The translations under genes and the position numbers were made by a program. From the NCBI GenBank assembly GCA_049287205.1, contig JBAQFJ010000001.1:511041-575040 (forward strand): 64,000 nt of DNA. Reading direction: 5' to 3'. Numbering within the stretch: position 1 is the stretch's first letter; every line of letters starts with the position of its first letter. The notes under the pieces were generated by a model. It did not search any database. It saw only the letters and a list, made by a program, of their open reading frames with translations, and was not told the DNA's origin. This DNA comes from Microgenomates group bacterium. GTDB lineage: Bacteria; Patescibacteriota; Microgenomatia; UBA10105; UBA927. This document shows positions 1 to 64,000 of the stretch, piece after piece.

Positions 1-144
1 GTTTGGCTGTGTCTGTATTGTCCACCGGAGGCCGGCAAACGCGTCTTTAAATGAGTCCTTATGTGTCCGTTGTTCGTTGATCATAGTACGTGTGTTGCTT
101 TTAAGTATACCCTTTTAGGTACAATTCATACAAGTTTCCTCTTC

Positions 145-786
145 TTATACATGGCCAATCTCATACAGCGTTGTGCTTTCCCCATGTCCGGGAAATACGA
201 TTGTTTTTTCATCCAATGCGCGTAACATTGCTACTGATTTCTGAAGCTCTGATGTACTGCTGTAGCTATGATTTGTATCACCGACGAGGCCTCCTGCAAA
301 AAGCGTGTCTCCTGTAAATACAACAGGAAACCCAACAATCTGAAGTGACACACTTCCCGGCGTATGCCCCGGTGTAAAGACTATTTGGATCATCTGACCA
401 CTTACCTGCGAGTCCTCATAAAACAATAGTGGCTTCGGCGGAATGTCATGGACTTCATACCCTAAAAAATGTTCCGCTGTTTTCTGCATGCGTTCAATCA
501 AAAACAGATCTTCTTTTTTCAGATATGTACCAATGCCAAAGGCCATACCCACCTCAAATGCGGCAAGAACATGGTCAAAATGCCCGTGTGTCAACAAAAT
601 TGCCTGAGGCGTTATATGAAGTCGTTGTACTGTCGTAGCGATATAGTCACCTTCATCACCCGGATCAATGATATATCCTATCTCTCCGAGAGCCACAATA
701 TAACAGTTTGTCTGTAATTGACCGACGGGAAGCGTATACACAACTATTTCCTGGTTGTCGTTATTTCGTATATGTTGCTTTATCAT
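145..786 (-). CDS. MBL-fold metallo-hydrolase (glyoxalase II / beta-lactamase-like)
   Basis: 213 aa; canonical metal-binding HxHxDH motif (LTHGHFDH) and downstream His/Asp ligands; last gene of the dcw run. Confidence 0.8.
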   Translation of the reverse strand: MIKQHIRNNDNQEIVVYTLPVGQLQTNCYIVALGEIGYIIDPGDEGDYIATTVQRLHITPQAILLTHGHFDHVLAAFEVGMAFGIGTYLKKEDLFLIERMQKTAEHFLGYEVHDIPPKPLLFYEDSQVSGQMIQIVFTPGHTPGSVSLQIVGFPVVFTGDTLFAGGLVGDTNHSYSSTSELQKSVAMLRALDEKTIVFPGHGESTTLYEIGHV

Positions 787-2152
787 ATAACGTGTTCGGA
801 TGCTGATAAAAAAACTTTCTCCTCACTTCCTGCCAATATGCCGATTGACGGCACAACAGATGGATATCTGTTTCATCACGCAATAAATCTTTTACAATTG
901 TTTCCAAAAATATGGTATTTTGTGAACCTTTTACCAAAATTACATCATTTGGTCGTAACAATGACGCTATCACCAAACCCACATCTTCAGAAGTTTCGTA
1001 CACCTTTATCTGTGCCGGATCAAATCCCACGCGGACAAGCTCCGGAACAGCGAATTGACGCATCAATGAACCGACACAAACAATCAGGTCAGCTGATTTT
1101 GCCGCCGCCTCAGCAATTTCCTTGTGCTTTTTTTCCGCAAGCGGCCCAAGCTCCCGCATGTCACCAAGCACTGCAATTCGTTTTCCTTTTTTTATCTCAA
1201 GCGATCGTAGAAACAAAAGAGCCGCTTTCATTGATTCCGGTGAAGCGTTATAACTTCCATCAATAATTGTTGTCTGTTTTTTCCCACGCAAAATAGAAAA
1301 CCTGCCCGGAGGCAACCGGGATATTTTTTCTATTGTTTTGATACTCTCTGCAACCGAAATAGAAAGTAGTGTTGTTGCTGCGATAACGGAAACAATAATT
1401 GACGCGCTTTCTGGAAAAACAACCATATGGGGAAATGCCATCTGATATGTTTTTTTGTCATGAACAAATGTAATTGATGATCCCTCATTCAACGCGGCAT
1501 GCACATCCAGTATTTGATAATGAGATGTTGTTTTGGTTCCGACAGTGATCAACGGCGCATGCAAAGCGTTCGCTTCCTTCATAATATACGATGAATCACC
1601 TTGAACAATTACATATCCATCTTTCCGCACTGCTTGCGCAAGCAGCATTTTTTCTTTTGCGATTCTCGAAAGAAGTATATCCTCATTTGTTTTTTCACTT
1701 TCTGATAATCCGTCAGAAAATTGTTCGGTATGTACAGCTGCAACAGACAATACCATCGCAATATCCGGATGCGGAATTACGGATAATAAATAAGACATAT
1801 TCTTCGGAGGATGCGGACTATCAATACCAAATTCAGCAATTAATACTTCATATGTATCCGTATCACCGAACAAACCAATAACTAACGCATGGAGCAGCAC
1901 TCGAATCCAAGTTATATATCGATAATCAGTAAGTTCTTCTCGAATTCCAAGGATTTCGAGCGGCAATCCGCTTTCACTGTTTCCTTTTTTTGTTGTCCGC
2001 GTTTTTCTGTTGGGTGAAATAACTCCATCAAGCAAGGTTAAACATGTAGATTTTCCCACACTTCCGGTAACCGCAATAACGAAAGGATGCAGTCTTTTCA
2101 GTTTTCTTTTCGCGGCCCACCTCAAAAGAAATAAAAAAATATTTTGTTTCAT
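761..2152 (-). CDS. murF: Mur ligase, MurF-like UDP-MurNAc-tripeptide--D-Ala-D-Ala ligase (N-terminal domain absent)
   Basis: P-loop TGSVGKST at residues ~28-35; C-terminal DGSYNASP and VLGDMRELG motifs typical of MurF; directly downstream of ddl. The GKT motif sits near the N-terminus, so the usual N-terminal domain is missing. Confidence 0.7.
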   Translation of the reverse strand: MKQNIFLFLLRWAAKRKLKRLHPFVIAVTGSVGKSTCLTLLDGVISPNRKTRTTKKGNSESGLPLEILGIREELTDYRYITWIRVLLHALVIGLFGDTDTYEVLIAEFGIDSPHPPKNMSYLLSVIPHPDIAMVLSVAAVHTEQFSDGLSESEKTNEDILLSRIAKEKMLLAQAVRKDGYVIVQGDSSYIMKEANALHAPLITVGTKTTSHYQILDVHAALNEGSSITFVHDKKTYQMAFPHMVVFPESASIIVSVIAATTLLSISVAESIKTIEKISRLPPGRFSILRGKKQTTIIDGSYNASPESMKAALLFLRSLEIKKGKRIAVLGDMRELGPLAEKKHKEIAEAAAKSADLIVCVGSLMRQFAVPELVRVGFDPAQIKVYETSEDVGLVIASLLRPNDVILVKGSQNTIFLETIVKDLLRDETDIHLLCRQSAYWQEVRRKFFYQHPNTLYDKATYTK

Positions 2153-3198
2153 GGCGTCATTTTTATAGATTGCTTAATTTTCCACGATTCCTGCGCAAGT
2201 CTGATCAGTTTTGTGCAAAGCTCTGTAAATGGCACACCTGTTGCCTCCCACAATTTTGGATACATACTGATTGCGGTAAATCCCGGCATTGTATTAATTT
2301 CATTCACATATATCACATTACCTGACACTAAAAAATCAACTCTTGCAAGACCGGCACAACCAAGGAGCGTATATGCTTGTACTGCTTGTTTGCGTATCTC
2401 ATTCTTAATATGCAAATCTAAATCATCTGGATCAATACGGGTTATTGTTTTACTCGTACTGCTATATTTTGATTCATAATCATAAAAGCCATGATCAACA
2501 ACGATCTCACCCACAACAGATGCTTCAGGCTGATCATTCCCGAGTACTGCAACTTCCAGTTCACGAAGAGGAGCAATACCCTGTTCGACAATAACTTCAT
2601 TATCAAACTGAAATGCATGAATCATTGCCTGCTTTAGCTCTTTGGTGTTTGAAACTTTTGAAATGCCGACGCTTGATCCTGTGCATATCGGCTTCACAAA
2701 AAAAGGAAAATGATTTTTTAAAGATGATGCGATACGACCTACAGTTTCATCATTATTCTTTTCCCACTCAAACCGTTTTACCGCAATCCACGGAGACACA
2801 CGCAAACCGTGATGTGCAAATAATTCTTTTTGCGTACCTTTATGCATGCCGAGCGCTGACGCACGAACACCGCAACCGACATACGGTATATTTGCTAATT
2901 CAAAAAAACCCTGAATTGTTCCGTCTTCGCCGTACGGGCCGTGCAATACCGGAAAAACAACGAGGGTCTGTTCAGTGATATTCGTATCATGCTGATCCGG
3001 AGACATAAGAAATTTTTGTCCGTCCGCCAATACATCTCCTGTCAGCGTCCCCCAAGCGCCATTCCGTTCTATCTCAATCATTGCAACTGAAAAACCCGCT
3101 TTTTTAAGGGCACTTTCAATATTTTTTGCCGAACGGAGAGAGACTTCATTTTCCGCAGACCGACCCCCTTTTATAATAAGAACATTCGGTTGTTTCAT
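2149..3198 (-). CDS. ddl: D-alanine--D-alanine ligase
   Basis: 349 aa ATP-grasp; N-terminus VLIIKGGRSAENEVSLRSA, EVAVLG, C-terminal ARVDF...NEINTMPGFT typical of Ddl. Confidence 0.9.
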   Translation of the reverse strand: MKQPNVLIIKGGRSAENEVSLRSAKNIESALKKAGFSVAMIEIERNGAWGTLTGDVLADGQKFLMSPDQHDTNITEQTLVVFPVLHGPYGEDGTIQGFFELANIPYVGCGVRASALGMHKGTQKELFAHHGLRVSPWIAVKRFEWEKNNDETVGRIASSLKNHFPFFVKPICTGSSVGISKVSNTKELKQAMIHAFQFDNEVIVEQGIAPLRELEVAVLGNDQPEASVVGEIVVDHGFYDYESKYSSTSKTITRIDPDDLDLHIKNEIRKQAVQAYTLLGCAGLARVDFLVSGNVIYVNEINTMPGFTAISMYPKLWEATGVPFTELCTKLIRLAQESWKIKQSIKMTP

Positions 3199-4505
3199 AA
3201 GGCTTTCCGAAAACCCTCTCTTGAAGTGGCGGCAATTTTTGTATTTTCTTTTACCACAAACCCCGTGTTTACCGGTCTCACAAATGATCCGGCGGGAATA
3301 TCTTGGGTAAGCACAATGCCAGCGGCGATAAACGAATCACTGCCGATTTTAATTCCCGGCATTGTGCTTGCTTGCACGCCGATACGTACGTTATCCCCAA
3401 TCATTGCGCCCAGTTTGGTTTTTCCGGTGTTTACTTTTTCTTCCTTAATAACGCTCTGAATTTCCCCATCATCAAGCCGCAAATTTGCAGCTACCGTCCC
3501 TGATCCCATGCTGACATTATTTCCGATCACACTGTCTCCGACATAATTCGTATGAAACCAACAATTATTTCCTATGACACTTCGGGTGATGTCGGAATTA
3601 AATCCCGTGACACAATCTTCGCCGATACTTGAAGATCTGATGATATTATTATTTCCGATAATTGTATTTTTGCCAATAAATACGGGACCGACAATCTTGG
3701 TCCCTTCAAAGATCCGAACGCCGGATTCAATCACAACAGATCCTTCAATAATGACGTTTTGTTTTATGACAGCGCTTGCATCAATTTGCTGACCCTCCAT
3801 TTGTGAAAGCAACCGATCCGCAACGGCGAGAATATGCCACGGATATTTTATCGGCTGCCAATTTTCCGTTTTTGTCACAACAGCTTTTGCCCCGATTGAC
3901 AGACATGCGTTTAGTGCTTCTTCATATCCGCTCCCCTCATTCTCGGCATGTTTTTTTGCACTCGCGATAAATGCTTGAACATCAGGAATATAATCAACAA
4001 GAATGCGAACGACATCACTTGGCTCTTCTCCCACTTTCGGTTTTTCAACAATTTTCTCTACATTGCCCGTCGGATTCATTTTTAGATAGCCGCCCGGAAA
4101 ATATGTTGGTGTTTGTATCGCACCAAGCAGAACATGTTTCCCGTCCGTCTCTTTTATCACTGCAGAAATACATATATCAGCATAATAATCAGATGCGTTT
4201 AGAAAAAGAGCTGATCCTTTGTCCCATACCTGTTCTAGTGCTATCACTGCCTGCACTTGTCCTTTTTTCTGTTGAACGACATACGATACGTGAAGATTTT
4301 TTGGTGTTTTGATTTCCCTGATGAGCGCGTCATTTGTTTGATTAGTCACAACGACAACCCGTTCTATGCCAACACGAAGCAGTTGTTCATAATGCCACAA
4401 TAAAAATGGTTTTCCTATGAAAGAAAATGTGCTTTTTTCAGCAAATGGCTCAAACCTTGTTGACTGCCCTCCTGCTAGGAGTACGGCTGTTATTGCGGAA
4501 TTCAT
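3195..4505 (-). CDS. Bifunctional sugar-1-phosphate nucleotidyltransferase / left-handed beta-helix acyltransferase (GlmU-like)
   Basis: N-terminal LLAGGQSTRF nucleotidyltransferase motif; C-terminal half made of hexapeptide repeats (IGxNxxIGxNxxI...); sits among mur genes. Confidence 0.5.
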   Translation of the reverse strand: MNSAITAVLLAGGQSTRFEPFAEKSTFSFIGKPFLLWHYEQLLRVGIERVVVVTNQTNDALIREIKTPKNLHVSYVVQQKKGQVQAVIALEQVWDKGSALFLNASDYYADICISAVIKETDGKHVLLGAIQTPTYFPGGYLKMNPTGNVEKIVEKPKVGEEPSDVVRILVDYIPDVQAFIASAKKHAENEGSGYEEALNACLSIGAKAVVTKTENWQPIKYPWHILAVADRLLSQMEGQQIDASAVIKQNVIIEGSVVIESGVRIFEGTKIVGPVFIGKNTIIGNNNIIRSSSIGEDCVTGFNSDITRSVIGNNCWFHTNYVGDSVIGNNVSMGSGTVAANLRLDDGEIQSVIKEEKVNTGKTKLGAMIGDNVRIGVQASTMPGIKIGSDSFIAAGIVLTQDIPAGSFVRPVNTGFVVKENTKIAATSREGFRKAL

Positions 4506-4519
4506 ACGACCTCCTTTTT

Positions 4520-5857
4520 TTAGACTGTGTCTTCTTCAATGCGCGTAATATTCGCACCAAGTGACTGTAATCGTGTGTCTATATGTTCATATCCACGGTC
4601 AATCTGCTCAACTCCATGAATATAACTTTTTCCGTCAGCGATAATTGCGGCAAGTACGACCGTCGCCCCCGCGCGCAAATCACTCATTGAGGTAATGGCA
4701 TTATGCAGTGGTGTCGGACCGATAATTTTGATCGCTTGATGTGTATCACCTGTTTTATCTTCCCAGTTGAAATTGTAAAAATCCTTTGGACTTTCAACAA
4801 CTGGATCAAAATAAACGATATCTGCACCCATCTTTTTTAATTCTTCAACATAACTGAATCGATTTTCGAAAACGGTTTCATGAATGGTAGAAATACCAGT
4901 TGCCTGCGTCATCAAAATTGCCCATGGTGCCTGCCAGTCCGTCATAAACCCAGGATGTTGTCCTGTCGTCACGTCGACTGCTACCAAAGGGCCGTCATAA
5001 AAATATTCTGTCGTTATATCATCAATTTCTTTATATTTCCCCCCTGCTTTTTCAAATAGACTCAAAAATGTTTTTAATTGTTTCCGCTCTGAATGATGGA
5101 CAGTAATACGACCTTTGGAAATAACAGCAGCTATCGCAAATGTCACCTCTTCATTTCGATCTGACATGATTGTATATTCCGTCCCATGCAATGCCTGCAC
5201 CCCGATAATTGTTATTTCGCGTGAATCAGTACGTTTAATATTTGCACCCATAGAATTTAACAGAGCAATAAGGTCATCAATTTCGACTTCCTCCGCGGCA
5301 TTATGAAGCACTGTTGTCCCATCAGCGAGGACTGCTGCAAGAATGAGTGTTTCCGTTCCGGTATGGGTATTTTTCTCAAATGTAATATCTGCCCCATGTA
5401 AATGTTTTGCTTCCGCATGAAAAAATCCATCTGTAGAATTATAATCAATCGTCGCACCCATGCTTTTTAATCCTTCAACATGCCTGTCTATCGGTCTGGC
5501 TCCGATTCTGCATCCGCCTGGATTTGGAATCATCGCACGCCCGTACCGGGAAAGCATCGGTCCCAATACCATCGATGACGTACGAAGCCGAGCACCGATT
5601 TCCAGTGGCACCGTTGTATTTCGCGATTTTCCATCTTCAATTTTGACCGTATTTCCTTCAAATGTCGCAACAGCGCCTAAACTTCTGACGACATCAAGCA
5701 TCAGCATCACGTCGCGTATATGCGGCATATTGTGTAAGACAACTGGTTCGTCAGTGAGAAGAGAGACAACGATTGCTTTCAGCGCGACATTTTTTGCTCC
5801 CGCACTCGTTACATCACCGCGTAGTACAGTGGGGCCGGTTATCACAAATTTATCCAT
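4520..5857 (-). CDS. murA: UDP-N-acetylglucosamine 1-carboxyvinyltransferase
   Basis: 445 aa; N-terminus FVITGPTVLRGDVTSAGAKNVALK; EPSP-synthase-like fold signatures throughout. Confidence 0.92.
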   Translation of the reverse strand: MDKFVITGPTVLRGDVTSAGAKNVALKAIVVSLLTDEPVVLHNMPHIRDVMLMLDVVRSLGAVATFEGNTVKIEDGKSRNTTVPLEIGARLRTSSMVLGPMLSRYGRAMIPNPGGCRIGARPIDRHVEGLKSMGATIDYNSTDGFFHAEAKHLHGADITFEKNTHTGTETLILAAVLADGTTVLHNAAEEVEIDDLIALLNSMGANIKRTDSREITIIGVQALHGTEYTIMSDRNEEVTFAIAAVISKGRITVHHSERKQLKTFLSLFEKAGGKYKEIDDITTEYFYDGPLVAVDVTTGQHPGFMTDWQAPWAILMTQATGISTIHETVFENRFSYVEELKKMGADIVYFDPVVESPKDFYNFNWEDKTGDTHQAIKIIGPTPLHNAITSMSDLRAGATVVLAAIIADGKSYIHGVEQIDRGYEHIDTRLQSLGANITRIEEDTV

Positions 5858-5858
5858 A

Positions 5859-6839
5859 TTAAAAATCTCCTATGCGTTGAATTTCTTCAACAAGTGTAAT
5901 ACCAAATTTTTCCTTCACTTTTTCCTTCATAGTTTCGATTAATTGTACCATATCAGTAGCTGTTGCCGAGCCCGTATTAACAACAAAATTTGCATGAATT
6001 TGTGAGACAGCTGCACCTCCAACCGTCATAGTCTTCCCTCCTGATTTATCAATTAAGTATCCCGTGGAAGTTGTATGATTCGGCGTTCCCGTGGCAACCG
6101 CTTCAACGAATGAGATATTTTTAAACACACATCCTGCCGTCTTAACCCCCTGCGGTTGTGAAACTCGCCGATATTCCATACTTTCGTTTGCTGTGCTCCA
6201 TAATGCTTCTTTCTCCGCCCGTTTTAATGCAAACAACACAGATAACACAATATCACCGGATTTTTGAATAAAGGAAGATCCATAGGCAAAACGAAAATAA
6301 TCATTTGTTACATTTTTTACCTCTCCCGCGGGCGTCAAAATTGTCGCCTGATATACCATATCCCCGATAAACGAGGGAGGCTTCATCCATTTGGAATTCA
6401 TGAATATCGCACCGCCCACAGAACCGGGGAGTCCCAGATGCATTTCAAGGCCAGCGAGCCCCTCTTCAATGGTATATCTGACAAGCGCGTTAAATGGAAC
6501 ACCGGACTCTGCTTCCACATAGACACTTCCATCGGCTATTCCTTTTGTTATTGCACCTTTCATCCCACGCACTGTAATGGCTTTTGTTGCGTTTCTGATA
6601 ACCAGTCCTCGAAATCCTTTGTCCCCGATAAGTATGTTTGATCCTCCGCCTAAGATAAAAAATGGTATAGCGAATTTTCTCGCCGTTGTAACTGCTGCAA
6701 CAATATGTTCAACAGAACGGGCTTCAATGAATAGATCAGCGGGTCCTCCCACTTTATATGTGCTATATGGCGCAAGCGGTTCCTGCTCTTTTACAGGAAT
6801 TCCTATTGTTTCGATAAATTTTTTATAGATATCAATCAT
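5859..6839 (-). CDS. murB: UDP-N-acetylenolpyruvoylglucosamine reductase
   Basis: FAD-binding STYKVGGPADLF...ILGGGSNILI motif. The ORF track extends to 7013, but the internal Met (MIDIYKK) at 6839 lies 4 nt after the murC stop, so that start is preferred. Confidence 0.85.
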   Translation of the reverse strand: MIDIYKKFIETIGIPVKEQEPLAPYSTYKVGGPADLFIEARSVEHIVAAVTTARKFAIPFFILGGGSNILIGDKGFRGLVIRNATKAITVRGMKGAITKGIADGSVYVEAESGVPFNALVRYTIEEGLAGLEMHLGLPGSVGGAIFMNSKWMKPPSFIGDMVYQATILTPAGEVKNVTNDYFRFAYGSSFIQKSGDIVLSVLFALKRAEKEALWSTANESMEYRRVSQPQGVKTAGCVFKNISFVEAVATGTPNHTTSTGYLIDKSGGKTMTVGGAAVSQIHANFVVNTGSATATDMVQLIETMKEKVKEKFGITLVEEIQRIGDF

Positions 6840-6843
6840 AGAC

Positions 6844-8253
6844 TTACAGTTTTTTAATACCGTGTACAATATCCTGCCCCCATTCGTAAATATCTCCTGC
6901 ACCCATAACGATAATAACAGCACCCGGCAAAACATTTTTTTCGATATACGCCAGCGTCCCTGCTTTATCTTTTGTGTAATGCACATTCTTGTGATATGTC
7001 GCTGTTTGCTCAACCAGTTTTTTTGTTGTAATTCCTAAGGTATCTGTTTCCCTTGCGGAGCCGAAAATATCCGTAAGAAGCACAACGTCGCTTGTTTCAA
7101 AACTTTTTGCAAAATCATCGAACAACGCTTTTGTCCTTGAATATGTATGCGGTTGGAATATTGTAATAATCGTTCTATTTGGAAACCACGCGCGGGCTGC
7201 GTTAAGCGACGCGGTAATTTCTTTTGGGTGGTGTGCATAATCATCGTACACAACAATGTTGTTTGCTTCTCCAATTTTCTCAAATCGTCTTTTCGTGCCA
7301 TAAAAAGCCGCAAGTCCTTTTTTAATATCTTCCCATGACAATCCATACGAAAGTGCACATACTGCAGCAGCTGTTGCGTTCAGCACGTTATGACGCCCTG
7401 GAACATGTAATATAAATTCACCAACATCCGTGCCATCCATAGAAAGCGTAAAAAAGGTTTGTTCTTCTCCAAATCCTACATGCGTAATCTGCGCATTTGC
7501 ACGTGGTGAAAATCCATACAATAACACATTCGGTGCATCAGTTAATACCGAACTTTCCTTATCATCTGCATTGAGAATCGTTATTTTTCTCCCTTGTTGT
7601 TGGGACGCAAGTGTCACAAACGCAGCCTGAACTTCTGCAAGTGAGCCGTATGCATCTGGATGATCATAATCAATATTTGTCACAACCAAAATATCGGGGT
7701 GTTGCCATAAAAATCTTGGCTTTGGATCATGATGCGGATCAGTAATATATTCATCTGCTTCTGCTATAAATACATTGCCAGGTCCGAAATGCCCTGAGGC
7801 ACCAAGTCCCTGTATGTCGCCACAGCCAATTGCATAGGAAGGGTCACGTCCTGCAACAGAAAAAATTGTTGCAATCATGGCGCTAGTCGTTGTTTTTCCG
7901 TGACTTCCCGCAACAGAAATTTGTTCATGACCTTGCATAAAAAATCCGAGCGCCTCCCCGTGAGACATGACGTTAATGTTGAGCTCCATTGCTGTTTTCA
8001 CTTCAACATTTTCTTTTCCGTTATGTGCACCGGTAAAAATAACCAAGTCAATATTCTTCGTTACGTGTTCTGAAGTAAATCCGTCAGTCACCGTAATACC
8101 GGCAAGTTGTAAAGAATGACGTGTAGGGAAAACACCGTTTACATCTGATCCTGTTACCGTTAACCCTCGCTCTTTTGCGTACACCGCAAGTGCGGTCATC
8201 GCTACCCCTGCGATACCAACAAAATGTACTGTATGAATGTCTTGTATCTCCAT
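6844..8253 (-). CDS. murC: UDP-N-acetylmuramate--L-alanine ligase
   Basis: VHFVGIAGVAMTALAVYAKERGLTVTGSD Rossmann N-domain, AGSHGKTTT P-loop, Mur ligase C-domain. Start placed at the Met (MEIQDIH) 1 nt after the pgeF stop; the longer ORF to 8355 is probably a 5' over-extension. Confidence 0.88.
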   Translation of the reverse strand: MEIQDIHTVHFVGIAGVAMTALAVYAKERGLTVTGSDVNGVFPTRHSLQLAGITVTDGFTSEHVTKNIDLVIFTGAHNGKENVEVKTAMELNINVMSHGEALGFFMQGHEQISVAGSHGKTTTSAMIATIFSVAGRDPSYAIGCGDIQGLGASGHFGPGNVFIAEADEYITDPHHDPKPRFLWQHPDILVVTNIDYDHPDAYGSLAEVQAAFVTLASQQQGRKITILNADDKESSVLTDAPNVLLYGFSPRANAQITHVGFGEEQTFFTLSMDGTDVGEFILHVPGRHNVLNATAAAVCALSYGLSWEDIKKGLAAFYGTKRRFEKIGEANNIVVYDDYAHHPKEITASLNAARAWFPNRTIITIFQPHTYSRTKALFDDFAKSFETSDVVLLTDIFGSARETDTLGITTKKLVEQTATYHKNVHYTKDKAGTLAYIEKNVLPGAVIIVMGAGDIYEWGQDIVHGIKKL

Positions 8254-8254
8254 A

Positions 8255-8995
8255 TTATTTATATCCGATAAATCCGAGTATTTCACCAAACGGTTCCGTT
8301 GTCCTTCTGTATGAAAAAAACTCAAGCGGGGTATCGTAGGTGCACAACTGATCATTCATTTCAATGTTTTTTTCGAGTACCCCTCCCCGTTTTAAATCCA
8401 TGATATTTGCAATTCCTAGATCTATAAACCATGATACACCCGAGCGGTTCACAATACCCCTGCCTCCAGGAAACTCCCGTTCAAACACCATTGCCCGATC
8501 CTCATCGACTTTATAACAACATGCATGAATATACGGCCCAATAACCACATGAATATGCACCGGATCCGAACCGTTTCTCACGAACTCCTGTAATACATTC
8601 CGCATAATATGATCTTTTGTTCCTTTCCATCCCGCATGTGCCACGCCGATAATTTTTGCAATCGGATCAATCAACATAATTGGTACACAATCACCAACGT
8701 GCACCACAAGCACTGGGTGTGTCACACTCGTATCTGATTTTTTGTATACAAATCCATCAACACCTTCAAAACGTTTCCCCGCGTCTTCCGGCGTCACAAC
8801 ACGGATATCCACACCATGCGTCTGATGCGCAGAAATAACAGACTCAGGATTAATTCCAAGCGTTAGAAAAAACTTTTGTTGATTCTCACTTTCCAACATA
8901 GATCCATGGATTTTTGCAGTGAATCCATGAATAACTCCGGGTATACGACTTATTATTGAGGACTGATACAGTCCATGATCGGTTTTATGCACCAT
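8255..8995 (-). CDS. pgeF: YfiH/PgeF family (DUF152) peptidoglycan-editing / purine-nucleoside phosphorylase-like protein
   Basis: Conserved AHQTHGVDIRVV, VGDCVPIML, GVAHAGWKGT and HACCYKV blocks characteristic of YfiH/PgeF. Confidence 0.75.
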   Translation of the reverse strand: MVHKTDHGLYQSSIISRIPGVIHGFTAKIHGSMLESENQQKFFLTLGINPESVISAHQTHGVDIRVVTPEDAGKRFEGVDGFVYKKSDTSVTHPVLVVHVGDCVPIMLIDPIAKIIGVAHAGWKGTKDHIMRNVLQEFVRNGSDPVHIHVVIGPYIHACCYKVDEDRAMVFEREFPGGRGIVNRSGVSWFIDLGIANIMDLKRGGVLEKNIEMNDQLCTYDTPLEFFSYRRTTEPFGEILGFIGYK

Positions 8996-9005
8996 AAAAA
9001 GAGGT

Positions 9006-10175
9006 TCACTTTTTCAAAAGTTTTTTCACTGCTTCCTGATCACTCCACGGATATTCTGTCACGCCGCGGCATAAACTTTTTTCGTGTCCTTTTCCTGTAA
9101 TAATGACTGTATCTTCTTTTTTCACGTCGGAAAGCGCAAATTGAATCGCGTCAAGTCGACTTGCAAACCGATGCACATCTTTGTACACAGGGATGCCAGA
9201 CGCAATTTCATCCATGATTGTTTCCACACTTTCTGTTCTGTAATCCTCTTCCGTTAAAATAATGGTGTCTGCATACTCGGCGGAAGCTTTACCCATATAC
9301 GGCCGTTTCGTTCGATCCCTAAGTCCTGCACTGCCAAACACATGAATAAGCCTGCCACTCGTCATATCCCGTGCAGTTTTTAAGGCCTTATCAATTGCAT
9401 TTGGCGTATGTGCAAAATCCACAATGACCCTGCACGGTTTCATTGTCATTATTTCCATACGGCCGGAAATTCCTGTAAACCCTTTGATCGCTTTTTTTAT
9501 TCCTTCTTTTGAAACACCGAGTAAACTGGTCGCAGCTATTGCAGCAAGACAGTTGTACTGATTAAAATCACCCGGCATGGACGTCTCAAAAGGATGCGTT
9601 TCAGGAGTTATCGTTGCCTGACGTCTGAGTCCATACGTCACTAATTTATGACGTCTGAGGAGCGGCGCAATGCGGGCATATAATTCCCCTTCATCTTTAT
9701 TAATTACTGCAATATCACTTGCAAACAGAAGTTTCATTTTTGCCATCAGATACCTGTCATATGTTTTGTGCCAATCCAGATGTTCATGCGTCACATTGGT
9801 GAGCACCCCAACGGCAAAATGAATGCCATATACACGGAATTGGGCAAGTGCGTGTGAGGTTGTTTCCAAAACAACATGTGTGTCTCCATGATCAACAGCC
9901 TCTCTGAGATATTTTTGCACAAAAAACGCATTTGGCGTTGTCACATGGAAGCCAGTATCGTAAGATTTTCCTGCAATAACAGCGTGAACCGTGGTGATAA
10001 CTGATGTTTTATACCCTGCAGCCTTCAAAATCTCAAAGATAAGGGTGCTTGTGGTGGTTTTCCCGTCCGTACCGGTCACTCCAATGACCGTAAGATGGCG
10101 CGCAGGGAACCTGAAGTAAAAAAGTGCGGCTACTGCGACAACCCAATGGTATAGGCTCTTCAGCCAAGAAATCAT
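9006..10175 (-). CDS. murE: Mur ligase, MurE-like (UDP-MurNAc-L-Ala-D-Glu--diamino acid ligase), N-terminal domain absent
   Basis: IGVTGTDGKTTTS P-loop at residue ~30; DFAHTPNAIDKAL and FGSAGLRDRTKRPYMG match the MurE signature (DYAHTPDAL, GGDRDKGKRP); only 389 aa. Confidence 0.7.
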   Translation of the reverse strand: MISWLKSLYHWVVAVAALFYFRFPARHLTVIGVTGTDGKTTTSTLIFEILKAAGYKTSVITTVHAVIAGKSYDTGFHVTTPNAFFVQKYLREAVDHGDTHVVLETTSHALAQFRVYGIHFAVGVLTNVTHEHLDWHKTYDRYLMAKMKLLFASDIAVINKDEGELYARIAPLLRRHKLVTYGLRRQATITPETHPFETSMPGDFNQYNCLAAIAATSLLGVSKEGIKKAIKGFTGISGRMEIMTMKPCRVIVDFAHTPNAIDKALKTARDMTSGRLIHVFGSAGLRDRTKRPYMGKASAEYADTIILTEEDYRTESVETIMDEIASGIPVYKDVHRFASRLDAIQFALSDVKKEDTVIITGKGHEKSLCRGVTEYPWSDQEAVKKLLKK

Positions 10176-10237
10176 GGACTCTATTATACCAAAAACAGGG
10201 ATAAAAAGGCTATTTTTGAAGCTAAATACGCCAAAAT

Positions 10238-10597
10238 TTACAAAGATATCGTTTGCTGCTTATCAAGATCAAAAATCTCAGTAATTTCCACTAAAATCGC
10301 CGCTGTTGGCATTGGCGGATTACTTTTGCTCAAAGCCGTATCTAAATACTTTCCTGACGTACTAATCTCTACTGATCCCACTAAACGATAATATTCACCA
10401 TTTGCCTTGGTAATAAGCACGATTTTATTGTTATTTTTCAGATTTTCTAGCGTGGTTTTCATCAACGCCGCGCCCAAGAGCAATTTGCCATCAATAAGTC
10501 CCAAAGAAACAGCGATAATTGCATGAGGTACACCAACTGGTGAACTTGTAACGATTGTTACTTCTTGTCGCTCTTCAACTGTTTGTTGCCAACTCAT
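10238..10597 (-). CDS. Small protein with pyridoxamine-5'-phosphate-oxidase-like (FMN-binding split-barrel) features
   Basis: 119 aa; pattern VGVPHAIIAVSLGLIDGKLLLGAALMKTTLENLKNNNKIVLIT resembles PNPOx/HugZ-type split barrels; assignment tentative. Confidence 0.35.
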   Translation of the reverse strand: MSWQQTVEERQEVTIVTSSPVGVPHAIIAVSLGLIDGKLLLGAALMKTTLENLKNNNKIVLITKANGEYYRLVGSVEISTSGKYLDTALSKSNPPMPTAAILVEITEIFDLDKQQTISL

Positions 10598-10601
10598 ACC
10601 A

Positions 10602-11084
10602 TTATTCTCCTTTCAAGATTTCAAGTACTGGTTTGTAATGAAACTTTACTTGTGTTGCATCACTAAGTTTCAGTTTAATCATGGGAAACATCAGTTGATT
10701 AACCGCTGTTGTATCCCAAGAAACATTCGGGTATTTAGTCATAAATGAATCGAAACTTTCCTTCAAAACAAATTCGACGTGCTCAAGACCTGATGGACAT
10801 ACTTGCCCCTCTTTTGGAGCAACAAGCTCAATAGCTTCATTCACGTACTGCTCATATCGAAGCGGAATTTTTAATTTATAAATACCGACTCTTCTTCCGC
10901 CGACTATTTTTTCTGAAACCAAATCACCAATCGTATCAAACTCCTTTTTTGAAAAATCATAGTCTTCATTTGAAGACGCTTGATACCCGATATGATCCAT
11001 ATTCAAATCTGAAACATCAATACCAAAACTTTTAATTCCCGTTAAAATTCCTGAAATAAATGGATGATATGCATCTAAAATCAT
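10602..11084 (-). CDS. YecM-family (VOC-like) protein
   Basis: 160 aa; blocks MDHIGYQ, GGRRVGIYKLKIPL, SGLEHVEFVL and TQVKFHYKPVLEIL parallel the recalled E. coli YecM blocks DHISLRCHQ, GRPICLFKLHEPV, EGWEHIEIVL and TTIKFHPWSIEEIV. Confidence 0.6.
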   Translation of the reverse strand: MILDAYHPFISGILTGIKSFGIDVSDLNMDHIGYQASSNEDYDFSKKEFDTIGDLVSEKIVGGRRVGIYKLKIPLRYEQYVNEAIELVAPKEGQVCPSGLEHVEFVLKESFDSFMTKYPNVSWDTTAVNQLMFPMIKLKLSDATQVKFHYKPVLEILKGE

Positions 11085-11089
11085 AGGTG

Positions 11090-11461
11090 TTATGAAAAAT
11101 AATCTGTTTCACTATTTCTGTCAATGAGTTTATGCGCGATTTTCATTTCTTCGGGTGTGTTGATATAGAGTATCTTAAATTTTCCCGAGGTTATTTGATT
11201 AACCGTATCATGAGTAATTTCAATGATGTGAATAAGTCCCCAATAGAGCCACTTTCCTTGTATATTTTGCACGAGAAAATTTCTCACTGGTGGCATGTGA
11301 TATATTCGCACCTTTGGTTTATTTTTAAATTCAAATACTCTTCCTTCAAAATCTTTCGCGCTCAAAGGAGTGAGCACGTGTTTGGAATAATCCAATTCTT
11401 TTGGAAATCCTTGTTCAGGAGTAAGCTGCAATGTGTCATTTGTTTCAATAAAACTACCCAT
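11090..11461 (-). CDS. Hypothetical protein
   Basis: 123 aa ORF filling the gap between ftsI and the YecM-like gene; no recognised motif. Confidence 0.4.
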   Translation of the reverse strand: MGSFIETNDTLQLTPEQGFPKELDYSKHVLTPLSAKDFEGRVFEFKNKPKVRIYHMPPVRNFLVQNIQGKWLYWGLIHIIEITHDTVNQITSGKFKILYINTPEEMKIAHKLIDRNSETDYFS

Positions 11462-11490
11462 ATCTATATCCCCTCATGCGATTATATCAC

Positions 11491-13167
11491 TCAAGACTTT
11501 GCAGGAATCCCTAAATAAAGGAATATGTCTTTTGCTATGTTAAAAAAGAGCGGTGCCGCTGTTTCTGAACCCCATTGGGAAGACGATGGTTCACGGAGCG
11601 TGACTAACATCACAAACTTCGGATCATCAACCGGCCCAAAACCAACAAAAGAGGCAATTGTTTTTTTATCGTCATAATGCCCTGCGACAGGAATCTGCGC
11701 CGTTCCTGTTTTTCCAGCAATTCGATATCCTTTTGGTTTTGCCCATTTAGCTTCCCCGTTATCAACAGCTGAGACCATCATTTCCGCAACGATCTCTGCA
11801 GTTCCTGCACTAAATAATTGCCGTACTTTTTTCGGCAGAATTTCAGTCTTTTTTCCGCCTTCTGATTCAATAGTTTTTACCATATGCGGTTCCATAAGCC
11901 ACCCACCGTTTGCAATTGCCGCAGTTGCCCGAACCATCTGGAGCGGCGTTACCGCAATTCCCTGACCAAATGATGCAGTTGCAAGATCAATTTCTTTCCA
12001 ATCATCATCGTCTCTTAACTCCGGACTTGCCTCATCTTCCAAATCAATATTGGTGAGATTTCCAAATCCTACATCTTTAAGAAACTTAACGAATTTTTCT
12101 TCACCAAGCTTTTTTCCTGCGAATACCATACCAACATTCGAAGAATGCTCAAGCACTTTTGTCATAGTAATAGGACCAAGATATTCATTGTTCCAAGTAC
12201 GAATCGAATATCCGCTGACTTCAACAGGTCCTGTTTCGTCAAAAATGGTATCAGCTTTTATCACGCCTGCGTCAATTGCCGCTGCAAGAACCAGCGCCTT
12301 AAACGTAGATCCCGGTTCATATGTTGAAGCAACGATGGGATTTTTATATAACTCCCTGTCATACTCGCCGTACTTGGCAGGATCATACGAAGGACTTGAT
12401 GCCATCGCTAAAATGCCACCGGTTTTTGGATCCATAATAACAACGCTTCCTTCTTTCGCACCGTATTTTTCAATTCCCTGCGTGAGTCTTATTTCTGCAA
12501 TATGTTGAATTGTTCGATCCACCCATAAATGGAGTGTGCTCCCGTTGGCGGGTTCCACGCGCAAACTTTCTCCAATAAGAATTGGCGCGCCGGAGACATC
12601 TTTTTCAATGGTCATGCTGCCGGTTTTCCCCTGAAGTTCTCTATTATAATATCCTTCCAATCCAAAATATCCTTGATCATTGCCATTTTGATCCTGACCC
12701 ACAAACCCCAAAAGATTGGCAGCCATCGACGCTTCCGGATAATACCGTTTTGGTTCCTTTTCAAATCCAATACCTGCAATATCAAGCGCCTTTAATTGCT
12801 CTACCTTATCATTATCTATTTTGTGTGCAATCGGTATCCACACACGATTAGGTATCGTCACCATGGCTGAAATGGTCGCTTCCGGAATATCCAATATCTG
12901 ACCGACTGTTTTGAAATACACAGGCAAATTTGTGATATTTTTTGGCTCAGCATACACTAAATACGCTGCTTTATTCATCACAAGCGAATACCCGTCCGCA
13001 GTTTTAATCACACCTCGCTCCGCGGGAAGTGACAGCTCCAAAAAATGCTGTGAGGCGGCCTCTGCTTTAAGTCTAGGACCTGAAATAATCTGCCAATAAA
13101 AAAGCCTACCTATAATTAGAAGGAAACAAAATGAAAATAATGAGAAAACAGACCAAATACGCCACAT
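11491..13167 (-). CDS. ftsI: Penicillin-binding protein 2/3-type peptidoglycan D,D-transpeptidase
   Basis: N-terminal TM anchor, dimerisation domain, and transpeptidase motifs STFK (YEPGSTFKAL), SSN (LEHSSNVG) and KTGT (IAGKTGTAQ). Confidence 0.9.
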   Translation of the reverse strand: MWRIWSVFSLFSFCFLLIIGRLFYWQIISGPRLKAEAASQHFLELSLPAERGVIKTADGYSLVMNKAAYLVYAEPKNITNLPVYFKTVGQILDIPEATISAMVTIPNRVWIPIAHKIDNDKVEQLKALDIAGIGFEKEPKRYYPEASMAANLLGFVGQDQNGNDQGYFGLEGYYNRELQGKTGSMTIEKDVSGAPILIGESLRVEPANGSTLHLWVDRTIQHIAEIRLTQGIEKYGAKEGSVVIMDPKTGGILAMASSPSYDPAKYGEYDRELYKNPIVASTYEPGSTFKALVLAAAIDAGVIKADTIFDETGPVEVSGYSIRTWNNEYLGPITMTKVLEHSSNVGMVFAGKKLGEEKFVKFLKDVGFGNLTNIDLEDEASPELRDDDDWKEIDLATASFGQGIAVTPLQMVRATAAIANGGWLMEPHMVKTIESEGGKKTEILPKKVRQLFSAGTAEIVAEMMVSAVDNGEAKWAKPKGYRIAGKTGTAQIPVAGHYDDKKTIASFVGFGPVDDPKFVMLVTLREPSSSQWGSETAAPLFFNIAKDIFLYLGIPAKS

Positions 13168-13187
13168 AAGTACTGCTTATGGTTATT

Positions 13188-13481
13188 TTATCTGCTTTGA
13201 CCGAAGGCTACAACAAGACTATCAGCATTCATTGTGACCACTTTTGGAGCAGATTCAAAACCCATGGCAACAGATTTTTCTCTAATCGTTGTAAGTGATG
13301 ATGCTGAAGCAACCTGCTCTTCCGAAAGTAATACTTGCTGTCGTACTTGATCGATTTGTGTGTCAATTGCCTTAATTTCTTTTCCATCTCCAACCAACTG
13401 GCAAGAATACATGATTTGCGCAGTCAACAGAAGAACAAACAAGAGAGCGGTTGGAAGTAGTATTTTTGTTACTGTTTTCAT
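13188..13481 (-). CDS. ftsL: Cell division protein FtsL-like
   Basis: 97 aa, single N-terminal TM helix followed by a coiled-coil-like segment; located between rsmH and ftsI. Confidence 0.6.
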   Translation of the reverse strand: MKTVTKILLPTALLFVLLLTAQIMYSCQLVGDGKEIKAIDTQIDQVRQQVLLSEEQVASASSLTTIREKSVAMGFESAPKVVTMNADSLVVAFGQSR

Positions 13482-13489
13482 AGTGTTGT

Positions 13490-14347
13490 CTACGGTTTTT
13501 CAACAACCCGAAGCTTTGCGCTTCGTGATCGAGGATTATCTGTTTCCTCAATTTCAGTTGCTAAAATCGGCTTTTTTGTTATTTCAATATATCTTGATGC
13601 TCTAAATAATCGCTTTACTATCCTGTCTTCGAGAGAATGAAAGCTTATAATTGCTATTCTTCCCCCCGGTTTGACTACATGCATCGCGCCGATAATTCCT
13701 TCTTCGAGCGCCTGCATCTCGTCATTTACCACAATCCGAATTGCCTGAAATATGCGCGCAATTGTGCCAATGCTCTGTTTTCCTGTACCAACCACCTCTT
13801 CTATCACACCCCGTAAGTCTCCTGCCGTTTTAATCCCCCTCACCTGACGGGCACGGATAAGATGAACAGCAATTGTCCGAGCACGCTCTTCTTCACCATA
13901 TTTCGCAAATATTTCATACAATTCATCTTCACTTGCAAGTGCAATGAGTTCCCTCGCACTTTTTAAATTTTTAATGTTGAAGCGCATATCAAGCGGCGCT
14001 TCTCCAAACCTGAATGTAAATCCTCTGCTTGGTGTATTGATTTGATGACTGGAAACTCCCAAGTCAAACAAAATTCCGTCAACTTGTTCAAATCCTTCTT
14101 TTTTGGCAATTGTTTCGATATTTCGAAAATTACCTTCAACAATCCGAAGGTGTGGATCTGTATTTGCTTTATTCTCTTCGATTGCGTCTGTATCTTCATC
14201 AATGGCAAGTACTTCGGCTCCCTTTTCAAGCATTGCTCTTGTATGTCCACCGCCTCCCAATGTCGCGTCTATATATCGTTTTCCAGTCTCAACATCAAGT
14301 CCTTGTAACACCTCTTGCATCAGTACTGGTGTGTGATAATAGCTCAT
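13490..14347 (-). CDS. rsmH: 16S rRNA (cytosine1402-N4)-methyltransferase
   Basis: MSYYHTPVLMQEVLQGL...IDATLGGGGHTRAML; canonical RsmH/MraW N-terminus and SAM fold. Confidence 0.93.
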   Translation of the reverse strand: MSYYHTPVLMQEVLQGLDVETGKRYIDATLGGGGHTRAMLEKGAEVLAIDEDTDAIEENKANTDPHLRIVEGNFRNIETIAKKEGFEQVDGILFDLGVSSHQINTPSRGFTFRFGEAPLDMRFNIKNLKSARELIALASEDELYEIFAKYGEEERARTIAVHLIRARQVRGIKTAGDLRGVIEEVVGTGKQSIGTIARIFQAIRIVVNDEMQALEEGIIGAMHVVKPGGRIAIISFHSLEDRIVKRLFRASRYIEITKKPILATEIEETDNPRSRSAKLRVVEKP

Positions 14348-14352
14348 ACGTA

Positions 14353-14748
14353 TTATTTCTTCCCCTTCGTAAATTCATTCCACTGTTTCGTGTCCCAGAT
14401 TTCAAAATGATCACCAGCGCCAATCACTTTTACTTCTGAATCGACCCTTGCGTATTCCTTGAGGTGGGTAGGCAATATAACCCGTCCAAGCTTATCTGTT
14501 TCGACCTTCTCTGCTGCAGAAAACACATACCGCCTCAGTGCTCTTCCCTCATCTGTTGTGACCGATGTTTCCAGCTGCTTTGTCGCTTCTTTCTCCCACG
14601 CTGCCAAATCATATCCAAAAATACATGTATCAAACCCTCGCGTTAACACTAATTCCCTCTCCCCTAACTCACTCCGCACCTTCTTAGGTAGCGTCACTCT
14701 GCCCCGTTCGTCTAATGTGTGGTTATATTCCCCAAGGAATAGTTTCAT
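14353..14748 (-). CDS. mraZ: Transcriptional regulator MraZ
   Basis: 131 aa; FLGEYNHTLDERGRVTLPKKVR and second GRVILP repeat (duplicated MraZ DXXXR domains). Confidence 0.9.
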   Translation of the reverse strand: MKLFLGEYNHTLDERGRVTLPKKVRSELGERELVLTRGFDTCIFGYDLAAWEKEATKQLETSVTTDEGRALRRYVFSAAEKVETDKLGRVILPTHLKEYARVDSEVKVIGAGDHFEIWDTKQWNEFTKGKK

Positions 14749-14812
14749 ACCCTAAAGTTTACCACTTTTCCCCATCTATATCCATAATCACCCATTTTTC
14801 ACGCTATGTCAA
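14749..14812 (-). promoter_or_regulatory. mraZ promoter with putative MraZ operator repeats
   Basis: On the minus strand: TTGACA (14807-14812), 17-nt spacer, GATTAT (14784-14789). TGGGT / TGGGG / TGGTA / AGGGT direct repeats at roughly 10- and 20-nt spacing (14790-14794, 14770-14774, 14760-14764, 14749-14753) lie between the -10 element and the ATG, resembling the TGGGN repeats bound by MraZ. Confidence 0.45.
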
Positions 14813-14870
14813 GAGGTATTTCACAACCGTAATCCCAGAGGAATTCTCTTTATGTCACTCTGTTCGTGAT

Positions 14871-14912
14871 GGCAAAAAAACCAAAAAAATAGAGGCTAAT
14901 TAGCCTCTATTT
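14871..14912 (-). terminator. Rho-independent terminator of the upstream gene (14938..15396)
   Basis: Near-perfect palindrome AATAGAGGCTA-AT-TAGCCTCTATT (14888-14911), followed on the minus strand by TTTTTTTGGTTTTTTT. It sits between the stop at 14938 and the mraZ promoter. Confidence 0.6.
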
Positions 14913-14937
14913 TCGTTTATACACGTACTTGTTTTTA

Positions 14938-15396
14938 TTACAGATCGAAATCTTTGGACAATTGACTCTTTTTTCCGCTGATATCCGTAAATTCCAAAAC
15001 GAGTGATACCTTTTTCACCCCTGTATGTGGTTTACACACATTTCTTGAGCAGGTACCGAGATAAATATCATCACGGGTAAACGTGTCTTTCCCTGCCACT
15101 TCAAGCGGTCTGCTGGTCACCCCTTGTACGACACCCTGTGTTTCATAGCTCACTTCGTACGTGACTGTTTTATATCCGCTCTTCAATCCTGAGATGGATA
15201 GTACAACTGTGTTATCTTTCACCTTGCTCCATGCAACATCAGCAACAAGGCTTGCGTCTGCAGGAACCACAACTTCTTCCTCTATCACTTCTTCCACCGG
15301 TGCTACTGACTGGCTTCCTTTATATAAAGCGTATCCAATAACAGCGGCGCCGACCACAATAAGTCCAATAAGAATCCAAACCAAACTTTTTTTCAT
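14938..15396 (-). CDS. Membrane-anchored hypothetical protein
   Basis: 152 aa, N-terminal TM helix (LVWILIGLIVVGAAVIGYALY), beta-rich extracytoplasmic domain; ends at the intrinsic terminator. Confidence 0.5.
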   Translation of the reverse strand: MKKSLVWILIGLIVVGAAVIGYALYKGSQSVAPVEEVIEEEVVVPADASLVADVAWSKVKDNTVVLSISGLKSGYKTVTYEVSYETQGVVQGVTSRPLEVAGKDTFTRDDIYLGTCSRNVCKPHTGVKKVSLVLEFTDISGKKSQLSKDFDL

Positions 15397-15405
15397 ATAT
15401 CCTCC

Positions 15406-16731
15406 TTATGACAACTGTTTATTAGTATGAATATAGTCAATGAGTGCACTCACTCCAACACGTTCCTGTTTCGTTGTATCACGATTTCTGATTGTTACAG
15501 CGCCGTCCTCAAGTGTCGTAAAATCGATTGTTACACACCATGGCGTGCCTATTTCGTCCTGAGCAAGATACCGTTTTCCAATGTTTCCACGGTCATCCCA
15601 CGTTGTTTGAAATACTTCTTTTACCATGTGATACACTTCACGCGCTTTTGTCACCAGTTCCGGCTTATTGGGTAGCAGTGGAAATACGGCCACCATATAT
15701 GGCGCAAGACTTGGCTTTAACTTTAACACAGCCCGCTCACCATCTTTGGTAAATGCCTCAAACAACAGTGCAAGCATCAGCCGAGACACCCCGACAGATG
15801 GTTCAATGACGTACGGATAATAGCTCTCTTTTGTTTCTTGATTGGTGACTTTCAATTCCTTACCGCTCCATGTGCTGTGCGTTTTTAAATCATAATCTGT
15901 TCGGTTTGCAATTCCTTCTAGCTCCTTATATCCCCATTCAGGAAAATTATATTCGATGTCCCATGAGTCAGCAGCGTAATGTGCGCGTTCGGTTGCTTCA
16001 TGTTGCCGGAATCTGATATTTTCCTTGGAAATACCTAAAGAAAGATGCCACGCCATCCGTTTTTCCTTCCATGTTTCAAATGCAGCGTCCGCATCCTTTG
16101 GCTCTACAAAATATTCCAGTTCCATTTGTTCAAATTCCCGAACGCGGAATAAAAATTTTCCGGGTGTTACTTCATTTCGAAATGCTTTTCCGATTTGCGC
16201 AATACCAAAAGGAATTTTTACCCGATTTGAGGTCATCACATTATCAAAATTAGAAAAGATTCCCTGACAAGTTTCTCCCCGAAGATATGCGACGCTTTTG
16301 GAATCTTCAACGGGACCCACAAACGTCTTAAACAGCAAATTGAATTGTCGAGGTTCTGTAAATGTGACTTCTTTTTCACCTTTTGCCTTATGTGAGGCAA
16401 CGTGTGCCGCTATTTCATCTTCCTGATCAGCTCTAAGCCTGCTGTGACACACTTTACATTCAATCAGAGGATCGGTAAATGCCGCCACATGTCCTGATGC
16501 TTCCCACGTCTTCGGATTTAAAATAATTGAAGAATCAAGTCCAACAACATCATCTCTCGATGTCACCATTTCTTTCCACCATGCCTCTTTAATATTGCGT
16601 GCTAAGGCCACTCCCTGCGGCCCTAAATCATAAAATCCCCCGATTCCGCCATAGATATCGCTTGTCGGATACACAAATCCGCGTCGCTTACACAGTGCAA
16701 TAATTTCTTCAAGTTTGGTCATAGATACCAT
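15406..16731 (-). CDS. glyQS: Glycine--tRNA ligase (alpha2 dimeric type)
   Basis: 441 aa; N-terminus RGFVYPTSDIYGGIGGFYDLGPQG, class II aaRS motifs, C-terminal anticodon-binding domain. Confidence 0.9.
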   Translation of the reverse strand: MVSMTKLEEIIALCKRRGFVYPTSDIYGGIGGFYDLGPQGVALARNIKEAWWKEMVTSRDDVVGLDSSIILNPKTWEASGHVAAFTDPLIECKVCHSRLRADQEDEIAAHVASHKAKGEKEVTFTEPRQFNLLFKTFVGPVEDSKSVAYLRGETCQGIFSNFDNVMTSNRVKIPFGIAQIGKAFRNEVTPGKFLFRVREFEQMELEYFVEPKDADAAFETWKEKRMAWHLSLGISKENIRFRQHEATERAHYAADSWDIEYNFPEWGYKELEGIANRTDYDLKTHSTWSGKELKVTNQETKESYYPYVIEPSVGVSRLMLALLFEAFTKDGERAVLKLKPSLAPYMVAVFPLLPNKPELVTKAREVYHMVKEVFQTTWDDRGNIGKRYLAQDEIGTPWCVTIDFTTLEDGAVTIRNRDTTKQERVGVSALIDYIHTNKQLS

Positions 16732-16764
16732 TGTACCAAATTTTATACGGGAAGGTTATGTATT

Positions 16765-17322
16765 TTACGATAAGAAGAATTTCATGCTTCGAATCTTCCG
16801 TTCCGATATCCGCTCAATATACCCGATCAACTCTCCAAATTCGCTGTACTTTTTATCCGGAGCCAGATACCCGAGCTCCTCAAGCAGCGCATTGAAAAAA
16901 GACACCAGTAGCGGAGTGATCTCGCTGTCGCTCGCTGTACCGATCGCAACCAGTATTGCGCCCAATTTGTCATATATCGCGCGCTGTGGCTCGTTATCAG
17001 GTAGAAGCTTATCTATCGCCTCAACGATCACATATGCCGCCCGCATACGCATCCATGTGGTGTAGGCGTTCCTTCTTGAAACCAACATATCCACCTCCGA
17101 CACCGTGTCCCAAGACTTACCCTGATGGAGCGTAATTTTAATTTCATTGAAGATATCTAAGTACGGCCCTCTGCGGCTGGTTATCTTTCTAACCCCTTTG
17201 GCAACCACTCTGACTTTTCCCGTTGTTTTGGTAAATAACGTCAATACTTTATCTGAATCACCGACGTTCTTGCGTTTCAATATAAACGCATTGACTGTTG
17301 TTATCCGTGAAGGATGCGTCAT
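16765..17322 (-). CDS. recO: DNA repair protein RecO (short form)
   Basis: 185 aa; N-terminal OB-fold pattern ITTVNAFILKRKNVGDSDKVLTLFTKTTGKVRVVAKGVRK typical of RecO. Confidence 0.6.
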   Translation of the reverse strand: MTHPSRITTVNAFILKRKNVGDSDKVLTLFTKTTGKVRVVAKGVRKITSRRGPYLDIFNEIKITLHQGKSWDTVSEVDMLVSRRNAYTTWMRMRAAYVIVEAIDKLLPDNEPQRAIYDKLGAILVAIGTASDSEITPLLVSFFNALLEELGYLAPDKKYSEFGELIGYIERISERKIRSMKFFLS

Positions 17323-17328
17323 CTCGAT

Positions 17329-19302
17329 TTAAAATGTAAACTCGGTGTCACCGACAAGAGGCAGATCTTTTCGTTGTTTTCCGTTTAATTTTAATATGTA
17401 TTCTTCACCATCTGTGCCGCCCTGTTTTTGAATAAGCAATTTATATTGTCCGGCAACCTCCACCGGTGATGTGTACGTCAGTTCTAATTTCGCGGTCCCC
17501 ATCGGGTTAACAATTAAAAACCCTTCGAACATGGTTTTTCCCAGACTTTGATATGTTTCCATAGACGCGGCTGCACTATCCTTTGGCGATATGGAGCCCT
17601 TGCTTTCAGCAAGTGTACTGCCTGCCGGTACATACACACGCACCCAGTTTCGAAGCGGTGCATTCAAACACAAACCGCCACTTTCCAGTCCGCAGTCACT
17701 CCCTGGATACGGATTTTTATAATCAATCGTCAATTTTGTCGTCAATGTTTTTCCCGACACGGTTGTATCCTTTGTCACTTTACTGGATACGAACATATTG
17801 GATTTCGCGCCAGCCATATTACTGTTTACGAGATAGAGATAATCCCATCCTTTTCCCTCTTCATATTTTAGAATTGCCGCGCTTTCTGATGCGGTCATCA
17901 CGCGTCCCGCCATATTAAAATCTTCCGCGGCTTTCTGCGTGGTCGTATCCATGAAATATGCAAGTACGTGTTTCTGATTAATTTCATCAATCAGTACTTG
18001 GAACAAATTTCCCCAGTATTTTGACGGGGAAACGCCAAGTGCCATCTGTAATATCTGTTGCAGCAGTACACCGATAATGTCTTTTCTGGCGTCTCTCACG
18101 TATCCGACAGGACGTGTGGAATAGTCTTCCAACTCATATACCGCCTTTGGACAATCACATCGTTTATCAATCACGGCACTAAATTCCCTACCGTACACAT
18201 TGATTGGCCCTAACACTTTCAACATTTCCACAAGTACATGCGTATCCACAGCCAAAACTCCATCAATTTTTTCCTTTCCACTGGTTTGGTTGTACATTTC
18301 CATAAATTGCTGCATGGAAACTTTAAAATCCGGGGACAAATTGCTGTCCCTGATATTCAAATTGTATACACCTTTATGAAACGTCAGAATTTCCCGGGGA
18401 GCTGCGAATTTTTTTGTTAAGGCCGCATCAAGCGCGTAGATATCATCCGCTTTTTCAAGGATTGGTTTTCCTTTCACCATCCGAAACTGCGCGTATGCGG
18501 TGATAAACCCGCCGGTTGACCTAAGCTCCTTATCATTTTGGAATATCACTAAATACCGTTTGTCTGACGGATCCCCCAATAGCGATGGAAGGTTCATTAA
18601 CAACGGTTGTGCATTCACAAACAAATTTGCCATTTCATTAATCACGGCAAATCCGCCCGCCATTTTAGACCTGATAACTGTTTTGCCGATTTTTTCCGGA
18701 TACCTATTTGGATCAATTGCTTCTAGCTCTGTCTGCATCGTTTCCACACTTGCCGCTATCTCATTTATTTTTGGCAAAAGTGCGCTCATTGTTTTCACTG
18801 CAAATTGCAATCGTTCTTCAGCGGTGCCCTCAAGGAAAGAACTCTTGCTCCCGCCTTTGAGCCCTAAAAGGTCTGCGTTCGGCTCAATTGCTTCAATTGC
18901 TTTGTCTCCCGCTGTTAGCGCTGCAAATCCTGCATTGATTCCGTGTTCACCGTCTGCGATATACAACCCTAGGAATGGAACTATTTTTAATGGCAGTACT
19001 TTTTTGTATTCCACCTGCAGTTCTGTTAATTTTGTCCGTGTTTCATTCAGTTTTGTTTTCACGAGCGCCAAATCTTTGTCTTTGACTGCCTGCATTGCTT
19101 CCTGCCCGACCGTTGTCATTCCTTTTGCTTTTGCGACAACTCCACGAAGAGGAAGGAGCATGACGCCGATAATAACAAGGAGTACTACAAGTACGCCAAC
19201 AGGAATACCAATAGCTTTCCAAGGAAATTTCTTTTTCTTTTTTGCTTCCGTTTGCATAATAGGGGTTGCGACATCAACAGTAATTTTTTTGAGTTCTTCC
19301 AT
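17329..19302 (-). CDS. DUF4012 domain membrane protein
   Basis: 657 aa; N-terminal TM, coiled-coil, and RYLVIFQNDKELRSTGGFITAYAQ block matching the DUF4012 core; typically linked to envelope polysaccharide loci. Confidence 0.6.
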   Translation of the reverse strand: MEELKKITVDVATPIMQTEAKKKKKFPWKAIGIPVGVLVVLLVIIGVMLLPLRGVVAKAKGMTTVGQEAMQAVKDKDLALVKTKLNETRTKLTELQVEYKKVLPLKIVPFLGLYIADGEHGINAGFAALTAGDKAIEAIEPNADLLGLKGGSKSSFLEGTAEERLQFAVKTMSALLPKINEIAASVETMQTELEAIDPNRYPEKIGKTVIRSKMAGGFAVINEMANLFVNAQPLLMNLPSLLGDPSDKRYLVIFQNDKELRSTGGFITAYAQFRMVKGKPILEKADDIYALDAALTKKFAAPREILTFHKGVYNLNIRDSNLSPDFKVSMQQFMEMYNQTSGKEKIDGVLAVDTHVLVEMLKVLGPINVYGREFSAVIDKRCDCPKAVYELEDYSTRPVGYVRDARKDIIGVLLQQILQMALGVSPSKYWGNLFQVLIDEINQKHVLAYFMDTTTQKAAEDFNMAGRVMTASESAAILKYEEGKGWDYLYLVNSNMAGAKSNMFVSSKVTKDTTVSGKTLTTKLTIDYKNPYPGSDCGLESGGLCLNAPLRNWVRVYVPAGSTLAESKGSISPKDSAAASMETYQSLGKTMFEGFLIVNPMGTAKLELTYTSPVEVAGQYKLLIQKQGGTDGEEYILKLNGKQRKDLPLVGDTEFTF

Positions 19303-19359
19303 AGACTTCTATTGTTCCAATTTATTGGGAAGTTGTCAACCTAAGAATAGCTAAGGTGG

Positions 19360-20019
19360 TTATACTGCGCCTTTTCCTGTAATCATCGCAAGAGGGCTCT
19401 TCAGTATAATAAGCATATCAAACAATAATGAGCGCTTAGTCACATAATCCGCGTCCATCTGAATACGCTTGTCAAAATTTACCTCACTTCTCCCTGAGAC
19501 CTGCCAGTAACCGGTTACTCCTGGTTTGGCGGACAACACCACCTTCACCAATTGTTTTGTATGCGGATATTTCTTTTGCTGTTCCCGAAGTTCATCTTGA
19601 TAATATGGCCGCGGACCGACAAGACTCATATCACCCTTAAGTACATTAAATAACTGAGGAATTTCGTCAATGCTGTGCTTTCTGATAAATCTTCCAACTC
19701 TTGTAACGCGGGGGTCATGCACCAGTTTATAACTGTTGTGCCGGTATTCTTCATACAGTTTTGCCATATTTGGATCACTCCGCAACATTTGATGTGCGTT
19801 TATCACCATTGAACGAAATTTAAAGAGTTTAAATAATTTTCCATTTTTTCCAACACGATTGGGAGTATCAGCAAGTATCGGGCCCGGCGTATCCAAAAAA
19901 ATTGCAATAGATGTGACAAGAATAATCGGAGAAAAAACAATGATAATAAGAATGCTTGCAACAATATCAATCAATCGTTTTGTAACTGTATACCACATAG
20001 TATTAGGTAAGCGATTCAT
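19360..20019 (-). CDS. Polyprenyl-phosphate sugar phosphotransferase (Bac_transf family; WbaP/PglC-like initiating transferase)
   Basis: 219 aa, one N-terminal hydrophobic helix; KLFKFRSM, DEIPQLFNVLKGDMSLVGPRP and PGVTGYWQVSGRS motifs. Confidence 0.85.
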   Translation of the reverse strand: MNRLPNTMWYTVTKRLIDIVASILIIIVFSPIILVTSIAIFLDTPGPILADTPNRVGKNGKLFKLFKFRSMVINAHQMLRSDPNMAKLYEEYRHNSYKLVHDPRVTRVGRFIRKHSIDEIPQLFNVLKGDMSLVGPRPYYQDELREQQKKYPHTKQLVKVVLSAKPGVTGYWQVSGRSEVNFDKRIQMDADYVTKRSLLFDMLIILKSPLAMITGKGAV

Positions 20020-21085
20020 GTTCAGTTCCTGTAAATCCTTCTACAATCTTTTTAATTTTTGGGACGGAGGTTTTTTTACATACCATCAGCACGTCGTCAG
20101 TATTGACGATAAGAAGTTCAGATACATCGATACCGACAACCAGCTGTTTCCCGTAGTTATACACCAGACAATCATCCACATCTTTCAAAAATACTTTTCC
20201 CTGTATCACATTTTTATCCGATGAACCTTCCAGTGATTCTTTTAATGCCTCCCACGCGCCGATATCACTCCATTCAATATTTTCTGAAACAACGAGCGCA
20301 CTCGCAGGATCCAGTTTTTCAAGAATAGCATTATCAAAACTGATTTTTTCAAGTGTCGGGTATACTTTTTCCAGAACAATTTCGTACTTGTCCGTATGCC
20401 ATGCGGCAGCTATTTCCTGCAGCCCTTCATACACATTCGGGACGAACTTCTTATATTGGGACAACAGAAATCTCGGAGTCGTCACAAAATATCCAAGATT
20501 CCATGCATGATGCCCGCTCTCAAAATATTTTTTTGCCGTTGCCTCATCAGGACGGTATTGAAAATCAACAAATGCATGCATTGCAACGCCATCTTCAGTT
20601 TCCACCGTTTCTCCAAAATCAATCCACCCCAAATTTTCACTGGCAAACCGAGGCTTCTGGGAAACAAACACGATCTTATCCTGATCCCTAGAAACGACAG
20701 TTCCCGCCGCTTTCAGTATCTTCCGAAATAGTACTTCATTCTTCACAAGATGATCGCTCCACAAAATAACCATCGGTTCATCAGGAGAAACGGTTGCAAA
20801 CAACGCCGTTACGAGTCCTACCGCGGGCCCGACATCCCGCATAACCGGCTCACCGATCACATGGCCTTTGGGAAGCTCCGTCAGCTGACTCTCGACAATT
20901 TCAACATATTGTTTTCCGGTTGAAACATAAATATCATTCCAGGTGAAATCTGGTTGCACCCGACCGACCGCAAGTTGAAGTGTTGATTTGTCACCGATAA
21001 TTTTCTCAAATTGTTTCGGTGACTTTTTTCTTGAAAGAGGCCACAATCTCGTACCGACTCCGCCTGCAAAGACAATTGCTTTCAT
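20003..21085 (-). CDS. manC: Mannose-1-phosphate guanylyltransferase
   Basis: MKAIVFAGGVGTRLWPLSRKKSPKQF; NTP_transferase fold without the PMI cupin domain. Confidence 0.8.
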   Translation of the reverse strand: MKAIVFAGGVGTRLWPLSRKKSPKQFEKIIGDKSTLQLAVGRVQPDFTWNDIYVSTGKQYVEIVESQLTELPKGHVIGEPVMRDVGPAVGLVTALFATVSPDEPMVILWSDHLVKNEVLFRKILKAAGTVVSRDQDKIVFVSQKPRFASENLGWIDFGETVETEDGVAMHAFVDFQYRPDEATAKKYFESGHHAWNLGYFVTTPRFLLSQYKKFVPNVYEGLQEIAAAWHTDKYEIVLEKVYPTLEKISFDNAILEKLDPASALVVSENIEWSDIGAWEALKESLEGSSDKNVIQGKVFLKDVDDCLVYNYGKQLVVGIDVSELLIVNTDDVLMVCKKTSVPKIKKIVEGFTGTEHESLT

Positions 21086-21094
21086 AGAGTTTAA

Positions 21095-22186
21095 TTATAC
21101 TTGATTTACCATTTTGTTTATATATGCCGTCATTTCTTCCTTAAATCGCTTAACACTGAATTTCTCCGCCTGCCTTCGACACGCCGACTCTGTAATACCT
21201 AACGTTTCAAATTTTGTAATAGCTCTCATGAGTCCATCGGGCGTTTGCTCGTCATATAACACACCGGTCTTTCCATCTACAACAATTTCAGCAACTCCAC
21301 TTTCCCTGTATGCAATCACCGGTTTCCCTGCACTTTGTGCTTCTGCTGCAACAATACCGAAATCTTCATCCCCTGCAAAAAGAAATGCACGACAATTTTG
21401 ATAATACCCAAGCAGTTCACTGTCTGTCAAATACTTTGTAATGAATTGCACGGATGGTGACGCCATCTTCTGTAACGACTGATATTCACTGCCGCAGCCG
21501 ATGACAACGAGCGGCAGATGCAATCTGTTACACGCCGCAATAACAATATCAGCCCGTTTGTATGGAACAAGCCGAGATACAAATAAATAGTATGTTCCTT
21601 TTTTTGTTTGTTTCTTCTTCGTAAATTTGGATGTTTCAACCGGCGGGTATATCACGCAATCCGCTTTGCGCATATAGTAAGTTTCTATCCTCTGACGTAC
21701 GCGGTTTGATATTGCAACATAACGGTCGGGTCTTCGTGCTGCGTTCAGATCCCAGTGCTTTAATACCGGAGCCCAAAGTCTGAAAAAAAATGACAACATT
21801 GCGTGATCACGCGCATAGGTGGCAAACCCGCTCCATAAATATCGTGTGGGAGTCAAACAATAACACAGATGCACGGTCGGCGGCGGCGTATGAATATTTT
21901 TTGCTTCGGCACTCGTCACAGAAATAACCAAATCGAACGCAGAAAAATCAAATGACTGAAACGCCAGTGGAGTAAGCCAAGGGAAAAATTCATGATGTCT
22001 GCGGGCAAATGGAATACGATTTATAAATGAAGGAATCACATGAAATACCCGTGCCCATGGTGCTCCTTTAGGGTCATAGACTGCGGTATACAATGGCGCA
22101 TTGGGAAATAACTCATGAAGCGTGCCGAGTACCCGCTCCGCACCGCCTATTTTATTTACCCGATCATAGACGAGTGCAACCTTCAT
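21095..22186 (-). CDS. Glycosyltransferase family 4
   Basis: GT-B fold, EX7E-region GDEDFGIVAAEAQSAGKPVIAYRESGVAE; start at the MKVALVYD Met, which forms an ATGA overlap with the upstream stop. Confidence 0.8.
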   Translation of the reverse strand: MKVALVYDRVNKIGGAERVLGTLHELFPNAPLYTAVYDPKGAPWARVFHVIPSFINRIPFARRHHEFFPWLTPLAFQSFDFSAFDLVISVTSAEAKNIHTPPPTVHLCYCLTPTRYLWSGFATYARDHAMLSFFFRLWAPVLKHWDLNAARRPDRYVAISNRVRQRIETYYMRKADCVIYPPVETSKFTKKKQTKKGTYYLFVSRLVPYKRADIVIAACNRLHLPLVVIGCGSEYQSLQKMASPSVQFITKYLTDSELLGYYQNCRAFLFAGDEDFGIVAAEAQSAGKPVIAYRESGVAEIVVDGKTGVLYDEQTPDGLMRAITKFETLGITESACRRQAEKFSVKRFKEEMTAYINKMVNQV

Positions 22187-23271
22187 AGTGCAGTATAGAC
22201 ACGAAGTGTCTCTTTGGCAGTGTTCTCCCATTGGTACTTGGAAATCAGTTTTTTCTCCAAATCACTTATCTTTTTTTTCTTGCCCGCAGTTATCGCTTCC
22301 ATTACGGCAATAAGTGATTCCTCTTTGCTCGGATCAAAATAGAGAGGGATTGTGGCAAATAACTCATGAAACACGGGAATATCCGAAACAGCAACCGGAG
22401 TGCCGAATCCAATCGCTTCCAGTGCAGGGAGTCCGAATCCTTCCATATGTGAAGGAAATACAAATGCGGCAGCATGTGTATAATACGCCGCAAGCTGCTC
22501 GTCACTGACAGACTCCACAAATACGATTTGTGAAGCCCACGGAAATTGCAGAACCCATTTTTTAAGCCGACTGTAGAAAAAATCATTTTTTCCGACTAAA
22601 ACCAATTGATAATTGGGGTGACGAATAATAAATGTGCCGAAACTGCGGATAAGAAATTCCAGATTTTTATGCGGATACGCATTACCTACATACAAAAAAT
22701 ACGGTTTCTTATTTGGAGACGCTGTGTTGGCAGACATAATCTGTTTATCAACACCTTCATACGTTACACTGATTTTCTTGGGGTTAGTTCCTAAACTTTT
22801 AACAATGTCATCTTTCGTACTTTTTGAAACTGCAATAACGTGCTTGGCTCGCATGATTCCCAACCGCACAATAATTTGATATCCGATTTTTCTTAAAAAG
22901 TAGAGTGGACGCGGCAATGTGGTTGCCTTTCCTGTAGTCACATGTAAAATCGTCAGGTCGTGAATCGTAATGATATATGGTTTTGGATAAAATATCGGCG
23001 CGTTAAAATAGGGAACATGCAAAAGATCAAGATGTTCAGATAAAAATATCCAAGGCATCACCAATTGTTCTTGGAGCGTATGCCAATGAACAGCACATAC
23101 ACGCTTCTTCCAACGGATATTTGGAGGGATAAATGTATCGAAGCCATCTTTCGGCAGAAAAATGACATAGGTATTGGTTTGATCAATGGCTGCAAGTTCC
23201 GTAATAAGATTACGGATATACCGTCCAATCCCAGTTTCTCCGATAAGGCGAGCGTCAATACCTATGTTCAT
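22183..23271 (-). CDS. Glycosyltransferase family 4
   Basis: MNIGIDARLIGETGIGRY N-domain; FPSHMEGFGLPALEAIGFGTPVAVSD C-domain. Confidence 0.8.
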   Translation of the reverse strand: MNIGIDARLIGETGIGRYIRNLITELAAIDQTNTYVIFLPKDGFDTFIPPNIRWKKRVCAVHWHTLQEQLVMPWIFLSEHLDLLHVPYFNAPIFYPKPYIITIHDLTILHVTTGKATTLPRPLYFLRKIGYQIIVRLGIMRAKHVIAVSKSTKDDIVKSLGTNPKKISVTYEGVDKQIMSANTASPNKKPYFLYVGNAYPHKNLEFLIRSFGTFIIRHPNYQLVLVGKNDFFYSRLKKWVLQFPWASQIVFVESVSDEQLAAYYTHAAAFVFPSHMEGFGLPALEAIGFGTPVAVSDIPVFHELFATIPLYFDPSKEESLIAVMEAITAGKKKKISDLEKKLISKYQWENTAKETLRVYTAL

Positions 23272-24146
23272 AAGCCAAATAATTTTAGTCCAACAAGCTG
23301 TAAATCAAATGCTGTATATACAAGCCACGTAATAATCGGATTATATTTTTTTTCGTAATGTTTGGTATAAAACAACTTGTTATAGGTGATGAACATCGTC
23401 TGTGTTTTTATTCTGCGTTCACGGTTTGCATGCGATCGTCCGCTTTGTTTCTTTTTGTGCAGTATTGTCACCGTCGGGTTATACCAAATCTGCCATCCCG
23501 CCTCTTTTATTCTGTACGCCCAATCAATATCTTCCCCATACATGAAATAGGCTTCATCGAGCATACCAACCTTGTCTATCACCTCACGACGCACCAAAAA
23601 GAATGCGCCGCTGATACAATCAACCTCATGAATGGTCGTCAAATCCTTATATAGCTGATGATATCCGCTAAAGCATCGGACGTTCGGAAACAGTTTTTCC
23701 ATTTTTAAATAATACGTCAACGCATTCCATGGAGTAGGCATTCCTCTGTGACATGCAGGGTCAATAGAGCCGTCCATCAAAAGCAATTTGCAGGTAGAAG
23801 CACCGCACTGAGGATGCGCATCCATAAATTTGATCATGGTTGCGATGGCGTCCTCTGCAACCTCGGTATCGGAATTGAGAAGCAACACATATCTGCCTTT
23901 GGCTATTTTTATCCCCGGATTATTCCCTGCGGCAAATCCGACGTTTCCGCCATTCTGAATAAAGGTGACTTGGGGAAATTCTTTTTTGATCATTATGTCT
24001 GTGCCATCTGTTGATGCATTGTCACAAACAATAATTTCCATTGAAATGTTGGGTAACGCTGATGCAAGTAATTTTTCAATTGCAATTTTCGTAAGTTCCA
24101 AGGTGTTAAAATTTAAGATTATGACGGACACATCTATGTGTTTCAT
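23268..24146 (-). CDS. Glycosyltransferase family 2
   Basis: VSVIILNFNTLELTKIAIEKL...VCDNASTDGT, DXD region; start at MKHID, overlapping the upstream stop (ATGA). Confidence 0.8.
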   Translation of the reverse strand: MKHIDVSVIILNFNTLELTKIAIEKLLASALPNISMEIIVCDNASTDGTDIMIKKEFPQVTFIQNGGNVGFAAGNNPGIKIAKGRYVLLLNSDTEVAEDAIATMIKFMDAHPQCGASTCKLLLMDGSIDPACHRGMPTPWNALTYYLKMEKLFPNVRCFSGYHQLYKDLTTIHEVDCISGAFFLVRREVIDKVGMLDEAYFMYGEDIDWAYRIKEAGWQIWYNPTVTILHKKKQSGRSHANRERRIKTQTMFITYNKLFYTKHYEKKYNPIITWLVYTAFDLQLVGLKLFGL

Positions 24147-25315
24147 ACGGCACCTTTCCAAACTACATCTAGTTTTTCTGCAATTGCCTGCCAGTCATAC
24201 ATTGTTTCGACCATTTTCCGCGCGTTTTTCGTTATAGTTTTTGCCGTTTCCGGATGCGCATAAATAGTATTAACCGCGCTTCCAAATTCCTCCGGTGTTG
24301 CAGCTTCATAAAATTCTTTCCCGCTCGTTCCAACGATGCCCATCCGTCCTTCTTTTGTCGTCACGACAAGTGTCCCTGTTGCCATGGCTTCAAGAATCTT
24401 AAACTTTGTTCCCCCGCCAATCCCCATTGGGGCAAGCAGTACGTCAGATGCTGCAAAAGCATCCCGAATATCCTCTACATATTCTTCAAGATGAACAGAC
24501 GGAAGAATATATTTTCTAAGACCGCTCGGAAAATGTTTTCCTACAATAGTAAGTTTCGCCTCGGGATACACAAGTAAAATTTTCAGCCAAATCGTTGTCA
24601 GCAATTGTCGCACTGCCTCTAAATTTGGCGCCCAAAGAAAATTTCCCACAAATAAAAATGTCGGATTTTTTTTATCAAATTTTTTCCCAACATACGTAAA
24701 CGTTTTTGTATCGACTCCGTTTGGAATAACTGGTGTTTCTTTTTTCGTAGATGCTGAAATTATTTTTGCATCATCTTCCGATACTGCTGTCACGATGCGC
24801 GCCCGTTGCCAAACAATTTCTTCCCAAATTTTAATCTTTACGGCGTCAAAATAAGCAAGCGGTTTCAAAAGCGGAAACCGAATTTTTTCGGCATTCTTCA
24901 GATAAATAGCATATTCCACATTATGCTCCGATACGATCATAGGAACAGATAACGGCGGTAATGACGGAAACACATAAAACGGCTCTATATGTACAAGATC
25001 ATATTTTTTCCGTGCCAGTTCTTCTTTTATTTTTTGCTGCATCATGCGGTTATCATACGTTGCCAAAAGGAGCGGGAAATTACCGAGCGCTTTAAAAATA
25101 TATTTTGCCTGCCTTCCCTTGCCGCGCATGATCATATGCACATCTTTGACAAATGAAATATGTGTTGCCAGAGCACGCTCTTCCTCATTCCTGATAAATG
25201 ACATGAGCGTAATATCATGTTTTTTTGAAAGCGCTTTCAACAGATTATACATACGCACCTGACCGCCGGAATGAAGCGGATATGGCAGGAGTGCGCTGAC
25301 AAATAAAATATTCAT
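24143..25315 (-). CDS. Glycosyltransferase family 4
   Basis: MNILFVSALLPYPLHSGGQVRMYNL; C-terminal APMGIGGGTKFKILEAMATGTLVVTT. Confidence 0.8.
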   Translation of the reverse strand: MNILFVSALLPYPLHSGGQVRMYNLLKALSKKHDITLMSFIRNEEERALATHISFVKDVHMIMRGKGRQAKYIFKALGNFPLLLATYDNRMMQQKIKEELARKKYDLVHIEPFYVFPSLPPLSVPMIVSEHNVEYAIYLKNAEKIRFPLLKPLAYFDAVKIKIWEEIVWQRARIVTAVSEDDAKIISASTKKETPVIPNGVDTKTFTYVGKKFDKKNPTFLFVGNFLWAPNLEAVRQLLTTIWLKILLVYPEAKLTIVGKHFPSGLRKYILPSVHLEEYVEDIRDAFAASDVLLAPMGIGGGTKFKILEAMATGTLVVTTKEGRMGIVGTSGKEFYEAATPEEFGSAVNTIYAHPETAKTITKNARKMVETMYDWQAIAEKLDVVWKGAV

Positions 25316-25321
25316 GAGTAC

Positions 25322-26806
25322 TTATTTTTTCTTCGTTAAATCAATAATTGCGAATTTGTCGTTTCGGAGAAGTACGGTATACATATTGGCAAGATCCCGC
25401 GTTTCAAGATCAGTATCTGTCGGAGAGACCGTCACATAATGTGTTGCGCCCATTTGAATTTTTTTATCGATATCAAACCCCAATGGCCAACCCTGATGTC
25501 CTGTCTGATAGAGAAATGTCGTATCTCCATTATATGGCGCAATAACTTTGGCGTTGGCAGGAAGCAGCGCTCGGGCAGCAGTACCTGCCTCAATAATTTC
25601 AATCCTATTTACCCAATAGTACGTTCTCACGGTATACCAAGAAAAAAAGATGGTAAAGGCAAATACAACGAATCCTACGGCAATACCTGTTATTTTCTGT
25701 AAACCCTTTGCCTCCCAGTTTTTCTTTATCATCCACGCAATTCCCTTGGCACTATACACAACAATTGCGGGCAAAATAAGAATCTGATAATAATCATGCT
25801 GCACATTTCCGGTTGCAAGAATAGTCATGTAGAGTAATGCGCCAAACCCTAATAAATGACTCAAGAGTCGTTCCTTCTTTTCAGTTTTTTCAATGAGACC
25901 CAATCCTAAAAACAGAACGCCCCAATACCCCAAGATAAGCTTGCTGATCCTCTCGGCAAATAACCAATAAAACCATGCACCTTTAAACCGGATAGCATTG
26001 CTGTTAAATAACCATAAAAACACCGGAATCCCTTCCGGATACTGCGCAATCCATTGCCGCCAAATATAAAACGGCAGCAGTGTCATCACGCTAAAAAGGA
26101 CAAGTCGAAAAAATGTTGTCCCGATCGTTTTCCTGTTGGTTAACAGTATTCCTATGACAGGTAACAGAACAAATCCTGCGACAGGTTTCACAAGAAGCGC
26201 GGTTCCTGCAACGATCGCCGCAAGAAGGGTGAGTATCCATGTACCCGTTTTTTTCTTTATGTCACTGGCAATATCAAATAACAAGATGCTGACCACTGCC
26301 AAACAAACAGAAATCCCATCCGGTAATATGGCACGTCCGTAAAATATGCTGTATGGAAGTACCGCATACAAAAATGCAGTAAGTACTCCTGTAATCGCAT
26401 TGATTCTTCTCCATACGAGAATTCCTAAGGAAATTCCTGTAATCGTAGAAGCGGCTATTGCCAATATGCGAAGCCAAAGTTCAATCGAAAATATACCAAA
26501 TGTGGTGAAACACCATGCAGCGGCTCCTTGATACAGAGGAAATTCCACCATGCGATACCCCTCAGGATTATCATACCCAGTTTGAATATTTGAAAGATCA
26601 TCATATCTCGGATGTAAGAGATCAATGCCATTTTGCACATAATTCCTTGCAACCGCCGCGGTGTCTGCCTGCCGCCAACTATGCCAATCCGCGATTGCTC
26701 CATTCACTTTATACAAACGCACGAAGATTCCCAGTATTGCAATCAACAATAAACTGACGATGGTAAATGCTTTTGCTTTCATATCACTGTATGTTCTGCA
26801 CTTCAC
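25322..26806 (-). CDS. Polytopic membrane protein, GT-C-type (PMT_2/ArnT-like) glycosyltransferase candidate
   Basis: 494 aa, about 11 predicted TM helices, first extracytoplasmic loop WHSWRQADTAAVARNY, soluble C-terminal domain; alternative start at 26782. Confidence 0.45.
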   Translation of the reverse strand: MKCRTYSDMKAKAFTIVSLLLIAILGIFVRLYKVNGAIADWHSWRQADTAAVARNYVQNGIDLLHPRYDDLSNIQTGYDNPEGYRMVEFPLYQGAAAWCFTTFGIFSIELWLRILAIAASTITGISLGILVWRRINAITGVLTAFLYAVLPYSIFYGRAILPDGISVCLAVVSILLFDIASDIKKKTGTWILTLLAAIVAGTALLVKPVAGFVLLPVIGILLTNRKTIGTTFFRLVLFSVMTLLPFYIWRQWIAQYPEGIPVFLWLFNSNAIRFKGAWFYWLFAERISKLILGYWGVLFLGLGLIEKTEKKERLLSHLLGFGALLYMTILATGNVQHDYYQILILPAIVVYSAKGIAWMIKKNWEAKGLQKITGIAVGFVVFAFTIFFSWYTVRTYYWVNRIEIIEAGTAARALLPANAKVIAPYNGDTTFLYQTGHQGWPLGFDIDKKIQMGATHYVTVSPTDTDLETRDLANMYTVLLRNDKFAIIDLTKKK

Positions 26807-29771
26807 GAACGCCGCGTTTTAACTCATAGTTGTCAAATACAAATACTTCCCGATCTCCGAGGTTCATTTGAAAATTATATGCATCTTCAATCGACGGCAT
26901 AGTAAACACCCTGTATGGACTTGTCCTGTACATATGCCAGATAGCATCATTTATCCCTGTCGGGAAAATCCAAGCGCTTCCATATCTGATTGGCATATCG
27001 ACAAAAAAGAATGTTTTCACATCTTTAGGCGGATATGTTTCTTTCTTAATCACCTGTAATGCGTGCTCTGCTGATTTGCTTGCAAAGAGCCAGTCGCCAC
27101 CGAGACGCTTCACTTCCATGACATTCCAGACAAAATATCCGACACACACGATACATATAAGAATTTTTACAAATTTACTCCGTGTTGTTTGCCAAAGTTT
27201 GCTTATTCCAATAACAAGTCCAACAACCAAAAACATGGATGGAATATACACATATCTGTCTGCCATACCCCCTAGGGGCGCGTATGCAGTAAAACTGACA
27301 AGATAGGCCAAAAACCATATCCACACATCTGTATGCTTGCGTATCACATCCCGTTTTTTCCATGCCCACATGATCACGGCAACACCAAAGACGGCAAATA
27401 CACCAGTCATTGGTTTTAACAACGGTCGAGACAACACACGTAATTGATTCCATTTTTCAACGACAGACGGGCCGCCAAAAAATGACACGGTGTATCCTAA
27501 GAGATTACTGATAGTATTGATAAAAAATGTGCTAACTTTATATCCATAATCCCCTGCAGGAGCAAGAGCCATGGCGCCTTGCCTCATAAAAAGATATACA
27601 GGAATACACAAAAGTGGCACGTATGTCCAGAAAGATTTTTTCTGTTTAAAAAATGAAAGCAGCGTCACGACAACCGGTGCGATAACCATCCCGTCATACG
27701 AAAACATGGATGCAATCGTCAACATCCATACGACTATCGCCGTTACCCATACAGGCACCCGCTTCAACAGTGCGCGTGATTCAAATTGTATATACACAGC
27801 AGCCATCAGGAAAAATCCTGCGAGCAAACTGCTTTGACCGGATATCCAATACACATTTTCATGGTGTACAGCTGCGACAGCAAATACGAGTGCGCCAATC
27901 CATGCAAACATCCTTTGTTTCATACACAACAAAAGTAAGCGATAGATAAAAAATGACGTACCAAACAACAGGAATAACGACGCTGCATGATAAATTGCAG
28001 GCTTCAACCAAACGACAGAAAACAATGTGTAATACCAAAGTTTTGGAATCGGACGATACCAAAATCCTTCAGACTGGGTAAAAAATCTGCCAACATCAGA
28101 AATGTTACTTTCCGCAGCCCACCGGAGCCAGGTAAAGTCATCTCCCAAAAAATAAAGCTGCGTTGCTATTCCCCAAATAACGAAGACGCTGATGAACAAA
28201 TAGAATACGTAGGCAAGTGGGCGTGTCGCGATATGTTTTAGCAATGCAAGATATTTCGTTGCTACCTGTTTTTCACCAACAAGCATAGCTACAGCCATGC
28301 CCAACAGCGACCACATGGTAAATGCAACTTTTGAAGCTTCAAACACATCGATAAGTACTGCATTAACCAAGAGTCCGACAATACCTGAAAAAAGCCCGAT
28401 CACAAATGCGCGCTTGACCGGTTCGAGTGTTTCTTTGTATTTCAAAAACAACTGGAATGCGGCGGCAAAAATACCAAGGAATGCAATTGCACCAAGTATC
28501 CCGGTTTCCCCCAACATACGGTGATAATCTCCGTCGACCGCGACAGAAAGTGATGAATAGCCGCTTCCCAAAAGGTAATTTCTTTTAAACGCTTCCATTG
28601 CCTTCGGCCATTGCCCCTGAAACCTCGTAGTAATGGAAATGTCATACACCAGTGCTTTCTGGATCAGAAAACTGCCGGAAAAAGTTGCGATATCACCAGC
28701 GCCGTCCACATCAATACTCTTGTAATACAACACTTCGGAAATCTGACCTGAAGTTGAGCTGTCAGCAGTACCCAAATTAATAAATTCACTCCCCCGTGGC
28801 AACGTATCCTCCGCAGGAGACGCAATAGGCTCTAGGGTCGCGCTTGATCCGCTTGTGGAATTTAATGTACCGATAGGTTTACCTGTGGAAAGATCGACGA
28901 TAACGTCACTGACAGAAAATGTTTTATAAAACCGTTCAGACGCGCCGCTTGTTAGGGTCATCATCAGCATACTTAAAACGATCATCGGAATAATAAGCCG
29001 TATTTTTTTCTGCCAAAACAACATGAATGACATACAGACGAGGTAGACGCCAAACGATACACGGGATGCAGTAAACAAGAGCATTTCAAAACCCAAAAGT
29101 GTCAGAAAAAGAAACACGAGTTTATGCCACACTTTTTTCGCGCTGAAAATCAAACTTCCTATGATTGGAATGACTAAGATAAGATACGCAGCCAAATCAT
29201 AATGTCCGCCGAATGTCGAAGGAAACCGTGCTGTTGGAGGCAGTTTTAGCGGCACTCCTTTGGCAAATTCTTCATTCATGGTTAAAAACGCAGGGAATCC
29301 CAAAAATTTCTGACCGAACCCATACAAAATAATCAGCACATAGGATCCGATCAGTGTCCACAACAACGGTTTAATAAGCGGTTTGTTTTTAAATGCCTCA
29401 TACGCCACAAAAAATAGCATCATGTATTCAAGACGCCTCACATAATGCAGGACTGCCAAGTGTGGGAATAACACACCTGATAAATTCGGGAAAATAAATA
29501 ACAAGGCGTTTGCCAATGAAATCAGTCCGACAATCCAGTACACACCAATTGGACGCGTCAGTGGTGATTTTGGCAATTTCCTGTCGCGAATAAGCGTTGC
29601 AAGGAGCGCAACTGCAACAAACCCCACCAAAATATCTTCAAATCGGACAGACACCCATGTCTGCGTAATATCAAGAAGTGGAATTTTCGGATACAACGGA
29701 ATAAACGCCAATAAAAACAGCGTCATTATGTACAATCCGTATTGATTACACCAACTTATAAGCTTCCGCAT
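26784..29771 (-). CDS. Very large polytopic membrane protein (995 aa), O-antigen ligase/polymerase-like N-terminal region fused to a second multi-TM module
   Basis: More than 20 hydrophobic helices; GGHYDLAAYLILVIPIIG and LLFTASRVSFGVYL resemble Wzy_C-type motifs; large central extracytoplasmic region (roughly residues 280-400) and a second TM bundle. Confidence 0.4.
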   Translation of the reverse strand: MRKLISWCNQYGLYIMTLFLLAFIPLYPKIPLLDITQTWVSVRFEDILVGFVAVALLATLIRDRKLPKSPLTRPIGVYWIVGLISLANALLFIFPNLSGVLFPHLAVLHYVRRLEYMMLFFVAYEAFKNKPLIKPLLWTLIGSYVLIILYGFGQKFLGFPAFLTMNEEFAKGVPLKLPPTARFPSTFGGHYDLAAYLILVIPIIGSLIFSAKKVWHKLVFLFLTLLGFEMLLFTASRVSFGVYLVCMSFMLFWQKKIRLIIPMIVLSMLMMTLTSGASERFYKTFSVSDVIVDLSTGKPIGTLNSTSGSSATLEPIASPAEDTLPRGSEFINLGTADSSTSGQISEVLYYKSIDVDGAGDIATFSGSFLIQKALVYDISITTRFQGQWPKAMEAFKRNYLLGSGYSSLSVAVDGDYHRMLGETGILGAIAFLGIFAAAFQLFLKYKETLEPVKRAFVIGLFSGIVGLLVNAVLIDVFEASKVAFTMWSLLGMAVAMLVGEKQVATKYLALLKHIATRPLAYVFYLFISVFVIWGIATQLYFLGDDFTWLRWAAESNISDVGRFFTQSEGFWYRPIPKLWYYTLFSVVWLKPAIYHAASLFLLFGTSFFIYRLLLLCMKQRMFAWIGALVFAVAAVHHENVYWISGQSSLLAGFFLMAAVYIQFESRALLKRVPVWVTAIVVWMLTIASMFSYDGMVIAPVVVTLLSFFKQKKSFWTYVPLLCIPVYLFMRQGAMALAPAGDYGYKVSTFFINTISNLLGYTVSFFGGPSVVEKWNQLRVLSRPLLKPMTGVFAVFGVAVIMWAWKKRDVIRKHTDVWIWFLAYLVSFTAYAPLGGMADRYVYIPSMFLVVGLVIGISKLWQTTRSKFVKILICIVCVGYFVWNVMEVKRLGGDWLFASKSAEHALQVIKKETYPPKDVKTFFFVDMPIRYGSAWIFPTGINDAIWHMYRTSPYRVFTMPSIEDAYNFQMNLGDREVFVFDNYELKRGVREVQNIQ

Positions 29772-30612
29772 ACGTTTTTTTCAGATACTCGCTTCCTGTG
29801 ATATACCCGATGCCGATCGAAATACTGGCTTTCATTTTTAACATCTGTCTCAGACAAAACAGTGATAATTTGGAATAATGTTTTTTGTACACAAACAACA
29901 ATCCTTTGTAGATATTTAATACCGGTCCGGTCCGTTTATTGGTCGAACTTGCGCCCCCCAGATGCACAATCTGACTGCCGGGGTAAAAATATGTCCGGTA
30001 TCCCTTTTTCCGTGCGCGCATCAAAAGATCAATTTCTTCCATATACATAAATATATTTTCGTCAAACAACAGATCGTCCATAAACAATTTACGAGGTCCG
30101 ATCATACATGCGCCGGATACCCAATCTACAGTTTTTAATTTGTTTGGTGACCATCTGGTAATTCCAAGTACATCCCCTTTCAAAAACAGTGCCGCAAATA
30201 CCACACCTGTTGTTAAAAACGGGCCGCACGACGTCTGCGCAGACCTATCCATGTTGAGAAGCTTTGGACCCGCAAAAGACCTTGGATGATTATGCGCAAA
30301 TTCATATAATTTTGGAATTGCATTCTTAATGGCGACAGTATCGGAATTGATGAGCAAAAAATATGCGCCTTTTGCTTTTCTCATTCCCTGATTATTTGCT
30401 CTGCCAAATCCCACATTTTCATCATTCAAGATGGTGATGACGTCAGGATATTTTTTGGCAAACATCTCACGAGACCCGTCAGTTGAAACATTATCAACAA
30501 CAATAATCTCACTTGAAACAAATGATCCGGATAAACTTTTTTTTATCGATGCCAAACAATCATCAGTGATCGTTTTGGTATTGTAGCTGACAATAATAAT
30601 TGATAAATCCAT
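29746..30612 (-). CDS. Glycosyltransferase family 2
   Basis: MDLSIIIVSYNTKTITDDCLASI...VVDNVSTDGS. Confidence 0.8.
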   Translation of the reverse strand: MDLSIIIVSYNTKTITDDCLASIKKSLSGSFVSSEIIVVDNVSTDGSREMFAKKYPDVITILNDENVGFGRANNQGMRKAKGAYFLLINSDTVAIKNAIPKLYEFAHNHPRSFAGPKLLNMDRSAQTSCGPFLTTGVVFAALFLKGDVLGITRWSPNKLKTVDWVSGACMIGPRKLFMDDLLFDENIFMYMEEIDLLMRARKKGYRTYFYPGSQIVHLGGASSTNKRTGPVLNIYKGLLFVYKKHYSKLSLFCLRQMLKMKASISIGIGYITGSEYLKKTYAEAYKLV

Positions 30613-30638
30613 AATCTTCCCTTTGTGTGTTCTACCCC

Positions 30639-31226
30639 TTATTGAAACAAACGGGCAAATTTGAGTGTATACCGGAGATCTTTAGAGCGTTCTTTAATAA
30701 ATTTGGCTGGAACTCCTCCCACAACTGCGTACGGGGCGACATCTTTTGTAACAACTGCCCCTGACGCCACAACTGCACCTTTACCAATGGTGACTCCGGG
30801 AAGAATCGTGACACGTGATCCGATCACCACATAATCTTCGATTGTAACGGGAGCTCCGATTGCCGCAAAATCCGGTGAATCAATGTCATGTTCCATCGTA
30901 TAGATACGTACTTCCCCGGCAATTGACACATTGTTGCCAATACGAAGTGGCCTAACCCCTGACCCAAAGAAACGTTGTATATAATTTTTCTTTTCTCCAC
31001 TCACAACCGGTGCACGACCGTCAAGGAATGCGTCGTTACCGATAATGGTATTGTGTCCTATCTCAACTCCAGCTGGGTTATCAAACTCCGCCCGCCAATG
31101 TATGGAGGAATTTTTACCGACTTTTACCCGATAGATAGTACGGTAAAAAAACAATCGCACTGTATGACTTAAAACATAGCCGTTCAGCGTACAAAGGTAT
31201 ACCCAAAAATCAATCAGTCCTCTCAT
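30639..31226 (-). CDS. Hexapeptide-repeat O-acetyltransferase (WcaF/WbbJ-like)
   Basis: 195 aa; LbH repeats ([15 protein letters not shown]..., [25 protein letters not shown]) with an N-terminal hydrophobic segment as in WcaF. Confidence 0.7.
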
Positions 31227-32377
31227 GATTTTTTTCCTTTCCTTGCAACTTGTTCAAGAACAGTTATGGTTTGTTTTGCGGCTTCTTCCCATGTGAATTT
31301 CTTTACCTGTTCCAGACCTTTTTTAATTCGAGATCGTCCCTGAATCAGGTTTCGTTGCCTGACAGCAGTCAGAAGTCCTTGGGTAATGCTTTCTGTATCC
31401 TCAGGCGTCACATAAATGCCTGCTTTCCCCGCAATCTCAGGCAAACTCGAAGTAGAACTGACCACCACTGGGCAACCTTCTGCCATAGCCTCAAGAACAG
31501 GCAGTCCAAAGCCTTCGTAGAGGCTCGGAAGCGCAAAACAAAGAGCATTTTTGTAAAGCGTCGGCAAGTCCTCGTCAGGCACGAAATCCAAAAATTTCAC
31601 CCTGTCTTCCACCCCATATTTTTTAGGTGCTTGAAGAATTTCCTCATATAACCAACCCTTTTTGCCAACAATCACGAGATCAATGAGGCCAAATTTCTGC
31701 TTATTGAGCTTCAAAAACGAGGCAAAAGCCTCAATGAGCCGAGTATAGTTTTTTCGTGGCTGAATCGTACCTACAGAGAGGATATAGTGTTTTGCTATAT
31801 GATATTTCTCGATCGTTCCCATAGATTGTAGTGCGCTCAATCCTGGATAGGTCACAAAAACCTTGCTCTCAGGAACATGATATGTGTCAATTATAGCATT
31901 TCTGCTAAATTCACTGATGGTCAAAACCGCAGTCACCTGAGACGCGGAATATTGTGTCCAATGCACCAATTTGTGCAAATCTTTTCGTTTAAACAGTTCA
32001 GGAAATTTCAAATACGAAAGATCCATGATAGACATAACGCGAGGAGTGGCAATAAACCGAGGAATATAGTGTGTTGGAGAGAACACAACGTCCGCTTTCG
32101 GCACATCTTTTCGAATGGCCATAGGTAGTCCGATGAACGTCCAAAACTTTTTCGGTCCAGAAATGCGATACTGCCACCACGGAGAGGCTTTCGGCATGTC
32201 AGGAAGCGGAGCATCCGGAAGATAAATGCGATAGACATCAGACAAAGCTCCCGCGATATATCGCTCACGAAGCTCAGCGTACATATACACAAGGATTTCA
32301 TACGCATATCTGCCAATTCCCACTCGGGTTGTCACGTTTGCTTCATAACCGTCAATTGCAATAATCATATTTTTCAA
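31223..32377 (-). CDS. Glycosyltransferase family 4
   Basis: [23 protein letters not shown]-domain; [33 protein letters not shown]-domain. Confidence 0.8.
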
Positions 32378-32922
32378 GATACTCCCGGATACACAACAAG
32401 TAATTTGCTTTCTTTAATCCCAATGTATTCTGCCACATCTTTTTTCGTCGCCTCAGAGTCACATAAAAACAATGCACATTCATGGAGTGTTCGAAGAATT
32501 CGTCGTCTTTGCACGTGCAGTATTTCTTTTGGGAAGCTTTCCGGAAAATGCAGGAACGAAACATCATGAATCGTTGTAATGCCAATTGTTTTTTTTGAAA
32601 GTGGCGGCTGTGTCCAATCGCTCGACCAAAATACATCAACGTGTCCGATAAACCAATCAATCGGAATGATATGCAGGACATTCCATAAGACATCCAATAA
32701 TTTTGGAGGGACGGGAACAATCTTTACTTCGACATTCTTCGAGGTCTTGAGAATCGGGCGAACAAACGCGTCAATTTTGTTTTTCCGGCGGAGAGATCCC
32801 GCAAACAAAATAAACGTGTGTTCGGGAGATGCGGCAATGACTCGTGGAATGAGTTCTCTGACATATCTTCCCACTCCGGTTCCCTCATAGACAACTTGGC
32901 TGATATCGATACCAATGCGCAT
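32374..32922 (-). CDS. GT4-type N-terminal domain only (truncated glycosyltransferase / possible gene remnant)
   Basis: 182 aa; MRIGIDISQVVYEGTGVGRYVRELI is a classic GT4 N-domain start, but the ORF stops before any C-terminal EX7E domain. Its stop overlaps the next GT4 start (ATGA). It is the first gene of the long minus-strand run. Confidence 0.55.
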   Translation of the reverse strand: MRIGIDISQVVYEGTGVGRYVRELIPRVIAASPEHTFILFAGSLRRKNKIDAFVRPILKTSKNVEVKIVPVPPKLLDVLWNVLHIIPIDWFIGHVDVFWSSDWTQPPLSKKTIGITTIHDVSFLHFPESFPKEILHVQRRRILRTLHECALFLCDSEATKKDVAEYIGIKESKLLVVYPGVS

Positions 32923-33043
32923 AATGTTAGTATAGCGTATTTTATATACATTACTCTATATCTCTCCGCACTTTCCTTCCAAGAAAGTAATCTAGCTTTT
33001 TTACTAAATAGTATGTATTATTCGAATCACTGCCGAAACACGA

Positions 33044-33979
33044 ATGAAACCGCTAATTCATACCACTGCACTCGTACAGTCAAAACATATCGGCGCCAAT
33101 ACAAAAATCTGGGCGTATTGTAATATTCTTGAATCCGCTTCCATCGGCAAAAACTGCAATATTTGCGATCATGTATATATAGAAAATAACGTCAGCGTTG
33201 ACGATAATGTAACAGTTAAATGCGGCGTCCAACTGTGGGACGGCATTACCATCGAACATGATGTGTTTATCGGTCCGAACGCGACATTTGCAAATGATAA
33301 ATTCCCCCGTAGCAAACACCATCAACAAGCGCCACTGAAAACCACAGTAAAACACCACGCTTCCATAGGCGCAAACGCAACCATTCTTCCGGGAATTACC
33401 ATCAGTGCATATGCGATGGTTGGAGCAGGAGCTGTCGTCACAAAAGATGTGCCGCCCTATGCGATTGTTGTTGGCAACCCCGCACGAATCACAGGGTATG
33501 TCACAACGAACAAAACAAAAAAGAGCAAAGAAATTACTTCCACTGTCGATGCAAAACCAAAAAAACTCCATGTAAAAAATGTATGGATGAACGCACTCCA
33601 GAAAGCATCTGATCTGCGGGGAAATCTATCGTATGTTGAATATCAAAAATATATTCCTTTTCTTATAAAACGGGTATTTTTTGTTTACCATGTACCAGGG
33701 CAAGACGTGAGAGGTGAGCATGCACATAAAAAATGCCAGCAATATCTGGTCTGCATCAAAGGGTCGGTGCACGTCATCGTTGACGATGGCATACACAGAG
33801 AAGAAATAGAATTAAAGGAAATGACTATGGGTGTATATATACCGCCAATGATTTGGGGCACTCAGTATAAATACAGTGATGATGCCATTCTCGCCGTATT
33901 TGCCTCTGATATCTATAATGCATCTGATTATATCCGTGATTATCAACATTTTTTAACACTGGTCAAACGGAAAAAATAA
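33044..33979 (+). CDS. Bifunctional WxcM-like protein: LbH N-acetyltransferase (FdtC-like) fused to sugar 3,4-ketoisomerase cupin (FdtA-like)
   Basis: N-terminal hexapeptide repeats (IGANTKIWAYCNI..., IGANATILPGITISAYAMVGAGAVV); C-terminal cupin with VRGEHAHKKCQQYLVCIKGSVHVIVDDG (FdtA His-pair signature). Confidence 0.7.
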   Translation: MKPLIHTTALVQSKHIGANTKIWAYCNILESASIGKNCNICDHVYIENNVSVDDNVTVKCGVQLWDGITIEHDVFIGPNATFANDKFPRSKHHQQAPLKTTVKHHASIGANATILPGITISAYAMVGAGAVVTKDVPPYAIVVGNPARITGYVTTNKTKKSKEITSTVDAKPKKLHVKNVWMNALQKASDLRGNLSYVEYQKYIPFLIKRVFFVYHVPGQDVRGEHAHKKCQQYLVCIKGSVHVIVDDGIHREEIELKEMTMGVYIPPMIWGTQYKYSDDAILAVFASDIYNASDYIRDYQHFLTLVKRKK

Positions 33980-33980
33980 T

Positions 33981-35087
33981 ATGCGAGTCCCCTATTTAAA
34001 TCTGCGACAAAATTATCATGGGATTGAAGACGCCCTCGTTCGCTCATTCACCCGAGTCCTACAAAGCGGCAGAGTCATATTGGGCCCCGAAGTGCAGACT
34101 TTTGAAAAACAATATGCCACATTTTCAAAAACGAAGTATTGCGTTGGGGTCGCAAACGGTCTTGATGCTCTTATTTTATCTCTTAGCGCACTTGGCATCG
34201 GCAAGAACGATGAAGTGATTGTTCCATCAAACACGTATATCGCGACGCTCGTTGCTGTCTCTCGAGTCGGCGCAACACCTATCCTTGTTGAACCAAAAAT
34301 CAATACCTATAACATTGATCCAAAAAATATTGCAGCAGCTATAACAAAAAAAACGAAAGTAATTATTCCTGTGCATCTGTTTGGTCAGGCCTGTCAGATG
34401 GATGAAATCATGAGGATCGCAAATAAACACCATCTGTTTATTGTGGAAGACAACGCGCAATCCCACGGCGCGACATTTAACAAAAAAATGACCGGTAGTT
34501 TTGGAGATGTGAATGCAACCAGTTTTTATCCGGGAAAAAACCTCGGTGCCATTGGCGACGCGGGTGCGATCACCACTGGTAACCAAAGACTGGCAAATAT
34601 CATACGGAGCATCAGAAATTATGGAGAATCAAAACGCTATGTCAATGAATATATCGGCTTTAATTCAAGACTCGACGAACTGCAGGCGGCGATCCTACGC
34701 GTCAGATTATCTCATCTTGCAACGTACACGAAACAAAAACAACGTATCGCGAAAAAATACACTGCTGAACTCGCTGGAGTTGGAGATATCATCTTGCCTA
34801 TAACTGAAACAGGGTCAACACATGTTTATCATGTCTATCTGATACGCACGAACAAACGGAATGCCCTACAAAAATACTTGGAATCAAAATCCATAACAAC
34901 GTTGATACACTATCCCATTCCCCCGCATTTACAAGCCGCATATAAGGAATTGCATTTCAAAAAAGGATCCTTTCCTATCGCTGAAGAATTAGCGGCAACA
35001 TCGTTGAGTCTCCCGATTTTTCCGGATATGACAAACAACCAAGTTGAATACGTAGTAAAAATGATCAAACAGTTTTTCCAAAACTAA
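33981..35087 (+). CDS. DegT/DnrJ/EryC1/StrS PLP-dependent sugar aminotransferase (FdtB/QdtB-like)
   Basis: 368 aa; N-terminus LNLRQNYHGIEDAL...; catalytic Lys retained (TSFYPGKNLGAIGDAGA). Confidence 0.8.
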   Translation: MRVPYLNLRQNYHGIEDALVRSFTRVLQSGRVILGPEVQTFEKQYATFSKTKYCVGVANGLDALILSLSALGIGKNDEVIVPSNTYIATLVAVSRVGATPILVEPKINTYNIDPKNIAAAITKKTKVIIPVHLFGQACQMDEIMRIANKHHLFIVEDNAQSHGATFNKKMTGSFGDVNATSFYPGKNLGAIGDAGAITTGNQRLANIIRSIRNYGESKRYVNEYIGFNSRLDELQAAILRVRLSHLATYTKQKQRIAKKYTAELAGVGDIILPITETGSTHVYHVYLIRTNKRNALQKYLESKSITTLIHYPIPPHLQAAYKELHFKKGSFPIAEELAATSLSLPIFPDMTNNQVEYVVKMIKQFFQN

Positions 35088-35089
35088 TT

Positions 35090-36076
35090 CTATTTTGATC
35101 CGTAGCCTTGGGGGTGCGATTCATGCCACTTCCAAGCAGTTTCAATGATTGCCTCAGGTGTTATATATTTTGGCTCCCATCCAAGCTTGGTGCGCGCTAA
35201 ACTATTGTCCGCATAAATTGCATCAGGGTCACCCCAACGTCTCTCTTTATCCTGAATATTGAGTTTCTTTCCCGTCACGGTTTCAATGGCATGCAGTATT
35301 TCCATATTGGAATACCCTTTTCCAACACCAAGATTCACCGTAAGCGATTTGTCCTCACGGGCAATATATTCAGCAGCTTTCAAATGTGCGCTAGCTAAAT
35401 CTGAAACGTGGATGTAATCACGAACACATGTTCCATCTGGGGTATGATAATCACGACCGAATACATAAAACGGTTCACTTTTCATCAGCGCATTGATTGC
35501 AACGGGAATGATATGTGTTTCAGGACTGTGATCTTCCCCAAGACTTCCGTCCTCTAGTGCTCCACAGGCATTAAAATACCGAAGTCGTGCAAACCGAAGT
35601 CCATGAATTTTTTCATACCATTCAAGGATCTCTTCAAAATTTCGTTTTGATGCACCGTACACAGATGTTGGTGCAATTGGTGATTGTTCTGTCACCGGCA
35701 GATCTTTGGGAAACCCATACACTGCACAGGTGGAAGAAAAAATAATTCGTTTACATTCGTGTGTCCGCATGGCTTCAAGTAAATTGAGTCCCCCGTCAAT
35801 ATTATTGTGGAAATACTCATACGGTTTTTGCATGGATTCTCCGGGAAGTGTAAATGCCGCGAAATGAATAACTGCATCAAATGCGTTACCTGCAAATGCT
35901 GCTTCAATATCTTCTTTTTTCCTGAGGTCTCCAACAATAAGTTTTGTATCACCCACTGCTTCTTTATGCCCCATGGTCATATTATCGAAGACTACTGTTT
36001 CATGTCCCTCAGCCTTCAGAAGCGCGTTTGTGATTGATCCGATATATCCTGCTCCGCCCGTAACTAAAAACCTCAT
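35090..36076 (-). CDS. galE: UDP-glucose 4-epimerase
   Basis: MRFLVTGGAGYIGS...; SVYGASKRNFE (YxxxK); start set at MRFLV, with an ATGA overlap to the upstream small ORF; the longer ORF to 36142 is unlikely. Confidence 0.85.
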   Translation of the reverse strand: MRFLVTGGAGYIGSITNALLKAEGHETVVFDNMTMGHKEAVGDTKLIVGDLRKKEDIEAAFAGNAFDAVIHFAAFTLPGESMQKPYEYFHNNIDGGLNLLEAMRTHECKRIIFSSTCAVYGFPKDLPVTEQSPIAPTSVYGASKRNFEEILEWYEKIHGLRFARLRYFNACGALEDGSLGEDHSPETHIIPVAINALMKSEPFYVFGRDYHTPDGTCVRDYIHVSDLASAHLKAAEYIAREDKSLTVNLGVGKGYSNMEILHAIETVTGKKLNIQDKERRWGDPDAIYADNSLARTKLGWEPKYITPEAIIETAWKWHESHPQGYGSK

Positions 36077-36294
36077 AGTTTTTTCTCCTTTGTTAACAAC
36101 ATATACAGTATACCAATTGTGACAAATGCGGCGCCATACCAAACCAACCGTTCACCCGTAAAGAAAATCCATTTCGCAAATAGTGGAATTGCCAACAAAA
36201 AACAGAAAAGTCCTGCAATAACGAATAATTTTTCTCGCCGAAGCAATAAAAGAATACACAATAGAACGAAAAATCCTATATCTTGTGGCTTCAT
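36073..36294 (-). CDS. Small two-TM membrane protein
   Basis: 73 aa, two hydrophobic helices; translationally coupled on both sides by ATGA overlaps (with the UXS stop and the galE start). Confidence 0.45.
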   Translation of the reverse strand: MKPQDIGFFVLLCILLLLRREKLFVIAGLFCFLLAIPLFAKWIFFTGERLVWYGAAFVTIGILYMLLTKEKKL

Positions 36295-37241
36295 GAATGT
36301 TTGTAGTATTCGATTGTTTTTTGAAGACCAACGTCAGCGTTCACTTTTGGCTCCCATCCAAGGATAGTTTTTGCCTTCGTGATATCAGGACACCTCTGCA
36401 TTGGATCATCCGCAGGTAACGGTTCAAATACAATTTCTGATTTCGTTCCAGTCATTTTTTGAATTTTTTTGGCAAGATCAATCATGGTATATTCTTCCGG
36501 ATTTCCAAGGTTAATCACTTCTCCTTTTGTTTTATCCGAAAACATCATTTTCATAAGCCCGTCCACAAGGTCTGACACAAAACAGATTGACCGTGTCTGC
36601 ATGCCGTCGCCATAAACCGTAAGCGGCTTTTCCTCAAGTGCTTGGTTGATGAAATTGGAAATAACACGTCCGTCATCTTTCCGCATGTTTGGTCCGTAGG
36701 TATTGAAAATTCGGACAATCCTTCCATCCACGCTCCTGCCTCTGACATACAGCATCGTCATCATTTCCCCGAAGCGTTTGGATTCATCGTAACAAGACCG
36801 AACCCCATTTGGATTCACATTTCCCCAATACGTTTCCTTTTGCGGATTTTCAAGCGGATTGCCGTACACTTCTGAAGTTGAGGTAAACAAAAATTTCGCT
36901 TTGTAGGCTTTGGCAACTTTGAGCATATGGCGGGTACCCACGGAATTGACGAGTGCAGTCTCTTCATCATATTTCTGGTAGTCTGGTACGGATGCGGGCG
37001 ATGCAAGATGAAAAACATAATCAATCTTCGGCAGCACCGGGAATTCATTAATCACGTCCCATTTGATGAACGTAAAATCCGGATTGTTTTTTAGGCTTTC
37101 AATATTTTTTTCTGATCCCGTTACAAGATTATCAACACAAAAAACAGTATGACCAATTTTAAGAAGTGCTTCACAAAGATTTGATCCGATGAACCCCGCA
37201 CCCCCAGTTACTACACTTACCTGTTTTTCATTAGTTCCCAT
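36291..37241 (-). CDS. UDP-glucuronate decarboxylase (UDP-xylose synthase)-like SDR
   Basis: VVTGGAGFIGSNL...VDNLVTGSEKNI; TSEVYGNPLENPQKETYWGNVNPNGVRSCYDESKRFGE closely parallels the UXS/ArnA-C catalytic block. Confidence 0.8.
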   Translation of the reverse strand: MGTNEKQVSVVTGGAGFIGSNLCEALLKIGHTVFCVDNLVTGSEKNIESLKNNPDFTFIKWDVINEFPVLPKIDYVFHLASPASVPDYQKYDEETALVNSVGTRHMLKVAKAYKAKFLFTSTSEVYGNPLENPQKETYWGNVNPNGVRSCYDESKRFGEMMTMLYVRGRSVDGRIVRIFNTYGPNMRKDDGRVISNFINQALEEKPLTVYGDGMQTRSICFVSDLVDGLMKMMFSDKTKGEVINLGNPEEYTMIDLAKKIQKMTGTKSEIVFEPLPADDPMQRCPDITKAKTILGWEPKVNADVGLQKTIEYYKHS

Positions 37242-37246
37242 ATTCG

Positions 37247-39100
37247 TTATTTTATCACAGTAGTATAAATACTATACCGTTCATCTTCATACACCTTCAT
37301 ATTATGTTCCTCAAAATACTGAGTATCTGCTCTATACGGAAAATCATTTTTATCCCATCTTGGTACAAGAATGTACATAATGCCAAGCTTTCGAGTTAAA
37401 GCAAGATCCCCTGTATACACCTGCCTAACATCAGATGATCTGTCAGTTGTACCGACGTTTCCGAAAAATCCAAAATAATTTTTCCTTCCAGCGAGTACTA
37501 CAGGGTCAATCATGTCCGAGTAGGATACAAACACTGCACTTTTTTCTGTATGCGTTTGCATCCAAGTAATGACTGGAAGTATCTTATGATCAACAAGTGG
37601 ATAGGCAAATTCATTCTTAATGGGAATAAGATCAATAACCCCTGAAATTGCCAAAACACTGAGTCCTGTAACAGCAACACATTTCCATAGAATTTGTTTC
37701 TTTTCCCAAAGCCACACAACCCCGATTGCCGTAATACAATTTACGAGTAGGATAAGGAATGAATAAAACTTCTGATCAAATCCATGGTGATTCATCACGG
37801 CATACGCACACTCAATGATAAACAAGAATATGAAGAACAAAGCGATATTTCGTCTCTGTTTCGGAATTGCAAAACACCCGACAATCATTCCTATCGGCAG
37901 CAGTCCAATATTCTGCCACAAGTACTCTATGGCAGTCCATGTTTGTATATTTCGGACACCCAAACCGACAAGAGGCGCCATTTGCTGTACTACACCCAGA
38001 TACGGCATACACGAAACAATACTGACAATAAGTACAGACATACTGAATATACCTGCATAGCTCCATTGTTTTTTCACTAAAAGTACACCACCGATCAACA
38101 CAAATGTCATACACAGAATAAACACATTCCAATACAACAAAAGGCCTGTCAACAATCCAAAAAACACCATTTTCCAACCCGTCAGTCGTTTTTGGATTAT
38201 GGTGGTATCAACCAGTATGAATAAAAAAAGTCCAAAGGCAATCGCAAGCGCCAGATGCCTTTGGTTCACATAATTGTTCAGCGTCGTAAATATTGAAATA
38301 GTCGATCCGTCAAATGGTCCTGCAAACGGATAAGTCGGCAGCTGCCACAATGATTTAATGGTGGTGAGTGATATACCTTTCTGAATAAAAATCTGCCAAA
38401 ATGTGAGTGTGCTGTTTGTTATGGACAATAGTACTGCAATCCAGCCAACAAGCGGTTTTTGTTTAAAAATGAGCTGCGGAAGATAATAGATAATGACGAG
38501 GAGGGACGTCATCGACAGAATACTCGGGATATTCATCGCCCAGATAATCGGAACGCCGAGATATTCCCAAATAGCGACATAAAAGTAAAACAAAAAATGA
38601 TACAAAAACGGCAACCCCGATTGAAACGGCGACATGAACGGAATGTTTGAACCATATGAAAACGAGCGAATGATCCCTAATGCGTGAGAAAAATCAAACA
38701 CATTGTTGCTTCCGACATACAAAACACCAAACATTTCTCCATGAAAAGTTTTCATCATCATCCAACTACTGAATACAATAGAAAAAAGAACGAGCAATAT
38801 ATCAGAAATGAACAAAGGTTTTGATTCAATCTTTTCTTTATTGCGTAAGAACATAAACGAAATGAAACTAATCGTCGTTGTTGCTGCCACCCCAAAAAGA
38901 ATTGGCTCACTAGTATGAGCAAACAAACAGGAAACAAGATACGTAACAGGGACGCCAATGACCGTTCCCAAAAGCCAAGACGCAATGCCAGTAAGAAGCG
39001 TGGGCAACCCGCCAAACCATCTCTTCACTATCACCCATCCAAAAACAAACAAGGAAATACAATAGAACACTAGCAAACAAAGATGCAATATATACTCCAT
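37247..39100 (-). CDS. Polytopic membrane protein, GT-C-like glycosyltransferase candidate
   Basis: 617 aa, at least 13 TM helices, C-terminal soluble domain (VFVSYSDMIDPVVLAGRKNYFGF...) as in ArnT/PMT-type enzymes. Confidence 0.4.
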   Translation of the reverse strand: MEYILHLCLLVFYCISLFVFGWVIVKRWFGGLPTLLTGIASWLLGTVIGVPVTYLVSCLFAHTSEPILFGVAATTTISFISFMFLRNKEKIESKPLFISDILLVLFSIVFSSWMMMKTFHGEMFGVLYVGSNNVFDFSHALGIIRSFSYGSNIPFMSPFQSGLPFLYHFLFYFYVAIWEYLGVPIIWAMNIPSILSMTSLLVIIYYLPQLIFKQKPLVGWIAVLLSITNSTLTFWQIFIQKGISLTTIKSLWQLPTYPFAGPFDGSTISIFTTLNNYVNQRHLALAIAFGLFLFILVDTTIIQKRLTGWKMVFFGLLTGLLLYWNVFILCMTFVLIGGVLLVKKQWSYAGIFSMSVLIVSIVSCMPYLGVVQQMAPLVGLGVRNIQTWTAIEYLWQNIGLLPIGMIVGCFAIPKQRRNIALFFIFLFIIECAYAVMNHHGFDQKFYSFLILLVNCITAIGVVWLWEKKQILWKCVAVTGLSVLAISGVIDLIPIKNEFAYPLVDHKILPVITWMQTHTEKSAVFVSYSDMIDPVVLAGRKNYFGFFGNVGTTDRSSDVRQVYTGDLALTRKLGIMYILVPRWDKNDFPYRADTQYFEEHNMKVYEDERYSIYTTVIK

Positions 39101-39103
39101 AGG

Positions 39104-40738
39104 TCAATATGACGGTTTTCGTTTTTTTATCATAATAAATACAAAGATAACAAATGCTACTGCTCCAGCGATAAGTCCTATTTTTGACCAATATTCTTGG
39201 CTTTCCACAACTGTGGGTATTTCCGAGTGAAATGAAAATTGATCGTTCTCAAAAACAGCAATCTGTTGATATTCCGCGCGCCGTGTTAGTGGTGTTTCCT
39301 CCAACACGGAAATCACTTGTTCACGAAGCGCTGTATCCGTTTGATAGTCTGTCATAAACATTTTTCCTTCAATGTCTGTTGGAACGATGACGTATCGCAC
39401 ACCGCTTTCGGAAAGCTTCGGCAAAAACGCCGAAGACGTCGCTATCTCTAAAACTTGTGAGAGTGATGTGTTTGGATACAGGGTAGCTACAGACAACATC
39501 GGATGGGTATCAGACGAATACACAAATTTTTCAGCTGTCGGTATCCATAACGTACGCGATGGTGTTTTATCAGAAACAAGCATATCTTTTACCTGTATAT
39601 ATTCCTGAGGAATGGATTGGGGTTTAAAATTTCCACTCAGAGTCCCTAAAAATAACGGGCGGATAGTAAAGCACCAAAAAATGATAAAGGCTCCATAAAA
39701 AACCCATCTTAACTTTTTACTTTTTTTACTCAATCGTTCCAATGTATATGGAATAAGGACTGCATATCCAATTGCAGTAAACAAGTAAAATTTCGTCGGA
39801 TCACGAAACATAACAAACCCTGGAATATACCTAAAACACCAATTAAATATACTTCCAAATGGCGGATTTACGCCTTTTGCAAAAAACGCGCCTAGCAGAG
39901 CAAGTAATCCGAAAAATAGTATGTGTTTTTTATTCTTTGCTTGTTTAACAAAAACCATGGAACAAAATGCGATAAAAGGAATTACAAGAAATTCCGGCTG
40001 CAAAAAATATACTTTTCCAAACAGATTTTCCGGCCAATTCGGGTGAAGTAGTGATAGTGAATGGGAAAAATCAGCAACGCTTAAAAACTTGAGCATCCCC
40101 GGATTAGTAAAGTCCTCCCCAAGTGCTGACGAACCGACGCCTGTCAGAAGCGTTGGCAGAATCCAAAATGCATGGAGCACCGCTGCGGCAAACAGAGAAA
40201 TACCCATGTTTCTAATACGAAACGTTCTTGCAATACCCTGATATAAAACAATTGCCGCGAGCACTACATACGCGAGCCTAAGATCAAACAGGATAAGGAG
40301 AGCAAACCATAAGCCGTTTTGTATATCCTTTTTTTCATACCGAATAAATTTCAATAACACAAGTGGAGCTAAACCATACGCAAGTGCAACACCCAACTGA
40401 CCCCCACCAAATAAAAATAACGAATAGGTGTTTGTTATATACAATATAACTGCCAAATATGCCGCATTCCTCCCAACGACAAATTTTGTCAGTTTATATA
40501 TTCCAACTACGCCGATGGCGATGGCGATCAACCACAACATTTTTTCAATCACTCCCCATCCTAGTCCCAAACTGGCAAGTATCTTAACGATCAAACGGAA
40601 TGGATAGTCTATCCATAATCTTGGAAGCACATTTTCTCCAAACCCTTTGAAGGACTCCCATACTTTCGGCAACCATGAGAGCGCTGATATTTCTTCTTGA
40701 TAAAAAAATGGACCGTCTCCTGATGAAAAGAACATCAT
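39104..40738 (-). CDS. Polytopic membrane protein, paralog of the 40735..43713 product (shorter member)
   Basis: 544 aa; shares the block G(V)NPPFGSIFNWCFRYIPGFVMFRDPTKF with the neighbour's GSHPPFGFLFTWAMRHIPGFAIFRSSFYKF. Confidence 0.4.
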   Translation of the reverse strand: MMFFSSGDGPFFYQEEISALSWLPKVWESFKGFGENVLPRLWIDYPFRLIVKILASLGLGWGVIEKMLWLIAIAIGVVGIYKLTKFVVGRNAAYLAVILYITNTYSLFLFGGGQLGVALAYGLAPLVLLKFIRYEKKDIQNGLWFALLILFDLRLAYVVLAAIVLYQGIARTFRIRNMGISLFAAAVLHAFWILPTLLTGVGSSALGEDFTNPGMLKFLSVADFSHSLSLLHPNWPENLFGKVYFLQPEFLVIPFIAFCSMVFVKQAKNKKHILFFGLLALLGAFFAKGVNPPFGSIFNWCFRYIPGFVMFRDPTKFYLFTAIGYAVLIPYTLERLSKKSKKLRWVFYGAFIIFWCFTIRPLFLGTLSGNFKPQSIPQEYIQVKDMLVSDKTPSRTLWIPTAEKFVYSSDTHPMLSVATLYPNTSLSQVLEIATSSAFLPKLSESGVRYVIVPTDIEGKMFMTDYQTDTALREQVISVLEETPLTRRAEYQQIAVFENDQFSFHSEIPTVVESQEYWSKIGLIAGAVAFVIFVFIMIKKRKPSY

Positions 40739-43713
40739 AATGAATTTGTATGTTTTCTTTGTATGTATACAATCAATCCAACGCCACCCAATAAACCCAA
40801 CATTGTTACCATGCCACCGATATAAAACGTCCGTTGCGGTTCATAAACAATGGAAAACGTATGTGTGTCCTGTAGCTCCAATACCCAAGCGTTTGCATAC
40901 CCGTTTGCCCGAATATGATATTCTTCAGGAATTGCTTTTCCGTCAACTAACAATTTCCATCGGACATCAAACTGCTCATTAAACACTATTGTTGAAGGAC
41001 TTGAGGACGCCATTATTTCACCTGAATAGCTACTTGGATGTATCTCAGTAAAACGTACTTGACCACTTGATTTTGTACTCGGTTTCTCCCTGACAAAATA
41101 TATATTTTCAATTGTTGGAAGCAGGGCGTCTTGATTAAGAACAGTAATTTTATGGTATCCCTCAGTTAGACTAACTGTGCCGGATGAAGTCGATTGTGAG
41201 TCTATAAAAACCCTATGTAACGGTATCGCGCTATGAACCGTATATGCATCGGTTTGCGGTATTTCTACCTCAATTTTATACGTGGTTGTATCTGTCGTCA
41301 GCCAAGATTCCGCGCGAAGTGTTTTTTCAAACGCAACTATATTTTTACTGACTTCCTTTTGATTTTCATCAATTCCCATGGTGGCAACATAATGCTTTTG
41401 TGCTTGTACAAACGACAGGATTCGTATCACATAATCATTTTTTATTTTGCCGGTCAAACTACTGATTTCCTCAATCACAGTTTTCATCAGAACTGTATAG
41501 TCTTCAAAATTAACGGCGGACTCCGACAGATTATTTTGAAGAGTATTCCATTTCGCCTTCTGCAAATTCGTGTTTGCAATCATTATTTGCGCATCTATTG
41601 TTGACTGTATCGATGTTGCTGTTTCCAAGGAAGTTTTTTCGAAGTATTCTTTTCGTTTGAACAATATCGATCCTGGGGCATACGTTAAATCCGTTATTGA
41701 AAGACCGTTATCAATAGCATCTCGTTCCTTTTGGCTACATGCCACACATGTTGCCTGCGTCACATCCATCGTTGAGACAGTATCCAGTAGTGTAGCGGCA
41801 GAGGCGTGAATAGTATCAACGACTATTGTTTCCTTATTTTGTGCAAACGCCATAAAGACATCTGCGTGTGACACATCTTTTCCGTGCGCAGTAATGATAT
41901 CCGATCCAATATATATTTTGGATACGGCGACGGACGCCGGAATTTTGTACAAAGTCCATAAACCGATATTCTTAACCTCAACAAATGACCACGAAAGAAA
42001 ATTCTTCTTTTGCCAAACGATTGACCGATTATCCTGATACTCATTTTTATATACTGCATCATCTCTCCATAATATATATGTGATGCCTAACGTTTCAGCG
42101 ATCCGTATAAACCGATCTCTATCGTTTGTTCGAAGTGACTCATATAAACGAGTTATCATTTGGTTTGCGTCATTGTCATTTGCAATGAGCCCTCGTGACA
42201 TAACGCTTCGCGGTAATATATCCAGACTAAAATACCCCCATGACGATGTATCGAGAAGCACGTTGTAATATCCCGAATCTAAGGCGGGTAAAATCGCAAT
42301 CCGTGCATCCTTCTCAGTTGTTGTATTAACGAATTGCCCCATATCGTTCACATAGGAAGGGACAGACACGCGAGTACTAAACGGATTCATAAACGTAAAT
42401 ACATCCTTAGTAAAAAATGGATAATGATACGCAAGTATATATCCAAGGAGCACACTGCTTATCAGAAGTGCAAGAGTTTTTGACCGTATAGAAAGAATAC
42501 ATCGATGTAACGTATATCCCGATAACATAATGATGGGAATCCACACCATAGGCGCAAACTTATAAAAACTTGATCTAAAAATCGCGAACCCTGGTATATG
42601 CCGCATAGCCCATGTAAAAAGAAAGCCAAACGGCGGGTGTGAACCAGCGGCCAACACCAACCCAACCAACAACACAAGGAACAAACCAATGAGAAGCTGA
42701 TAGTTCTTTTCGACTTTCTGGGTAACCATTCCTCTGACAAAAAATATGGAGCCTACAAATGTAATGAACGCTGGGACGAAACTCAGAAAAACAAGTAAAG
42801 GATTTGTCAAAAAAGGCTTCGCAAACAAATTATTCGTATTATCATACCAATCCGGTATTCCCTGTAATCGAAGCAGATTTATAAAACTTGCATTCTTACT
42901 GATTCCCTGTTCCCATGCAATCAGCCCTTCCATTCCCCCGTTGTCACCAAGAGCCTGCGCATAGGTAGTCAGATACAAATGCATTTGAGGAAAAATCCAG
43001 TAGAAATTCAACACAATAAATGAGAGCAAGAATGCGCAACCAACAGTGAGACATCGTTTTATTTCGGTTCGTCCATTTTTTCTTATCGCGTATATTGAAA
43101 ACCAGACATAACAAATGAATAACGTCATTACAGTCGATCCATACAAGGGAGGCGATCCGCCGCCATTAAGTAAAAAATATAAGACTCCAAAATAGAGCGC
43201 GTTTATACCAATCGACTTTCTTTGTATGATTGACCGATAGAAAAGTGCAATTGCTATAGGCAAGGCCGCAAAGAGTGAAAACTTGGCACGTTCTCCAATA
43301 AACCACCCTTGAAAAACATAGAAGTTGAACATGGCAAATATGGATGACCATAAACGCAGGAAACGATATTTTTGATCAGAAAATAGAATATACACACCCA
43401 GCCACATACCAAACCCAAGGGTAAAAAACCAACCTATTAGGGCGAGCCGTTGTCCCCATAGCACTGACCCCGTAATTGCAGAAAAAAGCGTTTCAGGAAA
43501 TTGTGTTATAAGAAACGCTTTATATAACGACCAATCCTTTCCTATATTAATATAGGGATTCCAGGAATAAAAAATATTTTTCAGATGTTCAAGAGGAGCC
43601 AATCGGAAACCGCTATCGTGCCCCAACAACATCTGACCATCACGAAACCACAAGAGAGGAACTAATGAAAGGAGAAGTAGGAGTACGATCTCTCCCCAGA
43701 CTTTTTTTCTCAT
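40735..43713 (-). CDS. Very large polytopic membrane protein (992 aa), YfhO/AftD-like GT-C or polymerase candidate with a long C-terminal extracytoplasmic domain
   Basis: About 14 N-terminal TM helices; conserved PPFG...IPGF.IFR..FYKF block; roughly 550-aa soluble region; final TM helix (GGMVTMLGLLGGVGLIVYI) near the C-terminus. Confidence 0.4.
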   Translation of the reverse strand: MRKKVWGEIVLLLLLSLVPLLWFRDGQMLLGHDSGFRLAPLEHLKNIFYSWNPYINIGKDWSLYKAFLITQFPETLFSAITGSVLWGQRLALIGWFFTLGFGMWLGVYILFSDQKYRFLRLWSSIFAMFNFYVFQGWFIGERAKFSLFAALPIAIALFYRSIIQRKSIGINALYFGVLYFLLNGGGSPPLYGSTVMTLFICYVWFSIYAIRKNGRTEIKRCLTVGCAFLLSFIVLNFYWIFPQMHLYLTTYAQALGDNGGMEGLIAWEQGISKNASFINLLRLQGIPDWYDNTNNLFAKPFLTNPLLVFLSFVPAFITFVGSIFFVRGMVTQKVEKNYQLLIGLFLVLLVGLVLAAGSHPPFGFLFTWAMRHIPGFAIFRSSFYKFAPMVWIPIIMLSGYTLHRCILSIRSKTLALLISSVLLGYILAYHYPFFTKDVFTFMNPFSTRVSVPSYVNDMGQFVNTTTEKDARIAILPALDSGYYNVLLDTSSWGYFSLDILPRSVMSRGLIANDNDANQMITRLYESLRTNDRDRFIRIAETLGITYILWRDDAVYKNEYQDNRSIVWQKKNFLSWSFVEVKNIGLWTLYKIPASVAVSKIYIGSDIITAHGKDVSHADVFMAFAQNKETIVVDTIHASAATLLDTVSTMDVTQATCVACSQKERDAIDNGLSITDLTYAPGSILFKRKEYFEKTSLETATSIQSTIDAQIMIANTNLQKAKWNTLQNNLSESAVNFEDYTVLMKTVIEEISSLTGKIKNDYVIRILSFVQAQKHYVATMGIDENQKEVSKNIVAFEKTLRAESWLTTDTTTYKIEVEIPQTDAYTVHSAIPLHRVFIDSQSTSSGTVSLTEGYHKITVLNQDALLPTIENIYFVREKPSTKSSGQVRFTEIHPSSYSGEIMASSSPSTIVFNEQFDVRWKLLVDGKAIPEEYHIRANGYANAWVLELQDTHTFSIVYEPQRTFYIGGMVTMLGLLGGVGLIVYIQRKHTNSL

Positions 43714-43728
43714 ACTAGTATTATACCG

Positions 43729-44391
43729 TTATCTCCAAGCAACGAGAAGCGTTGTCGACACGAATCCTGGAACAGAGATATAAAAAGGTAACGGAATATT
43801 TAACGACCGATGAATTCTCCACAATAGCGGGAAGAATGACATGGGTTTACACACAATGTGCGTAAATCCCGCTTTCATAAACATCTTTTTCCATTCTTCA
43901 GGATATTTCACATTCAGGTGTGTCGGATCCGCTAAATTTTTCTGAAACGGAAATGGCGATGAGCCAATAAACTTTCCTCCAGGCTTTAATGCTTTATATA
44001 TATTTGACACTCCTTCAGATGGGTACGGCAGATGCTCTAGAACCTCAAAGCCAATGATGTAATCGTATTTAATTTTTGTGGGAATACTTTTTTGTATATC
44101 ACAGTAGATGAACGGAATATTGCCAATGAAGGTATGAGCATTCTTAATCATCATTTTTGAAACATCGCTACCGGTAATATCAGCGCCTTGGTTTTTTAAC
44201 AGATAACATACTCCCCCAGCCCCGCTACCTATCTCAATAACTTTCTTGCCCGCAAATTGAATATTGTATGTTGCCTGAATGTACGTTATCCAACCCCAAT
44301 ACCAGTTGGCGTATTTCAACACATCATGTTTCGTCCATGATGTGGCAATCGGTCGAAGATAGGTTTGAAAATATTGATCCCACTTTGACAT
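43729..44391 (-). CDS. Class I SAM-dependent methyltransferase
   Basis: VIEIGSGAGGVCYLL (motif I), ...GSDVS (post-I acidic), IIGFEVLEHLPYP, LKPGGKFIGSSP. Confidence 0.7.
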   Translation of the reverse strand: MSKWDQYFQTYLRPIATSWTKHDVLKYANWYWGWITYIQATYNIQFAGKKVIEIGSGAGGVCYLLKNQGADITGSDVSKMMIKNAHTFIGNIPFIYCDIQKSIPTKIKYDYIIGFEVLEHLPYPSEGVSNIYKALKPGGKFIGSSPFPFQKNLADPTHLNVKYPEEWKKMFMKAGFTHIVCKPMSFFPLLWRIHRSLNIPLPFYISVPGFVSTTLLVAWR

Positions 44392-44393
44392 AA

Positions 44394-45638
44394 TTATGTA
44401 TATTGAAGAAAAAATTTACTACATGTTCGTTTCATGTAGTTAATCATTTCAACGGTAATTCCCGGCCAGACCCCAACCCAAAATCCGTTATTCATAATGA
44501 TATCTGAATTATTCAGCTTGCCCACAATCCTGATATCTTTTCTGTTCATATAGGCGGGATGTTTCAATAAATTCCCTGCAAAAAGAGGACGCGTCCCAAT
44601 GTTATTATTTTCCAAAAATTCCACAAGTTGAGATTTAGTAAATGGGGCATCCTTTTTAACAATCAGCATAAATCCAAACCAACAGGGATCAGCTTCTTTC
44701 TCCCATGTTGGCAAAATAAAATATTTTTCATACTTTTTAAAAAAGGCGTATAATTTTTTAAAATTATCCTTACGCTTTTTGATAAATGTCGGAAGTTTTT
44801 TGAGTTGCGCGACCCCAATGGCCGCCTGAAAATCTGTAAGTTTCAGATTATATCCAATCTGTGAATACGTATATTTATGGTCATATCCATACGGTAAATC
44901 ACCTAATTGCCATGTAAAGCGTTTACCGCACGTGTTATCTTTTCCGGTATCACACCAGCAATCACGTCCCCAATCTCGAAATTGTCGAATAGCACGATGA
45001 ATAAGCGAATTATCAGTCACTATTGCACCACCCTCACCCATTGTTATCTGATGAGCAGGATAAAAGGAAAATGTGGAAATGTGTCCAAAAGTACCAGCCA
45101 ATTTCCCATTATATGTACCTCCTAAAGCATCGCAACAATCCTCAATCAACCAAAGATCATATTTTTTCACTAAACCAAGAATTTCATCCATTGGCATAAC
45201 ATTCCCTAATGCATGAGCCAACATGATAGCTTTGGTCTTTTTGGAAATCGCTTTTTCAATAGATTGAGCAGTTACATTACGTGATCCAAGATCAACATCG
45301 ATAAATACAGGGACAAGTTTATTTTGAATAATTGGATTCACTGTTGTCGGAAAAGCGCACGCAGTTGTAATCACTTCGTCGCCTGGTTGTAAAGCCTTTT
45401 TCCCAAACACAGATGAAGTGAGTGCCGTTAACGCAACAAGATTAGCTGAAGAACCTGAATTGAAGAGCGTGACACATTTTCTTCCTAAATACGAAGAAAA
45501 ATTCTTTTCAAAAATTTTAGAAAATTCCCCTTCAGTCCACCAACCATCACGTGCGACTTTAATAGCATTATTTATCTCTGCTTGATCGAATACTTTACCT
45601 GAAGCCGGTATATACTTAATCTTTGTTACATTTTTCAT
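44394..45638 (-). CDS. ddhC: CDP-6-deoxy-D-xylo-4-hexulose-3-dehydrase (E1; RfbH/DdhC)
   Basis: DGWWTEGEF, SGSSANLVALTALTS, LWLIEDCCDALGG, FSFYPAHQITMGEGG (His in place of the aminotransferase Lys), FRDWGRDCWCDTGKDNTCGKRF and GYDHKYTYS. Cys169-X57-Cys227-X1-Cys229-X7-Cys237 reproduces the E1 [2Fe-2S] motif. Confidence 0.9.
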   Translation of the reverse strand: MKNVTKIKYIPASGKVFDQAEINNAIKVARDGWWTEGEFSKIFEKNFSSYLGRKCVTLFNSGSSANLVALTALTSSVFGKKALQPGDEVITTACAFPTTVNPIIQNKLVPVFIDVDLGSRNVTAQSIEKAISKKTKAIMLAHALGNVMPMDEILGLVKKYDLWLIEDCCDALGGTYNGKLAGTFGHISTFSFYPAHQITMGEGGAIVTDNSLIHRAIRQFRDWGRDCWCDTGKDNTCGKRFTWQLGDLPYGYDHKYTYSQIGYNLKLTDFQAAIGVAQLKKLPTFIKKRKDNFKKLYAFFKKYEKYFILPTWEKEADPCWFGFMLIVKKDAPFTKSQLVEFLENNNIGTRPLFAGNLLKHPAYMNRKDIRIVGKLNNSDIIMNNGFWVGVWPGITVEMINYMKRTCSKFFLQYT

Positions 45639-45675
45639 AATAAGAACACATCTATATTGCTCATTCTAAGCGACA

Positions 45676-46563
45676 TTAAATTAATGATAAAATTTCAGTT
45701 CTTTTTATAAGCGGGAGTCTTCCCACATACCAATCTGCCAAAACTCTAATTGTCTTATCAAAATTTGTATATTGAAAATTAGGAATTTCTTTATTCAACC
45801 TTTTTATTGAGCATGTATATTCGAAATTCGATTCTTTATCTAGTACCGTAATCTTTTGTGGTTTATTCATAACAAACAAAATGCGCTTTGCCATGGTTAA
45901 AAAATCCCTAGGCTTACCAGATCCGATATTATATGTAGAATACTTTGGTTTGTTGTTAATAAAGTGCTCAAGTATTCTAACAAAATCATTTATATATAAA
46001 TAATCAAATTTCGCGTTGTGACGTATAGTTATAGGAATATCTAATAGGGCTTGGCAAATTATATTTGATACAAATCTGAAACGATATTCTTCATATTTTC
46101 CATAAACCCCAAAAAGTCTTAAATTATATATAGGTAATTTTGTTTCTTCTATAAAGGAGGCAACAGTATATTTATATAAGCCAAAATCATCTGAAGGCAT
46201 TCGTTTCCCAAAGTCTTTTTCTTCAGCTTTATGAATGGATGCTTGTTTACCAAATTCAGCACCAGATCCAAAATAGATCATACGTTTAAAATATTGTTTA
46301 CATCTTACAAAATTTAAAAAAATACGAATATTTGATGAAATTATATTTGTACACTCAGCCTCACTTTTTTTACCCCCAATATTGGCCGCGTGAATAATGA
46401 TATCTGAAGGATGATTTCTTAAACATTTTTCTACTTCATTTTCATCTAATAAATTTAATTCTTGATGGGTAGGAGCATAAATATGATATCTAGATGCTAA
46501 CTGCTCAACAATATTATGTCCGATAAAACCACTTCCACCAGTAAGAAATATTGTTTTTGACAT
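45676..46563 (-). CDS. NAD(P)-dependent sugar epimerase/reductase (CDP-abequose/paratose-synthase- or YerF-like 4-ketoreductase candidate)
   Basis: MSKTIFLTGGSGFIGHNIVEQL Rossmann start; 295 aa extended SDR; adjacent to ddhC and the TPP enzyme. Confidence 0.6.
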   Translation of the reverse strand: MSKTIFLTGGSGFIGHNIVEQLASRYHIYAPTHQELNLLDENEVEKCLRNHPSDIIIHAANIGGKKSEAECTNIISSNIRIFLNFVRCKQYFKRMIYFGSGAEFGKQASIHKAEEKDFGKRMPSDDFGLYKYTVASFIEETKLPIYNLRLFGVYGKYEEYRFRFVSNIICQALLDIPITIRHNAKFDYLYINDFVRILEHFINNKPKYSTYNIGSGKPRDFLTMAKRILFVMNKPQKITVLDKESNFEYTCSIKRLNKEIPNFQYTNFDKTIRVLADWYVGRLPLIKRTEILSLI

Positions 46564-46583
46564 GACTAATTATTTGAATACTT

Positions 46584-48407
46584 TTAACCCTCTTTAAGAG
46601 GTTCAATAATCATATTCTCATGAAATTCATCTCTGGGCAAAAACGGGTACATATCTTCTAATGGTTTCGATATAATCTTTCCATTAGAGTCTCTCATAGA
46701 ACTTACTTTTGGAAGAAATGGCTGATGCGGATCTAAAATGACCTCAATCAACATTGGTCCTTTTCTTGACAAAATAGTAAAAATTTTTTTCTTCAACTCA
46801 TTATGAGTTTGAATTCTATCTGTCGCAATTCCGTATGCTTTAGCTATCTTAATAAAATCAGGACATGACACTCCACTTTTAGGGTCACTTCCAACCAAGA
46901 AGCCTTCAAAATAAGCCGATTGAGTATGTTTAATACTTAGATATCCTTGATTGTTAAAAACAAATAACTTAATAGGTAAATTATGAAAAACCATTGTTTG
47001 CAGCTCTTGAAGATTCATTTCTAATCCTCCATCTCCGTGAACACAAATCACTTGTTTATTTAAATCAGCAAAACATGAACCAATTGCTGCAGGTAAACCG
47101 TATCCCATCGGTGCACAACCACCATTAGTAAAATATCTTTGACCCCTCTTCAACTTCAATGCTTGAGAGGAACTATAGAAAGTCGCACCTTGATCAGTGA
47201 TAACAGTATCATTTGGAGAAAGATAATCCGACAATATATCAAAAAAATAATATGAATTAACATACCTTTTTGATTTATCTTCTTTCATCTCAACTAAAGG
47301 AAATCGATCTCTCCAAGTTTTACATCTGTCAACCCATACGTTAGTTTGTAGACGTTGGCGACCCAATTCTCTACCCAATCTTTGAAAAAAATCTTTTAGA
47401 TCCGCATGTATTACAACGTCTGTGTTAATAAGTGGATGTTTTAATTGGGCTTCGTCAATATCAACAACTATTTTCTTTGCTTCTCTTGCAAATAATTTAG
47501 TTTCGTATCCAACCACCGTCAAAGGCAAACTGGATCCTAATGAAAGCACCAAATCGGCATTCTGCACAGCGAAATTCGCGGCACGTTGCCCATTAATACC
47601 TATACTACCAACACGGAGAGGGTGCTTATAATAAATAAGGTCAAAACCATTTTTTGTCGTGACTACTGGAATTTGATATTTCTCTATAAATTTTAAAAAC
47701 TTATCTTCTGAATGTGAGAGTCTAATGCCATTTCCGGCAATTATAATTGGTCTGTCGGATTTCTTTAATAATTTAACCAAAATTTTTATTTTTTTCGTCT
47801 CATTTTTATGACCAGCTTTAATACCCACTATTTCCTTTTGTGGAAAATATCTAGGCAACATTCTTTCATCTATCATCTTTGCTTGAATATCCAACGGTAT
47901 GGCTATCCAAACTGGACCTGGACGACCAGTTTTAGCTAAAAATACAGACTTTTCTAAATGATATCTAATGGTTGTTTCATCTGTTATTGTCACAGCATAT
48001 TTCGTAATACTCTCGACTAATTTCGTGATATCAACTTCCTGCACGCCTCTTTGTCTTCTCCCAGTATTTCCGATAAGTAATTTTGAATTAGCTTGTCCTG
48101 ATATAAATATAACTGGAATCGAATCATCCCAAGAACACATAACCCCAGTTATAGTGTTTGTTCCACCAGGACCCGTTGTTACCATGGCTACTCCAAGATT
48201 ATTGGTTGTCCGTTGATATCCCTCTGCAGATATTGCACACGCCTGTTCGTGATGATTACATATATACTTAATATCTTTACTTCTTCCCAAAGAATCAAAT
48301 AAATACATGCCACCTCCACCTGATACCATAAATATATGTTTAACGCCTTGTTGAGCAATAAACTTCATAACGTAATCAGATAAGCGAATTAGTTTTTTTC
48401 CATTCAT
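46584..48407 (-). CDS. Thiamine-diphosphate-dependent enzyme, acetolactate-synthase-like (YerE-like branched-chain sugar synthase candidate)
   Basis: 607 aa; TPP N-domain (GVKHIFMVSGGGGMY...GVAMVTTGPGGTN), central domain, TPP C-domain with the GDG...N Mg-binding motif (ICVHGDGGLEMNLQELQT). Confidence 0.8.
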   Translation of the reverse strand: MNGKKLIRLSDYVMKFIAQQGVKHIFMVSGGGGMYLFDSLGRSKDIKYICNHHEQACAISAEGYQRTTNNLGVAMVTTGPGGTNTITGVMCSWDDSIPVIFISGQANSKLLIGNTGRRQRGVQEVDITKLVESITKYAVTITDETTIRYHLEKSVFLAKTGRPGPVWIAIPLDIQAKMIDERMLPRYFPQKEIVGIKAGHKNETKKIKILVKLLKKSDRPIIIAGNGIRLSHSEDKFLKFIEKYQIPVVTTKNGFDLIYYKHPLRVGSIGINGQRAANFAVQNADLVLSLGSSLPLTVVGYETKLFAREAKKIVVDIDEAQLKHPLINTDVVIHADLKDFFQRLGRELGRQRLQTNVWVDRCKTWRDRFPLVEMKEDKSKRYVNSYYFFDILSDYLSPNDTVITDQGATFYSSSQALKLKRGQRYFTNGGCAPMGYGLPAAIGSCFADLNKQVICVHGDGGLEMNLQELQTMVFHNLPIKLFVFNNQGYLSIKHTQSAYFEGFLVGSDPKSGVSCPDFIKIAKAYGIATDRIQTHNELKKKIFTILSRKGPMLIEVILDPHQPFLPKVSSMRDSNGKIISKPLEDMYPFLPRDEFHENMIIEPLKEG

Positions 48408-50134
48408 AATTTATTATTTATTTTTAATAAATTCTTATAAAATTTTATGTGCGATGTCGGTGTAATTATAAATAAAGGTATACCTTTAACAACTAAATAA
48501 TCCGATAATAAATCCAATTGAACACTAAAATTTTCGTACTTTTTTGATGACACTTCTTTGTCTTCCTTTAATCCATCTTCATTATAGAAGTATTGAATTT
48601 CCTTTGTCTTTTTATCTTTATAACCATCCATTCCTACAACTAAAATTTCTTTCGCGCCCATTTGAATCGCAGTTAATATCGCGGCAACACCCACGTTCAA
48701 GTAAGCATGATTCTGCACTATGTCACTTATCAACGAATGTTCTGACCTATCAACCAATGCAATCTCAATATATTCTCGTTTCCCGATAAAATTTTCATTT
48801 ACTAAGTTCTTTCCAAAATATGAAGGTATTAATAAAATACTTCGATTATCTACTGTTGAAGAATATCTAAGAAATCTTTTCTTGCTTACGAATATATGAT
48901 AATTTGGTTTATATAGACCCTCTAGATAATTACAACCTATAGTTACAAGCTTTTCTTTTTTTATTAATTTGTTGATTGTTTTTTTATATTTTTTTATAGT
49001 AGGGCCATTGGCTATAATTAAAAATCTTTTATTTTTGTGTTTATTTGTAAAAACAACATCTTTCAAATGAAATGCATCTTTCGATGGAAACAGTTTAACT
49101 TGTTCCTCAATTTCTTCAACCACTGTTTTAGCGCTATCACGGGAAGGAACATAGAGGCGTTGTTGTAATGATGTGTCTAATTTATTTTTATTAAATGAAA
49201 TTGGACAGTCTTGTTTAATATGATCCAAAACATTCCATATCTCTTCGATAGTAAAATTTCCAGTTTTAATCAATTCATCAACATAATAGGGATGAATATT
49301 TCTACCTCCACTCAGTAAAGTTTTTAATGAGTATCCCCATTTTAATTCATCTTTTAATTTTAGATAAAAACGATCAATGACATCTAGATATGGAACTACG
49401 TTGTATTTTACATCACCCTTAGTTTGTAAATAATTTAGCAATATTTCGATCGGGAGATTTCCCGCCCCTCTACCCATACCGTATATCGATGCATCAACAT
49501 AACCTACACCATCGTTTATGGCTTGCAAGGCATTAGCGAAAGCCATTTGTAAATTGTTATGAGAATGAAATCCAATATTTTTAAAACCAATATGTTTCAA
49601 TTTTCTAATATACTTTGAAATATCTGATGGAATATAAGAACCAAAACTATCTGCGAAGTATACCGCCTCCAAAAATTTTCTATTCTTCCAATTTTCAATT
49701 ATATTCATCTCTAAATTTTTCCACTCTGATGAAGCCATCAGTTGCAAAAATACTAAGTATCCTTTATCAAACAGTTTTTCAATAAGATTGATTGCTTGCT
49801 TAGCTTCATATGGATATGCAGCGACTCTTATCCCCACAAAAGGCGTCAACTCTTTTCTGCATTTAGGAATTTTATAATTTGTATACTTACCCGCATCTAT
49901 CATGCAAAGTAATTTACAGTCCGTTAACGATTTAAATAAGGAATTAATATATTCTTCACGACAATATCCAAATTCTCCTAATCCAATTATGTTATTATCA
50001 TTTTTGTAACCAATTTCAAAATAATCGACTTGGGCATTTGAAGCAGCAAAATAGGAAGCCTTTACCAATGACTCATCAAAATGCCATTTGTTTATATGAC
50101 CACCATCTCTTATTGAACAATCGATTATCTTCAT
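48404..50134 (-). CDS. Fusion protein: DmpG-type class II pyruvate aldolase (HMGL-like TIM barrel) + GT42/Maf(DUF115)-like nucleotide-sugar transferase-like domain
   Basis: N-terminal IIDCSIRDGGH (D-x-x-x-RDG-xH), GFHSHNNLQMAFANALQAINDGVGYVDASIYGMGRGAGNLPIEILL (near-identical to the DmpG metal-site block). C-terminal LIIANGPTIKKY, VTIGCNYL and NVGVAAILTAIQMGAKEILVVGMDGY parallel the Cst-II/Maf motifs (GNGPS, RCNQFY, GYKEIYLSGIDFY). Confidence 0.6.
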   Translation of the reverse strand: MKIIDCSIRDGGHINKWHFDESLVKASYFAASNAQVDYFEIGYKNDNNIIGLGEFGYCREEYINSLFKSLTDCKLLCMIDAGKYTNYKIPKCRKELTPFVGIRVAAYPYEAKQAINLIEKLFDKGYLVFLQLMASSEWKNLEMNIIENWKNRKFLEAVYFADSFGSYIPSDISKYIRKLKHIGFKNIGFHSHNNLQMAFANALQAINDGVGYVDASIYGMGRGAGNLPIEILLNYLQTKGDVKYNVVPYLDVIDRFYLKLKDELKWGYSLKTLLSGGRNIHPYYVDELIKTGNFTIEEIWNVLDHIKQDCPISFNKNKLDTSLQQRLYVPSRDSAKTVVEEIEEQVKLFPSKDAFHLKDVVFTNKHKNKRFLIIANGPTIKKYKKTINKLIKKEKLVTIGCNYLEGLYKPNYHIFVSKKRFLRYSSTVDNRSILLIPSYFGKNLVNENFIGKREYIEIALVDRSEHSLISDIVQNHAYLNVGVAAILTAIQMGAKEILVVGMDGYKDKKTKEIQYFYNEDGLKEDKEVSSKKYENFSVQLDLLSDYLVVKGIPLFIITPTSHIKFYKNLLKINNKL

Positions 50135-50145
50135 TTTGCAATACC

Positions 50146-50901
50146 CTAACGTATATTTAGTTCATCATATGAATGAATAATATAATTACTGTATTTTGAT
50201 AACTCTTGAAACGATGTTTGACCCAAAGTAACACCTATTCCTGCTTTTAATCCTCCTTTAGCTGCCATAATCAAATCCATAGGAGCATCACCTAAACAAA
50301 TTGATTTATCTGCTGTTGATCCTAACATATCTAAAGCAATTTTTACATGCACCCCTGAAGCTTTCGGCAAAACTGATTGCTCTCTGCCAATATATGCGTC
50401 GATATAACTATTAAGCTTTAATAAGCTCATGCATTTCTTTGCGTTTACCACACTATCAGAAGTCACAATGGCTATTTTTATGTTCCTACTCTTTAATTTC
50501 TTCATTAAATTCTTAATTCCTGGCAATATTACAACGTAATTATCCATTTTATTTAAAAAATCTTTATGAACTTGTTCAAATAGGTTTTGAATTTCAATTT
50601 TAGATATTGTGATATTGTTATTCTTTAACTTTCTGAATAATATATCTATAATTTCTTCCCTAGATAGAATACCTACAGGACCAAATTCTAATAATTTTTG
50701 CTTAGACAAGTCGTATCCCATCCATAAACATATTTTATTAAAGAATTGTGAATTTAATTTGTAATCTTTAACGAATGCGCTACTTCGCATTTTAATAATC
50801 TCACCCCAATAAATGTGTAAGTCTTGTATAGTTCCATCTTTATCAAACAAAACAGTCTCAACGTCCTTAATACACCAATTGAGAGCACTAAAATTTATCA
50901 T
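50146..50901 (-). CDS. HAD-superfamily phosphatase (subfamily IA-like)
   Basis: Motif I LFDKDGTI, motif II IVTSD, motif IV LGDAPMD. Confidence 0.75.
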   Translation of the reverse strand: MINFSALNWCIKDVETVLFDKDGTIQDLHIYWGEIIKMRSSAFVKDYKLNSQFFNKICLWMGYDLSKQKLLEFGPVGILSREEIIDILFRKLKNNNITISKIEIQNLFEQVHKDFLNKMDNYVVILPGIKNLMKKLKSRNIKIAIVTSDSVVNAKKCMSLLKLNSYIDAYIGREQSVLPKASGVHVKIALDMLGSTADKSICLGDAPMDLIMAAKGGLKAGIGVTLGQTSFQELSKYSNYIIHSYDELNIR

Positions 50902-51938
50902 ACTAAGTACTTCAAGGTTTCATTAACTAATTCCTTTGCCTTTTTATAAGCTGAATTGAAGATAGTTTTGTTTTCAAAAAAATCTTCGTTATTTAATTCC
51001 TCTTTAATAATTTTTCGTGCAAACGATCCCAAAGACACACCGTTTGCTTGAACTTCAAATAATTTCGCCAATTTTGACGTCTTACTATTTGTTCCACCCG
51101 ACATTAGCACCCAAACAGGTAGTCTTGCCTTTTGTACGATATCAGCTGTAGCGATTGTTTGAAGTGTGGTGTTGTTGTTGTCATTTGAACCGCTCATTGG
51201 AGATCCGTCTGCCTGAACAATTGTCGTAAAATCCTTTCTGTCTTTAATAAATAATTTGATCCTGTTAATAAGTTGTTTATCGCTTAAATGAGATCTGTCT
51301 AAACAAACACTCAATATTCCCGGAAAAGCTTTGTTCATTGTTCTCCAAATGCTATATGATTCGTCATCATCTTCTGTAATAGCATGTAGTTCAATTGAAG
51401 AAACGCCTAAATCAATTAATGGTGGTAAAATTTTACGTAAATTTCTTTCTTTATACTGAAAATCAATGGCTCCAAATTTACAAACTTTTGCGCACGCGTT
51501 GCACCCTATACATTTGCTATCAATTACTAGGTATTTTTTTATACCTTTTGAATCAACTGCATTTTGAATAGCATTTTGTAAACATACAACTGAACAGGCA
51601 CCGCACGCGCGACATTTTTCCAAATTAATTCTAGCTTTCATTGCATGTGGATCCCCATTAACTCCCACGCTTACACAATAAAAATATTCCTTCCTTTTAT
51701 TCTTTGGAACTACTCGTTCGATTCCTTTTTTAGCTGCTAACACTGATTCTTTGTTTGGTGATAAATCAAAATAATGTACCCCTGCTTTTGCGTAAACAGC
51801 AACTAACCTCTCGATCATTTTATAATCCTCGTTACCAGCGCCACAAATTAGCTTGAAGCATTTCTTTTGATTGAGCAAATCTGATAATTTCATATTGTAT
51901 TTAATATTGAATAGCATGTATATGTTATCAAACAGCAT
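50898..51938 (-). CDS. TIM-barrel-like protein with an embedded 2x[4Fe-4S] ferredoxin domain
   Basis: Two CxxCxxCxxxC motifs (CRACGACSVVC and CIGCNACAKVC) at residues ~108-150. The flanks (LICGAGNEDY...VAVYAKAGVHYFDLS and C-terminal VWVLMSGGTNS...ANGVSLGS) resemble a phosphate-binding (beta/alpha)8 barrel. Confidence 0.55.
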   Translation of the reverse strand: MLFDNIYMLFNIKYNMKLSDLLNQKKCFKLICGAGNEDYKMIERLVAVYAKAGVHYFDLSPNKESVLAAKKGIERVVPKNKRKEYFYCVSVGVNGDPHAMKARINLEKCRACGACSVVCLQNAIQNAVDSKGIKKYLVIDSKCIGCNACAKVCKFGAIDFQYKERNLRKILPPLIDLGVSSIELHAITEDDDESYSIWRTMNKAFPGILSVCLDRSHLSDKQLINRIKLFIKDRKDFTTIVQADGSPMSGSNDNNNTTLQTIATADIVQKARLPVWVLMSGGTNSKTSKLAKLFEVQANGVSLGSFARKIIKEELNNEDFFENKTIFNSAYKKAKELVNETLKYLV

Positions 51939-51979
51939 TACAAAAAACCATTTGATAATCTACAATATCAATGTATTCT

Positions 51980-52930
51980 TTATTCCCTCTTAAAATATTC
52001 CTGATACCATCGAAAGACCTGCACTATCTTTTTATTAATATTATATTTCGATTTCCAACCTAATCTTCGTATTTTACGATCCTCAAGATGCTGATACGGT
52101 ATTTCATTTTTTGCTGTATTTTGTATGTCATACGCAATATGCTTTTTTAACGTTTTTTCTGCTTTTTTTATTAATTCCAAAACAGAACACGTGTCATCAG
52201 AAGAAAAATTATATGCTTCGCCTGTTATATCTTTTTTTATTTCTATAAGCTTCATATATCCTAGAGCAACGTCTTTTACATAAAGATAATCGCGAATGTA
52301 AGTACCGTCACTTCGAAGTTGTAATGGCTTACCTACAATAATGGATTGGCAGATACCTGGAATAATTCTGTCAAAATGCATATCTCCTTCGCCGTACACA
52401 TTCCCAAATCGTGTAATAACGACAGGCAATCCATAAGTTTTAAAAAACGTCTGTGCTATCAGGTCCGCACATGACTTGGATACGTCATATGGATGATCTC
52501 CTTGAAGAGGTGATGTTTCTGTATAAGCGACCTTCGTCTTTCCATATGCCTTATCTGACGAAGCAATGAGAATACGTTTGATATTTTTATCTTTCCTACA
52601 TGCTTCTAATATATTTACTGTTCCCATAATATTTGTTTCAAATGCATCATAGGGATTATCGTATGCATCTTGAACAATTGGTTGAGCTGCTAAATGTATT
52701 ACATAGGTGGGATGAATTAAGGAAAAAAATGCAGTTACCTGCTTTTTCTTTCTAATATCTACATTTCGATAAGATACTTTCTTCTCAAGGTGTTTTTCAA
52801 AAAAATAGGATTTACAGGACTTCTGAATATCGATGACAACCACCTTAAATTTTTTCTTCAAAAGAAGTTCAACAAGATGTGCACCTATAAATCCTGCTCC
52901 GCCTGTAACAACAACTGTTTCTTTTACCAT
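51980..52930 (-). CDS. NAD-dependent sugar dehydratase/epimerase, CDP-glucose 4,6-dehydratase candidate
   Basis: VVVTGGAGFIGAHL, YDVSKSCADL (YxxxK); immediately downstream of ddhA. Start set at Met10 (MVKET), 1 nt after the ddhA stop; ORF-track start is 52957. Confidence 0.55.
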   Translation of the reverse strand: MVKETVVVTGGAGFIGAHLVELLLKKKFKVVVIDIQKSCKSYFFEKHLEKKVSYRNVDIRKKKQVTAFFSLIHPTYVIHLAAQPIVQDAYDNPYDAFETNIMGTVNILEACRKDKNIKRILIASSDKAYGKTKVAYTETSPLQGDHPYDVSKSCADLIAQTFFKTYGLPVVITRFGNVYGEGDMHFDRIIPGICQSIIVGKPLQLRSDGTYIRDYLYVKDVALGYMKLIEIKKDITGEAYNFSSDDTCSVLELIKKAEKTLKKHIAYDIQNTAKNEIPYQHLEDRKIRRLGWKSKYNINKKIVQVFRWYQEYFKRE

Positions 52931-53700
52931 ACTTTCCACTCGGGGTTTTCTTTCCACTCAGTATTTAAGCGTTCAACATCTGCGTATGTATCCATGCATT
53001 GCCAATAGCCTTTATGGATGTACATAGAAAGCTGTTTTTTTTCAATAAGCCGCTTTAATGCCGGATGCTCCAATTCATTTAGCCGTAAATAATTAAAAAA
53101 AGCATATTTACAAACCATAAATCCCCCATTGACCCAATCTTGAAGAACTGGTTTCTCCACAAATGCGGTTACTCGATTATGTGTGTCTGCGCTCATTAAT
53201 CCGTATTTACTTCTTGGATATACACCTGTAACTGTTCCTATTGTTTTGTTTTTTTTATGAAAAGCGACTAATTTTTTAATATCGACATTTGCAACACCGT
53301 CACCATATGTAACCATAAAACTTTCATTTTTTGGAATGTATTTCTTCACTCGAATTATTCGTTCTCCCGGTAATGTGTCAAGTCCGGTATCAACGAAAGT
53401 TATTTTAAAATCGTCAACAAGTTTTTCATTATTCTTATCAGTGTGGATTTTTGCATTACCTGACTTTGTCGAGAGTGTAAAATCGTGTTGAAGATATTTT
53501 TGATTAAGAAAATAATCCTTTATGTAATCGCCTTTATATCCCAAAGCAATAACAAATTCATTAAAACCATAATGGCTATATATTTTCATAATATGCCATA
53601 GTATGGGCTTATTACCAATCAATACCATTGGTTTTGGTTTAAACTCAGTCTCTTCTTTAAGACGATACCCAATACCACCGCAAAGAATTACCGTTTTCAT
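52924..53700 (-). CDS. ddhA: Glucose-1-phosphate cytidylyltransferase
   Basis: MKTVILCGGIGYRLKEETEFKPKPMVLIGNKPILWHIMKIYSHYGFNEFVIALGYKGDYIKDYF closely follows the RfbF/DdhA consensus. Confidence 0.85.
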   Translation of the reverse strand: MKTVILCGGIGYRLKEETEFKPKPMVLIGNKPILWHIMKIYSHYGFNEFVIALGYKGDYIKDYFLNQKYLQHDFTLSTKSGNAKIHTDKNNEKLVDDFKITFVDTGLDTLPGERIIRVKKYIPKNESFMVTYGDGVANVDIKKLVAFHKKNKTIGTVTGVYPRSKYGLMSADTHNRVTAFVEKPVLQDWVNGGFMVCKYAFFNYLRLNELEHPALKRLIEKKQLSMYIHKGYWQCMDTYADVERLNTEWKENPEWKVW

Positions 53701-53763
53701 AATGTATGGGCATTATATACCAAATGTTAAAAATTAAAAGTTTAAATAGTTACATTATGCGAT

Positions 53764-54879
53764 TCAATCGCGAAGAGCTACAAAATTTGTATCATAATAT
53801 TTATCAAACTTATATTGGTTGACCAGCTTATTAATTCCCATTTGATACCATGAATAATTTTGCTTTATTTTATTTATGTGATATTCCAGAGAATGCTTTA
53901 TGATGACTTCACCACAGTGAAGCGAAGCAATGTCCTTTGCAATTAGGGACGTATCGGTCATAATAACCGGTAAACCAAATTCTAAATACGTTTTTATTTT
54001 CCCTGGATCTGTATACCAGGTAAATTGTGATCTATCACTCTTATACAACGCTAATCCAATAAAACAATCTTCTAATTCCTTTCCAAGCTGATCTTCCGGG
54101 ACAAACGAATTTGGAAACCAAACCCTATCTTCAAGTTTATCTCGTTTTATTATTGACTGTAGAGTCTTTACATATGCATGTTCACACACACCAATCAATT
54201 TTAGCTTATATTGTGGATGCTCATGTATGTATTTCAATATTACTTCAATATTTTGACTGGGCTTCATAACGCCAACAAAAGCTAATGTCTGTTGATTTAT
54301 TGTTTTTTTCTTTACATATTGTGGTTTCATTCCCCATGCTACCGTCCGCCTCTTCACGCTACGACTGAGATAGCCTTTATTCATACATCTATTGATACGG
54401 TCAGATAGATAATAGGTTGTTGCAATCCTATCATGATAATATTTCTTTAATTTCTCATATAGACGTATTTTCCAGTCATTCCCCGGAAAATAATCACCTA
54501 TCCAATAGGCAAATCGAATACTCAAAAAAATTCGTTGAAAGAACATAAAGAAAAAAAATATCGGATGACCTGCAAAAACAGTCCATGTACTTTTTCTATC
54601 ACGTAACTTCAATAAAACGTACCAGTACGTCATAAACCAATAGACGTAATAGAGAAATACACTGGTAGAGTTTCGTGTGTGAATAACGTTTATACGTGTA
54701 CCGTTTTCATATATATGAATCTCATTCGTATGCCCCTGCATACGCGGCATAGTATAAATAATTATCAGATTCAGTGTTCTCTGGATAAAATATTCATCAA
54801 CGTGTCCAACACTCTGGAAGCTTGCGGATAAAATAATATTGTTGTACAAATTAATTTTTCTTCGATACGTATGGCGCAT
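53764..54879 (-). CDS. GT-B fold glycosyltransferase, member of a three-gene paralog family in this locus
   Basis: 371 aa with an N-terminal TM region; C-domain motif TDPGKIKTYLEFGLPVIMTD shared with 55979..57136 (SDPSKIKKYIEVGLPVITTD) and 61091..62251 (TEPGKVKRYLACGIPVMMTD). Confidence 0.55.
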   Translation of the reverse strand: MRHTYRRKINLYNNIILSASFQSVGHVDEYFIQRTLNLIIIYTMPRMQGHTNEIHIYENGTRINVIHTRNSTSVFLYYVYWFMTYWYVLLKLRDRKSTWTVFAGHPIFFFFMFFQRIFLSIRFAYWIGDYFPGNDWKIRLYEKLKKYYHDRIATTYYLSDRINRCMNKGYLSRSVKRRTVAWGMKPQYVKKKTINQQTLAFVGVMKPSQNIEVILKYIHEHPQYKLKLIGVCEHAYVKTLQSIIKRDKLEDRVWFPNSFVPEDQLGKELEDCFIGLALYKSDRSQFTWYTDPGKIKTYLEFGLPVIMTDTSLIAKDIASLHCGEVIIKHSLEYHINKIKQNYSWYQMGINKLVNQYKFDKYYDTNFVALRD

Positions 54880-54951
54880 ATAGAATCAGAAAGTCCTATT
54901 CATGTATAATATGCATATCATTTTACTGCATATAGTGAAATTGACGAAATT
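54880..54951 (+). promoter_or_regulatory. Candidate promoter for the plus-strand GT2/GT-B pair
   Basis: Extended -10 element TGTATAAT at 54903-54910 in a 72-bp divergent intergenic region; -35 not well defined. Confidence 0.3.
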
Positions 54952-55971
54952 ATGAAAGTGAATAAGGTCGATACTCATCCTAAAGTTACTTTTATCATTC
55001 CAACTCTCAACGCTGAAAAAGATTTGCCTATTTGTTTATCATCTATACGAAAACAAAATTATCCCCAAGAAAAAATTGAAATTATTGTTGCAGATGGAGG
55101 CTCAACAGATCAAACGAGAAACATTGCTAAAAAGTTTCATTCCAAATTACTACATAATAAAAAAATCTATCAGGAATATGGCAAAACTGAAGCCTCAAAG
55201 ATTGCTACTGGTAATCTCCTGTTTTACGTTGATGCGGATAATGTACTCGCAACAAATACCTTCGTGACTTCAGTCGTCCATGTATATCTAGCACACCCTG
55301 AGGTTATGGGGTTTCTCCCACAAACCATACCGGCTCCAGATTCAAATCCCATTGATCGTTATCTCGGATATCTGTTTACCGAACCTTTTACCTGGTTTGT
55401 ATACAAGAATTCAGTTAATCCAATGGATTTTCGAAAAACGTATACTCCAATCAAGTCACTTCCGGAATTTGAACTATATCGATTTCCGAAAAGTAACATT
55501 CCTCTTTTTGGCTTAGCTCAAGGTGTTGCGACGAACAAAAAATTTTACAGGGGAACGTTTGATTATGCAGATGATATATTGTCGGGAATTAAGCTTATTC
55601 AACAGAGCGGAATAGTTGCATACATACCTAACGCTACAATATTTCATTACCACATAAAAAGCTTTTCTCAATTTATTAAAAAATATAGCTGGAGAACGCG
55701 CAACAACTTTACCAAAACCATTAAAGATACAGGACTTATCTCTCGATTATCATATTTATCTATAAAACAAAAAATACGAATTTTTCTTTTTCTTCCGTAT
55801 GCATTATCAATTATTTTTCCGCTTATCGATGGACTCAGCCTTTCGATACGTTATAACGATTTAGTTATGTTGTATCATCCAATTATTTCCTATACACTTG
55901 CGTGGATCATCATTATAGAACGTATACGTTCTATACTATGGCCAAAATCGGTAATCGGTCATTACAGATAA
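54952..55971 (+). CDS. Glycosyltransferase family 2 with C-terminal TM helices (polyprenyl-phosphate sugar synthase, GtrB/ArnC/DPM1-like)
   Basis: VTFIIPTLNAEKDLPICLSSI...IIVADGGSTDQT, DAD motif (YVDADN), two C-terminal hydrophobic helices. Confidence 0.75.
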   Translation: MKVNKVDTHPKVTFIIPTLNAEKDLPICLSSIRKQNYPQEKIEIIVADGGSTDQTRNIAKKFHSKLLHNKKIYQEYGKTEASKIATGNLLFYVDADNVLATNTFVTSVVHVYLAHPEVMGFLPQTIPAPDSNPIDRYLGYLFTEPFTWFVYKNSVNPMDFRKTYTPIKSLPEFELYRFPKSNIPLFGLAQGVATNKKFYRGTFDYADDILSGIKLIQQSGIVAYIPNATIFHYHIKSFSQFIKKYSWRTRNNFTKTIKDTGLISRLSYLSIKQKIRIFLFLPYALSIIFPLIDGLSLSIRYNDLVMLYHPIISYTLAWIIIIERIRSILWPKSVIGHYR

Positions 55972-55978
55972 TAATCCT

Positions 55979-57136
55979 ATGGCACTACATAAAACGATTA
56001 TTTATGTTAATTTTTCCCCATACGAAAACGCGGGAAACATACTGGACTACGTATTGGATTGCTATGCGACGGTATTATCTTTTACCTTCAATTTTCATAA
56101 AATATCAACCAAACAACAACAAAGTAGACTTCGTGTCTACAAAAACAAACACATTGTCTATGAATGCAGGTTATTTCAGACTCCAACTAATTCATCCGTA
56201 GCTTTTATACTGCTCCCTATTCGTTCATTGATAATCCTAGCTCAACTTTTCTACCATCTTCTTCGGTTAAAAAACCAATTTGGACCATATTCGGTATACT
56301 TTACTGTAAATGCGTTTACAGCTTGGTCCGGTAATTTACTTCGCTCTTTAGGACTTGTTAAAAAAACCATTTTTTGGGTCTGGGATTACTACCCTCCAGA
56401 ACATAATAATTTGATAGTACGGTTCATGCGTTTTCTCTATTGGCAATTTGATATTCCTGCAACGAAACAGACTGATCATTTGGTTTTTTTAAACAAAAGG
56501 TTAGCTACATTAAGAAAAGATCTGGGAATTCTACCAAAAAACATAAATTATAAGGTAGTCGGCATAGGAACAAACCCGATAAACACAATTCATCCTGTCA
56601 TTAAACAGCCTATTACTCTCGCGTTTATTGGTGTTCTTAAGAAATCTCAAGGATTAGATTTGATATATAGATGTGGAGATATGCTTACTAAAAGGAATCC
56701 AAACATTACTCTTCACATTATCGGCGGGGGTCCTGATGAAACATATTACCGTAAGTTGGCGTCCAATTCACCAATACGCACAATCTTTCATGGATATATT
56801 AAAGATACCAACCAAGTAAACGACATATTAATGCATTGTCACATCGGTATAGCACCATATGTTCCGGATAAAACAAATGTCGCATTTTATAGCGATCCTT
56901 CAAAAATCAAAAAATATATTGAGGTGGGATTACCTGTTATAACAACGGACGTTTTTGACTTTTCTAACGAAATTCTGAGTAATGACGCGGGTATTGTCAT
57001 CCCTTATTCCACAAGTGAATTTGTTCGGGCCATAGAAAAAATTATCAAAAGGCATTCGTATTATCAAAAACAATCACTGTTACTCGCAAAACGATTTGAA
57101 TATAAAAACTATTACAAAAATCTTATAGCTGTTTAA
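55979..57136 (+). CDS. GT-B fold glycosyltransferase (paralog family)
   Basis: 385 aa; FYSDPSKIKKYIEVGLPVITTDV motif; LAFIGVLKKSQGLD as in the paralogs. Confidence 0.55.
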   Translation: MALHKTIIYVNFSPYENAGNILDYVLDCYATVLSFTFNFHKISTKQQQSRLRVYKNKHIVYECRLFQTPTNSSVAFILLPIRSLIILAQLFYHLLRLKNQFGPYSVYFTVNAFTAWSGNLLRSLGLVKKTIFWVWDYYPPEHNNLIVRFMRFLYWQFDIPATKQTDHLVFLNKRLATLRKDLGILPKNINYKVVGIGTNPINTIHPVIKQPITLAFIGVLKKSQGLDLIYRCGDMLTKRNPNITLHIIGGGPDETYYRKLASNSPIRTIFHGYIKDTNQVNDILMHCHIGIAPYVPDKTNVAFYSDPSKIKKYIEVGLPVITTDVFDFSNEILSNDAGIVIPYSTSEFVRAIEKIIKRHSYYQKQSLLLAKRFEYKNYYKNLIAV

Positions 57137-58113
57137 CGCGTGGCAATTGAACGATAATAATCGATGGTTTTTTTAAGTCCATCATCAAATGAAGTCGATG
57201 CCATAAAATGAATTTTTTCTTTTGCTTTGGTGTTGTCACTATTTCTTCTTAAGCTACCGTCCGGTTTTGTGGTGTCAAAAATAATCCTTGTTTTCACACC
57301 TGAAAATTTTACTATCTTTTCAACTAGTTCTTTAATGGTGATTTCTTCGTCTGTGCCTAGATTAATCGGGTCTGGCACCGGATAGTTTTCTACTGCTTTC
57401 ATCATTCCCTCAACCAGATCATCAACAAACAGGAACGCCCTTGTTTGTTTACCGCTTCCCCATACGATCACCGGATTTTCACCGTCAACAACACGTTTAA
57501 TTAATGCCGGTATTACATGTGACGATGCAGGATCAAATTGATCCCTTGGTCCATATGCGTTATACGGTCGCACTATTCCAATTTTCATCTTAAATTCCTG
57601 AGCGTAATAAAACCCAAGTTTCTCAGCTACCCTTTTTGCCCATCCGTACCCCCCATTAGTCGGTTCCGGTTCGTTTTTGTATCCCTCTGTCTCAGATGTC
57701 GGAATTACTGCGTCGCTGGGATATATACAAGCACTGGAAACCACCAAAAAACGTTCGACATTAGTCACCCTAGCTGCTTCTAGCATAGTTGAGGCAATAA
57801 GAAGGTTATCTCTAAGCATGGTTGCCTGATGAAACCGATTATATTCAATGCCCCCAACATGAGCGGCTAAATTCATAACGATATCTTGAGATTTACACGC
57901 CTTCTGTGCATCCATTAGATTGGTGCAATCACCCTGAATAAATTGAACTTTGTCTTTAAGATGGGATATAAATTTAATTTTTCCTCCTGTCATTTTATCA
58001 AACACAGTCACAACAGCTCCTCGCTCAAGAAGTTTTTCAACCAAATGGCTTCCTATAAAACCAGTTCCGCCTGTTACTAAAACTTTTTTACCCTCAAAAA
58101 AATTCTTATTCAT
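57133..58113 (-). CDS. NAD-dependent epimerase/dehydratase family protein
   Basis: KVLVTGGTGFIGSHLVEKLLERG, GYGWAKRVAE (YxxxK); extended SDR. Confidence 0.75.
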   Translation of the reverse strand: MNKNFFEGKKVLVTGGTGFIGSHLVEKLLERGAVVTVFDKMTGGKIKFISHLKDKVQFIQGDCTNLMDAQKACKSQDIVMNLAAHVGGIEYNRFHQATMLRDNLLIASTMLEAARVTNVERFLVVSSACIYPSDAVIPTSETEGYKNEPEPTNGGYGWAKRVAEKLGFYYAQEFKMKIGIVRPYNAYGPRDQFDPASSHVIPALIKRVVDGENPVIVWGSGKQTRAFLFVDDLVEGMMKAVENYPVPDPINLGTDEEITIKELVEKIVKFSGVKTRIIFDTTKPDGSLRRNSDNTKAKEKIHFMASTSFDDGLKKTIDYYRSIATR

Positions 58114-58160
58114 TTTTCAAGTATAACATATCAAATAAATTCGATATAATACGTTATCTT

Positions 58161-59096
58161 ATGAAAATGCCATTGGTTAGTATAGGTTTACCTACGTATA
58201 ACCGCGCCTCTGATTTAGATGCATGTCTTGCTAATCTTACAAAATTGAACTACAAAAATATCGAAATTATCATTTCGGATAATAATTCATCAGATAATAC
58301 TAAAAATGTGTGTAACGTTTTTTGTCAAAAAGACAAACGCATTCGTTATTATAGGCAAAAGATCAATATCGGCGTTCATAAAAACTCAAACTTTGTACTA
58401 GCAAAGGCAACAGGAAAATATTTCTTCTGGGCTTCAGATGACGATTTTCGTAGTGAACAGTATATCTCAAAATTAGTTCCTTTACTTGAAAAAAATCCGC
58501 AGGCAACACTAGCCATTACAGACACAAAGTTGTTTACAAAAGATCAGTCTGCACAGATACCTATTTTTTTAAAATCCAATTCTCACGCCCCAATGCAATT
58601 ATTGACATATCTACTGCATCCGGAGTGTGTATCGGTACTTTTATACGGATTACATCGCCTTGATAAAAAATTTGTCCAACAGCACAACAATATAATTCAG
58701 GAAAAACGTTTTTTTAATATAAAAGGATACGATAACTCATTTGCTGTATATGTGCTTTTACGCGGTGATCTCATCTATTTACCTCAACATCTTTTCTCTA
58801 TTCGTGATAATGGCATGTATTTATCTGTATATCACGATATTTCTAATCTTAAGCTTTCAAAACTGTTTTTTGAAAGAGTACGACGCTATGCACTATTTCC
58901 CATCATGTTCTTTTATGATTGGCTGTACGGAACTTTGCATATTTTTAAATCATCGTTATCAATATCCTTAAAATCATTATGTGTCATATTTATATTTCTC
59001 AAATTAATCTATGACTTTATTTTATATATCTATTCAATAGTTAAAGGAATAATAGTATTGCTTCTGGGGCTTATCAAAAAAGTAATCCGTTTTTAA
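58161..59096 (+). CDS. Glycosyltransferase family 2 with C-terminal TM helices
   Basis: VSIGLPTYNRASDLDACLANL...IIISDNNSSDNT, DDD region; C-terminal hydrophobic helices. Confidence 0.75.
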   Translation: MKMPLVSIGLPTYNRASDLDACLANLTKLNYKNIEIIISDNNSSDNTKNVCNVFCQKDKRIRYYRQKINIGVHKNSNFVLAKATGKYFFWASDDDFRSEQYISKLVPLLEKNPQATLAITDTKLFTKDQSAQIPIFLKSNSHAPMQLLTYLLHPECVSVLLYGLHRLDKKFVQQHNNIIQEKRFFNIKGYDNSFAVYVLLRGDLIYLPQHLFSIRDNGMYLSVYHDISNLKLSKLFFERVRRYALFPIMFFYDWLYGTLHIFKSSLSISLKSLCVIFIFLKLIYDFILYIYSIVKGIIVLLLGLIKKVIRF

Positions 59097-59881
59097 TATC
59101 TCTTCCTATTCTTTTTAAATAGAAACAGGCCACAACCATAATGAAGCGTACTGTAATTTCGCCAGTCTACTTTTTCATTAAAATGACCTTCGTCATCGAT
59201 AACAGAAAATTCAATTAACTGACATCCATTAAATGCTTTAATAATCATCTCGGGTGTGTGAATCCGATGCGCATTAAAACACATTCGATACTTACCCACA
59301 GGTAAAGATACATAGATGCGTCCGTTCGGTTTTACAACGCGTATCATTTCCTTGATAGCTTTCTTTGTACCATTCGGATCAATGCTATCCCCGTATCTGC
59401 CCAATCCGATATGTTCAATAACGTGCAGGCTTGATAAAGAAGATATGGAATTAGTCTTATACGGAAGACGAAGTATATTAGCTTTAACAATTGTTAATCC
59501 GGACAATTTCGCTTTAATCGGTCGTAGATCAACAAAATCAACCGGTAAAAATATCGAAAGGTAGCCGCTAAAATTGTATTTAGATGCCAAATCTACATGT
59601 CTTTCCGGTTTTTGCTGAACAATGCGCTTCAATGCCCATATTTCCTGATAATAATAATGCGCATCGAACGGCGTTAACGAAACCTTTTCATCTACTATCG
59701 GAAAAAGATTCATTCCAGCAATTTTTTCGTTTGGTGCACCTCTTTTATACTGAATCCAATCACGAAAAAACCATATATATCCGGTTAAACCAAAGAAAAA
59801 CTTAACCGGATCAAATAACGGAGCTATCAAACGGTATCCAAAGTATCCGACATTCTTTATTGGTGATGAAAAGACTCTCAC
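59093..59881 (-). CDS. Hypothetical protein with weak SAM-methyltransferase-like features
   Basis: 262 aa; LHVIEHIGLGRYGD and VKPNGRIYVSLP resemble Methyltransf_11-type blocks, but no clear GxGxG motif. Confidence 0.3.
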   Translation of the reverse strand: MRVFSSPIKNVGYFGYRLIAPLFDPVKFFFGLTGYIWFFRDWIQYKRGAPNEKIAGMNLFPIVDEKVSLTPFDAHYYYQEIWALKRIVQQKPERHVDLASKYNFSGYLSIFLPVDFVDLRPIKAKLSGLTIVKANILRLPYKTNSISSLSSLHVIEHIGLGRYGDSIDPNGTKKAIKEMIRVVKPNGRIYVSLPVGKYRMCFNAHRIHTPEMIIKAFNGCQLIEFSVIDDEGHFNEKVDWRNYSTLHYGCGLFLFKKNRKRY

Positions 59882-59894
59882 AATAAAAACCTTA

Positions 59895-61073
59895 TTAACT
59901 GGTAAAAATATTTATAATTGTTTTGATTTCTTTTTTTGTTAATTCGGGATTATTCCCAAAATAGAGCCCTTGATCATGCGCAATTGATGCATTTGTTTTC
60001 TTTTTGCTTTTTCCCACTTTAACATACTTTTTGTAAAACGGCTGTTTAGTCATATCACCGCCAACTATTGGTCTTATTTCGACTACTCCGTCACATTTTT
60101 TAACTAATGCATCTCGTATAGCTTTTGTTCTACATACCACTGGTACGGCAAAATTTGATACCACATCTATATGGTCGTATCTCATTGGAAAGTATCTGTC
60201 TGTCATACTATAAATCGCTTTTGCAAACATCATAAAATTCTCTTCTCTCTTTCTTACTATCTCCGGCAAATACTTCAACTGAATATTTCCTATGCAACCC
60301 TGTATTTCCATAGTTCGAAGATTATATCCAAGATCGTAGAACGTATACCGTGAATAAAAAGTCTCGTTTACGTGATTTTTAATACGAATCTTTAGCTGTC
60401 TATCTTCAGTTAAATTTCTATCCCATCCGTGTGCTCGAACAAATTGAAGCATAGTGTCCAACTCCTGATTATCAGTGCACACAGCTCCTCCTTCTATTGT
60501 GGACATATGATGTCCAACGTAGAAAGAAAATGTGCTTGCTAACCCAAAATTACCTAGTTTTTTACCCTTATATACAGTCCCCAATGATTCACAGTTATCT
60601 TCTATCAACAATATATTATTCTTTTTACAAATTCTTGCTATCTCATCTATTTCGTCACAGAATCCTAAAAGATTGGTCAAAAAAAGCATCTTTATACGCT
60701 TTTTATTTATTACCCCTTTTAACGTTCTGGGTGACACATTTAATGTATCCAATTCACAATCAATAGGAACCGGAGTAAGACCTAATTCAATAAGAGGCAT
60801 TACGTTTGTTGACCATGTCAATGCGGAAAAACCGATGGCATCACCTTTTTTTAACTTCCCCAGGTTTAAAAGTGCCTGAATTATCGCTAAATCTGCGCTG
60901 CTCCCACTATTTAAATAAATACAATGTTTTCGATTCTGATATTCTGCAAAATTATTTTCAAATTTTCTACATTCATTTCCTATACTTAACTGTTTTGCAT
61001 TAGTAATAAACGCACAAAGTTTTTTCTTTGTGTCAACCTCATTCATAAACGTTGATTTAATAAGCTTAATCAT
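59895..61073 (-). CDS. DegT-family PLP/PMP-dependent sugar 3-dehydratase-like enzyme (ColD/E1-type, active-site Lys replaced by His)
   Basis: NSGSSADLAIIQALLNL, ILLIEDNCESLG, STFSFYVGHHMSTIEGGAVCTDN (His at the Lys position); no Cys cluster, 392 aa, i.e. ColD-like rather than E1-like. Confidence 0.65.
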   Translation of the reverse strand: MIKLIKSTFMNEVDTKKKLCAFITNAKQLSIGNECRKFENNFAEYQNRKHCIYLNSGSSADLAIIQALLNLGKLKKGDAIGFSALTWSTNVMPLIELGLTPVPIDCELDTLNVSPRTLKGVINKKRIKMLFLTNLLGFCDEIDEIARICKKNNILLIEDNCESLGTVYKGKKLGNFGLASTFSFYVGHHMSTIEGGAVCTDNQELDTMLQFVRAHGWDRNLTEDRQLKIRIKNHVNETFYSRYTFYDLGYNLRTMEIQGCIGNIQLKYLPEIVRKREENFMMFAKAIYSMTDRYFPMRYDHIDVVSNFAVPVVCRTKAIRDALVKKCDGVVEIRPIVGGDMTKQPFYKKYVKVGKSKKKTNASIAHDQGLYFGNNPELTKKEIKTIINIFTS

Positions 61074-61090
61074 AATGACGCCATTATAAG

Positions 61091-62251
61091 CTATTTCTCT
61101 ATACTTTCAAATGCCTTTCTGAATATGGTATTCCATTGAAAATCTTTTGCATACTGAAAAGCATTTTTTCTATAAAGATTCATTAGTTTCTCATTTCCGA
61201 AAAAATTAATTATTGTACTCGTTATTGTTTTCAGGTCGTTTGAGATAACGAACCCACATGTACCTTGAATACCTTTTGCAATTGGCGAAACATCTGTCAT
61301 CATTACGGGTATTCCGCACGCTAAATATCGTTTAACCTTCCCGGGCTCTGTGGTAAACACTAAGGGATGACTTGTGTCATAACACGCAACTCCTAATGAA
61401 GCGTGTGCAATTCTTTGTTCCATTTCTCTCGGGTCTTCAATAAAACCTAAAAAATTAACTACGTTAATTACTTTAAGTTTTTTTGCCAACGTTTTAAGTT
61501 GTATTTTATCTTTTCCATCACCAATAATTGTAAATACTGTGTCCGGATAAATTTCACGAATTCTAGGCAAGGCCTTAATCACCATATCAACCCCCTGAAA
61601 ACCCGCTAATGTCCCCATATATACAATTTCATGCTTGTTGCATAATTTATATGGAACAATAATATCGAGACGATGACGAATACCATTCGGTACTACTATT
61701 TGATTACGAAATACGTGATTCCATTTAACATTTCTTTTATCAATCATTGTAGCTGCGTAATTCCAAGTACTATTGGAGTATTGTGCGCATATTTTATCGA
61801 GTAAATGGTAAACAAAGTTCAACATACCATTACTAAATCTCATAATGGCGTAATCAATTACGTAGTATATTGATACGTTTGTCTTATGTAGAAGCATCAA
61901 TACTAAACCCATTAACGCGTTGAGATTACCGACACCAATATAAATATCAATGGCCTTTAACTTGGTAACTGACCAATAGAAAGAATAATAACTGTCAACC
62001 ACGTATGATAAAATTTCCGGTAATTTCAGCTTTAATGCTAAGTATTTATTTTGACATTTGCCTTTAATCCAGTGTTCACAATAGGATTGTGATAGAAAAT
62101 TTTTGGACACATATCTATTTACATGACCTATAAAAAGTAGCTCTGTAATCCCTTCTGAAATCATAAAGTCACGCAGCTCATGGGGAGGCCCATAAATAAA
62201 ATCATGACATACTATCACCGCTGATTTATATGGTATTGTATTCGATTTCAT
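61091..62251 (-). CDS. GT-B fold glycosyltransferase (paralog family)
   Basis: 386 aa; TTEPGKVKRYLACGIPVMMTDVSPIAKGI motif. Confidence 0.55.
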   Translation of the reverse strand: MKSNTIPYKSAVIVCHDFIYGPPHELRDFMISEGITELLFIGHVNRYVSKNFLSQSYCEHWIKGKCQNKYLALKLKLPEILSYVVDSYYSFYWSVTKLKAIDIYIGVGNLNALMGLVLMLLHKTNVSIYYVIDYAIMRFSNGMLNFVYHLLDKICAQYSNSTWNYAATMIDKRNVKWNHVFRNQIVVPNGIRHRLDIIVPYKLCNKHEIVYMGTLAGFQGVDMVIKALPRIREIYPDTVFTIIGDGKDKIQLKTLAKKLKVINVVNFLGFIEDPREMEQRIAHASLGVACYDTSHPLVFTTEPGKVKRYLACGIPVMMTDVSPIAKGIQGTCGFVISNDLKTITSTIINFFGNEKLMNLYRKNAFQYAKDFQWNTIFRKAFESIEK

Positions 62252-63924
62252 TAATAACGTTGATGTAAAATGATTTCGTTTTGTATTTCTTGTGTTATAT
62301 TATGCACTCGTTTGTCATCGCCATAATAATAGATTCCGATAACCTGTTCTACTGATAGATCTTTGTTTGCTTTAAACAGCTCAAATAAATCTTTCTTGTT
62401 CCAGTAGTATCCAAACCCTTTATCTCCAATTTCTTTGTATCCTTGATCAAAAAACTTGGATAAATAATTCTCTCCTATCAGATCAATAGAAATTTGAGGG
62501 TAATTCTGAAATATTAGCAGTAACATATAGCCGGAACCTAACTTAAATGGTAAAACGTTATTATCAAAAAAATATTTTCTATCCCCTTCAACGTAGAATA
62601 TCGGTTTATTTGGAATTGTACTGTATGTGTTTCTTATGGCAGACATAGCAACCTTTATTTCATTGCCATAAGCTATATTTTCATTAATACTACGTTGTAT
62701 TAATTGTGTCTGTTTGTAAATAAATATTGCCAAAAGGACATACATAATAGCATAGGTGATAGATCGTCTTTTAATATAAACTTCTAAATATATTCTTATT
62801 TCATTCACAATGTACCCGATCATCATAGCCACAGGAAAATATGAATAATACAAATATCTCGATTCTATATACGACGTGCCTCTTTGATACGTAAAAACAG
62901 CCATCGGGGCAAAACTAATAACATACCAACCGGCGATAAATATGATTTCTTTTCTATAATTCGGTTTTCTTAAATATATGATCATGATGAAAATTAAAAA
63001 TATGAACGACAACGTTATTGAAACCAAGTCGGCTACAATAACCTTCGTAGCCAAATCATCCGCAGTGGTATTCACCATAAAGGTATAGTTAAACTTGGCA
63101 AATATTGGTGCAAACCGATGCATAAATTCAGATGGAATAAAAAATTGCCCTAATGAAACTAGCGGGAAATATCCCATCTGAAATACTGCTTTACTTACGA
63201 CAGTTGTCGTTTGAGGTGTAATTGAACCGACGTTATGGATACCGAAGTAATCAAATGCCTTATATACACCAAAAAATAAAACTACTATTGTTATGACGGC
63301 AAACTTTTTCCAATATATAGCTTCTACTTTTGTTTTAATCACATAGGGCAACAATAAAAGTAATGGAAAAACAAAAAAGCTGCTTTCTTTAAATAGAAAA
63401 GCGATATACGCAAAAAACCATGCTAGTATTCTTAACGATTGCTTTTTTTCGTTAATTCCTTGAATACCTAGAAGTAGGGCTAATAATACAAATGTCATCC
63501 CTCCTAAGGTTTGTGTTGTAGCACCAAACCAAGCGAAGGCTTGACTTGCAGCAGCTGGTACAGCAAAGACACAGGCTGTGATAAAGGCAATATTCTTGTT
63601 TTTTGTTAACTTCCAAGCAACAAGATATGCCAGATAGCTGTTCAGCGTATGAATAACAATAGTAAAAAATGCAAATGGAATGGCGCTATCCTTAAAAAAA
63701 TAAAAAAACAGGCCGTTTAACAAAGCGCCTAAAACCCGACCATTACCTAATAAAATCGAGCCGAGCGTTTTTACGTGAAGATAACCGGCTAAGATTCCAA
63801 ATTTTTGAACTGCTCCCATTTGCAGTAATTCATCGTTTAAAAAATAAAGTGAAAATACACCATGACAGGAAAATAGAACAAGGAAAATAATTATCGCAAT
63901 TATAAATAGCCGAGGTTTCTTCAT
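62251..63924 (-). CDS. Polytopic membrane protein, GT-C-type (PMT_2/ArnT-like) glycosyltransferase candidate
   Basis: 557 aa, about 12 TM helices, first-loop acidic motif (FLNDELLQMG), soluble C-terminal domain. Confidence 0.5.
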   Translation of the reverse strand: MKKPRLFIIAIIIFLVLFSCHGVFSLYFLNDELLQMGAVQKFGILAGYLHVKTLGSILLGNGRVLGALLNGLFFYFFKDSAIPFAFFTIVIHTLNSYLAYLVAWKLTKNKNIAFITACVFAVPAAASQAFAWFGATTQTLGGMTFVLLALLLGIQGINEKKQSLRILAWFFAYIAFLFKESSFFVFPLLLLLPYVIKTKVEAIYWKKFAVITIVVLFFGVYKAFDYFGIHNVGSITPQTTTVVSKAVFQMGYFPLVSLGQFFIPSEFMHRFAPIFAKFNYTFMVNTTADDLATKVIVADLVSITLSFIFLIFIMIIYLRKPNYRKEIIFIAGWYVISFAPMAVFTYQRGTSYIESRYLYYSYFPVAMMIGYIVNEIRIYLEVYIKRRSITYAIMYVLLAIFIYKQTQLIQRSINENIAYGNEIKVAMSAIRNTYSTIPNKPIFYVEGDRKYFFDNNVLPFKLGSGYMLLLIFQNYPQISIDLIGENYLSKFFDQGYKEIGDKGFGYYWNKKDLFELFKANKDLSVEQVIGIYYYGDDKRVHNITQEIQNEIILHQRY

Positions 63925-64000
63925 TTATCTTGATTAATTAATACATATTCCGTAATTGATGATGTTATATCACGTACTCGTTGGTCATTCCCGTAGTAAT
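63921..64000 (-). CDS. 3' end (C-terminus) of a tandem paralog of the 62251..63924 GT-C-like gene; 5' end lies beyond the window
   Basis: The minus-strand frame ending at TGA 63921-63923 translates ...YYGNDQRVRDITSSITEYVLINQDK*, paralleling the C-terminus YYYGDDKRVHNITQEIQNEIILHQRY* of the downstream gene. The stop overlaps the next ATG (ATGA). Confidence 0.5.
   Translation of the reverse strand, partial: YYGNDQRVRDITSSITEYVLINQDK

Follow-up and report, generated by a model that had tools for sequence, protein, structure and literature searches.

Yersiniose is formed in Yersinia pseudotuberculosis O:VI by the pathway DdhA, DdhB, DdhC/E1, DdhD/E3, YerE and YerF. The locus described here likewise encodes steps of the DdhA, DdhB and E1 type, after which a ThDP enzyme would branch the sugar at C-4, and it has a reductase gene. 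In contrast to the Yersinia pathway, E3 (DdhD) is missing, and the additional genes for an aldolase, a HAD and an Fe-S protein imply that the donor is not pyruvate.

Clusters for acyl-branched sugars of the erwiniose/caryophyllose/gastriose type were unified by Steitz et al. 2022 (PMC9306805). Members are ErwE-ErwF-ErwI-ErwJ of Pectobacterium atrosepticum, MMAR_2331/2332 of Mycobacterium marinum and MygE/F/I. For ErwE, MMAR_2332 and MygE a scheme of aldolase, ThDP enzyme and reductase was shown with gamma-hydroxy-2-oxo acids (PMC9306805). These clusters share with our locus the genes for CDP-4-keto-3,6-dideoxyglucose, the location in a surface-glycan locus, a pyruvate aldolase (ErwI resembles DmpG/BphI, and so does the N-terminal part of the fusion protein found here), a YerE-like ThDP carboligase and an NAD(P)H-type reductase. 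They differ in that our locus has an LdpA-like Fe-S protein and a HAD phosphatase instead of a DmpF/ErwJ-type acetaldehyde dehydrogenase, an aldolase fused to a DUF115/MptE-like domain, no in-cluster E3 and an SDR without the catalytic Tyr. The nearest characterised relative of the ThDP enzyme is JanthE of Janthinobacterium sp. HH01 (PDB 8rph/8rpi/8rpj), which has the same three-domain fold. JanthE accepts C3-C6 2-oxo acids including 4-hydroxy-2-oxovalerate as donors and ketones as acceptors (PMC12188165).

The window, i.e. the whole analysed stretch of 64 kb, contains one cassette of 10 co-directional, partly overlapping genes on the minus strand (43729-54879):

43729..44391, minus strand: class I SAM-dependent methyltransferase, 220 aa (Methyltransf_23, _12, _31, _11)
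44394..45638, minus strand: E1, CDP-6-deoxy-L-threo-D-glycero-4-hexulose-3-dehydrase (DdhC/RfbH), 414 aa (NF011936, 3bcx)
45676..46563, minus strand: RmlD-like SDR, 295 aa (Pfam Epimerase and RmlD_sub_bind)
46584..48407, minus strand: YerE-like (JanthE-related) ThDP-dependent carboligase, 607 aa (TPP_enzyme_N, _M, _C)
48404..50134, minus strand: class II pyruvate aldolase + DUF115/MptE-like fusion, 576 aa (HMGL-like, MptE-like)
50146..50901, minus strand: HAD-family phosphatase, 251 aa (Pfam HAD_2 and Hydrolase)
50898..51938, minus strand: LdpA-like Fe-S TIM-barrel protein (DUF561/LdpA_C, two CxxCxxCxxxC motifs)
51980..52957, minus strand: extended-SDR NDP-hexose 4,6-dehydratase (DdhB role), 325 aa from a GTG start (NCBIfam, motifs)
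52924..53700, minus strand: glucose-1-phosphate cytidylyltransferase (DdhA/RfbF-like), 258 aa (TIGR02623, 1tzf)
53764..54879, minus strand: weak GT1-family glycosyltransferase, 371 aa (Glycos_transf_1)

All genes named in an earlier note on this DNA were present on the minus strand, within a few codons of its coordinates. Neighbouring genes share 4 nt or leave gaps of a few bases, and are therefore regarded as one operon. The GC content drops from about 42% towards 31-36% where the cassette starts. A large surface-glycan cluster occupies the window at 19-64 kb; the best explanation is that the product of the cassette is destined for this cluster. The membership of the GT1-family gene directly upstream is uncertain; its Glycos_transf_1 match (25.3 bits) is just under the Pfam cutoff of 26.4, and no homologue was found in the related loci. 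The methyltransferase gene begins 2 nt after E1. Its product might O- or C-methylate either the sugar or the branch, and a SAM methyltransferase was also published for a putative branched-sugar cluster of R. palustris (PMC9306805). On balance, we expect the operon to make a CDP-activated 3,6-dideoxyhexose with an acyl branch at C-4 for a surface glycan.

A genome scan confirmed 579 related stretches. Of the related ThDP loci, 46 are well flanked, with 7 kb or more to either side; 39 of them contain E1 and 35 contain some aldolase. The DNA studied here belongs to a bacterium of the candidate phyla radiation (CPR), and several lineages of this radiation have homologous cassettes (Magasanikbacteria, Roizmanbacteria, Woesebacteria, Microgenomates, Gracilibacteria); the opinion that such a pathway would be unusual for this type of organism could thus not be maintained. 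The cassette is also kept in a flagellin glycosylation island of Clostridium botulinum and in an O-antigen-like locus of Omnitrophota.

The cytidylyltransferase matched TIGR02623 over its full length with 264 bits (cutoff 300) and PDB 1tzf with 192 bits (residues 2-258). Of 80 related loci, 54 have a homologue. For the dehydratase all NCBIfam models remained below their cutoffs, the best being CDP-glucose 4,6-dehydratase (192 bits, cutoff 278) and dTDP-glucose 4,6-dehydratase (185 bits). Its sequence contains the motifs SSDKAYG and PYDVSK (YxxxK). In related clusters, 36 DdhB-like proteins also have [ST][ST]DK. Judged by these motifs, the enzyme is of the D-K type and shares its dyad with the canonical DdhB-like genes of those clusters. 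E1 reached 635 bits with NF011936 (cutoff 423) and 495 bits with the Yersinia E1 structure 3bcx. His220 and the four [2Fe-2S] ligands Cys193, Cys251, Cys253 and Cys261 are retained and are invariant in 54 homologues. By sequence, 44394..45638 is a true E1. A route to CDP-4-keto-3,6-dideoxyglucose is strongly supported by the sequences of these three enzymes: the cytidylyltransferase would form CDP-glucose from glucose-1-P, the D-K-type 4,6-dehydratase would turn this into CDP-4-keto-6-deoxyglucose, and the PMP/[2Fe-2S] enzyme E1 would yield CDP-4-keto-3,6-dideoxyglucose, with electrons from a donor other than a dedicated E3.

The absence of an E3-type reductase from the 64-kb window, already reported in the earlier note, was confirmed. 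Among all non-shadow ORFs with 150 aa or more, Pfam detected no protein with Fer2, FAD_binding_6 or NAD_binding_1. A motif scan for plant-type 2Fe-2S sites yielded just two short ORFs (72 and 107 aa) without FNR motifs. This absence is no peculiarity of the locus, as the emphasis in the earlier note suggested, but the rule in the ThDP clade, where 54/54 E1 homologues keep their Fe-S ligands. The loci retrieved around relatives of the ThDP enzyme contained no E3-like gene. Ferredoxin-like genes other than the LdpA-like gene were not found there either, except for two isolated ORFs, in L050 and L059, with paired 4Fe-4S motifs. Comparable is SpnQ of the spinosyn pathway, a [2Fe-2S]/PMP 3-dehydrase without encoded E3 partner, which is reportedly driven by general ferredoxin or flavodoxin reductase pairs (PMC8987622). 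SpnQ differs in its dTDP-2,6-dideoxy substrate and its origin from an actinomycete antibiotic pathway, whereas the E1 described here is closely homologous to the CDP-specific enzyme of Yersinia.

The LdpA-like protein consists of a DUF561 N-terminus, an inserted 2x[4Fe-4S] ferredoxin domain and LdpA_C. The NCBI product has 331 aa; the true start is therefore probably near 51893. This protein might functionally replace E3. It would accept electrons from ferredoxin, or from NAD(P)H by way of a bound flavin, and its two clusters would hand them on to the [2Fe-2S] cluster of E1. In accordance with this, E1 keeps every cluster ligand without an encoded E3, and the gene is located between the dehydratase and the remaining operon. 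Furthermore, the family occurs in housekeeping-type contexts, as a general electron carrier might. When 25 well-flanked loci were selected for LdpA only, 14 of them lacked genes for a ThDP enzyme, E1 and an aldolase; the reaction of the family is therefore not sugar-specific, which also speaks against the donor-side role proposed for it below. However, only 9 of these 25 loci contain E1, and of the well-flanked ThDP loci 31 have E1 without LdpA and 3 have LdpA without E1. LdpA occurs together with the aldolase fusion in 11/11 loci and with HAD in 10/11, and three loci (L141, L153, L159) have LdpA with a stand-alone aldolase, without any ThDP or E1 gene. An NAD(P)H-binding domain was not detectable. 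Since the gene follows the aldolase and not E1, the suggestion that the Fe-S protein substitutes for E3 is probably wrong, and we regard it as rather unlikely.

The aldolase fusion comprises a DmpG/BphI-like domain (residues 1-310) and a Rossmann-like DUF115/MptE-like domain (about residues 360-560). HMGL-like was matched with 71.6 bits and MptE-like with 27.5 bits, under the Pfam cutoff of 34.6. The best NCBIfam matches were models of 4-hydroxy-2-oxovalerate aldolase, and the PDB comparison gave 155 bits for 3dxi and 61 bits for DmpG (1nvm). In the AF2 model (pLDDT 85) the top Foldseek matches were 3dxi and DmpG-type aldolases. No variation was seen at R9, D10, H190 and H192 of the metal and pyruvate site. 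Fold, metal site and a tightly linked redox-protein gene are shared with the DmpFG and BphIJ complexes. There the partner is an NAD/CoA-dependent acetaldehyde dehydrogenase, here an Fe-S TIM-barrel protein, and the communication domain of DmpG is replaced by the DUF115 Rossmann-like domain. Only in one monophyletic subgroup do the ThDP enzymes occur with LdpA, HAD and the aldolase fusion, and HAD was not found in any locus that lacks LdpA.

If the product were a plain sugar of the yersiniose type, whose two-carbon branch derives from pyruvate, the aldolase fusion, HAD and the LdpA-like protein would serve a separate modification or another glycan component. Pyruvate is accepted by JanthE, and the window has no HpcH/HpaI aldolase, unlike most subgroup-A loci, which also weakens the case for the longer branch. 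Moreover, the core set works without the donor module in loci such as L023, L026, L034 and L059, which contain cytidylyltransferase, dehydratase, E1, ThDP enzyme, SDR and GT2 only. Against this, translational coupling links the three genes of the donor module within the operon, where the dehydratase and ThDP genes flank them, they are limited to one ThDP subgroup, and they stay beside the ThDP gene even where no E1 lies within 10 kb (L014, L015, L019). We thus consider the two-carbon product improbable. The earlier note had named the aldolase, HAD and Fe-S genes without interpreting them. Of its prediction, the branched sugar was retained, but not the two-carbon length; under the scheme of PMC9306805 the presence of the aldolase favours, by analogy, a donor longer than pyruvate and an erwiniose- or caryophyllose-type branch.

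The ThDP enzyme shows the domains TPP_enzyme_N, _M and _C (Pfam) and the canonical GDG motif, which was also found in 76 of 80 aligned relatives, whereas JanthE has an unusual CDG. Among solved structures JanthE (8rph) scored 475 bits (residues 7-600, 39% identity), PpYerE (5ahk) 271 bits, hardly over AHAS with at most 250 bits. In a neighbour-joining tree calculated without ErwE, MMAR_2332 and YpYerE, the enzyme fell into the monophyletic subgroup A, with JanthE as an outlier to both subgroups of its clade. The Erw/MMAR/Myg enzymes are regarded as another clade. By sequence comparison the enzyme is YerE-like, as is its ketone-accepting relative JanthE, and not an acetolactate synthase, in agreement with the earlier note. 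It has the same domain architecture as AHAS, and NCBIfam names it best as an acetolactate synthase large subunit, but a biosynthetic or catabolic acetolactate synthase placed in a glycan cluster by chance is hardly conceivable and already contradicted, as every ALS equivalog model is far below its cutoff (TIGR00118 382 bits versus 538), AHAS structures reach about half the JanthE score, E1 adjoins in 39/46 related loci, ilvN and ilvC were not found by Pfam in window ORFs of at least 150 aa, and ilvD is likewise missing from the window.

The triad of E1, TPP enzyme and SDR described before is present, but the SDR is doubtful as an equivalent of YerF. It occupies the position of a YerF-type side-chain ketoreductase, and a homologue is present in 46 related loci. 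Its best PDB match is a putative dTDP-4-dehydrorhamnose reductase. However, it carries the substitutions Y104F and Y127F, and among 44 proteins it is the sole case with Phe at the catalytic Tyr of YxxxK. Thus, the reduction step may be absent or performed by another enzyme.

The branched 3,6-dideoxyhexose is the best reading, as predicted earlier, because the ThDP enzyme is YerE-like and genomically tied to the genes for CDP-4-keto-3,6-dideoxyglucose. From family and context, the enzyme would decarboxylate a 2-oxo acid and add the acyl-anion equivalent to the C-4 ketone, giving a tertiary alcohol. With less certainty, the DmpG-like domain may form a 4-hydroxy-2-oxo acid from pyruvate and an aldehyde; with such a donor the branch would be at least 4 carbons long, like that of erwiniose or caryophyllose. 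The precursor may be phosphorylated, as suggested by the HAD phosphatase and by the TIM barrel of the LdpA-like protein, which is of the phosphate type. In the position of DmpF/ErwJ beside DmpG/ErwI, the LdpA-like Fe-S protein could be the redox partner of the aldolase, supplying or processing the aldehyde. Reduction of the side-chain keto group by an SDR, possibly methylation, and transfer by a neighbouring glycosyltransferase would follow. The locus contains an uncharacterised side-module of iron-sulfur protein, aldolase and phosphatase, which recurs in many phyla.

The candidate branching cassette belongs to a run of ten genes on the minus strand (43729-54879), in which neighbouring genes overlap by 4 nt or lie a few bases apart. 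The ThDP enzyme, the SDR, the HAD protein, the HMGL-like/MptE-like fusion and the protein with two [4Fe-4S] motifs reported in the earlier note were all found as described.

Cassette genes discussed here
44394-45638, minus strand, E1
45676-46563, minus strand, RmlD-like SDR
46584-48407, minus strand, ThDP enzyme
48404-50134, minus strand, aldolase-DUF115 fusion
50146-50901, minus strand, HAD protein
50898-51938, minus strand, LdpA-like protein with two [4Fe-4S] motifs
51980-52957, minus strand, dehydratase
52924-53700, minus strand, cytidylyltransferase

The ThDP enzyme contains N, M and C Pfam domains, and E54, G458-D459-G460 and N486 are invariant. Compared with solved structures, it scored 475 bits with JanthE (8rph; 39% identity), 271 bits with PpYerE (5ahk) and at most 250 bits with plant and bacterial AHAS. 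The enzyme is closer to ketone-accepting members than to ALS, the margin over AHAS coming from JanthE alone. JanthE of Janthinobacterium sp. HH01, described as 'YerE-like', joins C3-C6 2-oxo acids to ketones (PMC12188165; PMC12247030). The ThDP motif reads GDG, the canonical form, in the window enzyme and CDG in JanthE. A biosynthetic acetolactate synthase (IlvB/G/I) was rejected, as TIGR00118 gave 382 bits where 538 are required, and the remaining ALS models likewise fell short of their cutoffs; structure scores and gene context also rule it out. Neither ilvN (ACT small subunit) nor ilvC (KARI) was found by Pfam in all substantial ORFs of the 64-kb window. On the point raised in the earlier note, YerE or acetolactate synthase, the scores favour a YerE-like enzyme, with ALS cutoffs missed, JanthE as best match and both ilv genes absent from the window. 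The gene shares its operon with the genes for a 4-keto-3,6-dideoxyhexose acceptor. Judged from its sequence, the product is a putative YerE-like carboligase that would join a 2-oxo acid to a keto-sugar.

On the acceptor side, the cytidylyltransferase matched the glucose-1-phosphate cytidylyltransferase model from end to end, slightly below the cutoff, and also aligned to 1tzf. The dehydratase is an extended SDR that remained under the cutoff of every dehydratase model; with the CDP-glucose 4,6-dehydratase equivalog TIGR02622 it reached 192 bits (cutoff 278). It is shorter than canonical DdhB (325 versus about 360 aa) and contains the motifs SSDKAYG and YxxxK (PYDVSK). The Asp-Lys dyad, as [ST][ST]DK, was also present in 36 DdhB-like proteins adjoining E1 in related loci. 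We take this dyad after Ser/Thr to be a mark of CDP-type 4,6-dehydratases. For E1, the RfbH equivalog NF011936 was passed with 635 bits (cutoff 423), and the Yersinia E1 structure 3bcx gave 495 bits over residues 9-410. His220 replaces the aminotransferase lysine, with YPAHQ opposite YPAHH in 3bcx and YPAKH in the H220K mutant 3bb8. The four cysteine ligands of the [2Fe-2S] cluster, C193, C251, C253 and C261, are present as EDCCD and DCWCDTGKDNTC in the alignment with 3bcx. Among 54 homologues the histidine and the four cluster cysteines were invariant, and the non-ligand C257 was variable. With these scores and residues, the description of this gene as a textbook E1/DdhC could be confirmed.

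No Fer2/FNR-type protein that could act as E3, the DdhD/AscD-type electron donor of E1, was detected by Pfam in all substantial ORFs of the window. The related loci showed none either, and E1 stood without a dedicated DdhD/AscD partner beside it in both. Furthermore, ORFs of at least 70 aa from the window and 85 database loci around relatives of the ThDP enzyme were scanned for plant-type 2Fe-2S and FNR motifs and for 4Fe-4S ferredoxin motifs. No E3-sized protein with plant-type 2Fe-2S and FNR motifs was found in this set, and besides the LdpA-like gene 4Fe-4S ferredoxin motifs occurred only in two isolated ORFs (loci L050 and L059). Since the related loci have no E3, yet 54 of 54 E1 homologues keep the histidine and the cluster cysteines, an in-cluster E3 is the exception in the clade of this ThDP enzyme. 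The emphasis that the earlier note placed on the missing E3 has to be reduced, as the absence is general in related loci and not peculiar to the window. A precedent is SpnQ, which runs on general ferredoxin or flavodoxin reductase pairs (PMC8987622). Clostridial flagellin islands were described with RfbF/G/H(/S) alone (PMC13317340); no mention of ThDP, aldolase or LdpA genes was found in the literature on Clostridium flagellin glycosylation islands. The related loci also show that E1-type 3-deoxygenation is routinely encoded without a dedicated E3 beyond the enterobacterial paradigm.

The RmlD-like SDR was aligned with its family (44 members including the window protein). Ser100 and Lys131 are conserved, and the YxxxK position 127 is occupied by Tyr in 32, His in nine and Phe in one of the proteins. 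The window SDR alone has Phe at this position and also at the otherwise conserved Tyr104. Consequently, it does not carry the intact Ser-Tyr-Lys triad of YerF/ErwF-type ketoreductases. An assembly error can be dismissed, because an identical protein is encoded on an independent assembly (Logan contig L001). Without the catalytic tyrosine, the side-chain keto group may stay unreduced, or another SDR of the cluster, such as that at 57133-58113, may reduce it.

In a genome scan with one genome per species, 579 stretches related to the ThDP enzyme were identified. The best 80 of these 579 (45-63% identity) are spread over many bacterial phyla; several CPR lineages are represented, as are two archaeal MAGs. 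Hence the expectation that such a sugar would be unusual for this type of organism could not be upheld. The two archaea-assigned contigs, with relatives of 47-48% identity, are L045 (Pacearchaeota MAG), which has no other cassette gene within 10 kb, and L049 (Altiarchaeales MAG), with an HpcH/HpaI aldolase directly upstream. For the gene context, the ORFs of all loci were compared with the window proteins, and the count was limited to loci whose flanks reached 7 kb or more on both sides of the ThDP gene.

Gene context of ThDP-enzyme relatives (46 well-flanked loci)
E1 present: 39 of 46
Some aldolase present: 35 of 46
LdpA-like gene present: 11 of 46
LdpA-like gene with aldolase fusion: 11 of 11
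LdpA-like gene with HAD: 10 of 11
E1 without LdpA-like gene: 31 of the 46
LdpA-like gene without E1: 3 of the 46

Other common neighbours were cytidylyltransferase, DdhB-type SDR, RmlD-like SDR and GT2 genes. This neighbourhood ties the clade strongly to the product of E1, CDP-4-keto-3,6-dideoxyglucose, and agrees with the scheme of aldolase, ThDP enzyme and reductase for erwiniose, caryophyllose and gastriose (PMC9306805). ThDP enzymes at least 51% identical to that of the window by BLASTP were defined as subgroup A. They are monophyletic in a neighbour-joining tree, from which YpYerE, ErwE, MMAR_2332 and MygE were left out. Among the ThDP loci compared, the LdpA-like gene, the HAD gene and the aldolase-DUF115 fusion are confined to subgroup A. 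Most subgroup-A loci also contain an HpcH/HpaI aldolase; in the window this gene is missing. Gene for gene, the subgroup-A cassette was found in a flagellin glycosylation island of Clostridium botulinum and in an O-antigen-like locus of Omnitrophota. Subgroup B often has a weak HpcH-like aldolase, a classical SDR, a DHQS-like gene and a different HAD gene instead.

The donor module consists of the fusion, the HAD protein and the LdpA-like protein. The N-terminal 310 residues of the fusion are a DmpG/BphI-like class II pyruvate aldolase. PF00682 gave 71.6 bits; the aldolase equivalog was not reached (109 bits, cutoff 229). The metal/pyruvate site R9, D10, H190 and H192 (Arg-Asp, His-x-His) is invariant. 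Foldseek returned 3dxi and 1nvm as top matches, with matches to the N-terminal domain only; the nearest structure, 3dxi, is 'the N-terminal domain' of a Bacteroides vulgatus protein. The C-terminal 200 residues are Rossmann-like and are assigned by Pfam to MptE-like/DUF115, the window protein scoring below the cutoff and the domain being recorded in most homologues. No relatives of the DUF115 domain or of the LdpA barrel were found in profile searches of PDB sequences. Members of the MptE-like/DUF115 family include a pterin pyrophosphokinase of archaea and the Maf glycosyltransferases of flagellin. By analogy with these members, a nucleotide-binding role of the C-terminal domain is likely.

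The LdpA-like protein has the architecture of cyanobacterial LdpA, yet by its sequence it is no orthologue (131 bits with the circadian LdpA equivalog NF045992, cutoff 450). As an Fe-S protein encoded in a cassette without E3, it could be taken as a substitute electron donor of E1. We consider this unlikely, since the LdpA-like gene tracks the aldolase and not E1. Its partners in the 46 loci are the fusion and the HAD gene, whereas 31 loci have E1 without it. In the loci L014, L015 and L019, LdpA, HAD, aldolase, HpcH and ThDP genes are present, but E1 and cytidylyltransferase are absent within 10 kb; two of the three have unrelated flanking genes such as ribBA. A metagenome scan selected by LdpA showed E1 in nine, the ThDP enzyme in 10 and an aldolase in 11 of 25 well-flanked loci. 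Thus, it is improbable that the LdpA-like protein serves as a dedicated substitute for E3. We concluded instead that it is functionally coupled to the aldolase, standing where the DmpF/ErwJ dehydrogenase is found next to DmpG/ErwI.

Many LdpA homologues (45-50% identity) lie outside sugar cassettes, in housekeeping-type neighbourhoods on human-gut and rumen contigs (L106-L165), for example L160:1822-3018 and L133:10964-11554. A beta-lactamase-like/S11-type serine hydrolase gene is located directly upstream in 27 loci; ClpB, U32 peptidase, FolD and a radical-SAM/BATS gene are further neighbours. The basic role of the family is therefore not sugar-specific. On three contigs (L141:9974-11928, L153:3710-5650 and L159:9893-11955) a gene for a stand-alone DmpG-like aldolase (about 325 aa) comes straight after the LdpA-like gene; this aldolase shares 43-51% identity with the N-terminal domain of the window fusion. 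No ThDP or E1 genes were found near these pairs, and LdpA-like protein and stand-alone aldolase look like a conserved two-gene unit. Another contig, L113:9998-15920, carries a subgroup-B-type ThDP cassette (SDR, HpcH-like aldolase, ThDP enzyme, GT2) with an LdpA-like gene ahead; E1 and cytidylyltransferase are absent within 10 kb.

For the coupling of LdpA-like protein and aldolase, a possible but tentative reading is that the LdpA-like phosphate-binding TIM barrel, with its inserted 2x[4Fe-4S] domain, and its constant neighbour, the DmpG-like aldolase, form an unrecognised Fe-S-dependent aldolase-oxidoreductase pair. This pair would make an unusual 2-oxo acid donor, probably phosphorylated and then dephosphorylated, for ThDP-dependent sugar branching. 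The HAD protein and the phosphate-type barrel suggest, by inference only, that a donor-side intermediate is phosphorylated. In a variant of this reading, the LdpA-like protein may also serve as the missing E3.

The cassette is embedded in a larger glycan region.

Further features of the window
1-14.3 kb, mur/dcw cell-wall genes
19360 (Bac_transf gene) to window end, large glycan cluster with many GT1, GT2 and GT4 genes and several polytopic membrane proteins
33044-33979, plus strand, fusion of hexapeptide acyltransferase and FdtA/WxcM-like isomerase domain
33981-35087, plus strand, DegT aminotransferase
35090-36142 and 36291-37241, minus strand, two extended SDRs
26784-29771, 37247-39100, 39104-40738, 40735-43713 and 62251-63924, all minus strand, five large proteins (544-995 aa)
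59093-59881, minus strand, putative methyltransferase of DUF268 type
59895-61073, minus strand, DegT/DnrJ-family aminotransferase adjoining the DUF268 gene

A second sugar module of deoxy-amino-sugar type (33044-37241) lies in the glycan cluster and resembles a 3-acetamido-3,6-dideoxyhexose pathway. The DUF268 and DegT/DnrJ pair (59093-61073) hints at a third modified sugar. The five large proteins have 7-17 hydrophobic segments each and zero Pfam matches, and are interspersed among the glycan genes; they could represent novel polymerases, flippases or GT-C-type transferases. The GC content is about 42% at 1-36 kb, 39-40% up to 44 kb and, starting at the cassette, 31-37% for the remainder of the window. 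This drop fits a compositionally distinct and possibly exchanged glycan island at 44000-64000. The cassette itself looks mosaic. Cytidylyltransferase (60-63% identity) and dehydratase (49-50%) are nearest to proteins of three CPR MAGs (L034, L042, L074) and one Bacteroidota-labelled MAG (L051), all with subgroup-B ThDP enzymes; the closest loci for ThDP enzyme and donor module belong to non-CPR members of subgroup A.

In general, the central prediction of the earlier note, a branched-chain 3,6-dideoxyhexose, stands and can be sharpened to a JanthE-related enzyme with an aldolase-derived donor. The locus is a well-preserved representative of a known class, the acyl-branched 3,6-dideoxyhexose clusters, and the branch is probably longer than C2. 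New are a donor module that is conserved yet uncharacterised, and how large and broad the clade of the ThDP enzyme is; part of all this may already be catalogued. Acyl-branched sugars, among them yersiniose, erwiniose and caryophyllose, are rare surface determinants with immunological relevance, and the ThDP enzymes of their pathways are wanted as biocatalysts for chiral tertiary alcohols. The window locus belongs to a large clade of predicted branching enzymes, with JanthE as the nearest studied relative. As the donor module is also present in the flagellin glycosylation island of the cultivable Clostridium botulinum, sugar structure and enzymology are directly testable. If the Fe-S-dependent aldolase-oxidoreductase pair were real, an undescribed higher-carbon branched sugar would occur on the surfaces or flagella of a widespread group of bacteria, ranging from CPR to Melainabacteria, Elusimicrobia, Omnitrophota, Planctomycetes and Clostridium botulinum.

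Follow-up and report, generated by a model that had tools for sequence, protein, structure and literature searches.

An E1-type 3-dehydrase gene in a Microgenomates operon that probably serves a C4-branched 3,6-dideoxyhexose pathway

The window, a stretch of 64,000 nucleotides from a Microgenomates-group (CPR) bacterium, carries a gene whose predicted product is a genuine member of the E1/RfbH family, the enzymes that remove the 3-hydroxyl of an activated sugar. The best overall explanation of the locus, to which we assign a probability of roughly 70% on sequence grounds, is that this E1 is functional, that no E3 reductase is encoded locally, and that the product is branched at C4 to give a yersiniose/erwiniose-type sugar. 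The gene and its diagnostic codons are located as follows:

44394..45638, minus strand: E1-type PMP/[2Fe-2S] NDP-4-keto-6-deoxyhexose 3-dehydrase (RfbH/DdhC/AscC orthologue), 414 aa; RfbH equivalog, PDB 3bcx
44928..45134, minus strand: predicted [2Fe-2S] ligand region of E1, from alignment to Yersinia C193/C251/C253/C261 and homologue conservation
45132-45134, 44958-44960, 44952-44954 and 44928-44930, minus strand: codons of the ligands Cys169, Cys227, Cys229 and Cys237, respectively
45051..45053, minus strand: codon of His196, which replaces the aminotransferase Schiff-base Lys and equals Yersinia H220

The open reading frame runs from ATG to stop and contains cysteines at positions 55, 94, 168, 169, 227, 229, 237, 319 and 406. 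Four of these form the array Cys169-X57-Cys227-X1-Cys229-X7-Cys237, and Cys168 adjoins Cys169 (EDCCDALG), as it does in Yersinia and Salmonella E1. His196 lies within FYPAHQITMGEGG (residues 192-204). In the Yersinia E1 structure 3bcx, the [2Fe-2S] ligands are C193/C251/C253/C261 and the catalytic residue is H220. A HMMER alignment to 3bcx, with an offset of +24, places Cys169/227/229/237 on these four ligands and His196 on H220. The residue count and the alignment thus agree with the earlier note, which had read the four cysteines as the E1 ligand spacing and the PMP-site residue as His.

Conservation across 144 E1 homologues points the same way: His196 and Cys227/229/237 are invariant (144/144), and Cys169 is kept in 142, the exceptions being one Ser and one truncated sequence. 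The position of Yersinia Cys257, an extra, non-ligand cysteine, is variable among the same homologues and mostly Lys. The exact pattern C-X57-C-X-C-X7-C arose by chance in 10 of 200,000 shuffles of the E1 protein (5e-5), and the looser C-X55-60-C-X-C-X7-C occurs once among all six-frame window ORFs of at least 40 aa.

Family-level comparisons are consistent with this assignment. The protein scores 635 bits against the RfbH equivalog NF011936 (cut-off 423) on a DegT_DnrJ_EryC1 scaffold (Pfam PF01041, 308 bits). The alignment to Yersinia and Salmonella RfbH that had been suggested as a check gave E=1.4e-147 to 3bcx, versus 1.9e-62 to the cluster-less ColD (HMMER), and 52% identity to Salmonella RfbH over 407 aa; homologues on Streptomyces plasmids are similarly close, at 51–52% identity. 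Named aminotransferases, such as perosamine synthetase, match at 1e-35 or weaker. Because the cysteines and the histidine are positionally homologous and family-conserved, the spacing is not a chance resemblance, and the protein does not group with ordinary DegT aminotransferases. The E1 call is sound and routine, given the aligned conserved residues, the equivalog pass and the fact that an identical NCBI protein, from a Microgenomates-group (CPR) MAG, is already named RfbH. The earlier note had gone further and taken the gene to confirm 3-deoxygenation in this locus. The enzyme's identity holds, but "confirms" is too strong, since the window contains no E3 reductase gene and E1 activity is a prediction.

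E1 belongs to a run of nine minus-strand genes that starts at 53700, ends at 43729 and has intergenic distances between -34 and +86 nt. In the order of transcription, and with E1 as the eighth gene, the other members are:

52924..53700, minus strand: probable glucose-1-phosphate cytidylyltransferase (RfbF/DdhA-like), 258 aa (TIGR02623, Salmonella RfbF)
51980..52957, minus strand: probable CDP-glucose 4,6-dehydratase (SDR), 325 aa, divergent from RfbG (TIGR02622, motifs)
50898..51893, minus strand: LdpA-like TIM-barrel protein carrying a 2x[4Fe-4S] ferredoxin domain as an insertion (Pfam LdpA_C and Fer4)
50146..50901, minus strand: HAD-family phosphatase-like protein, 251 aa (Pfam HAD_2/Hydrolase)
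48404..50134, minus strand: HMGL-like (4-hydroxy-2-oxovalerate aldolase-type, BphI/ErwI family)/MptE-like fusion, 576 aa (Pfam)
46584..48407, minus strand: ThDP-dependent YerE/JanthE-like carboligase, 607 aa (best PDB match 8rph)
45676..46563, minus strand: extended SDR, 295 aa, putative YerF-type side-chain ketoreductase (Pfam Epimerase/RmlD_sub_bind)
43729..44391, minus strand: SAM-dependent methyltransferase, 220 aa (Pfam Methyltransf_23/12/31/11/25)

The first two genes, which overlap by 34 nt, resemble the enzymes that make and dehydrate CDP-glucose. The nucleotidyltransferase finds its best NCBIfam match in TIGR02623 (264 bits, under the 300 cut-off) and is 40% identical to Salmonella RfbF. 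The dehydratase reaches 192 bits against TIGR02622 (cut-off 278) and 29% identity to RfbG; its SSDKAYG motif has the Asp-Lys pair of RfbG (TSDKCYD), unlike the TDE of RmlB, and YxxxK is present. As both scores fall below the NCBIfam cut-offs, the nucleotide carrier is probable rather than certain.

The LdpA-like protein has 331 aa counted from the NCBI start (the ORF reaches 51938), and its AF2 model has a pLDDT of 90.6; it could belong to a donor-synthesis module or serve as an electron donor. The HAD gene beside it adjoins the LdpA-like gene in other phyla too. In the fusion protein, residues 2-240 match NF006049/TIGR03217 below their cut-offs, and by analogy we propose that the fusion makes an alpha-keto-acid donor. 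The ThDP enzyme is closest among PDB entries to 8rph, which is JanthE (PMC12188165), at E=3e-141, followed by PpYerE (5ahk, 2e-79), with true acetolactate synthases at 5e-73 or weaker; it falls below the cut-off of every acetolactate synthase equivalog. Its motif is the canonical GDG, and the CDG motif of JanthE is absent from it. Homologues of the SDR, 288–289 aa long, adjoin the ThDP enzyme or E1 in three related loci (L001, L092 and L094), and its position would suit a YerF-type reductase. The methyltransferase gene starts 2 nt downstream of E1, with a similar one downstream of E1 in L092, and may act on the sugar.

In the published scheme for acyl-branched sugars, which was tested on substrate analogues, a cluster comprises the genes for CDP-4-keto-3,6-dideoxyglucose together with those for a reductase, a YerE-like ThDP carboligase and a pyruvate aldolase that supplies the alpha-keto acid (PMC9306805). 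A YerE-like ThDP carboligase gene shares the operon with E1 in the window. In the route that we propose, the substrate would be an NDP-4-keto-6-deoxyhexose, most likely CDP-glucose-derived, whose C4 keto group would form a Schiff base with PMP. His196 would then deprotonate PMP at C4' and the 3-OH would leave, chemistry that we infer from the Yersinia enzyme. The delta-3,4-glucoseen-PMP adduct would be reduced by two one-electron transfers via the [2Fe-2S] cluster on Cys169/227/229/237, giving CDP-4-keto-3,6-dideoxyglucose. The electrons would probably come from a general ferredoxin/flavodoxin system, or possibly from the LdpA-like 2x[4Fe-4S] protein.

The adjacent ThDP enzyme would most likely take up this product and place an acyl branch on C4, the donor being pyruvate or a longer 4-hydroxy-2-oxo acid from the operon's aldolase domain; we infer both acceptor and donor from the gene neighbourhood and the published scheme. 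Side-chain reduction by the SDR, and perhaps methylation, would follow, and the route would end in a yersiniose/erwiniose-type acyl-branched 3,6-dideoxyhexose on the cell-surface glycan of this Microgenomates (CPR) bacterium. Judged by the predicted gene functions, the route probably yields a C4-branched sugar and not abequose or tyvelose. Of the earlier suggestion of a rare, immunodominant 3,6-dideoxyhexose, the 3-dehydrase stands, but the simple end sugar gives way to the probable C4 branching indicated by the neighbouring genes; the immunodominant O-antigen framing derives from enterobacteria, and the host here is a CPR bacterium.

Related gene sets are found in other genomes. Six distinct CPR loci with close E1 homologues all carry an acetolactate synthase-like ThDP enzyme and/or a split transketolase, and a cassette of NTP-transferase, 4,6-dehydratase, LdpA-like, HAD, HMGL/MptE, ThDP enzyme, SDR and E1 genes recurs in Clostridium botulinum, Omnitrophota, Magasanikbacteria, Geobacter and Melainabacteria. 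Literature searches returned nothing linking LdpA to dideoxy sugars, nothing relevant for LdpA and glycosylation, and nothing linking CPR to dideoxyhexoses; the paper on the C. botulinum flagellar island makes no mention of the cassette genes.

The classical system consists of two proteins, E1 and a dedicated NADH-dependent [2Fe-2S]/FAD reductase, E3 (AscD/DdhD/RfbI). A Pfam scan of the 64-kb window, which took in 58 of about 59 non-overlapping ORFs with a length of 100 aa or more, found no Fer2/FAD_binding_6/NAD_binding_1 protein, and tblastn with Salmonella E3 against the window, down to E=10, returned noise only (at most 22 bits). A six-frame regex scan of the window found no small ferredoxins, and Fe-S motifs only in E1, the LdpA-like gene and two spurious antisense ORFs. 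No E3 (RfbI/AscD) lies within 10 kb in the six related CPR loci, and none was seen when 80 LdpA loci and nine related E1 loci were inspected. Within the 144 homologues, the four cluster ligands stay conserved in lineages without E3. An E3 or other partner could sit elsewhere on the 1.02-Mb contig. Since a dedicated E3 is not encoded nearby, E1 is probably supplied with electrons by a general (housekeeping) ferredoxin or flavodoxin system, by analogy with SpnQ, a 3-dehydrase that has no dedicated E3 and runs on general ferredoxin/flavodoxin reductase pairs (PMC8987622).

An unlikely but specific alternative is that the LdpA-like TIM-barrel/2x[4Fe-4S] protein is a dedicated replacement for E3 and the electron donor of the E1 cluster. 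This proposal concerns the electron source only and is compatible with the branched-sugar reading. It draws on the fact that, E1 aside, the LdpA-like gene is the only one in the window to encode an Fe-S protein and shares the operon with E1, on the E3-free record of the 80 LdpA loci (0/80), and on gene order: among the 12 LdpA loci with an E1 gene, 10 have it as the same-strand neighbour directly upstream of the LdpA-like gene. Against it, all four cysteines are kept in six close CPR E1 loci that lack both LdpA and E3, and in 68 of the 80 LdpA loci no E1 gene lies within 10 kb. An HMGL/MptE gene lies near LdpA in 36 of the 80 loci, 20 of which have no E1 or ThDP enzyme, and four loci combine LdpA, HAD, HMGL and the ThDP enzyme with no DegT gene. 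The TIM-barrel fold and its many invariant polar residues suggest an enzyme with a substrate of its own. These co-occurrence counts indicate that the LdpA-like gene tracks the aldolase gene, not E1, and they count against a dedicated E3 substitute, which we keep as a minority hypothesis. The wider idea that a non-classical partner feeds E1 in the E3-less lineages, with the co-operonic LdpA-like protein as its most interesting candidate, is likewise improbable in our judgement.

We also consider it doubtful that the locus ends in a simple 3,6-dideoxyhexose of the abequose, paratose, tyvelose or ascarylose type, with the ThDP enzyme and the aldolase serving elsewhere. The SDR at 45676-46563, directly upstream of E1, could be a C4 reductase, and in two loci (L003 and L092) E1 is flanked by an SDR and a dTDP_sugar_isom-type epimerase, resembling an ascarylose-type finish. 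However, the similarity of the window SDR to abequose synthase of Salmonella is only weak, and no tblastn match above 60 bits falls on that gene. The ThDP enzyme, the aldolase and E1 all sit in one tight operon, and the linkage of E1 to the ThDP enzyme was found again in every related locus examined.

It is very unlikely that the gene encodes a SpnQ-type dTDP-4-keto-2,6-dideoxyhexose 3-dehydrase for a 2,3,6-trideoxy sugar. A dedicated E3 is missing here as it is for SpnQ, and the identity to the Streptomyces plasmid homologues is about the same as that to Salmonella RfbH; but SpnQ-type enzymes act alongside an NDP-hexose 2,3-dehydratase, a 3-ketoreductase and a thymidylyltransferase. In Pfam scans of the operon and the window, neither a 2,3-dehydratase of the Nudix type nor a thymidylyltransferase, adjacent or otherwise, was found, and the operon's nucleotidyltransferase best matches a cytidylyltransferase. 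SpnQ-type membership was rejected on these scans.

Three further genes of the window were considered in connection with ColD-type chemistry:

59895-61073: separate ColD-like gene, three loop cysteines absent
35090-36142: GalE, rejected as GDP-mannose 4,6-dehydratase
36291-37241: ambiguous SDR

A search of the window for a GDP-mannose 4,6-dehydratase, with which the ColD-like gene could make up a colitose-type pathway, found none. It is extremely improbable that the cysteine spacing of E1 is coincidental and that E1 acts as an ordinary aminotransferase of the DegT family or as a ColD-like dehydratase without a cluster: it does belong to DegT_DnrJ_EryC1 and has a ColD-like paralogue in the same window, but it carries His instead of Lys, its four family-invariant cysteines are homologous in position to proven ligands, its E1 E-value is some 85 orders of magnitude better than that to ColD, a far weaker match, and it has all three of the loop cysteines that the paralogue lacks.

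The E1 annotation is correct but routine, as the NCBI naming indicates. What is modestly unusual is the combination of an uncultured, ultra-small CPR host, the lack of a classical E3 gene nearby, and a probable feed into a branched-chain sugar pathway. CPR/Patescibacteria are, to our knowledge, uncultured, with surface glycans that are hardly characterised, and the only producers of yersiniose/erwiniose-like branched sugars known to us are mycobacteria and a small number of Gram-negative bacteria. The context described here indicates that CPR/Patescibacteria encode radical-type C3-deoxygenation chemistry and probably make branched 3,6-dideoxyhexoses of this kind. Because E1 is widespread without E3 and its cluster ligands are conserved, the electron supplier becomes a question for these lineages. 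The LdpA-like, HAD and HMGL/MptE genes of the conserved cross-phylum cassette would make reasonable targets for enzymology and for the mining of ThDP biocatalysts. The LdpA family is known to us only as a cyanobacterial circadian redox sensor. If the LdpA-like protein did feed E1, the family would gain its first biochemical function, and the pair would form a new two-protein C3-deoxygenation system within a cassette common to CPR, Omnitrophota, Melainabacteria, Geobacter and the flagellin glycosylation island of Clostridium botulinum.

Compared with known systems, the window E1 shares fold, family, catalytic His and four cluster cysteines with E1 of Yersinia pseudotuberculosis (CDP-6-deoxy-L-threo-D-glycero-4-hexulose-3-dehydrase, AscC/DdhC, PDB 3bcx/3bb8) and Salmonella RfbH, and its operon has cytidylyltransferase-like and 4,6-dehydratase-like genes as theirs do. 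It differs in having no E3 (RfbI/AscD/DdhD) gene in the window, in being about 24 N-terminal residues shorter than the Yersinia protein, without the non-ligand Cys257, in a 4,6-dehydratase just 29% identical to RfbG, in downstream genes that are not abequose, paratose or tyvelose synthases, and in a CPR host rather than an LPS-bearing proteobacterium. ColD (GDP-4-keto-6-deoxymannose 3-dehydratase) belongs to the same superfamily and also has His in place of Lys, but it is distant from E1, lacks an Fe-S cluster and regenerates PMP with glutamate.

SpnQ of Saccharopolyspora spinosa, like the window enzyme, is a PMP/[2Fe-2S] 3-dehydrase without a dedicated E3 (PMC8987622), and by analogy its mode of electron supply is the likely operating mode of the window E1; its dTDP-2,6-dideoxy substrate and antibiotic pathway differ from the window context, which has no 2,3-dehydratase or thymidylyltransferase.

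The acyl-branched clusters differ from the window in several details. The window lacks E3 and an ErwJ-type aldehyde dehydrogenase, its aldolase domain forms a fusion with an MptE-like one, it adds HAD and LdpA-like Fe-S proteins that lie outside the published scheme, and its ThDP enzyme has GDG where JanthE has CDG. The sister cassettes L007-L010 carry an HpcH/HpaI aldolase, unlike the window. In its gene set, however, the window operon is like the clusters for yersiniose (YerE/YerF), erwiniose (ErwE/F/I/J) and caryophyllose (MMAR_2331-2332), and that of JanthE.

The ORF at 44394-45638 runs from ATG to stop on the minus strand and encodes 414 aa, with cysteines at positions 55, 94, 168, 169, 227, 229, 237, 319 and 406. 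Four of these are spaced as Cys169-X57-Cys227-X1-Cys229-X7-Cys237, and residues 192-204 (FYPAHQITMGEGG) contain His196. The residue positions confirmed the ORF, the cysteine spacing and the PMP-site histidine described in an earlier note, in which only the strand was not given. The spacing was regained in 10 of 200,000 shuffles of the protein, and a search of every six-frame ORF of 40 aa or more in the 64-kb window gave the looser E1-type pattern C-X55-60-C-X-C-X7-C a single time.

We compared this ORF with E1, the RfbH/DdhC/AscC-type PMP/[2Fe-2S] sugar 3-dehydrase. It scored 635 bits against NF011936, the NCBI curated RfbH equivalog (cut-off 423), and all aminotransferase equivalogs remained far under their own cut-offs. 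The top solved-structure match was Yersinia pseudotuberculosis E1 (3bcx/3bb8; E=1.4e-147), followed at a distance by ColD, a cluster-free 3-dehydratase (1.9e-62), and by named aminotransferases such as perosamine synthetase (1e-35 or weaker). At an offset of +24, Cys169/227/229/237 correspond to C193/C251/C253/C261, the unusual [2Fe-2S] motif of Yersinia E1, and His196 to its catalytic base H220 (review PMC8987622). We aligned 144 homologues, comprising the 120 best database matches, E1 genes from 22 fetched loci, the window protein and Salmonella RfbH (52% identity over 407 aa). His196 and Cys227/229/237 were invariant, Cys169 was kept in 142 of 144 (the exceptions being one Ser and one truncated sequence), and Yersinia's additional Cys257, replaced here by Lys, occupied a variable position.

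By every sequence-level criterion tested, the window protein belongs to the E1/RfbH family. The earlier note had proposed alignment to Yersinia and Salmonella RfbH, with coincidental spacing and grouping with ordinary DegT aminotransferases as grounds for refutation; the alignment favours its E1 call, which the equivalog score and the homologous Cys and His residues support. Alignments excluded both the ColD and the ordinary-aminotransferase readings. The call itself is routine, automated annotation having made it before: a protein identical to it is on record, from a 1,020,031-bp contig, under the name 'MAG: lipopolysaccharide biosynthesis protein RfbH [Microgenomates group bacterium]'. The added interest lies in the host, the Microgenomates group being part of Patescibacteria/CPR, in the steady absence of the reductase partner E3, in the probable conversion of the product to a branched sugar, and in an unexplained LdpA/HAD/HMGL-MptE module.

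The first 14.7 kb of the window carry genes for the cell wall (mur, ddl, PBP, mraW). A very large glycan locus extends from ~17 kb to the window end; it comprises numerous GT1, GT2 and GT4 genes, SDRs, three genes of the DegT family, a Bac_transf initiating transferase, a DUF4012 protein and, at 500-1000 aa, several ORFs that gave no Pfam match. E1 stands within a run of minus-strand genes with intergenic gaps of -34 to +86 nt:

52924-53700, minus: nucleotidyltransferase; best match glucose-1-phosphate cytidylyltransferase, 264 bits, under the cut-off of 300; 40% identity to RfbF
51980-52957, minus: SDR 4,6-dehydratase; best match CDP-glucose 4,6-dehydratase, 192 bits, under the cut-off of 278; 29% identity to RfbG; YxxxK and an Asp-Lys pair (SSDKAYG) like RfbG, as against Asp-Glu in RmlB
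50898-51893, minus: LdpA-like protein with two CxxCxxCxxxC motifs
50146-50901, minus: HAD hydrolase
48404-50134, minus: HMGL-like (4-hydroxy-2-oxovalerate-aldolase type) domain fused to an MptE-like domain
46584-48407, minus: ThDP enzyme
45676-46563, minus: SDR, 295 aa
44394-45638, minus: E1
43729-44391, minus: SAM methyltransferase

G+C content drops at the E1 operon, from 41.7% (1-43713) to 33.7% (43729-64000), and stays low to the window end; individual genes beyond the ~43.7 kb boundary go down to 29-30%. Such low-G+C blocks are typical of exchangeable glycan islands. The closest relatives of the window's ThDP, HMGL, HAD and LdpA-like genes are in other phyla (57-75% identity), and those of E1 are CPR E1s (up to 89-90%). 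Given this drop and the differing nearest relatives, composition and similarity suggest a mosaic, horizontally exchanged glycan island.

Classical E1 requires E3 (RfbI/AscD/DdhD), an NADH-dependent FAD/[2Fe-2S] reductase (PMC8987622), which in the Salmonella reference locus is encoded directly upstream of rfbF-rfbG-rfbH. A Pfam scan of 58 of the ~59 non-overlapping window ORFs of at least 100 aa found none with the Fer2/FAD_binding_6/NAD_binding_1 architecture, and tblastn with Salmonella E3 returned nothing above 22 bits in the window, even at E=10. No E3 was present within 10 kb of the closest E1 homologues in six distinct loci (69-90% identity, all CPR-type), whose E1 proteins retain all four cysteines. 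This conservation of ligands in lineages with no E3 near E1 argues that the cluster would still be in use and that another electron donor is probably present. SpnQ offers a precedent, working with general ferredoxin/ferredoxin-reductase or flavodoxin/flavodoxin-reductase pairs (PMC8987622).

Homologues of the LdpA-like protein were used to trace a cassette whose order is conserved across phyla: NTP-transferase, 4,6-dehydratase, LdpA-like, [HAD], HMGL/MptE, [HpcH/HpaI], ThDP enzyme, SDR, E1. It was found in Clostridium botulinum, Omnitrophota, Magasanikbacteria and a JGI metagenome contig. In the C. botulinum locus (Logan SRR7550839 contig 45, 8268-17782), the genes for NTP-transferase, SDR, LdpA-like protein, HMGL/MptE, HpcH/HpaI, ThDP enzyme, RfbG-like dehydratase and E1 lie between two flagellin genes, in a flagellin glycosylation island; this placement implies that the strain would carry a branched 3,6-dideoxyhexose-type flagellin glycan.

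At least 535 LdpA-like relatives occur in bacterial genomes, many in Melainabacteria/Gastranaerophilales, and we counted neighbours within 10 kb for the best 80 of the 535. HMGL/MptE was found in 36 of 80 loci, the ThDP enzyme in 14 and E1 in 12 (immediately upstream of the LdpA-like gene in 10), and E3 in none. All three partners were missing from 44 loci, mostly of Melainabacteria; 20 had HMGL/MptE without E1 or ThDP enzyme, and four combined HAD, HMGL and ThDP enzyme but had no DegT gene. The AlphaFold model (pLDDT 90.6) is a TIM barrel into which a two-cluster (2x[4Fe-4S]) ferredoxin domain is inserted; Foldseek returned generic TIM-barrel enzymes only. With many invariant polar residues, the protein has the appearance of an enzyme acting on a substrate of its own. 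Since the gene tracks the aldolase/MptE gene, not E1, and E1 relatives appear to function without it, we favour its assignment to the side-chain or donor module. That the LdpA-like protein, with its predicted ferredoxin domain, substitutes for E3 is a minority hypothesis that we consider unlikely. No link between LdpA and sugar biosynthesis was found in the literature searched.

The ThDP enzyme did not reach the cut-off for any acetolactate synthase equivalog. Its nearest solved structures by sequence were 8rph (E=3e-141), the YerE-like enzyme JanthE, and PpYerE (5ahk, 2e-79), with true acetolactate synthases at 5e-73 or weaker; its motif is the canonical GDG, whereas JanthE has CDG. Steitz et al. 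(PMC9306805) put forward, and tested in part, a unifying scheme. In it, a YerE-like ThDP enzyme joins C4 of the E1 product, CDP-4-keto-3,6-dideoxy-D-glucose, to pyruvate (yersiniose) or to a longer 4-hydroxy-2-oxo acid supplied by a pyruvate aldolase (BphI-like ErwI or citrate-lyase/HpcH-like MMAR_2331). YerF-type reduction follows, and some clusters also encode a SAM methyltransferase. Except for E3, the operon contains candidates for the entire gene set of this scheme. An ALS-like ThDP enzyme, a split transketolase or both are present at every related CPR E1 locus examined, usually accompanied by a homologue (288-289 aa) of the window SDR. From this gene set and this recurrence, we infer that the end product is most likely a C4-acyl-branched 3,6-dideoxyhexose.

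In several CPR loci, in some alongside an ALS-like ThDP enzyme, split two-subunit transketolase-like genes adjoin E1; keto-sugar branching by such transketolases is predicted, not yet shown (review PMC12247030):

L001, 5792-7554
L003, 17482-19248
L005, 7260-9079 and 12864-14559
L093, 7283-9042

Other deoxysugar genes occur in the window. A second 3-dehydratase-like DegT gene (59895-61073, minus, 392 aa) is ColD-like, with His-His at the Lys position (FYVGHHMST), the Cys169 equivalent, none of the three loop cysteines, and a best NCBIfam match to RfbH of just 219 bits. Together with a nearby GDP-L-fucose-synthase-like SDR (57133-58113, minus), it suggests a second candidate route to a 3,6-dideoxyhexose, colitose-like and cluster-independent; a GDP-mannose 4,6-dehydratase was looked for in the window and not found. 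The pair is kept near E1 in L001 (80% identity) and L003 (68%). At 33044-35087 (plus), two genes look like a module for a 3-acetamido-3,6-dideoxyhexose of the Fuc3NAc/Qui3NAc type: one fuses a hexapeptide acetyltransferase to an FdtA-type 3,4-ketoisomerase (311 aa), and the other encodes a DegT aminotransferase (368 aa). With it, the locus would have a third route to a deoxysugar.

Five large ORFs, without a Pfam match at E<=1e-3 or 1e-4, are possible glycan polymerases or GT-C transferases:

40735-43713, minus: 992 aa, directly after the E1 operon
26784-29771, minus: 995 aa
37247-39100, minus: 617 aa
39104-40738, minus: 544 aa
62251-63924, minus: 557 aa

Similar unannotated ORFs of 540-1100 aa occur in the related CPR loci L092-L094, and one relative in L001 has a faint GT-C_AftD match. 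A stand-alone 182-aa Glyco_transf_4 N-terminal-domain ORF (32374-32922, minus) directly precedes a 384-aa GT1 gene (31223-32377, minus) and overlaps with it; as a separate 182-aa ORF of similar kind is found both in L093 and at the L092 end, the arrangement seems to be a conserved split, not a frameshift.

With E3 absent from the window, the classical two-protein system is not reproduced here. The window E1 would be operationally like SpnQ, but its context is probably CDP-type. As a whole, the operon resembles the yersiniose, erwiniose and caryophyllose clusters, to which it adds the LdpA-like protein, the HAD hydrolase and the MptE-like domain.

What the first reader, a model, noticed from the sequence alone, without database searches (positions are those of the whole stretch)
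48404..50134. DmpG-type pyruvate aldolase domain fused to a sialyltransferase/Maf-like (GT42/DUF115-like) domain
The N-terminal roughly 330 aa carry both diagnostic blocks of class II pyruvate-specific aldolases of the HMGL-like family. The first is D-C-S-I-RDG-G-H near the N-terminus. The second, GFHSHNNL...VDASIYGMGRGAGNLPIEILL, is almost identical to the 4-hydroxy-2-oxovalerate aldolase DmpG/BphI metal-site segment as I recall it. The C-terminal roughly 200 aa carry the ANGPT / GCNY / ...ILVVGMDGY pattern typical of CMP-nonulosonate-dependent transferases (Cst-II-type GT42) and Maf/DUF115 proteins. DmpG-type enzymes condense pyruvate with aldehydes to give 4-hydroxy-2-keto acids. That is the chemistry that generates 3-deoxy-2-ulosonic acids (Kdo, Kdn, sialic, pseudaminic and legionaminic acids), although known NulO synthases (NeuB, KdsA) use PEP. 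A single polypeptide joining such an aldolase to a nonulosonate-transferase-like domain, flanked by a HAD phosphatase, a TPP enzyme and deoxysugar genes, is an architecture I do not recognise as described. It may define a new route to, or use of, an ulosonic-acid-like or higher-carbon sugar.
Basis: partly seen in the sequence, partly recalled or inferred. Interest (0 to 1): 0.85.

Follow-up and report, generated by a model that had tools for sequence, protein, structure and literature searches.

The report
Pyruvate aldolase fused to sialyltransferase-fold domain
A real and widely conserved, but uncharacterised, two-domain enzyme (a pyruvate aldolase joined to a sialyltransferase-like nucleotide-binding domain) sits in a cell-surface sugar gene cluster, where it most likely supplies the long side chain of an unusual branched "higher-carbon" sugar.

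Summary
Window 48404-50134 (- strand) is one uninterrupted 576-aa ORF. Its N-terminal ~327 aa form a DmpG-type, metal-dependent pyruvate aldolase domain. Its C-terminal ~210 aa have the Maf / MptE(DUF115) / GT42-sialyltransferase fold. It is not a frameshift artefact: more than 120 full-length relatives share the architecture, and 255 relatives were found among species-representative genomes of many bacterial phyla and archaea.

In every related locus long enough to judge, the fusion travels with an LdpA-like Fe-S protein and a HAD phosphatase, often also with an HpcH aldolase. Two clades differ in the next enzyme.
- The window's clade always has a JanthE/YerE-like ThDP carboligase plus CDP-3,6-dideoxy-4-ketohexose genes. 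It never has a CMP-sugar synthetase.
- The sister clade has a CMP-Kdo/NeuAc-synthetase-type cytidylyltransferase instead.

So the module most likely makes a hydroxylated 2-oxo (3-deoxy-2-ulosonate-type) acid. In this window that acid probably serves as the acyl donor for an acyl-branched sugar, following the published erwiniose/caryophyllose scheme, and is not transferred as a CMP-ulosonate.

The role of the fused C-domain is unresolved. One motif in it changes with the downstream enzyme, which points to binding of the activated end product.

Classification: new variant of a known kind; interest moderate to high.

The parts
48404..50134 (-). Whole fusion ORF, 576 aa, soluble with no TM segment. 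Its stop overlaps the start of the downstream ThDP-enzyme gene by 4 bases.
49154..50134 (-). N-domain (res 1-327): DRE-TIM metallolyase, DmpG-type class II pyruvate aldolase with a helical 'communication-like' subdomain. Arg9, Asp10, His190 and His192 are invariant among relatives (the DmpG Arg17/Asp18/His200/His202 equivalents). His13 (the DmpG His21 equivalent) is nearly invariant in the window's clade.
   Evidence: (alignment to 1nvm and 3dxi)
49031..49153 (-). Inter-domain linker (res 328-368). Parts have low model confidence, but the conserved IIPAxDAF segment lies here.
48407..49030 (-). C-domain (res 369-576): Maf / MptE(DUF115) / GT42-sialyltransferase fold. Conserved motifs: ANGP(S/T), GxN, PxYHxF..KRF, LNV, MGA, GxDGY, FYxE, ITPTSH.
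50146..50901 (-). HAD-IA phosphatase. A constant partner of the fusion in both clades.
50898..51938 (-). LdpA-like protein: DUF561/LdpA_C parts with an inserted 2x[4Fe-4S] ferredoxin domain. A constant partner of the fusion in both clades; role unknown.
46584..48407 (-). YerE/JanthE-like ThDP-dependent carboligase, 607 aa, immediately downstream of the fusion.
45676..46563 (-). SDR of 295 aa. Candidate side-chain ketoreductase, in the position of YerF/ErwF.
   Evidence: role inferred from PMC9306805
44394..45638 (-). RfbH/DdhC-type CDP-6-deoxy-4-hexulose 3-dehydrase (E1). It passes the NCBIfam equivalog cut-off (635 vs 423 bits).
51980..52957 (-). NDP-hexose 4,6-dehydratase. The best model is CDP-glucose 4,6-dehydratase (192 bits, below the 278 cut-off).
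52924..53700 (-). Sugar-1-phosphate nucleotidyltransferase. The best model is glucose-1-phosphate cytidylyltransferase (264 bits, below the 300 cut-off).
43729..44391 (-). SAM methyltransferase of 220 aa at the end of the operon. Possible tailoring enzyme.

Best explanation
The ORF encodes a genuine bifunctional protein that belongs to a conserved 'keto-acid module': an LdpA-like Fe-S protein, a HAD phosphatase, the fusion, and often an HpcH aldolase.

Proposed steps in this window:
1. The N-domain is a divalent-metal, DmpG-type pyruvate aldolase. It condenses pyruvate with an aldehyde, probably a phosphorylated aldose or aldehyde, to give a 4-hydroxy-2-oxo acid of the 3-deoxy-2-ulosonate type.
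2. The HAD enzyme removes the phosphate.
3. The translationally coupled JanthE/YerE-like ThDP enzyme decarboxylates this acid. It adds the resulting acyl anion to C4 of CDP-4-keto-3,6-dideoxyhexose, which is made by the cytidylyltransferase, the 4,6-dehydratase and RfbH/E1.
4. An SDR then reduces the side-chain ketone.

The product would be an acyl-branched, higher-carbon 3,6-dideoxyhexose (erwiniose/caryophyllose/gastriose type) for the surface glycan built by the neighbouring glycosyltransferases.

The C-domain has the Maf/GT42/MptE fold. It most likely binds a cytidine-nucleotide-activated end product, either as a transferase or as a feedback sensor.

Shown here: the domain identities, the conservation of catalytic residues, and the gene linkage. 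Inferred: substrates, order of steps, and the role of the C-domain.
For: Aldolase identity.
- DmpG-type models are the best hits.
- PDB 3dxi scores E 3e-44 and DmpG 1nvm 6.5e-16. Arg, Asp and the His-x-His metal site align and are invariant among relatives.
- The fold is closest to DmpG-type aldolases.
- A standalone relative (36% identity) sits beside meta-cleavage genes on a Priestia plasmid.

ThDP enzyme. The best solved relative is 8rph (JanthE) at 475 bits over the full length, then 5ahk at 271 bits; acetolactate synthases score about 250 bits. 8rph is JanthE, a YerE-like enzyme that accepts 4-hydroxy-2-oxovalerate.

CDP-dideoxyhexose genes. RfbH passes its equivalog cut-off. The cytidylyltransferase and the 4,6-dehydratase have CDP-glucose models as their best hits.

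Linkage.
- In 35 loci of the window's clade, the ThDP gene follows the fusion in 30. The other 5 contigs end at or just after the fusion.
- LdpA-like and HAD genes precede the fusion in most loci, and CTP_transf_3 occurs in none.

Published precedent. Pyruvate aldolase -> gamma-hydroxy-2-oxo acid -> YerE-like ThDP ligation to CDP-4-keto-3,6-dideoxyglucose -> SDR reduction (PMC9306805).

C-domain.
- The GxDGY segment aligns to Cst-II 138-161.
- The motif about 25 residues upstream is NCRT in the lineage linked to CTP_transf_3, and LNV or (K/R)A in two separate lineages linked to the ThDP enzyme.
Against: - No biochemical data exist for any family member, and the aldehyde substrate is unknown.
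- The protein misses the DmpG equivalog cut-offs by a wide margin (93 vs 286 bits).
- The DmpG His21 equivalent is Tyr in the sister clade and in 3dxi, and Leu/Phe in a few close relatives. The catalytic details may therefore differ from DmpG.
- No E3 (DdhD/AscD-type) reductase was seen among the ORFs annotated at 35-64 kb.
- Some loci of the window's clade, such as the Omnitrophota loci L005/L007, show no CDP-hexose genes within 10 kb.
- A fused nucleotide-binding domain is not needed by the published scheme. Its presence and its strong conservation remain unexplained.
- The roles of the LdpA-like protein and of the HAD enzyme are guesses.
Confidence: 0.55

Rival explanations
1. The aldolase half makes a free ulosonic acid, this is CMP-activated, and the C-domain acts as a Cst-II/Maf-type transferase that puts the ulosonate on the glycan.
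For: - The C-domain fold is closest to the Maf flagellin glycosyltransferase and to the Cst-I/II and GT29 sialyltransferases.
- In the sister clade the operon is fusion - LdpA-like - HAD - HpcH - CTP_transf_3 in at least 25 loci.
- Standalone relatives of the C-domain lie next to CTP_transf_3 in all 3 informative loci.
Against: - CTP_transf_3 is absent from the 64-kb window and from all 35 loci of the window's clade, where a ThDP enzyme takes its place.
- The R-T motif typical of the CTP_transf_3-linked versions is replaced by L-N-V in the window's clade.
- The sister clade also carries a separate candidate transferase: the ~611-aa protein with a faint GT-B-like C-terminus.
Confidence: 0.15
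2. The C-domain is an ATP-dependent (pyro)phosphokinase like MptE or thiamin pyrophosphokinase. It phosphorylates the aldehyde precursor or the product, and the HAD enzyme later removes the phosphate.
For: - The Pfam family hit is MptE-like.
- A HAD phosphatase is a constant partner in both clades.
Against: - The top structural match is the Maf glycosyltransferase, with more aligned residues (201 vs 163).
- The clade-specific motif changes with the downstream enzyme (CMP synthetase vs ThDP enzyme), twice independently. This is unexpected for an upstream kinase.
- Phosphorylated aldehydes are available from central metabolism, so a kinase is not required.
Confidence: 0.15
3. The N-domain is an acyl-CoA-dependent Claisen condensing enzyme (IPMS / homocitrate / citramalate synthase type), not a pyruvate aldolase.
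For: The Pfam HMGL-like match covers only res 157-242. IPMS/HCS models do hit that segment at 33-50 bits.
Against: - DmpG-type models align over res 2-240 and score twice as high.
- Structural matches to DmpG-type aldolases are clearly better than those to IPMS/HCS.
- The motif is RDGGH, as in DmpG (RDGSH in the alignment), not the RDG(E/N)Q form that I recall for the synthases. That last point rests on my own knowledge.
Confidence: 0.03
4. The fusion is an assembly or frameshift artefact that joins two genes.
For: None found. Standalone versions of each half do exist elsewhere.
Against: Nearly all of the 120 best hits, and 255 genomic relatives from independent assemblies of many phyla, have the same ~575-aa single ORF with a conserved linker.
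Confidence: 0.01

Closest known systems
Acyl-branched sugar pathways: erwiniose ErwI/ErwJ/ErwE/ErwF, caryophyllose MMAR_2331/2332, gastriose MygI/MyGE (Steitz et al. 2022, PMC9306805)
   Same: A pyruvate aldolase sits next to a YerE-like ThDP carboligase, an SDR and the genes for CDP-4-keto-3,6-dideoxyhexose, in a surface-glycan cluster. The aldolase makes the 2-oxo acid donor.
   Different: - The aldolase here is fused to a Maf/GT42-fold domain.
- It has no DmpF/ErwJ-type aldehyde dehydrogenase partner.
- It is always accompanied by an LdpA-like Fe-S protein and a HAD phosphatase, none of which appear in the described clusters.
- The product sugar is unknown.
DmpG/BphI 4-hydroxy-2-oxovalerate aldolases (PDB 1nvm, 4jn6, 4lrt, 8ih7)
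   Same: TIM-barrel plus helical communication-domain fold, and conserved Arg/Asp/His-x-His metal and pyruvate site.
   Different: - About 20% identity, far below the equivalog cut-offs.
- No dehydrogenase partner.
- Biosynthetic glycan context instead of aromatic catabolism.
- The catalytic His is replaced by Tyr in the sister clade.
PDB 3dxi, 'N-terminal domain of a putative aldolase BVU_2661' from Bacteroides vulgatus (structural genomics, 2008)
   Same: Closest solved structure to the N-domain: E 3e-44 by sequence, TM 0.87 by fold. The entry title implies that the parent protein also has a further C-terminal part.
   Different: No function was assigned. I did not verify that its C-terminal part is the same domain. 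It has Tyr at the DmpG His21 position, like the sister clade.
Maf flagellin nonulosonate transferases (5mu5) and GT42 sialyltransferases Cst-I/Cst-II (2p56, 1ro7)
   Different: - Only 10-18% identity.
- Profile-profile alignment covers just 24 columns.
- No equivalent of the Cst-II catalytic His188 could be assigned.
- No CMP-sugar synthetase is present in the window's clade.
- The flagellin-binding extensions of Maf are absent.
Archaeal MptE 6-hydroxymethyl-dihydropterin pyrophosphokinase (8sd5; Pfam PF01973)
   Different: The score is below the Pfam gathering cut-off for the window protein. There is no folate or methanopterin context. Active-site comparison was not possible with these tools.
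Kdo/sialic acid logic: KdsA or NeuB, KdsC or NANP (HAD), KdsB or NeuA (CTP_transf_3)
   Same: The sister-clade operon has the same logic: C-C bond-forming enzyme, then HAD phosphatase, then a CTP_transf_3 cytidylyltransferase.
   Different: The condensing enzymes are class II pyruvate aldolases (HMGL-like and HpcH), not PEP-dependent synthases. In the window itself the cytidylyltransferase is replaced by a ThDP carboligase.

Membership tests
HMGL-like / DRE-TIM metallolyase superfamily (PF00682) | Pfam model score above the gathering cut-off | tested here: met
   71.6 bits vs cut-off 29
HMGL-like / DRE-TIM metallolyase superfamily (PF00682) | Conserved Asp plus His-x-His metal ligands and the Arg of the 'DRE' signature | tested here: met
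   R9, D10, H190 and H192 align with DmpG R17, D18, H200 and H202. They are invariant in 40 relatives and across both clades.
DmpG/BphI 4-hydroxy-2-oxovalerate aldolase (TIGR03217, NF006049) | Score above the NCBIfam equivalog/subfamily cut-off | tested here: not met
   93.4 vs 286 bits and 109.4 vs 229 bits. These are the best-hitting families, but the protein is not a member.
DmpG/BphI 4-hydroxy-2-oxovalerate aldolase (TIGR03217, NF006049) | Catalytic His (DmpG His21) conserved | tested here: inconclusive
   His13 is present in the window protein and in more than 90% of the window's clade. It is Tyr in the sister clade and in 3dxi, and Leu/Phe in a few close relatives.
DmpG/BphI 4-hydroxy-2-oxovalerate aldolase (TIGR03217, NF006049) | Adjacent acylating aldehyde dehydrogenase partner (DmpF/BphJ) with aldehyde channelling | tested here: not met
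   No such gene is among the ORFs annotated at 35-64 kb, nor in the related loci listed with Pfam families.
IPMS / homocitrate / citramalate synthases | Family model score and a closest fold of this type | tested here: not met
   At most 50 bits against cut-offs of 413-950, and only over res 136-248. The fold matches are weaker than those to DmpG-type aldolases.
MptE-like / DUF115 (PF01973) | Pfam model score above the gathering cut-off | tested here: not met
   27.5 bits (whole protein) and 29.9 bits (C-domain alone) vs 34.6. All 23 relatives tested hit the family, best 1e-9, so this is a divergent relative.
MptE-like / DUF115 (PF01973) | Same fold as solved members (MptE HPPK, Maf) | tested here: met
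GT42 sialyltransferases (Cst-I/Cst-II) | Fold and nucleotide-binding GxDxY segment | tested here: met
GT42 sialyltransferases (Cst-I/Cst-II) | Catalytic base His188 and the lid region | not testable with these tools
   The profile alignment stops before this region, and model coordinates could not be superposed here. The role of His188 is from my own knowledge of the Cst-II literature.
GT42 sialyltransferases (Cst-I/Cst-II) | A CMP-ulosonate donor supplied by a co-encoded CTP_transf_3 synthetase | tested here: not met
   No CTP_transf_3 homologue in the window or in 35 loci of the window's clade. It is present in at least 25 sister-clade loci.
Acyl-branched sugar gene clusters (Steitz et al. 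2022) | YerE-like ThDP carboligase adjacent to a pyruvate aldolase | tested here: met
   The ThDP enzyme's best solved relative is JanthE 8rph, 475 bits. Its gene overlaps the fusion's stop codon. Linkage holds in 30 of 35 loci.
Acyl-branched sugar gene clusters (Steitz et al. 2022) | Genes for CDP-4-keto-3,6-dideoxyhexose (cytidylyltransferase, 4,6-dehydratase, E1, E3) | tested here: inconclusive
   E1/RfbH passes its cut-off (635 vs 423 bits). The cytidylyltransferase (264 vs 300) and the dehydratase (192 vs 278) are best hits only. No E3-type reductase was seen.
Acyl-branched sugar gene clusters (Steitz et al. 2022) | A C-branched sugar demonstrated in the organism's glycan | not testable with these tools
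   The source is an uncultured Microgenomates-group MAG (name given). No glycan data are available.

The most novel reading that the evidence does not exclude
The triad of fusion, LdpA-like Fe-S protein and HAD phosphatase (with or without an HpcH aldolase) is a previously undescribed route to 3-deoxy-2-ulosonic-type acids. It is PEP-independent and based on pyruvate aldolases, and it is spread across many bacterial phyla and archaea. Its product is either CMP-activated (sister clade) or used as a ThDP acyl donor for long-branched sugars (this window). The fused Maf/GT42-fold domain is an integral catalytic or regulatory part that recognises the cytidine-nucleotide-activated end product. That would make it a new functional class of DUF115 proteins.
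Probability: 0.35. Interest if true: 0.8.

Novelty: new variant of a known kind. Interest (0 to 1): 0.62.

Why it matters
All characterised routes to Kdo, sialic, legionaminic and pseudaminic acids use PEP-dependent synthases. A widespread module that builds keto-deoxy sugar acids from pyruvate with class II aldolases would add a second biosynthetic logic for these surface sugars. This module sends the acid either to a CMP-synthetase or to a YerE-like ThDP carboligase.

It would also supply the missing physiological donor for a large group of YerE/JanthE-like enzymes of biocatalytic interest, whose natural substrates are unknown (PMC12188165, PMC12247030).

It would give a first functional handle on a DUF115/MptE-like subfamily. 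The cassette occurs in the flagellin glycosylation island of Clostridium botulinum, a culturable organism in which the glycan could be determined. It also occurs in many candidate phyla whose surface chemistry is essentially unknown.

Tried and rejected
- A profile search of PDB sequences with the C-domain alignment found nothing relevant; the best hit was glutamate dehydrogenase at E 0.9. Similarity to Maf/Cst/MptE is visible only at fold level.
- hhalign of the C-domain profile against Cst-II gave only a 24-column local match. Catalytic residues outside GxDGY could therefore not be mapped.
- The LdpA-like protein matched solved structures only through its ferredoxin insert. A literature search on LdpA structure gave nothing useful.
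- Literature searches for DUF115 + aldolase, MptE-like + HMGL-like, and MptE/HPPK structure papers returned nothing on this fusion. Papers on clostridial flagellar glycosylation mention predicted 3,6-dideoxyhexoses but not this cassette.
- tblastn against plasmids found no full-length fusion, only standalone N-domain relatives.
- I considered the LdpA-like protein as a replacement for the missing E3 reductase of the 3-deoxygenation step. I set this aside as the main role because the protein is equally conserved in sister-clade loci that lack an RfbH-type E1.
- I considered a simple catabolic DmpG role and rejected it on context: a glycan operon with no dehydrogenase partner.
- Not done: checking whether JanthE's own genomic neighbourhood holds a fusion homologue, and confirming the C-terminal domain of BVU_2661. 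Both would have needed further capped database searches.

Full report
**1. The observation**

Window 48404-50134 (- strand) holds a single ATG-to-stop ORF of 576 aa.
- DCSIRDGGH, res 5-13
- GFHSHNNL...VDASIYGMGRGAGNLPIEILL, res 188-233
- ANGPT, res 375-379
- GCNY, res 400-403
- ILVVGMDGY, res 497-505

The gene lies in a tight co-directional operon. An 11-bp gap separates it from the upstream HAD gene, and its stop overlaps the start of the downstream ThDP-enzyme gene by 4 bases. The protein has no predicted membrane segment.

**2. Domain identities**

N-domain, by sequence:
- Pfam HMGL-like PF00682 scores 71.6 bits, above the cut-off of 29.
- The best NCBIfam models are the two DmpG-type 4-hydroxy-2-oxovalerate aldolase models (109 and 93 bits, aligned over res 2-240). 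IPMS, homocitrate synthase and citramalate synthase models reach at most 50 bits, and only over res ~136-248.
- The DmpG scores are nevertheless far below the curated cut-offs (229 and 286 bits). The protein is DmpG-like but not a DmpG orthologue.

N-domain, against solved structures:
- By sequence the best hit is 3dxi (E 3e-44, res 1-307), followed by DmpG 1nvm (6.5e-16).
- Arg9/Asp10/His13 align with DmpG Arg17/Asp18/His21, and His190/His192 with His200/His202.

Models:
- The AlphaFold model of the whole protein, built from a 40-sequence alignment, has mean pLDDT 86. Its pTM of 0.57 means the two domains are well modelled but their mutual orientation is not.
- Foldseek places the N-domain closest to 3dxi, titled 'N-terminal domain of a putative aldolase BVU_2661' (TM 0.87). 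Next come the DmpG-type aldolases 1nvm, 4jn6, 4lrt and 8ih7 (TM 0.73-0.79 over 340-360 columns, so the helical communication domain is included). IPMS/HCS structures score lower.

C-domain:
- It hits only PF01973 (MptE-like, formerly DUF115), just below the gathering score. All 23 C-domains of relatives hit the same family.
- Foldseek agrees.
- At sequence level the link to GT42 is thin. A PDB profile search finds nothing. hhalign against Cst-II aligns only the GxDGY segment, window 487-510 to Cst-II 138-161. The Cst-II sequence used was verified as identical to 1ro7_A.

**3. Not an artefact, and widespread**
- Of 1828 database relatives, nearly all of the 120 best are ~570-596 aa and cover 97-100% of the query; three are shorter (495-535 aa). 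The window's own protein is recorded from a Microgenomates-group MAG.
- The 40-sequence alignment has 92 invariant columns distributed over both halves and the linker.
- A motif scan of one genome per GTDB species found 255 relatives. They come from many bacterial phyla, including Omnitrophota, Planctomycetota, Elusimicrobiota, Melainabacteria, Nitrospirota, Desulfobacterota, Bacteroidota, Verrucomicrobiota, CPR and Margulisbacteria/Saganbacteria, and from several archaeal lineages.
- The C-domain subfamily is small: 240 clusters at E<=1e-3 among 1.84 billion representatives. It occurs both fused (~560-590 aa) and as standalone proteins of 205-270 aa.
- The N-domain subfamily also occurs standalone. 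One example lies next to meta-cleavage genes on a Priestia megaterium plasmid, which fits pyruvate aldolase chemistry.

**4. Gene context: the main evidence for function**

I searched the six-frame ORFs of 90 related loci with the window's neighbours, and with extra queries taken from sister-clade loci. Pfam checks were made on selected loci. Two clades emerge; an NJ tree separates them.

Clade A (43-100% identity to the window protein):
- Operon: [glucose-1-P cytidylyltransferase-like, NDP-hexose 4,6-dehydratase, RfbH/E1] + LdpA-like Fe-S protein, HAD, fusion, (HpcH aldolase in about half of the loci), ThDP enzyme, SDR.
- The ThDP gene is present in 30 of 35 loci. The five exceptions are contigs that end at or just after the fusion.
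- A CTP_transf_3 gene is present in none.

Clade B (33-39% identity; includes the archaeal members):
- Operon: fusion, LdpA-like, HAD, HpcH aldolase, CTP_transf_3 cytidylyltransferase (the CMP-Kdo/CMP-NeuAc synthetase family; 139-165 bits in Pfam), and a conserved ~611-aa protein with a faint GT-B-like C-terminus.
- CTP_transf_3 is present in at least 25 loci.
- A ThDP enzyme is present in only three loci (L046, L075, L078), which lack CTP_transf_3.

The invariant core is therefore fusion + LdpA-like + HAD. The ThDP enzyme and the CMP-synthetase are mutually exclusive alternatives downstream. Both enzyme types act at C2 of a 2-oxo acid: CTP_transf_3 enzymes activate 3-deoxy-2-ulosonic acids, and ThDP enzymes decarboxylate 2-oxo acids. 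That statement is established knowledge of the two families. The simplest common denominator is that the core module makes a hydroxylated 2-oxo acid.

**5. The window's own pathway**
- The ThDP enzyme (46584-48407) is closest to 8rph at 475 bits (E 3e-141, full length), then 5ahk at 271 bits. Acetolactate synthases score about 250 bits.
- 8rph is JanthE, a YerE-like carboligase that accepts longer donors such as 4-hydroxy-2-oxovalerate and whose physiological substrates are unknown (PMC12188165; PMC12247030).
- RfbH/DdhC (44394-45638) passes its equivalog cut-off. The cytidylyltransferase and the dehydratase have CDP-glucose models as their best hits.
- This is the arrangement described by Steitz et al. 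(PMC9306805) for erwiniose, caryophyllose and gastriose. A pyruvate aldolase makes a gamma-hydroxy-2-oxo acid. A YerE-like enzyme decarboxylates it and ligates it to C4 of CDP-4-keto-3,6-dideoxyglucose. An SDR reduces the side-chain ketone.

I therefore read the aldolase half as the donor-acid synthase for a long acyl-branched 3,6-dideoxyhexose. The constant HAD partner suggests a phosphorylated aldehyde acceptor, as in the Kdo8P/Neu5Ac-9-P logic; this is inference. The LdpA-like protein combines TIM-barrel-like DUF561/LdpA_C parts with a 2x[4Fe-4S] insert. It has no assignable role. It is not simply a substitute for the missing E3 reductase, because it is equally conserved in clade B, which lacks an RfbH-type E1.

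**6. The C-domain**

Its motifs are conserved in both clades: ANGPS, GxN, PxYHxF, MGA, GxDGY, FYxE, ITPT. It is therefore a functional, ligand-binding unit.

One motif differs systematically. About 25 residues before GxDGY:
- Clade B and the standalone relatives have (N/S)CR(T/S).
- Clade A has (Y/N)LNV.
- The three ThDP-linked members nested inside clade B have (K/R)A.

The change therefore tracks the downstream enzyme in two separate lineages.

In an ungapped extension of the Cst-II alignment, this position falls on Cst-II 129-132 (R-I-T-S). The Thr is in register and the Arg is off by one. From my recollection of the Cst-II literature, that segment contacts the CMP-sialic acid donor. I treat this as a lead and not as a test.

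All three informative standalone relatives lie beside CTP_transf_3 genes in glycan clusters that also carry a 2-hydroxyacid dehydrogenase, an SDR, a PF04199 cyclase, and HpcH or NeuB.

Together these points favour a domain that recognises the nucleotide-activated end product, as a transferase or as a feedback sensor, over an upstream kinase. None of the three roles is excluded. In clade A the ligand would have to be something other than a CMP-ulosonate, most plausibly a CDP-sugar.

**7. Comparison with the known, and novelty**
- The window's cassette is a member-like variant of the acyl-branched sugar clusters. Three features are not in the published scheme: the fused Maf/GT42-fold domain, the LdpA-like Fe-S protein and the HAD phosphatase.
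- The protein fails the membership cut-offs for DmpG orthologues and for PF01973. It lacks a DmpF partner and a CMP-sugar synthetase. It should therefore not be filed as DmpG, Maf or GT42, although it has those folds.
- No paper in the searchable library mentions the fusion. Recent work on clostridial flagellar glycosylation islands predicts 3,6-dideoxyhexoses but does not discuss these genes.
- The cassette is present between flagellin genes in Clostridium botulinum, which offers an experimental system.

**8. Verdict**
- Observation: confirmed.
- Interpretation: partly supported. The domain calls are right, the 'undescribed architecture' claim is essentially right, and the ulosonate-transfer reading is not supported for this window but is plausible for the sister clade.
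- Best explanation (confidence about 0.55): donor-acid synthase of an acyl-branched sugar pathway, with a fused cytidine-nucleotide-binding domain of unresolved role.
- Novelty: new variant of a known kind.
- Interest: 0.62.

Noticed in passing
window 44000-64000 vs 1-44000: G+C falls from about 0.40-0.43 to 0.31-0.37 across the glycan gene cluster. This would fit a horizontally acquired or fast-evolving surface-glycan island. GC skew is negative throughout the window.
   Followed up: no
window 37247-39100, 39104-40738, 40735-43713 and 62251-63924 (all - strand): Four large ORFs (617, 544, 992 and 557 aa) have no Pfam hit at 1e-4 but 7-12 hydrophobic segments each. They are probably glycan polymerase, flippase or transferase-like membrane proteins of unknown family.
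   Followed up: partly
window 59895-61073 (-) and 59093-59881 (-): A second DegT-family gene has only partial RfbH similarity (218 bits, below the 423 cut-off). Next to it is a DUF268-type methyltransferase. This suggests a second modified sugar in the same cluster.
   Followed up: no
L065:14969-16804, L080:16366-18225 and homologues in about 30 sister-clade loci: A conserved soluble protein of ~611 aa follows the CTP_transf_3 gene in the sister clade. It has no solid Pfam hit, only faint matches to DUF6716 'putative glycosyltransferase' and Epimerase_2 in its C-terminus. It may be the transferase for the CMP-activated product.
   Followed up: partly
L089, L091, L093 (contexts of standalone C-domain relatives P0145, P0135, P0142): A recurring uncharacterised module: CTP_transf_3, 2-hydroxyacid dehydrogenase, SDR, PF04199 cyclase and a standalone MptE-like protein. 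HpcH aldolase or NeuB and B12-radical-SAM genes lie nearby.
   Followed up: partly
fusion residue 13 (window about 50096-50098) and the equivalent position in relatives: The position of the DmpG catalytic His21 is His in the window's clade. It is Tyr in nearly all sister-clade proteins and in PDB 3dxi, and Leu or Phe in a few close relatives. The aldol mechanism may not be uniform in the family.
   Followed up: partly
L001-L003 (Clostridium botulinum): The cassette lies between flagellin genes, together with large GT2/TPR proteins and a TagF-like (PF04464) CDP-glycerol-type transferase. Here an HpcH aldolase occupies the place of the HAD gene.
   Followed up: partly
sister-clade loci, e.g. L080:13417-14793: B12-binding radical SAM genes are frequent in sister-clade loci, sometimes inserted between the LdpA-like and HAD genes. 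This hints at C-methylation or other radical tailoring of the product.
   Followed up: no
window 1-64000: No tRNA or tmRNA genes were found in the whole window.
   Followed up: yes
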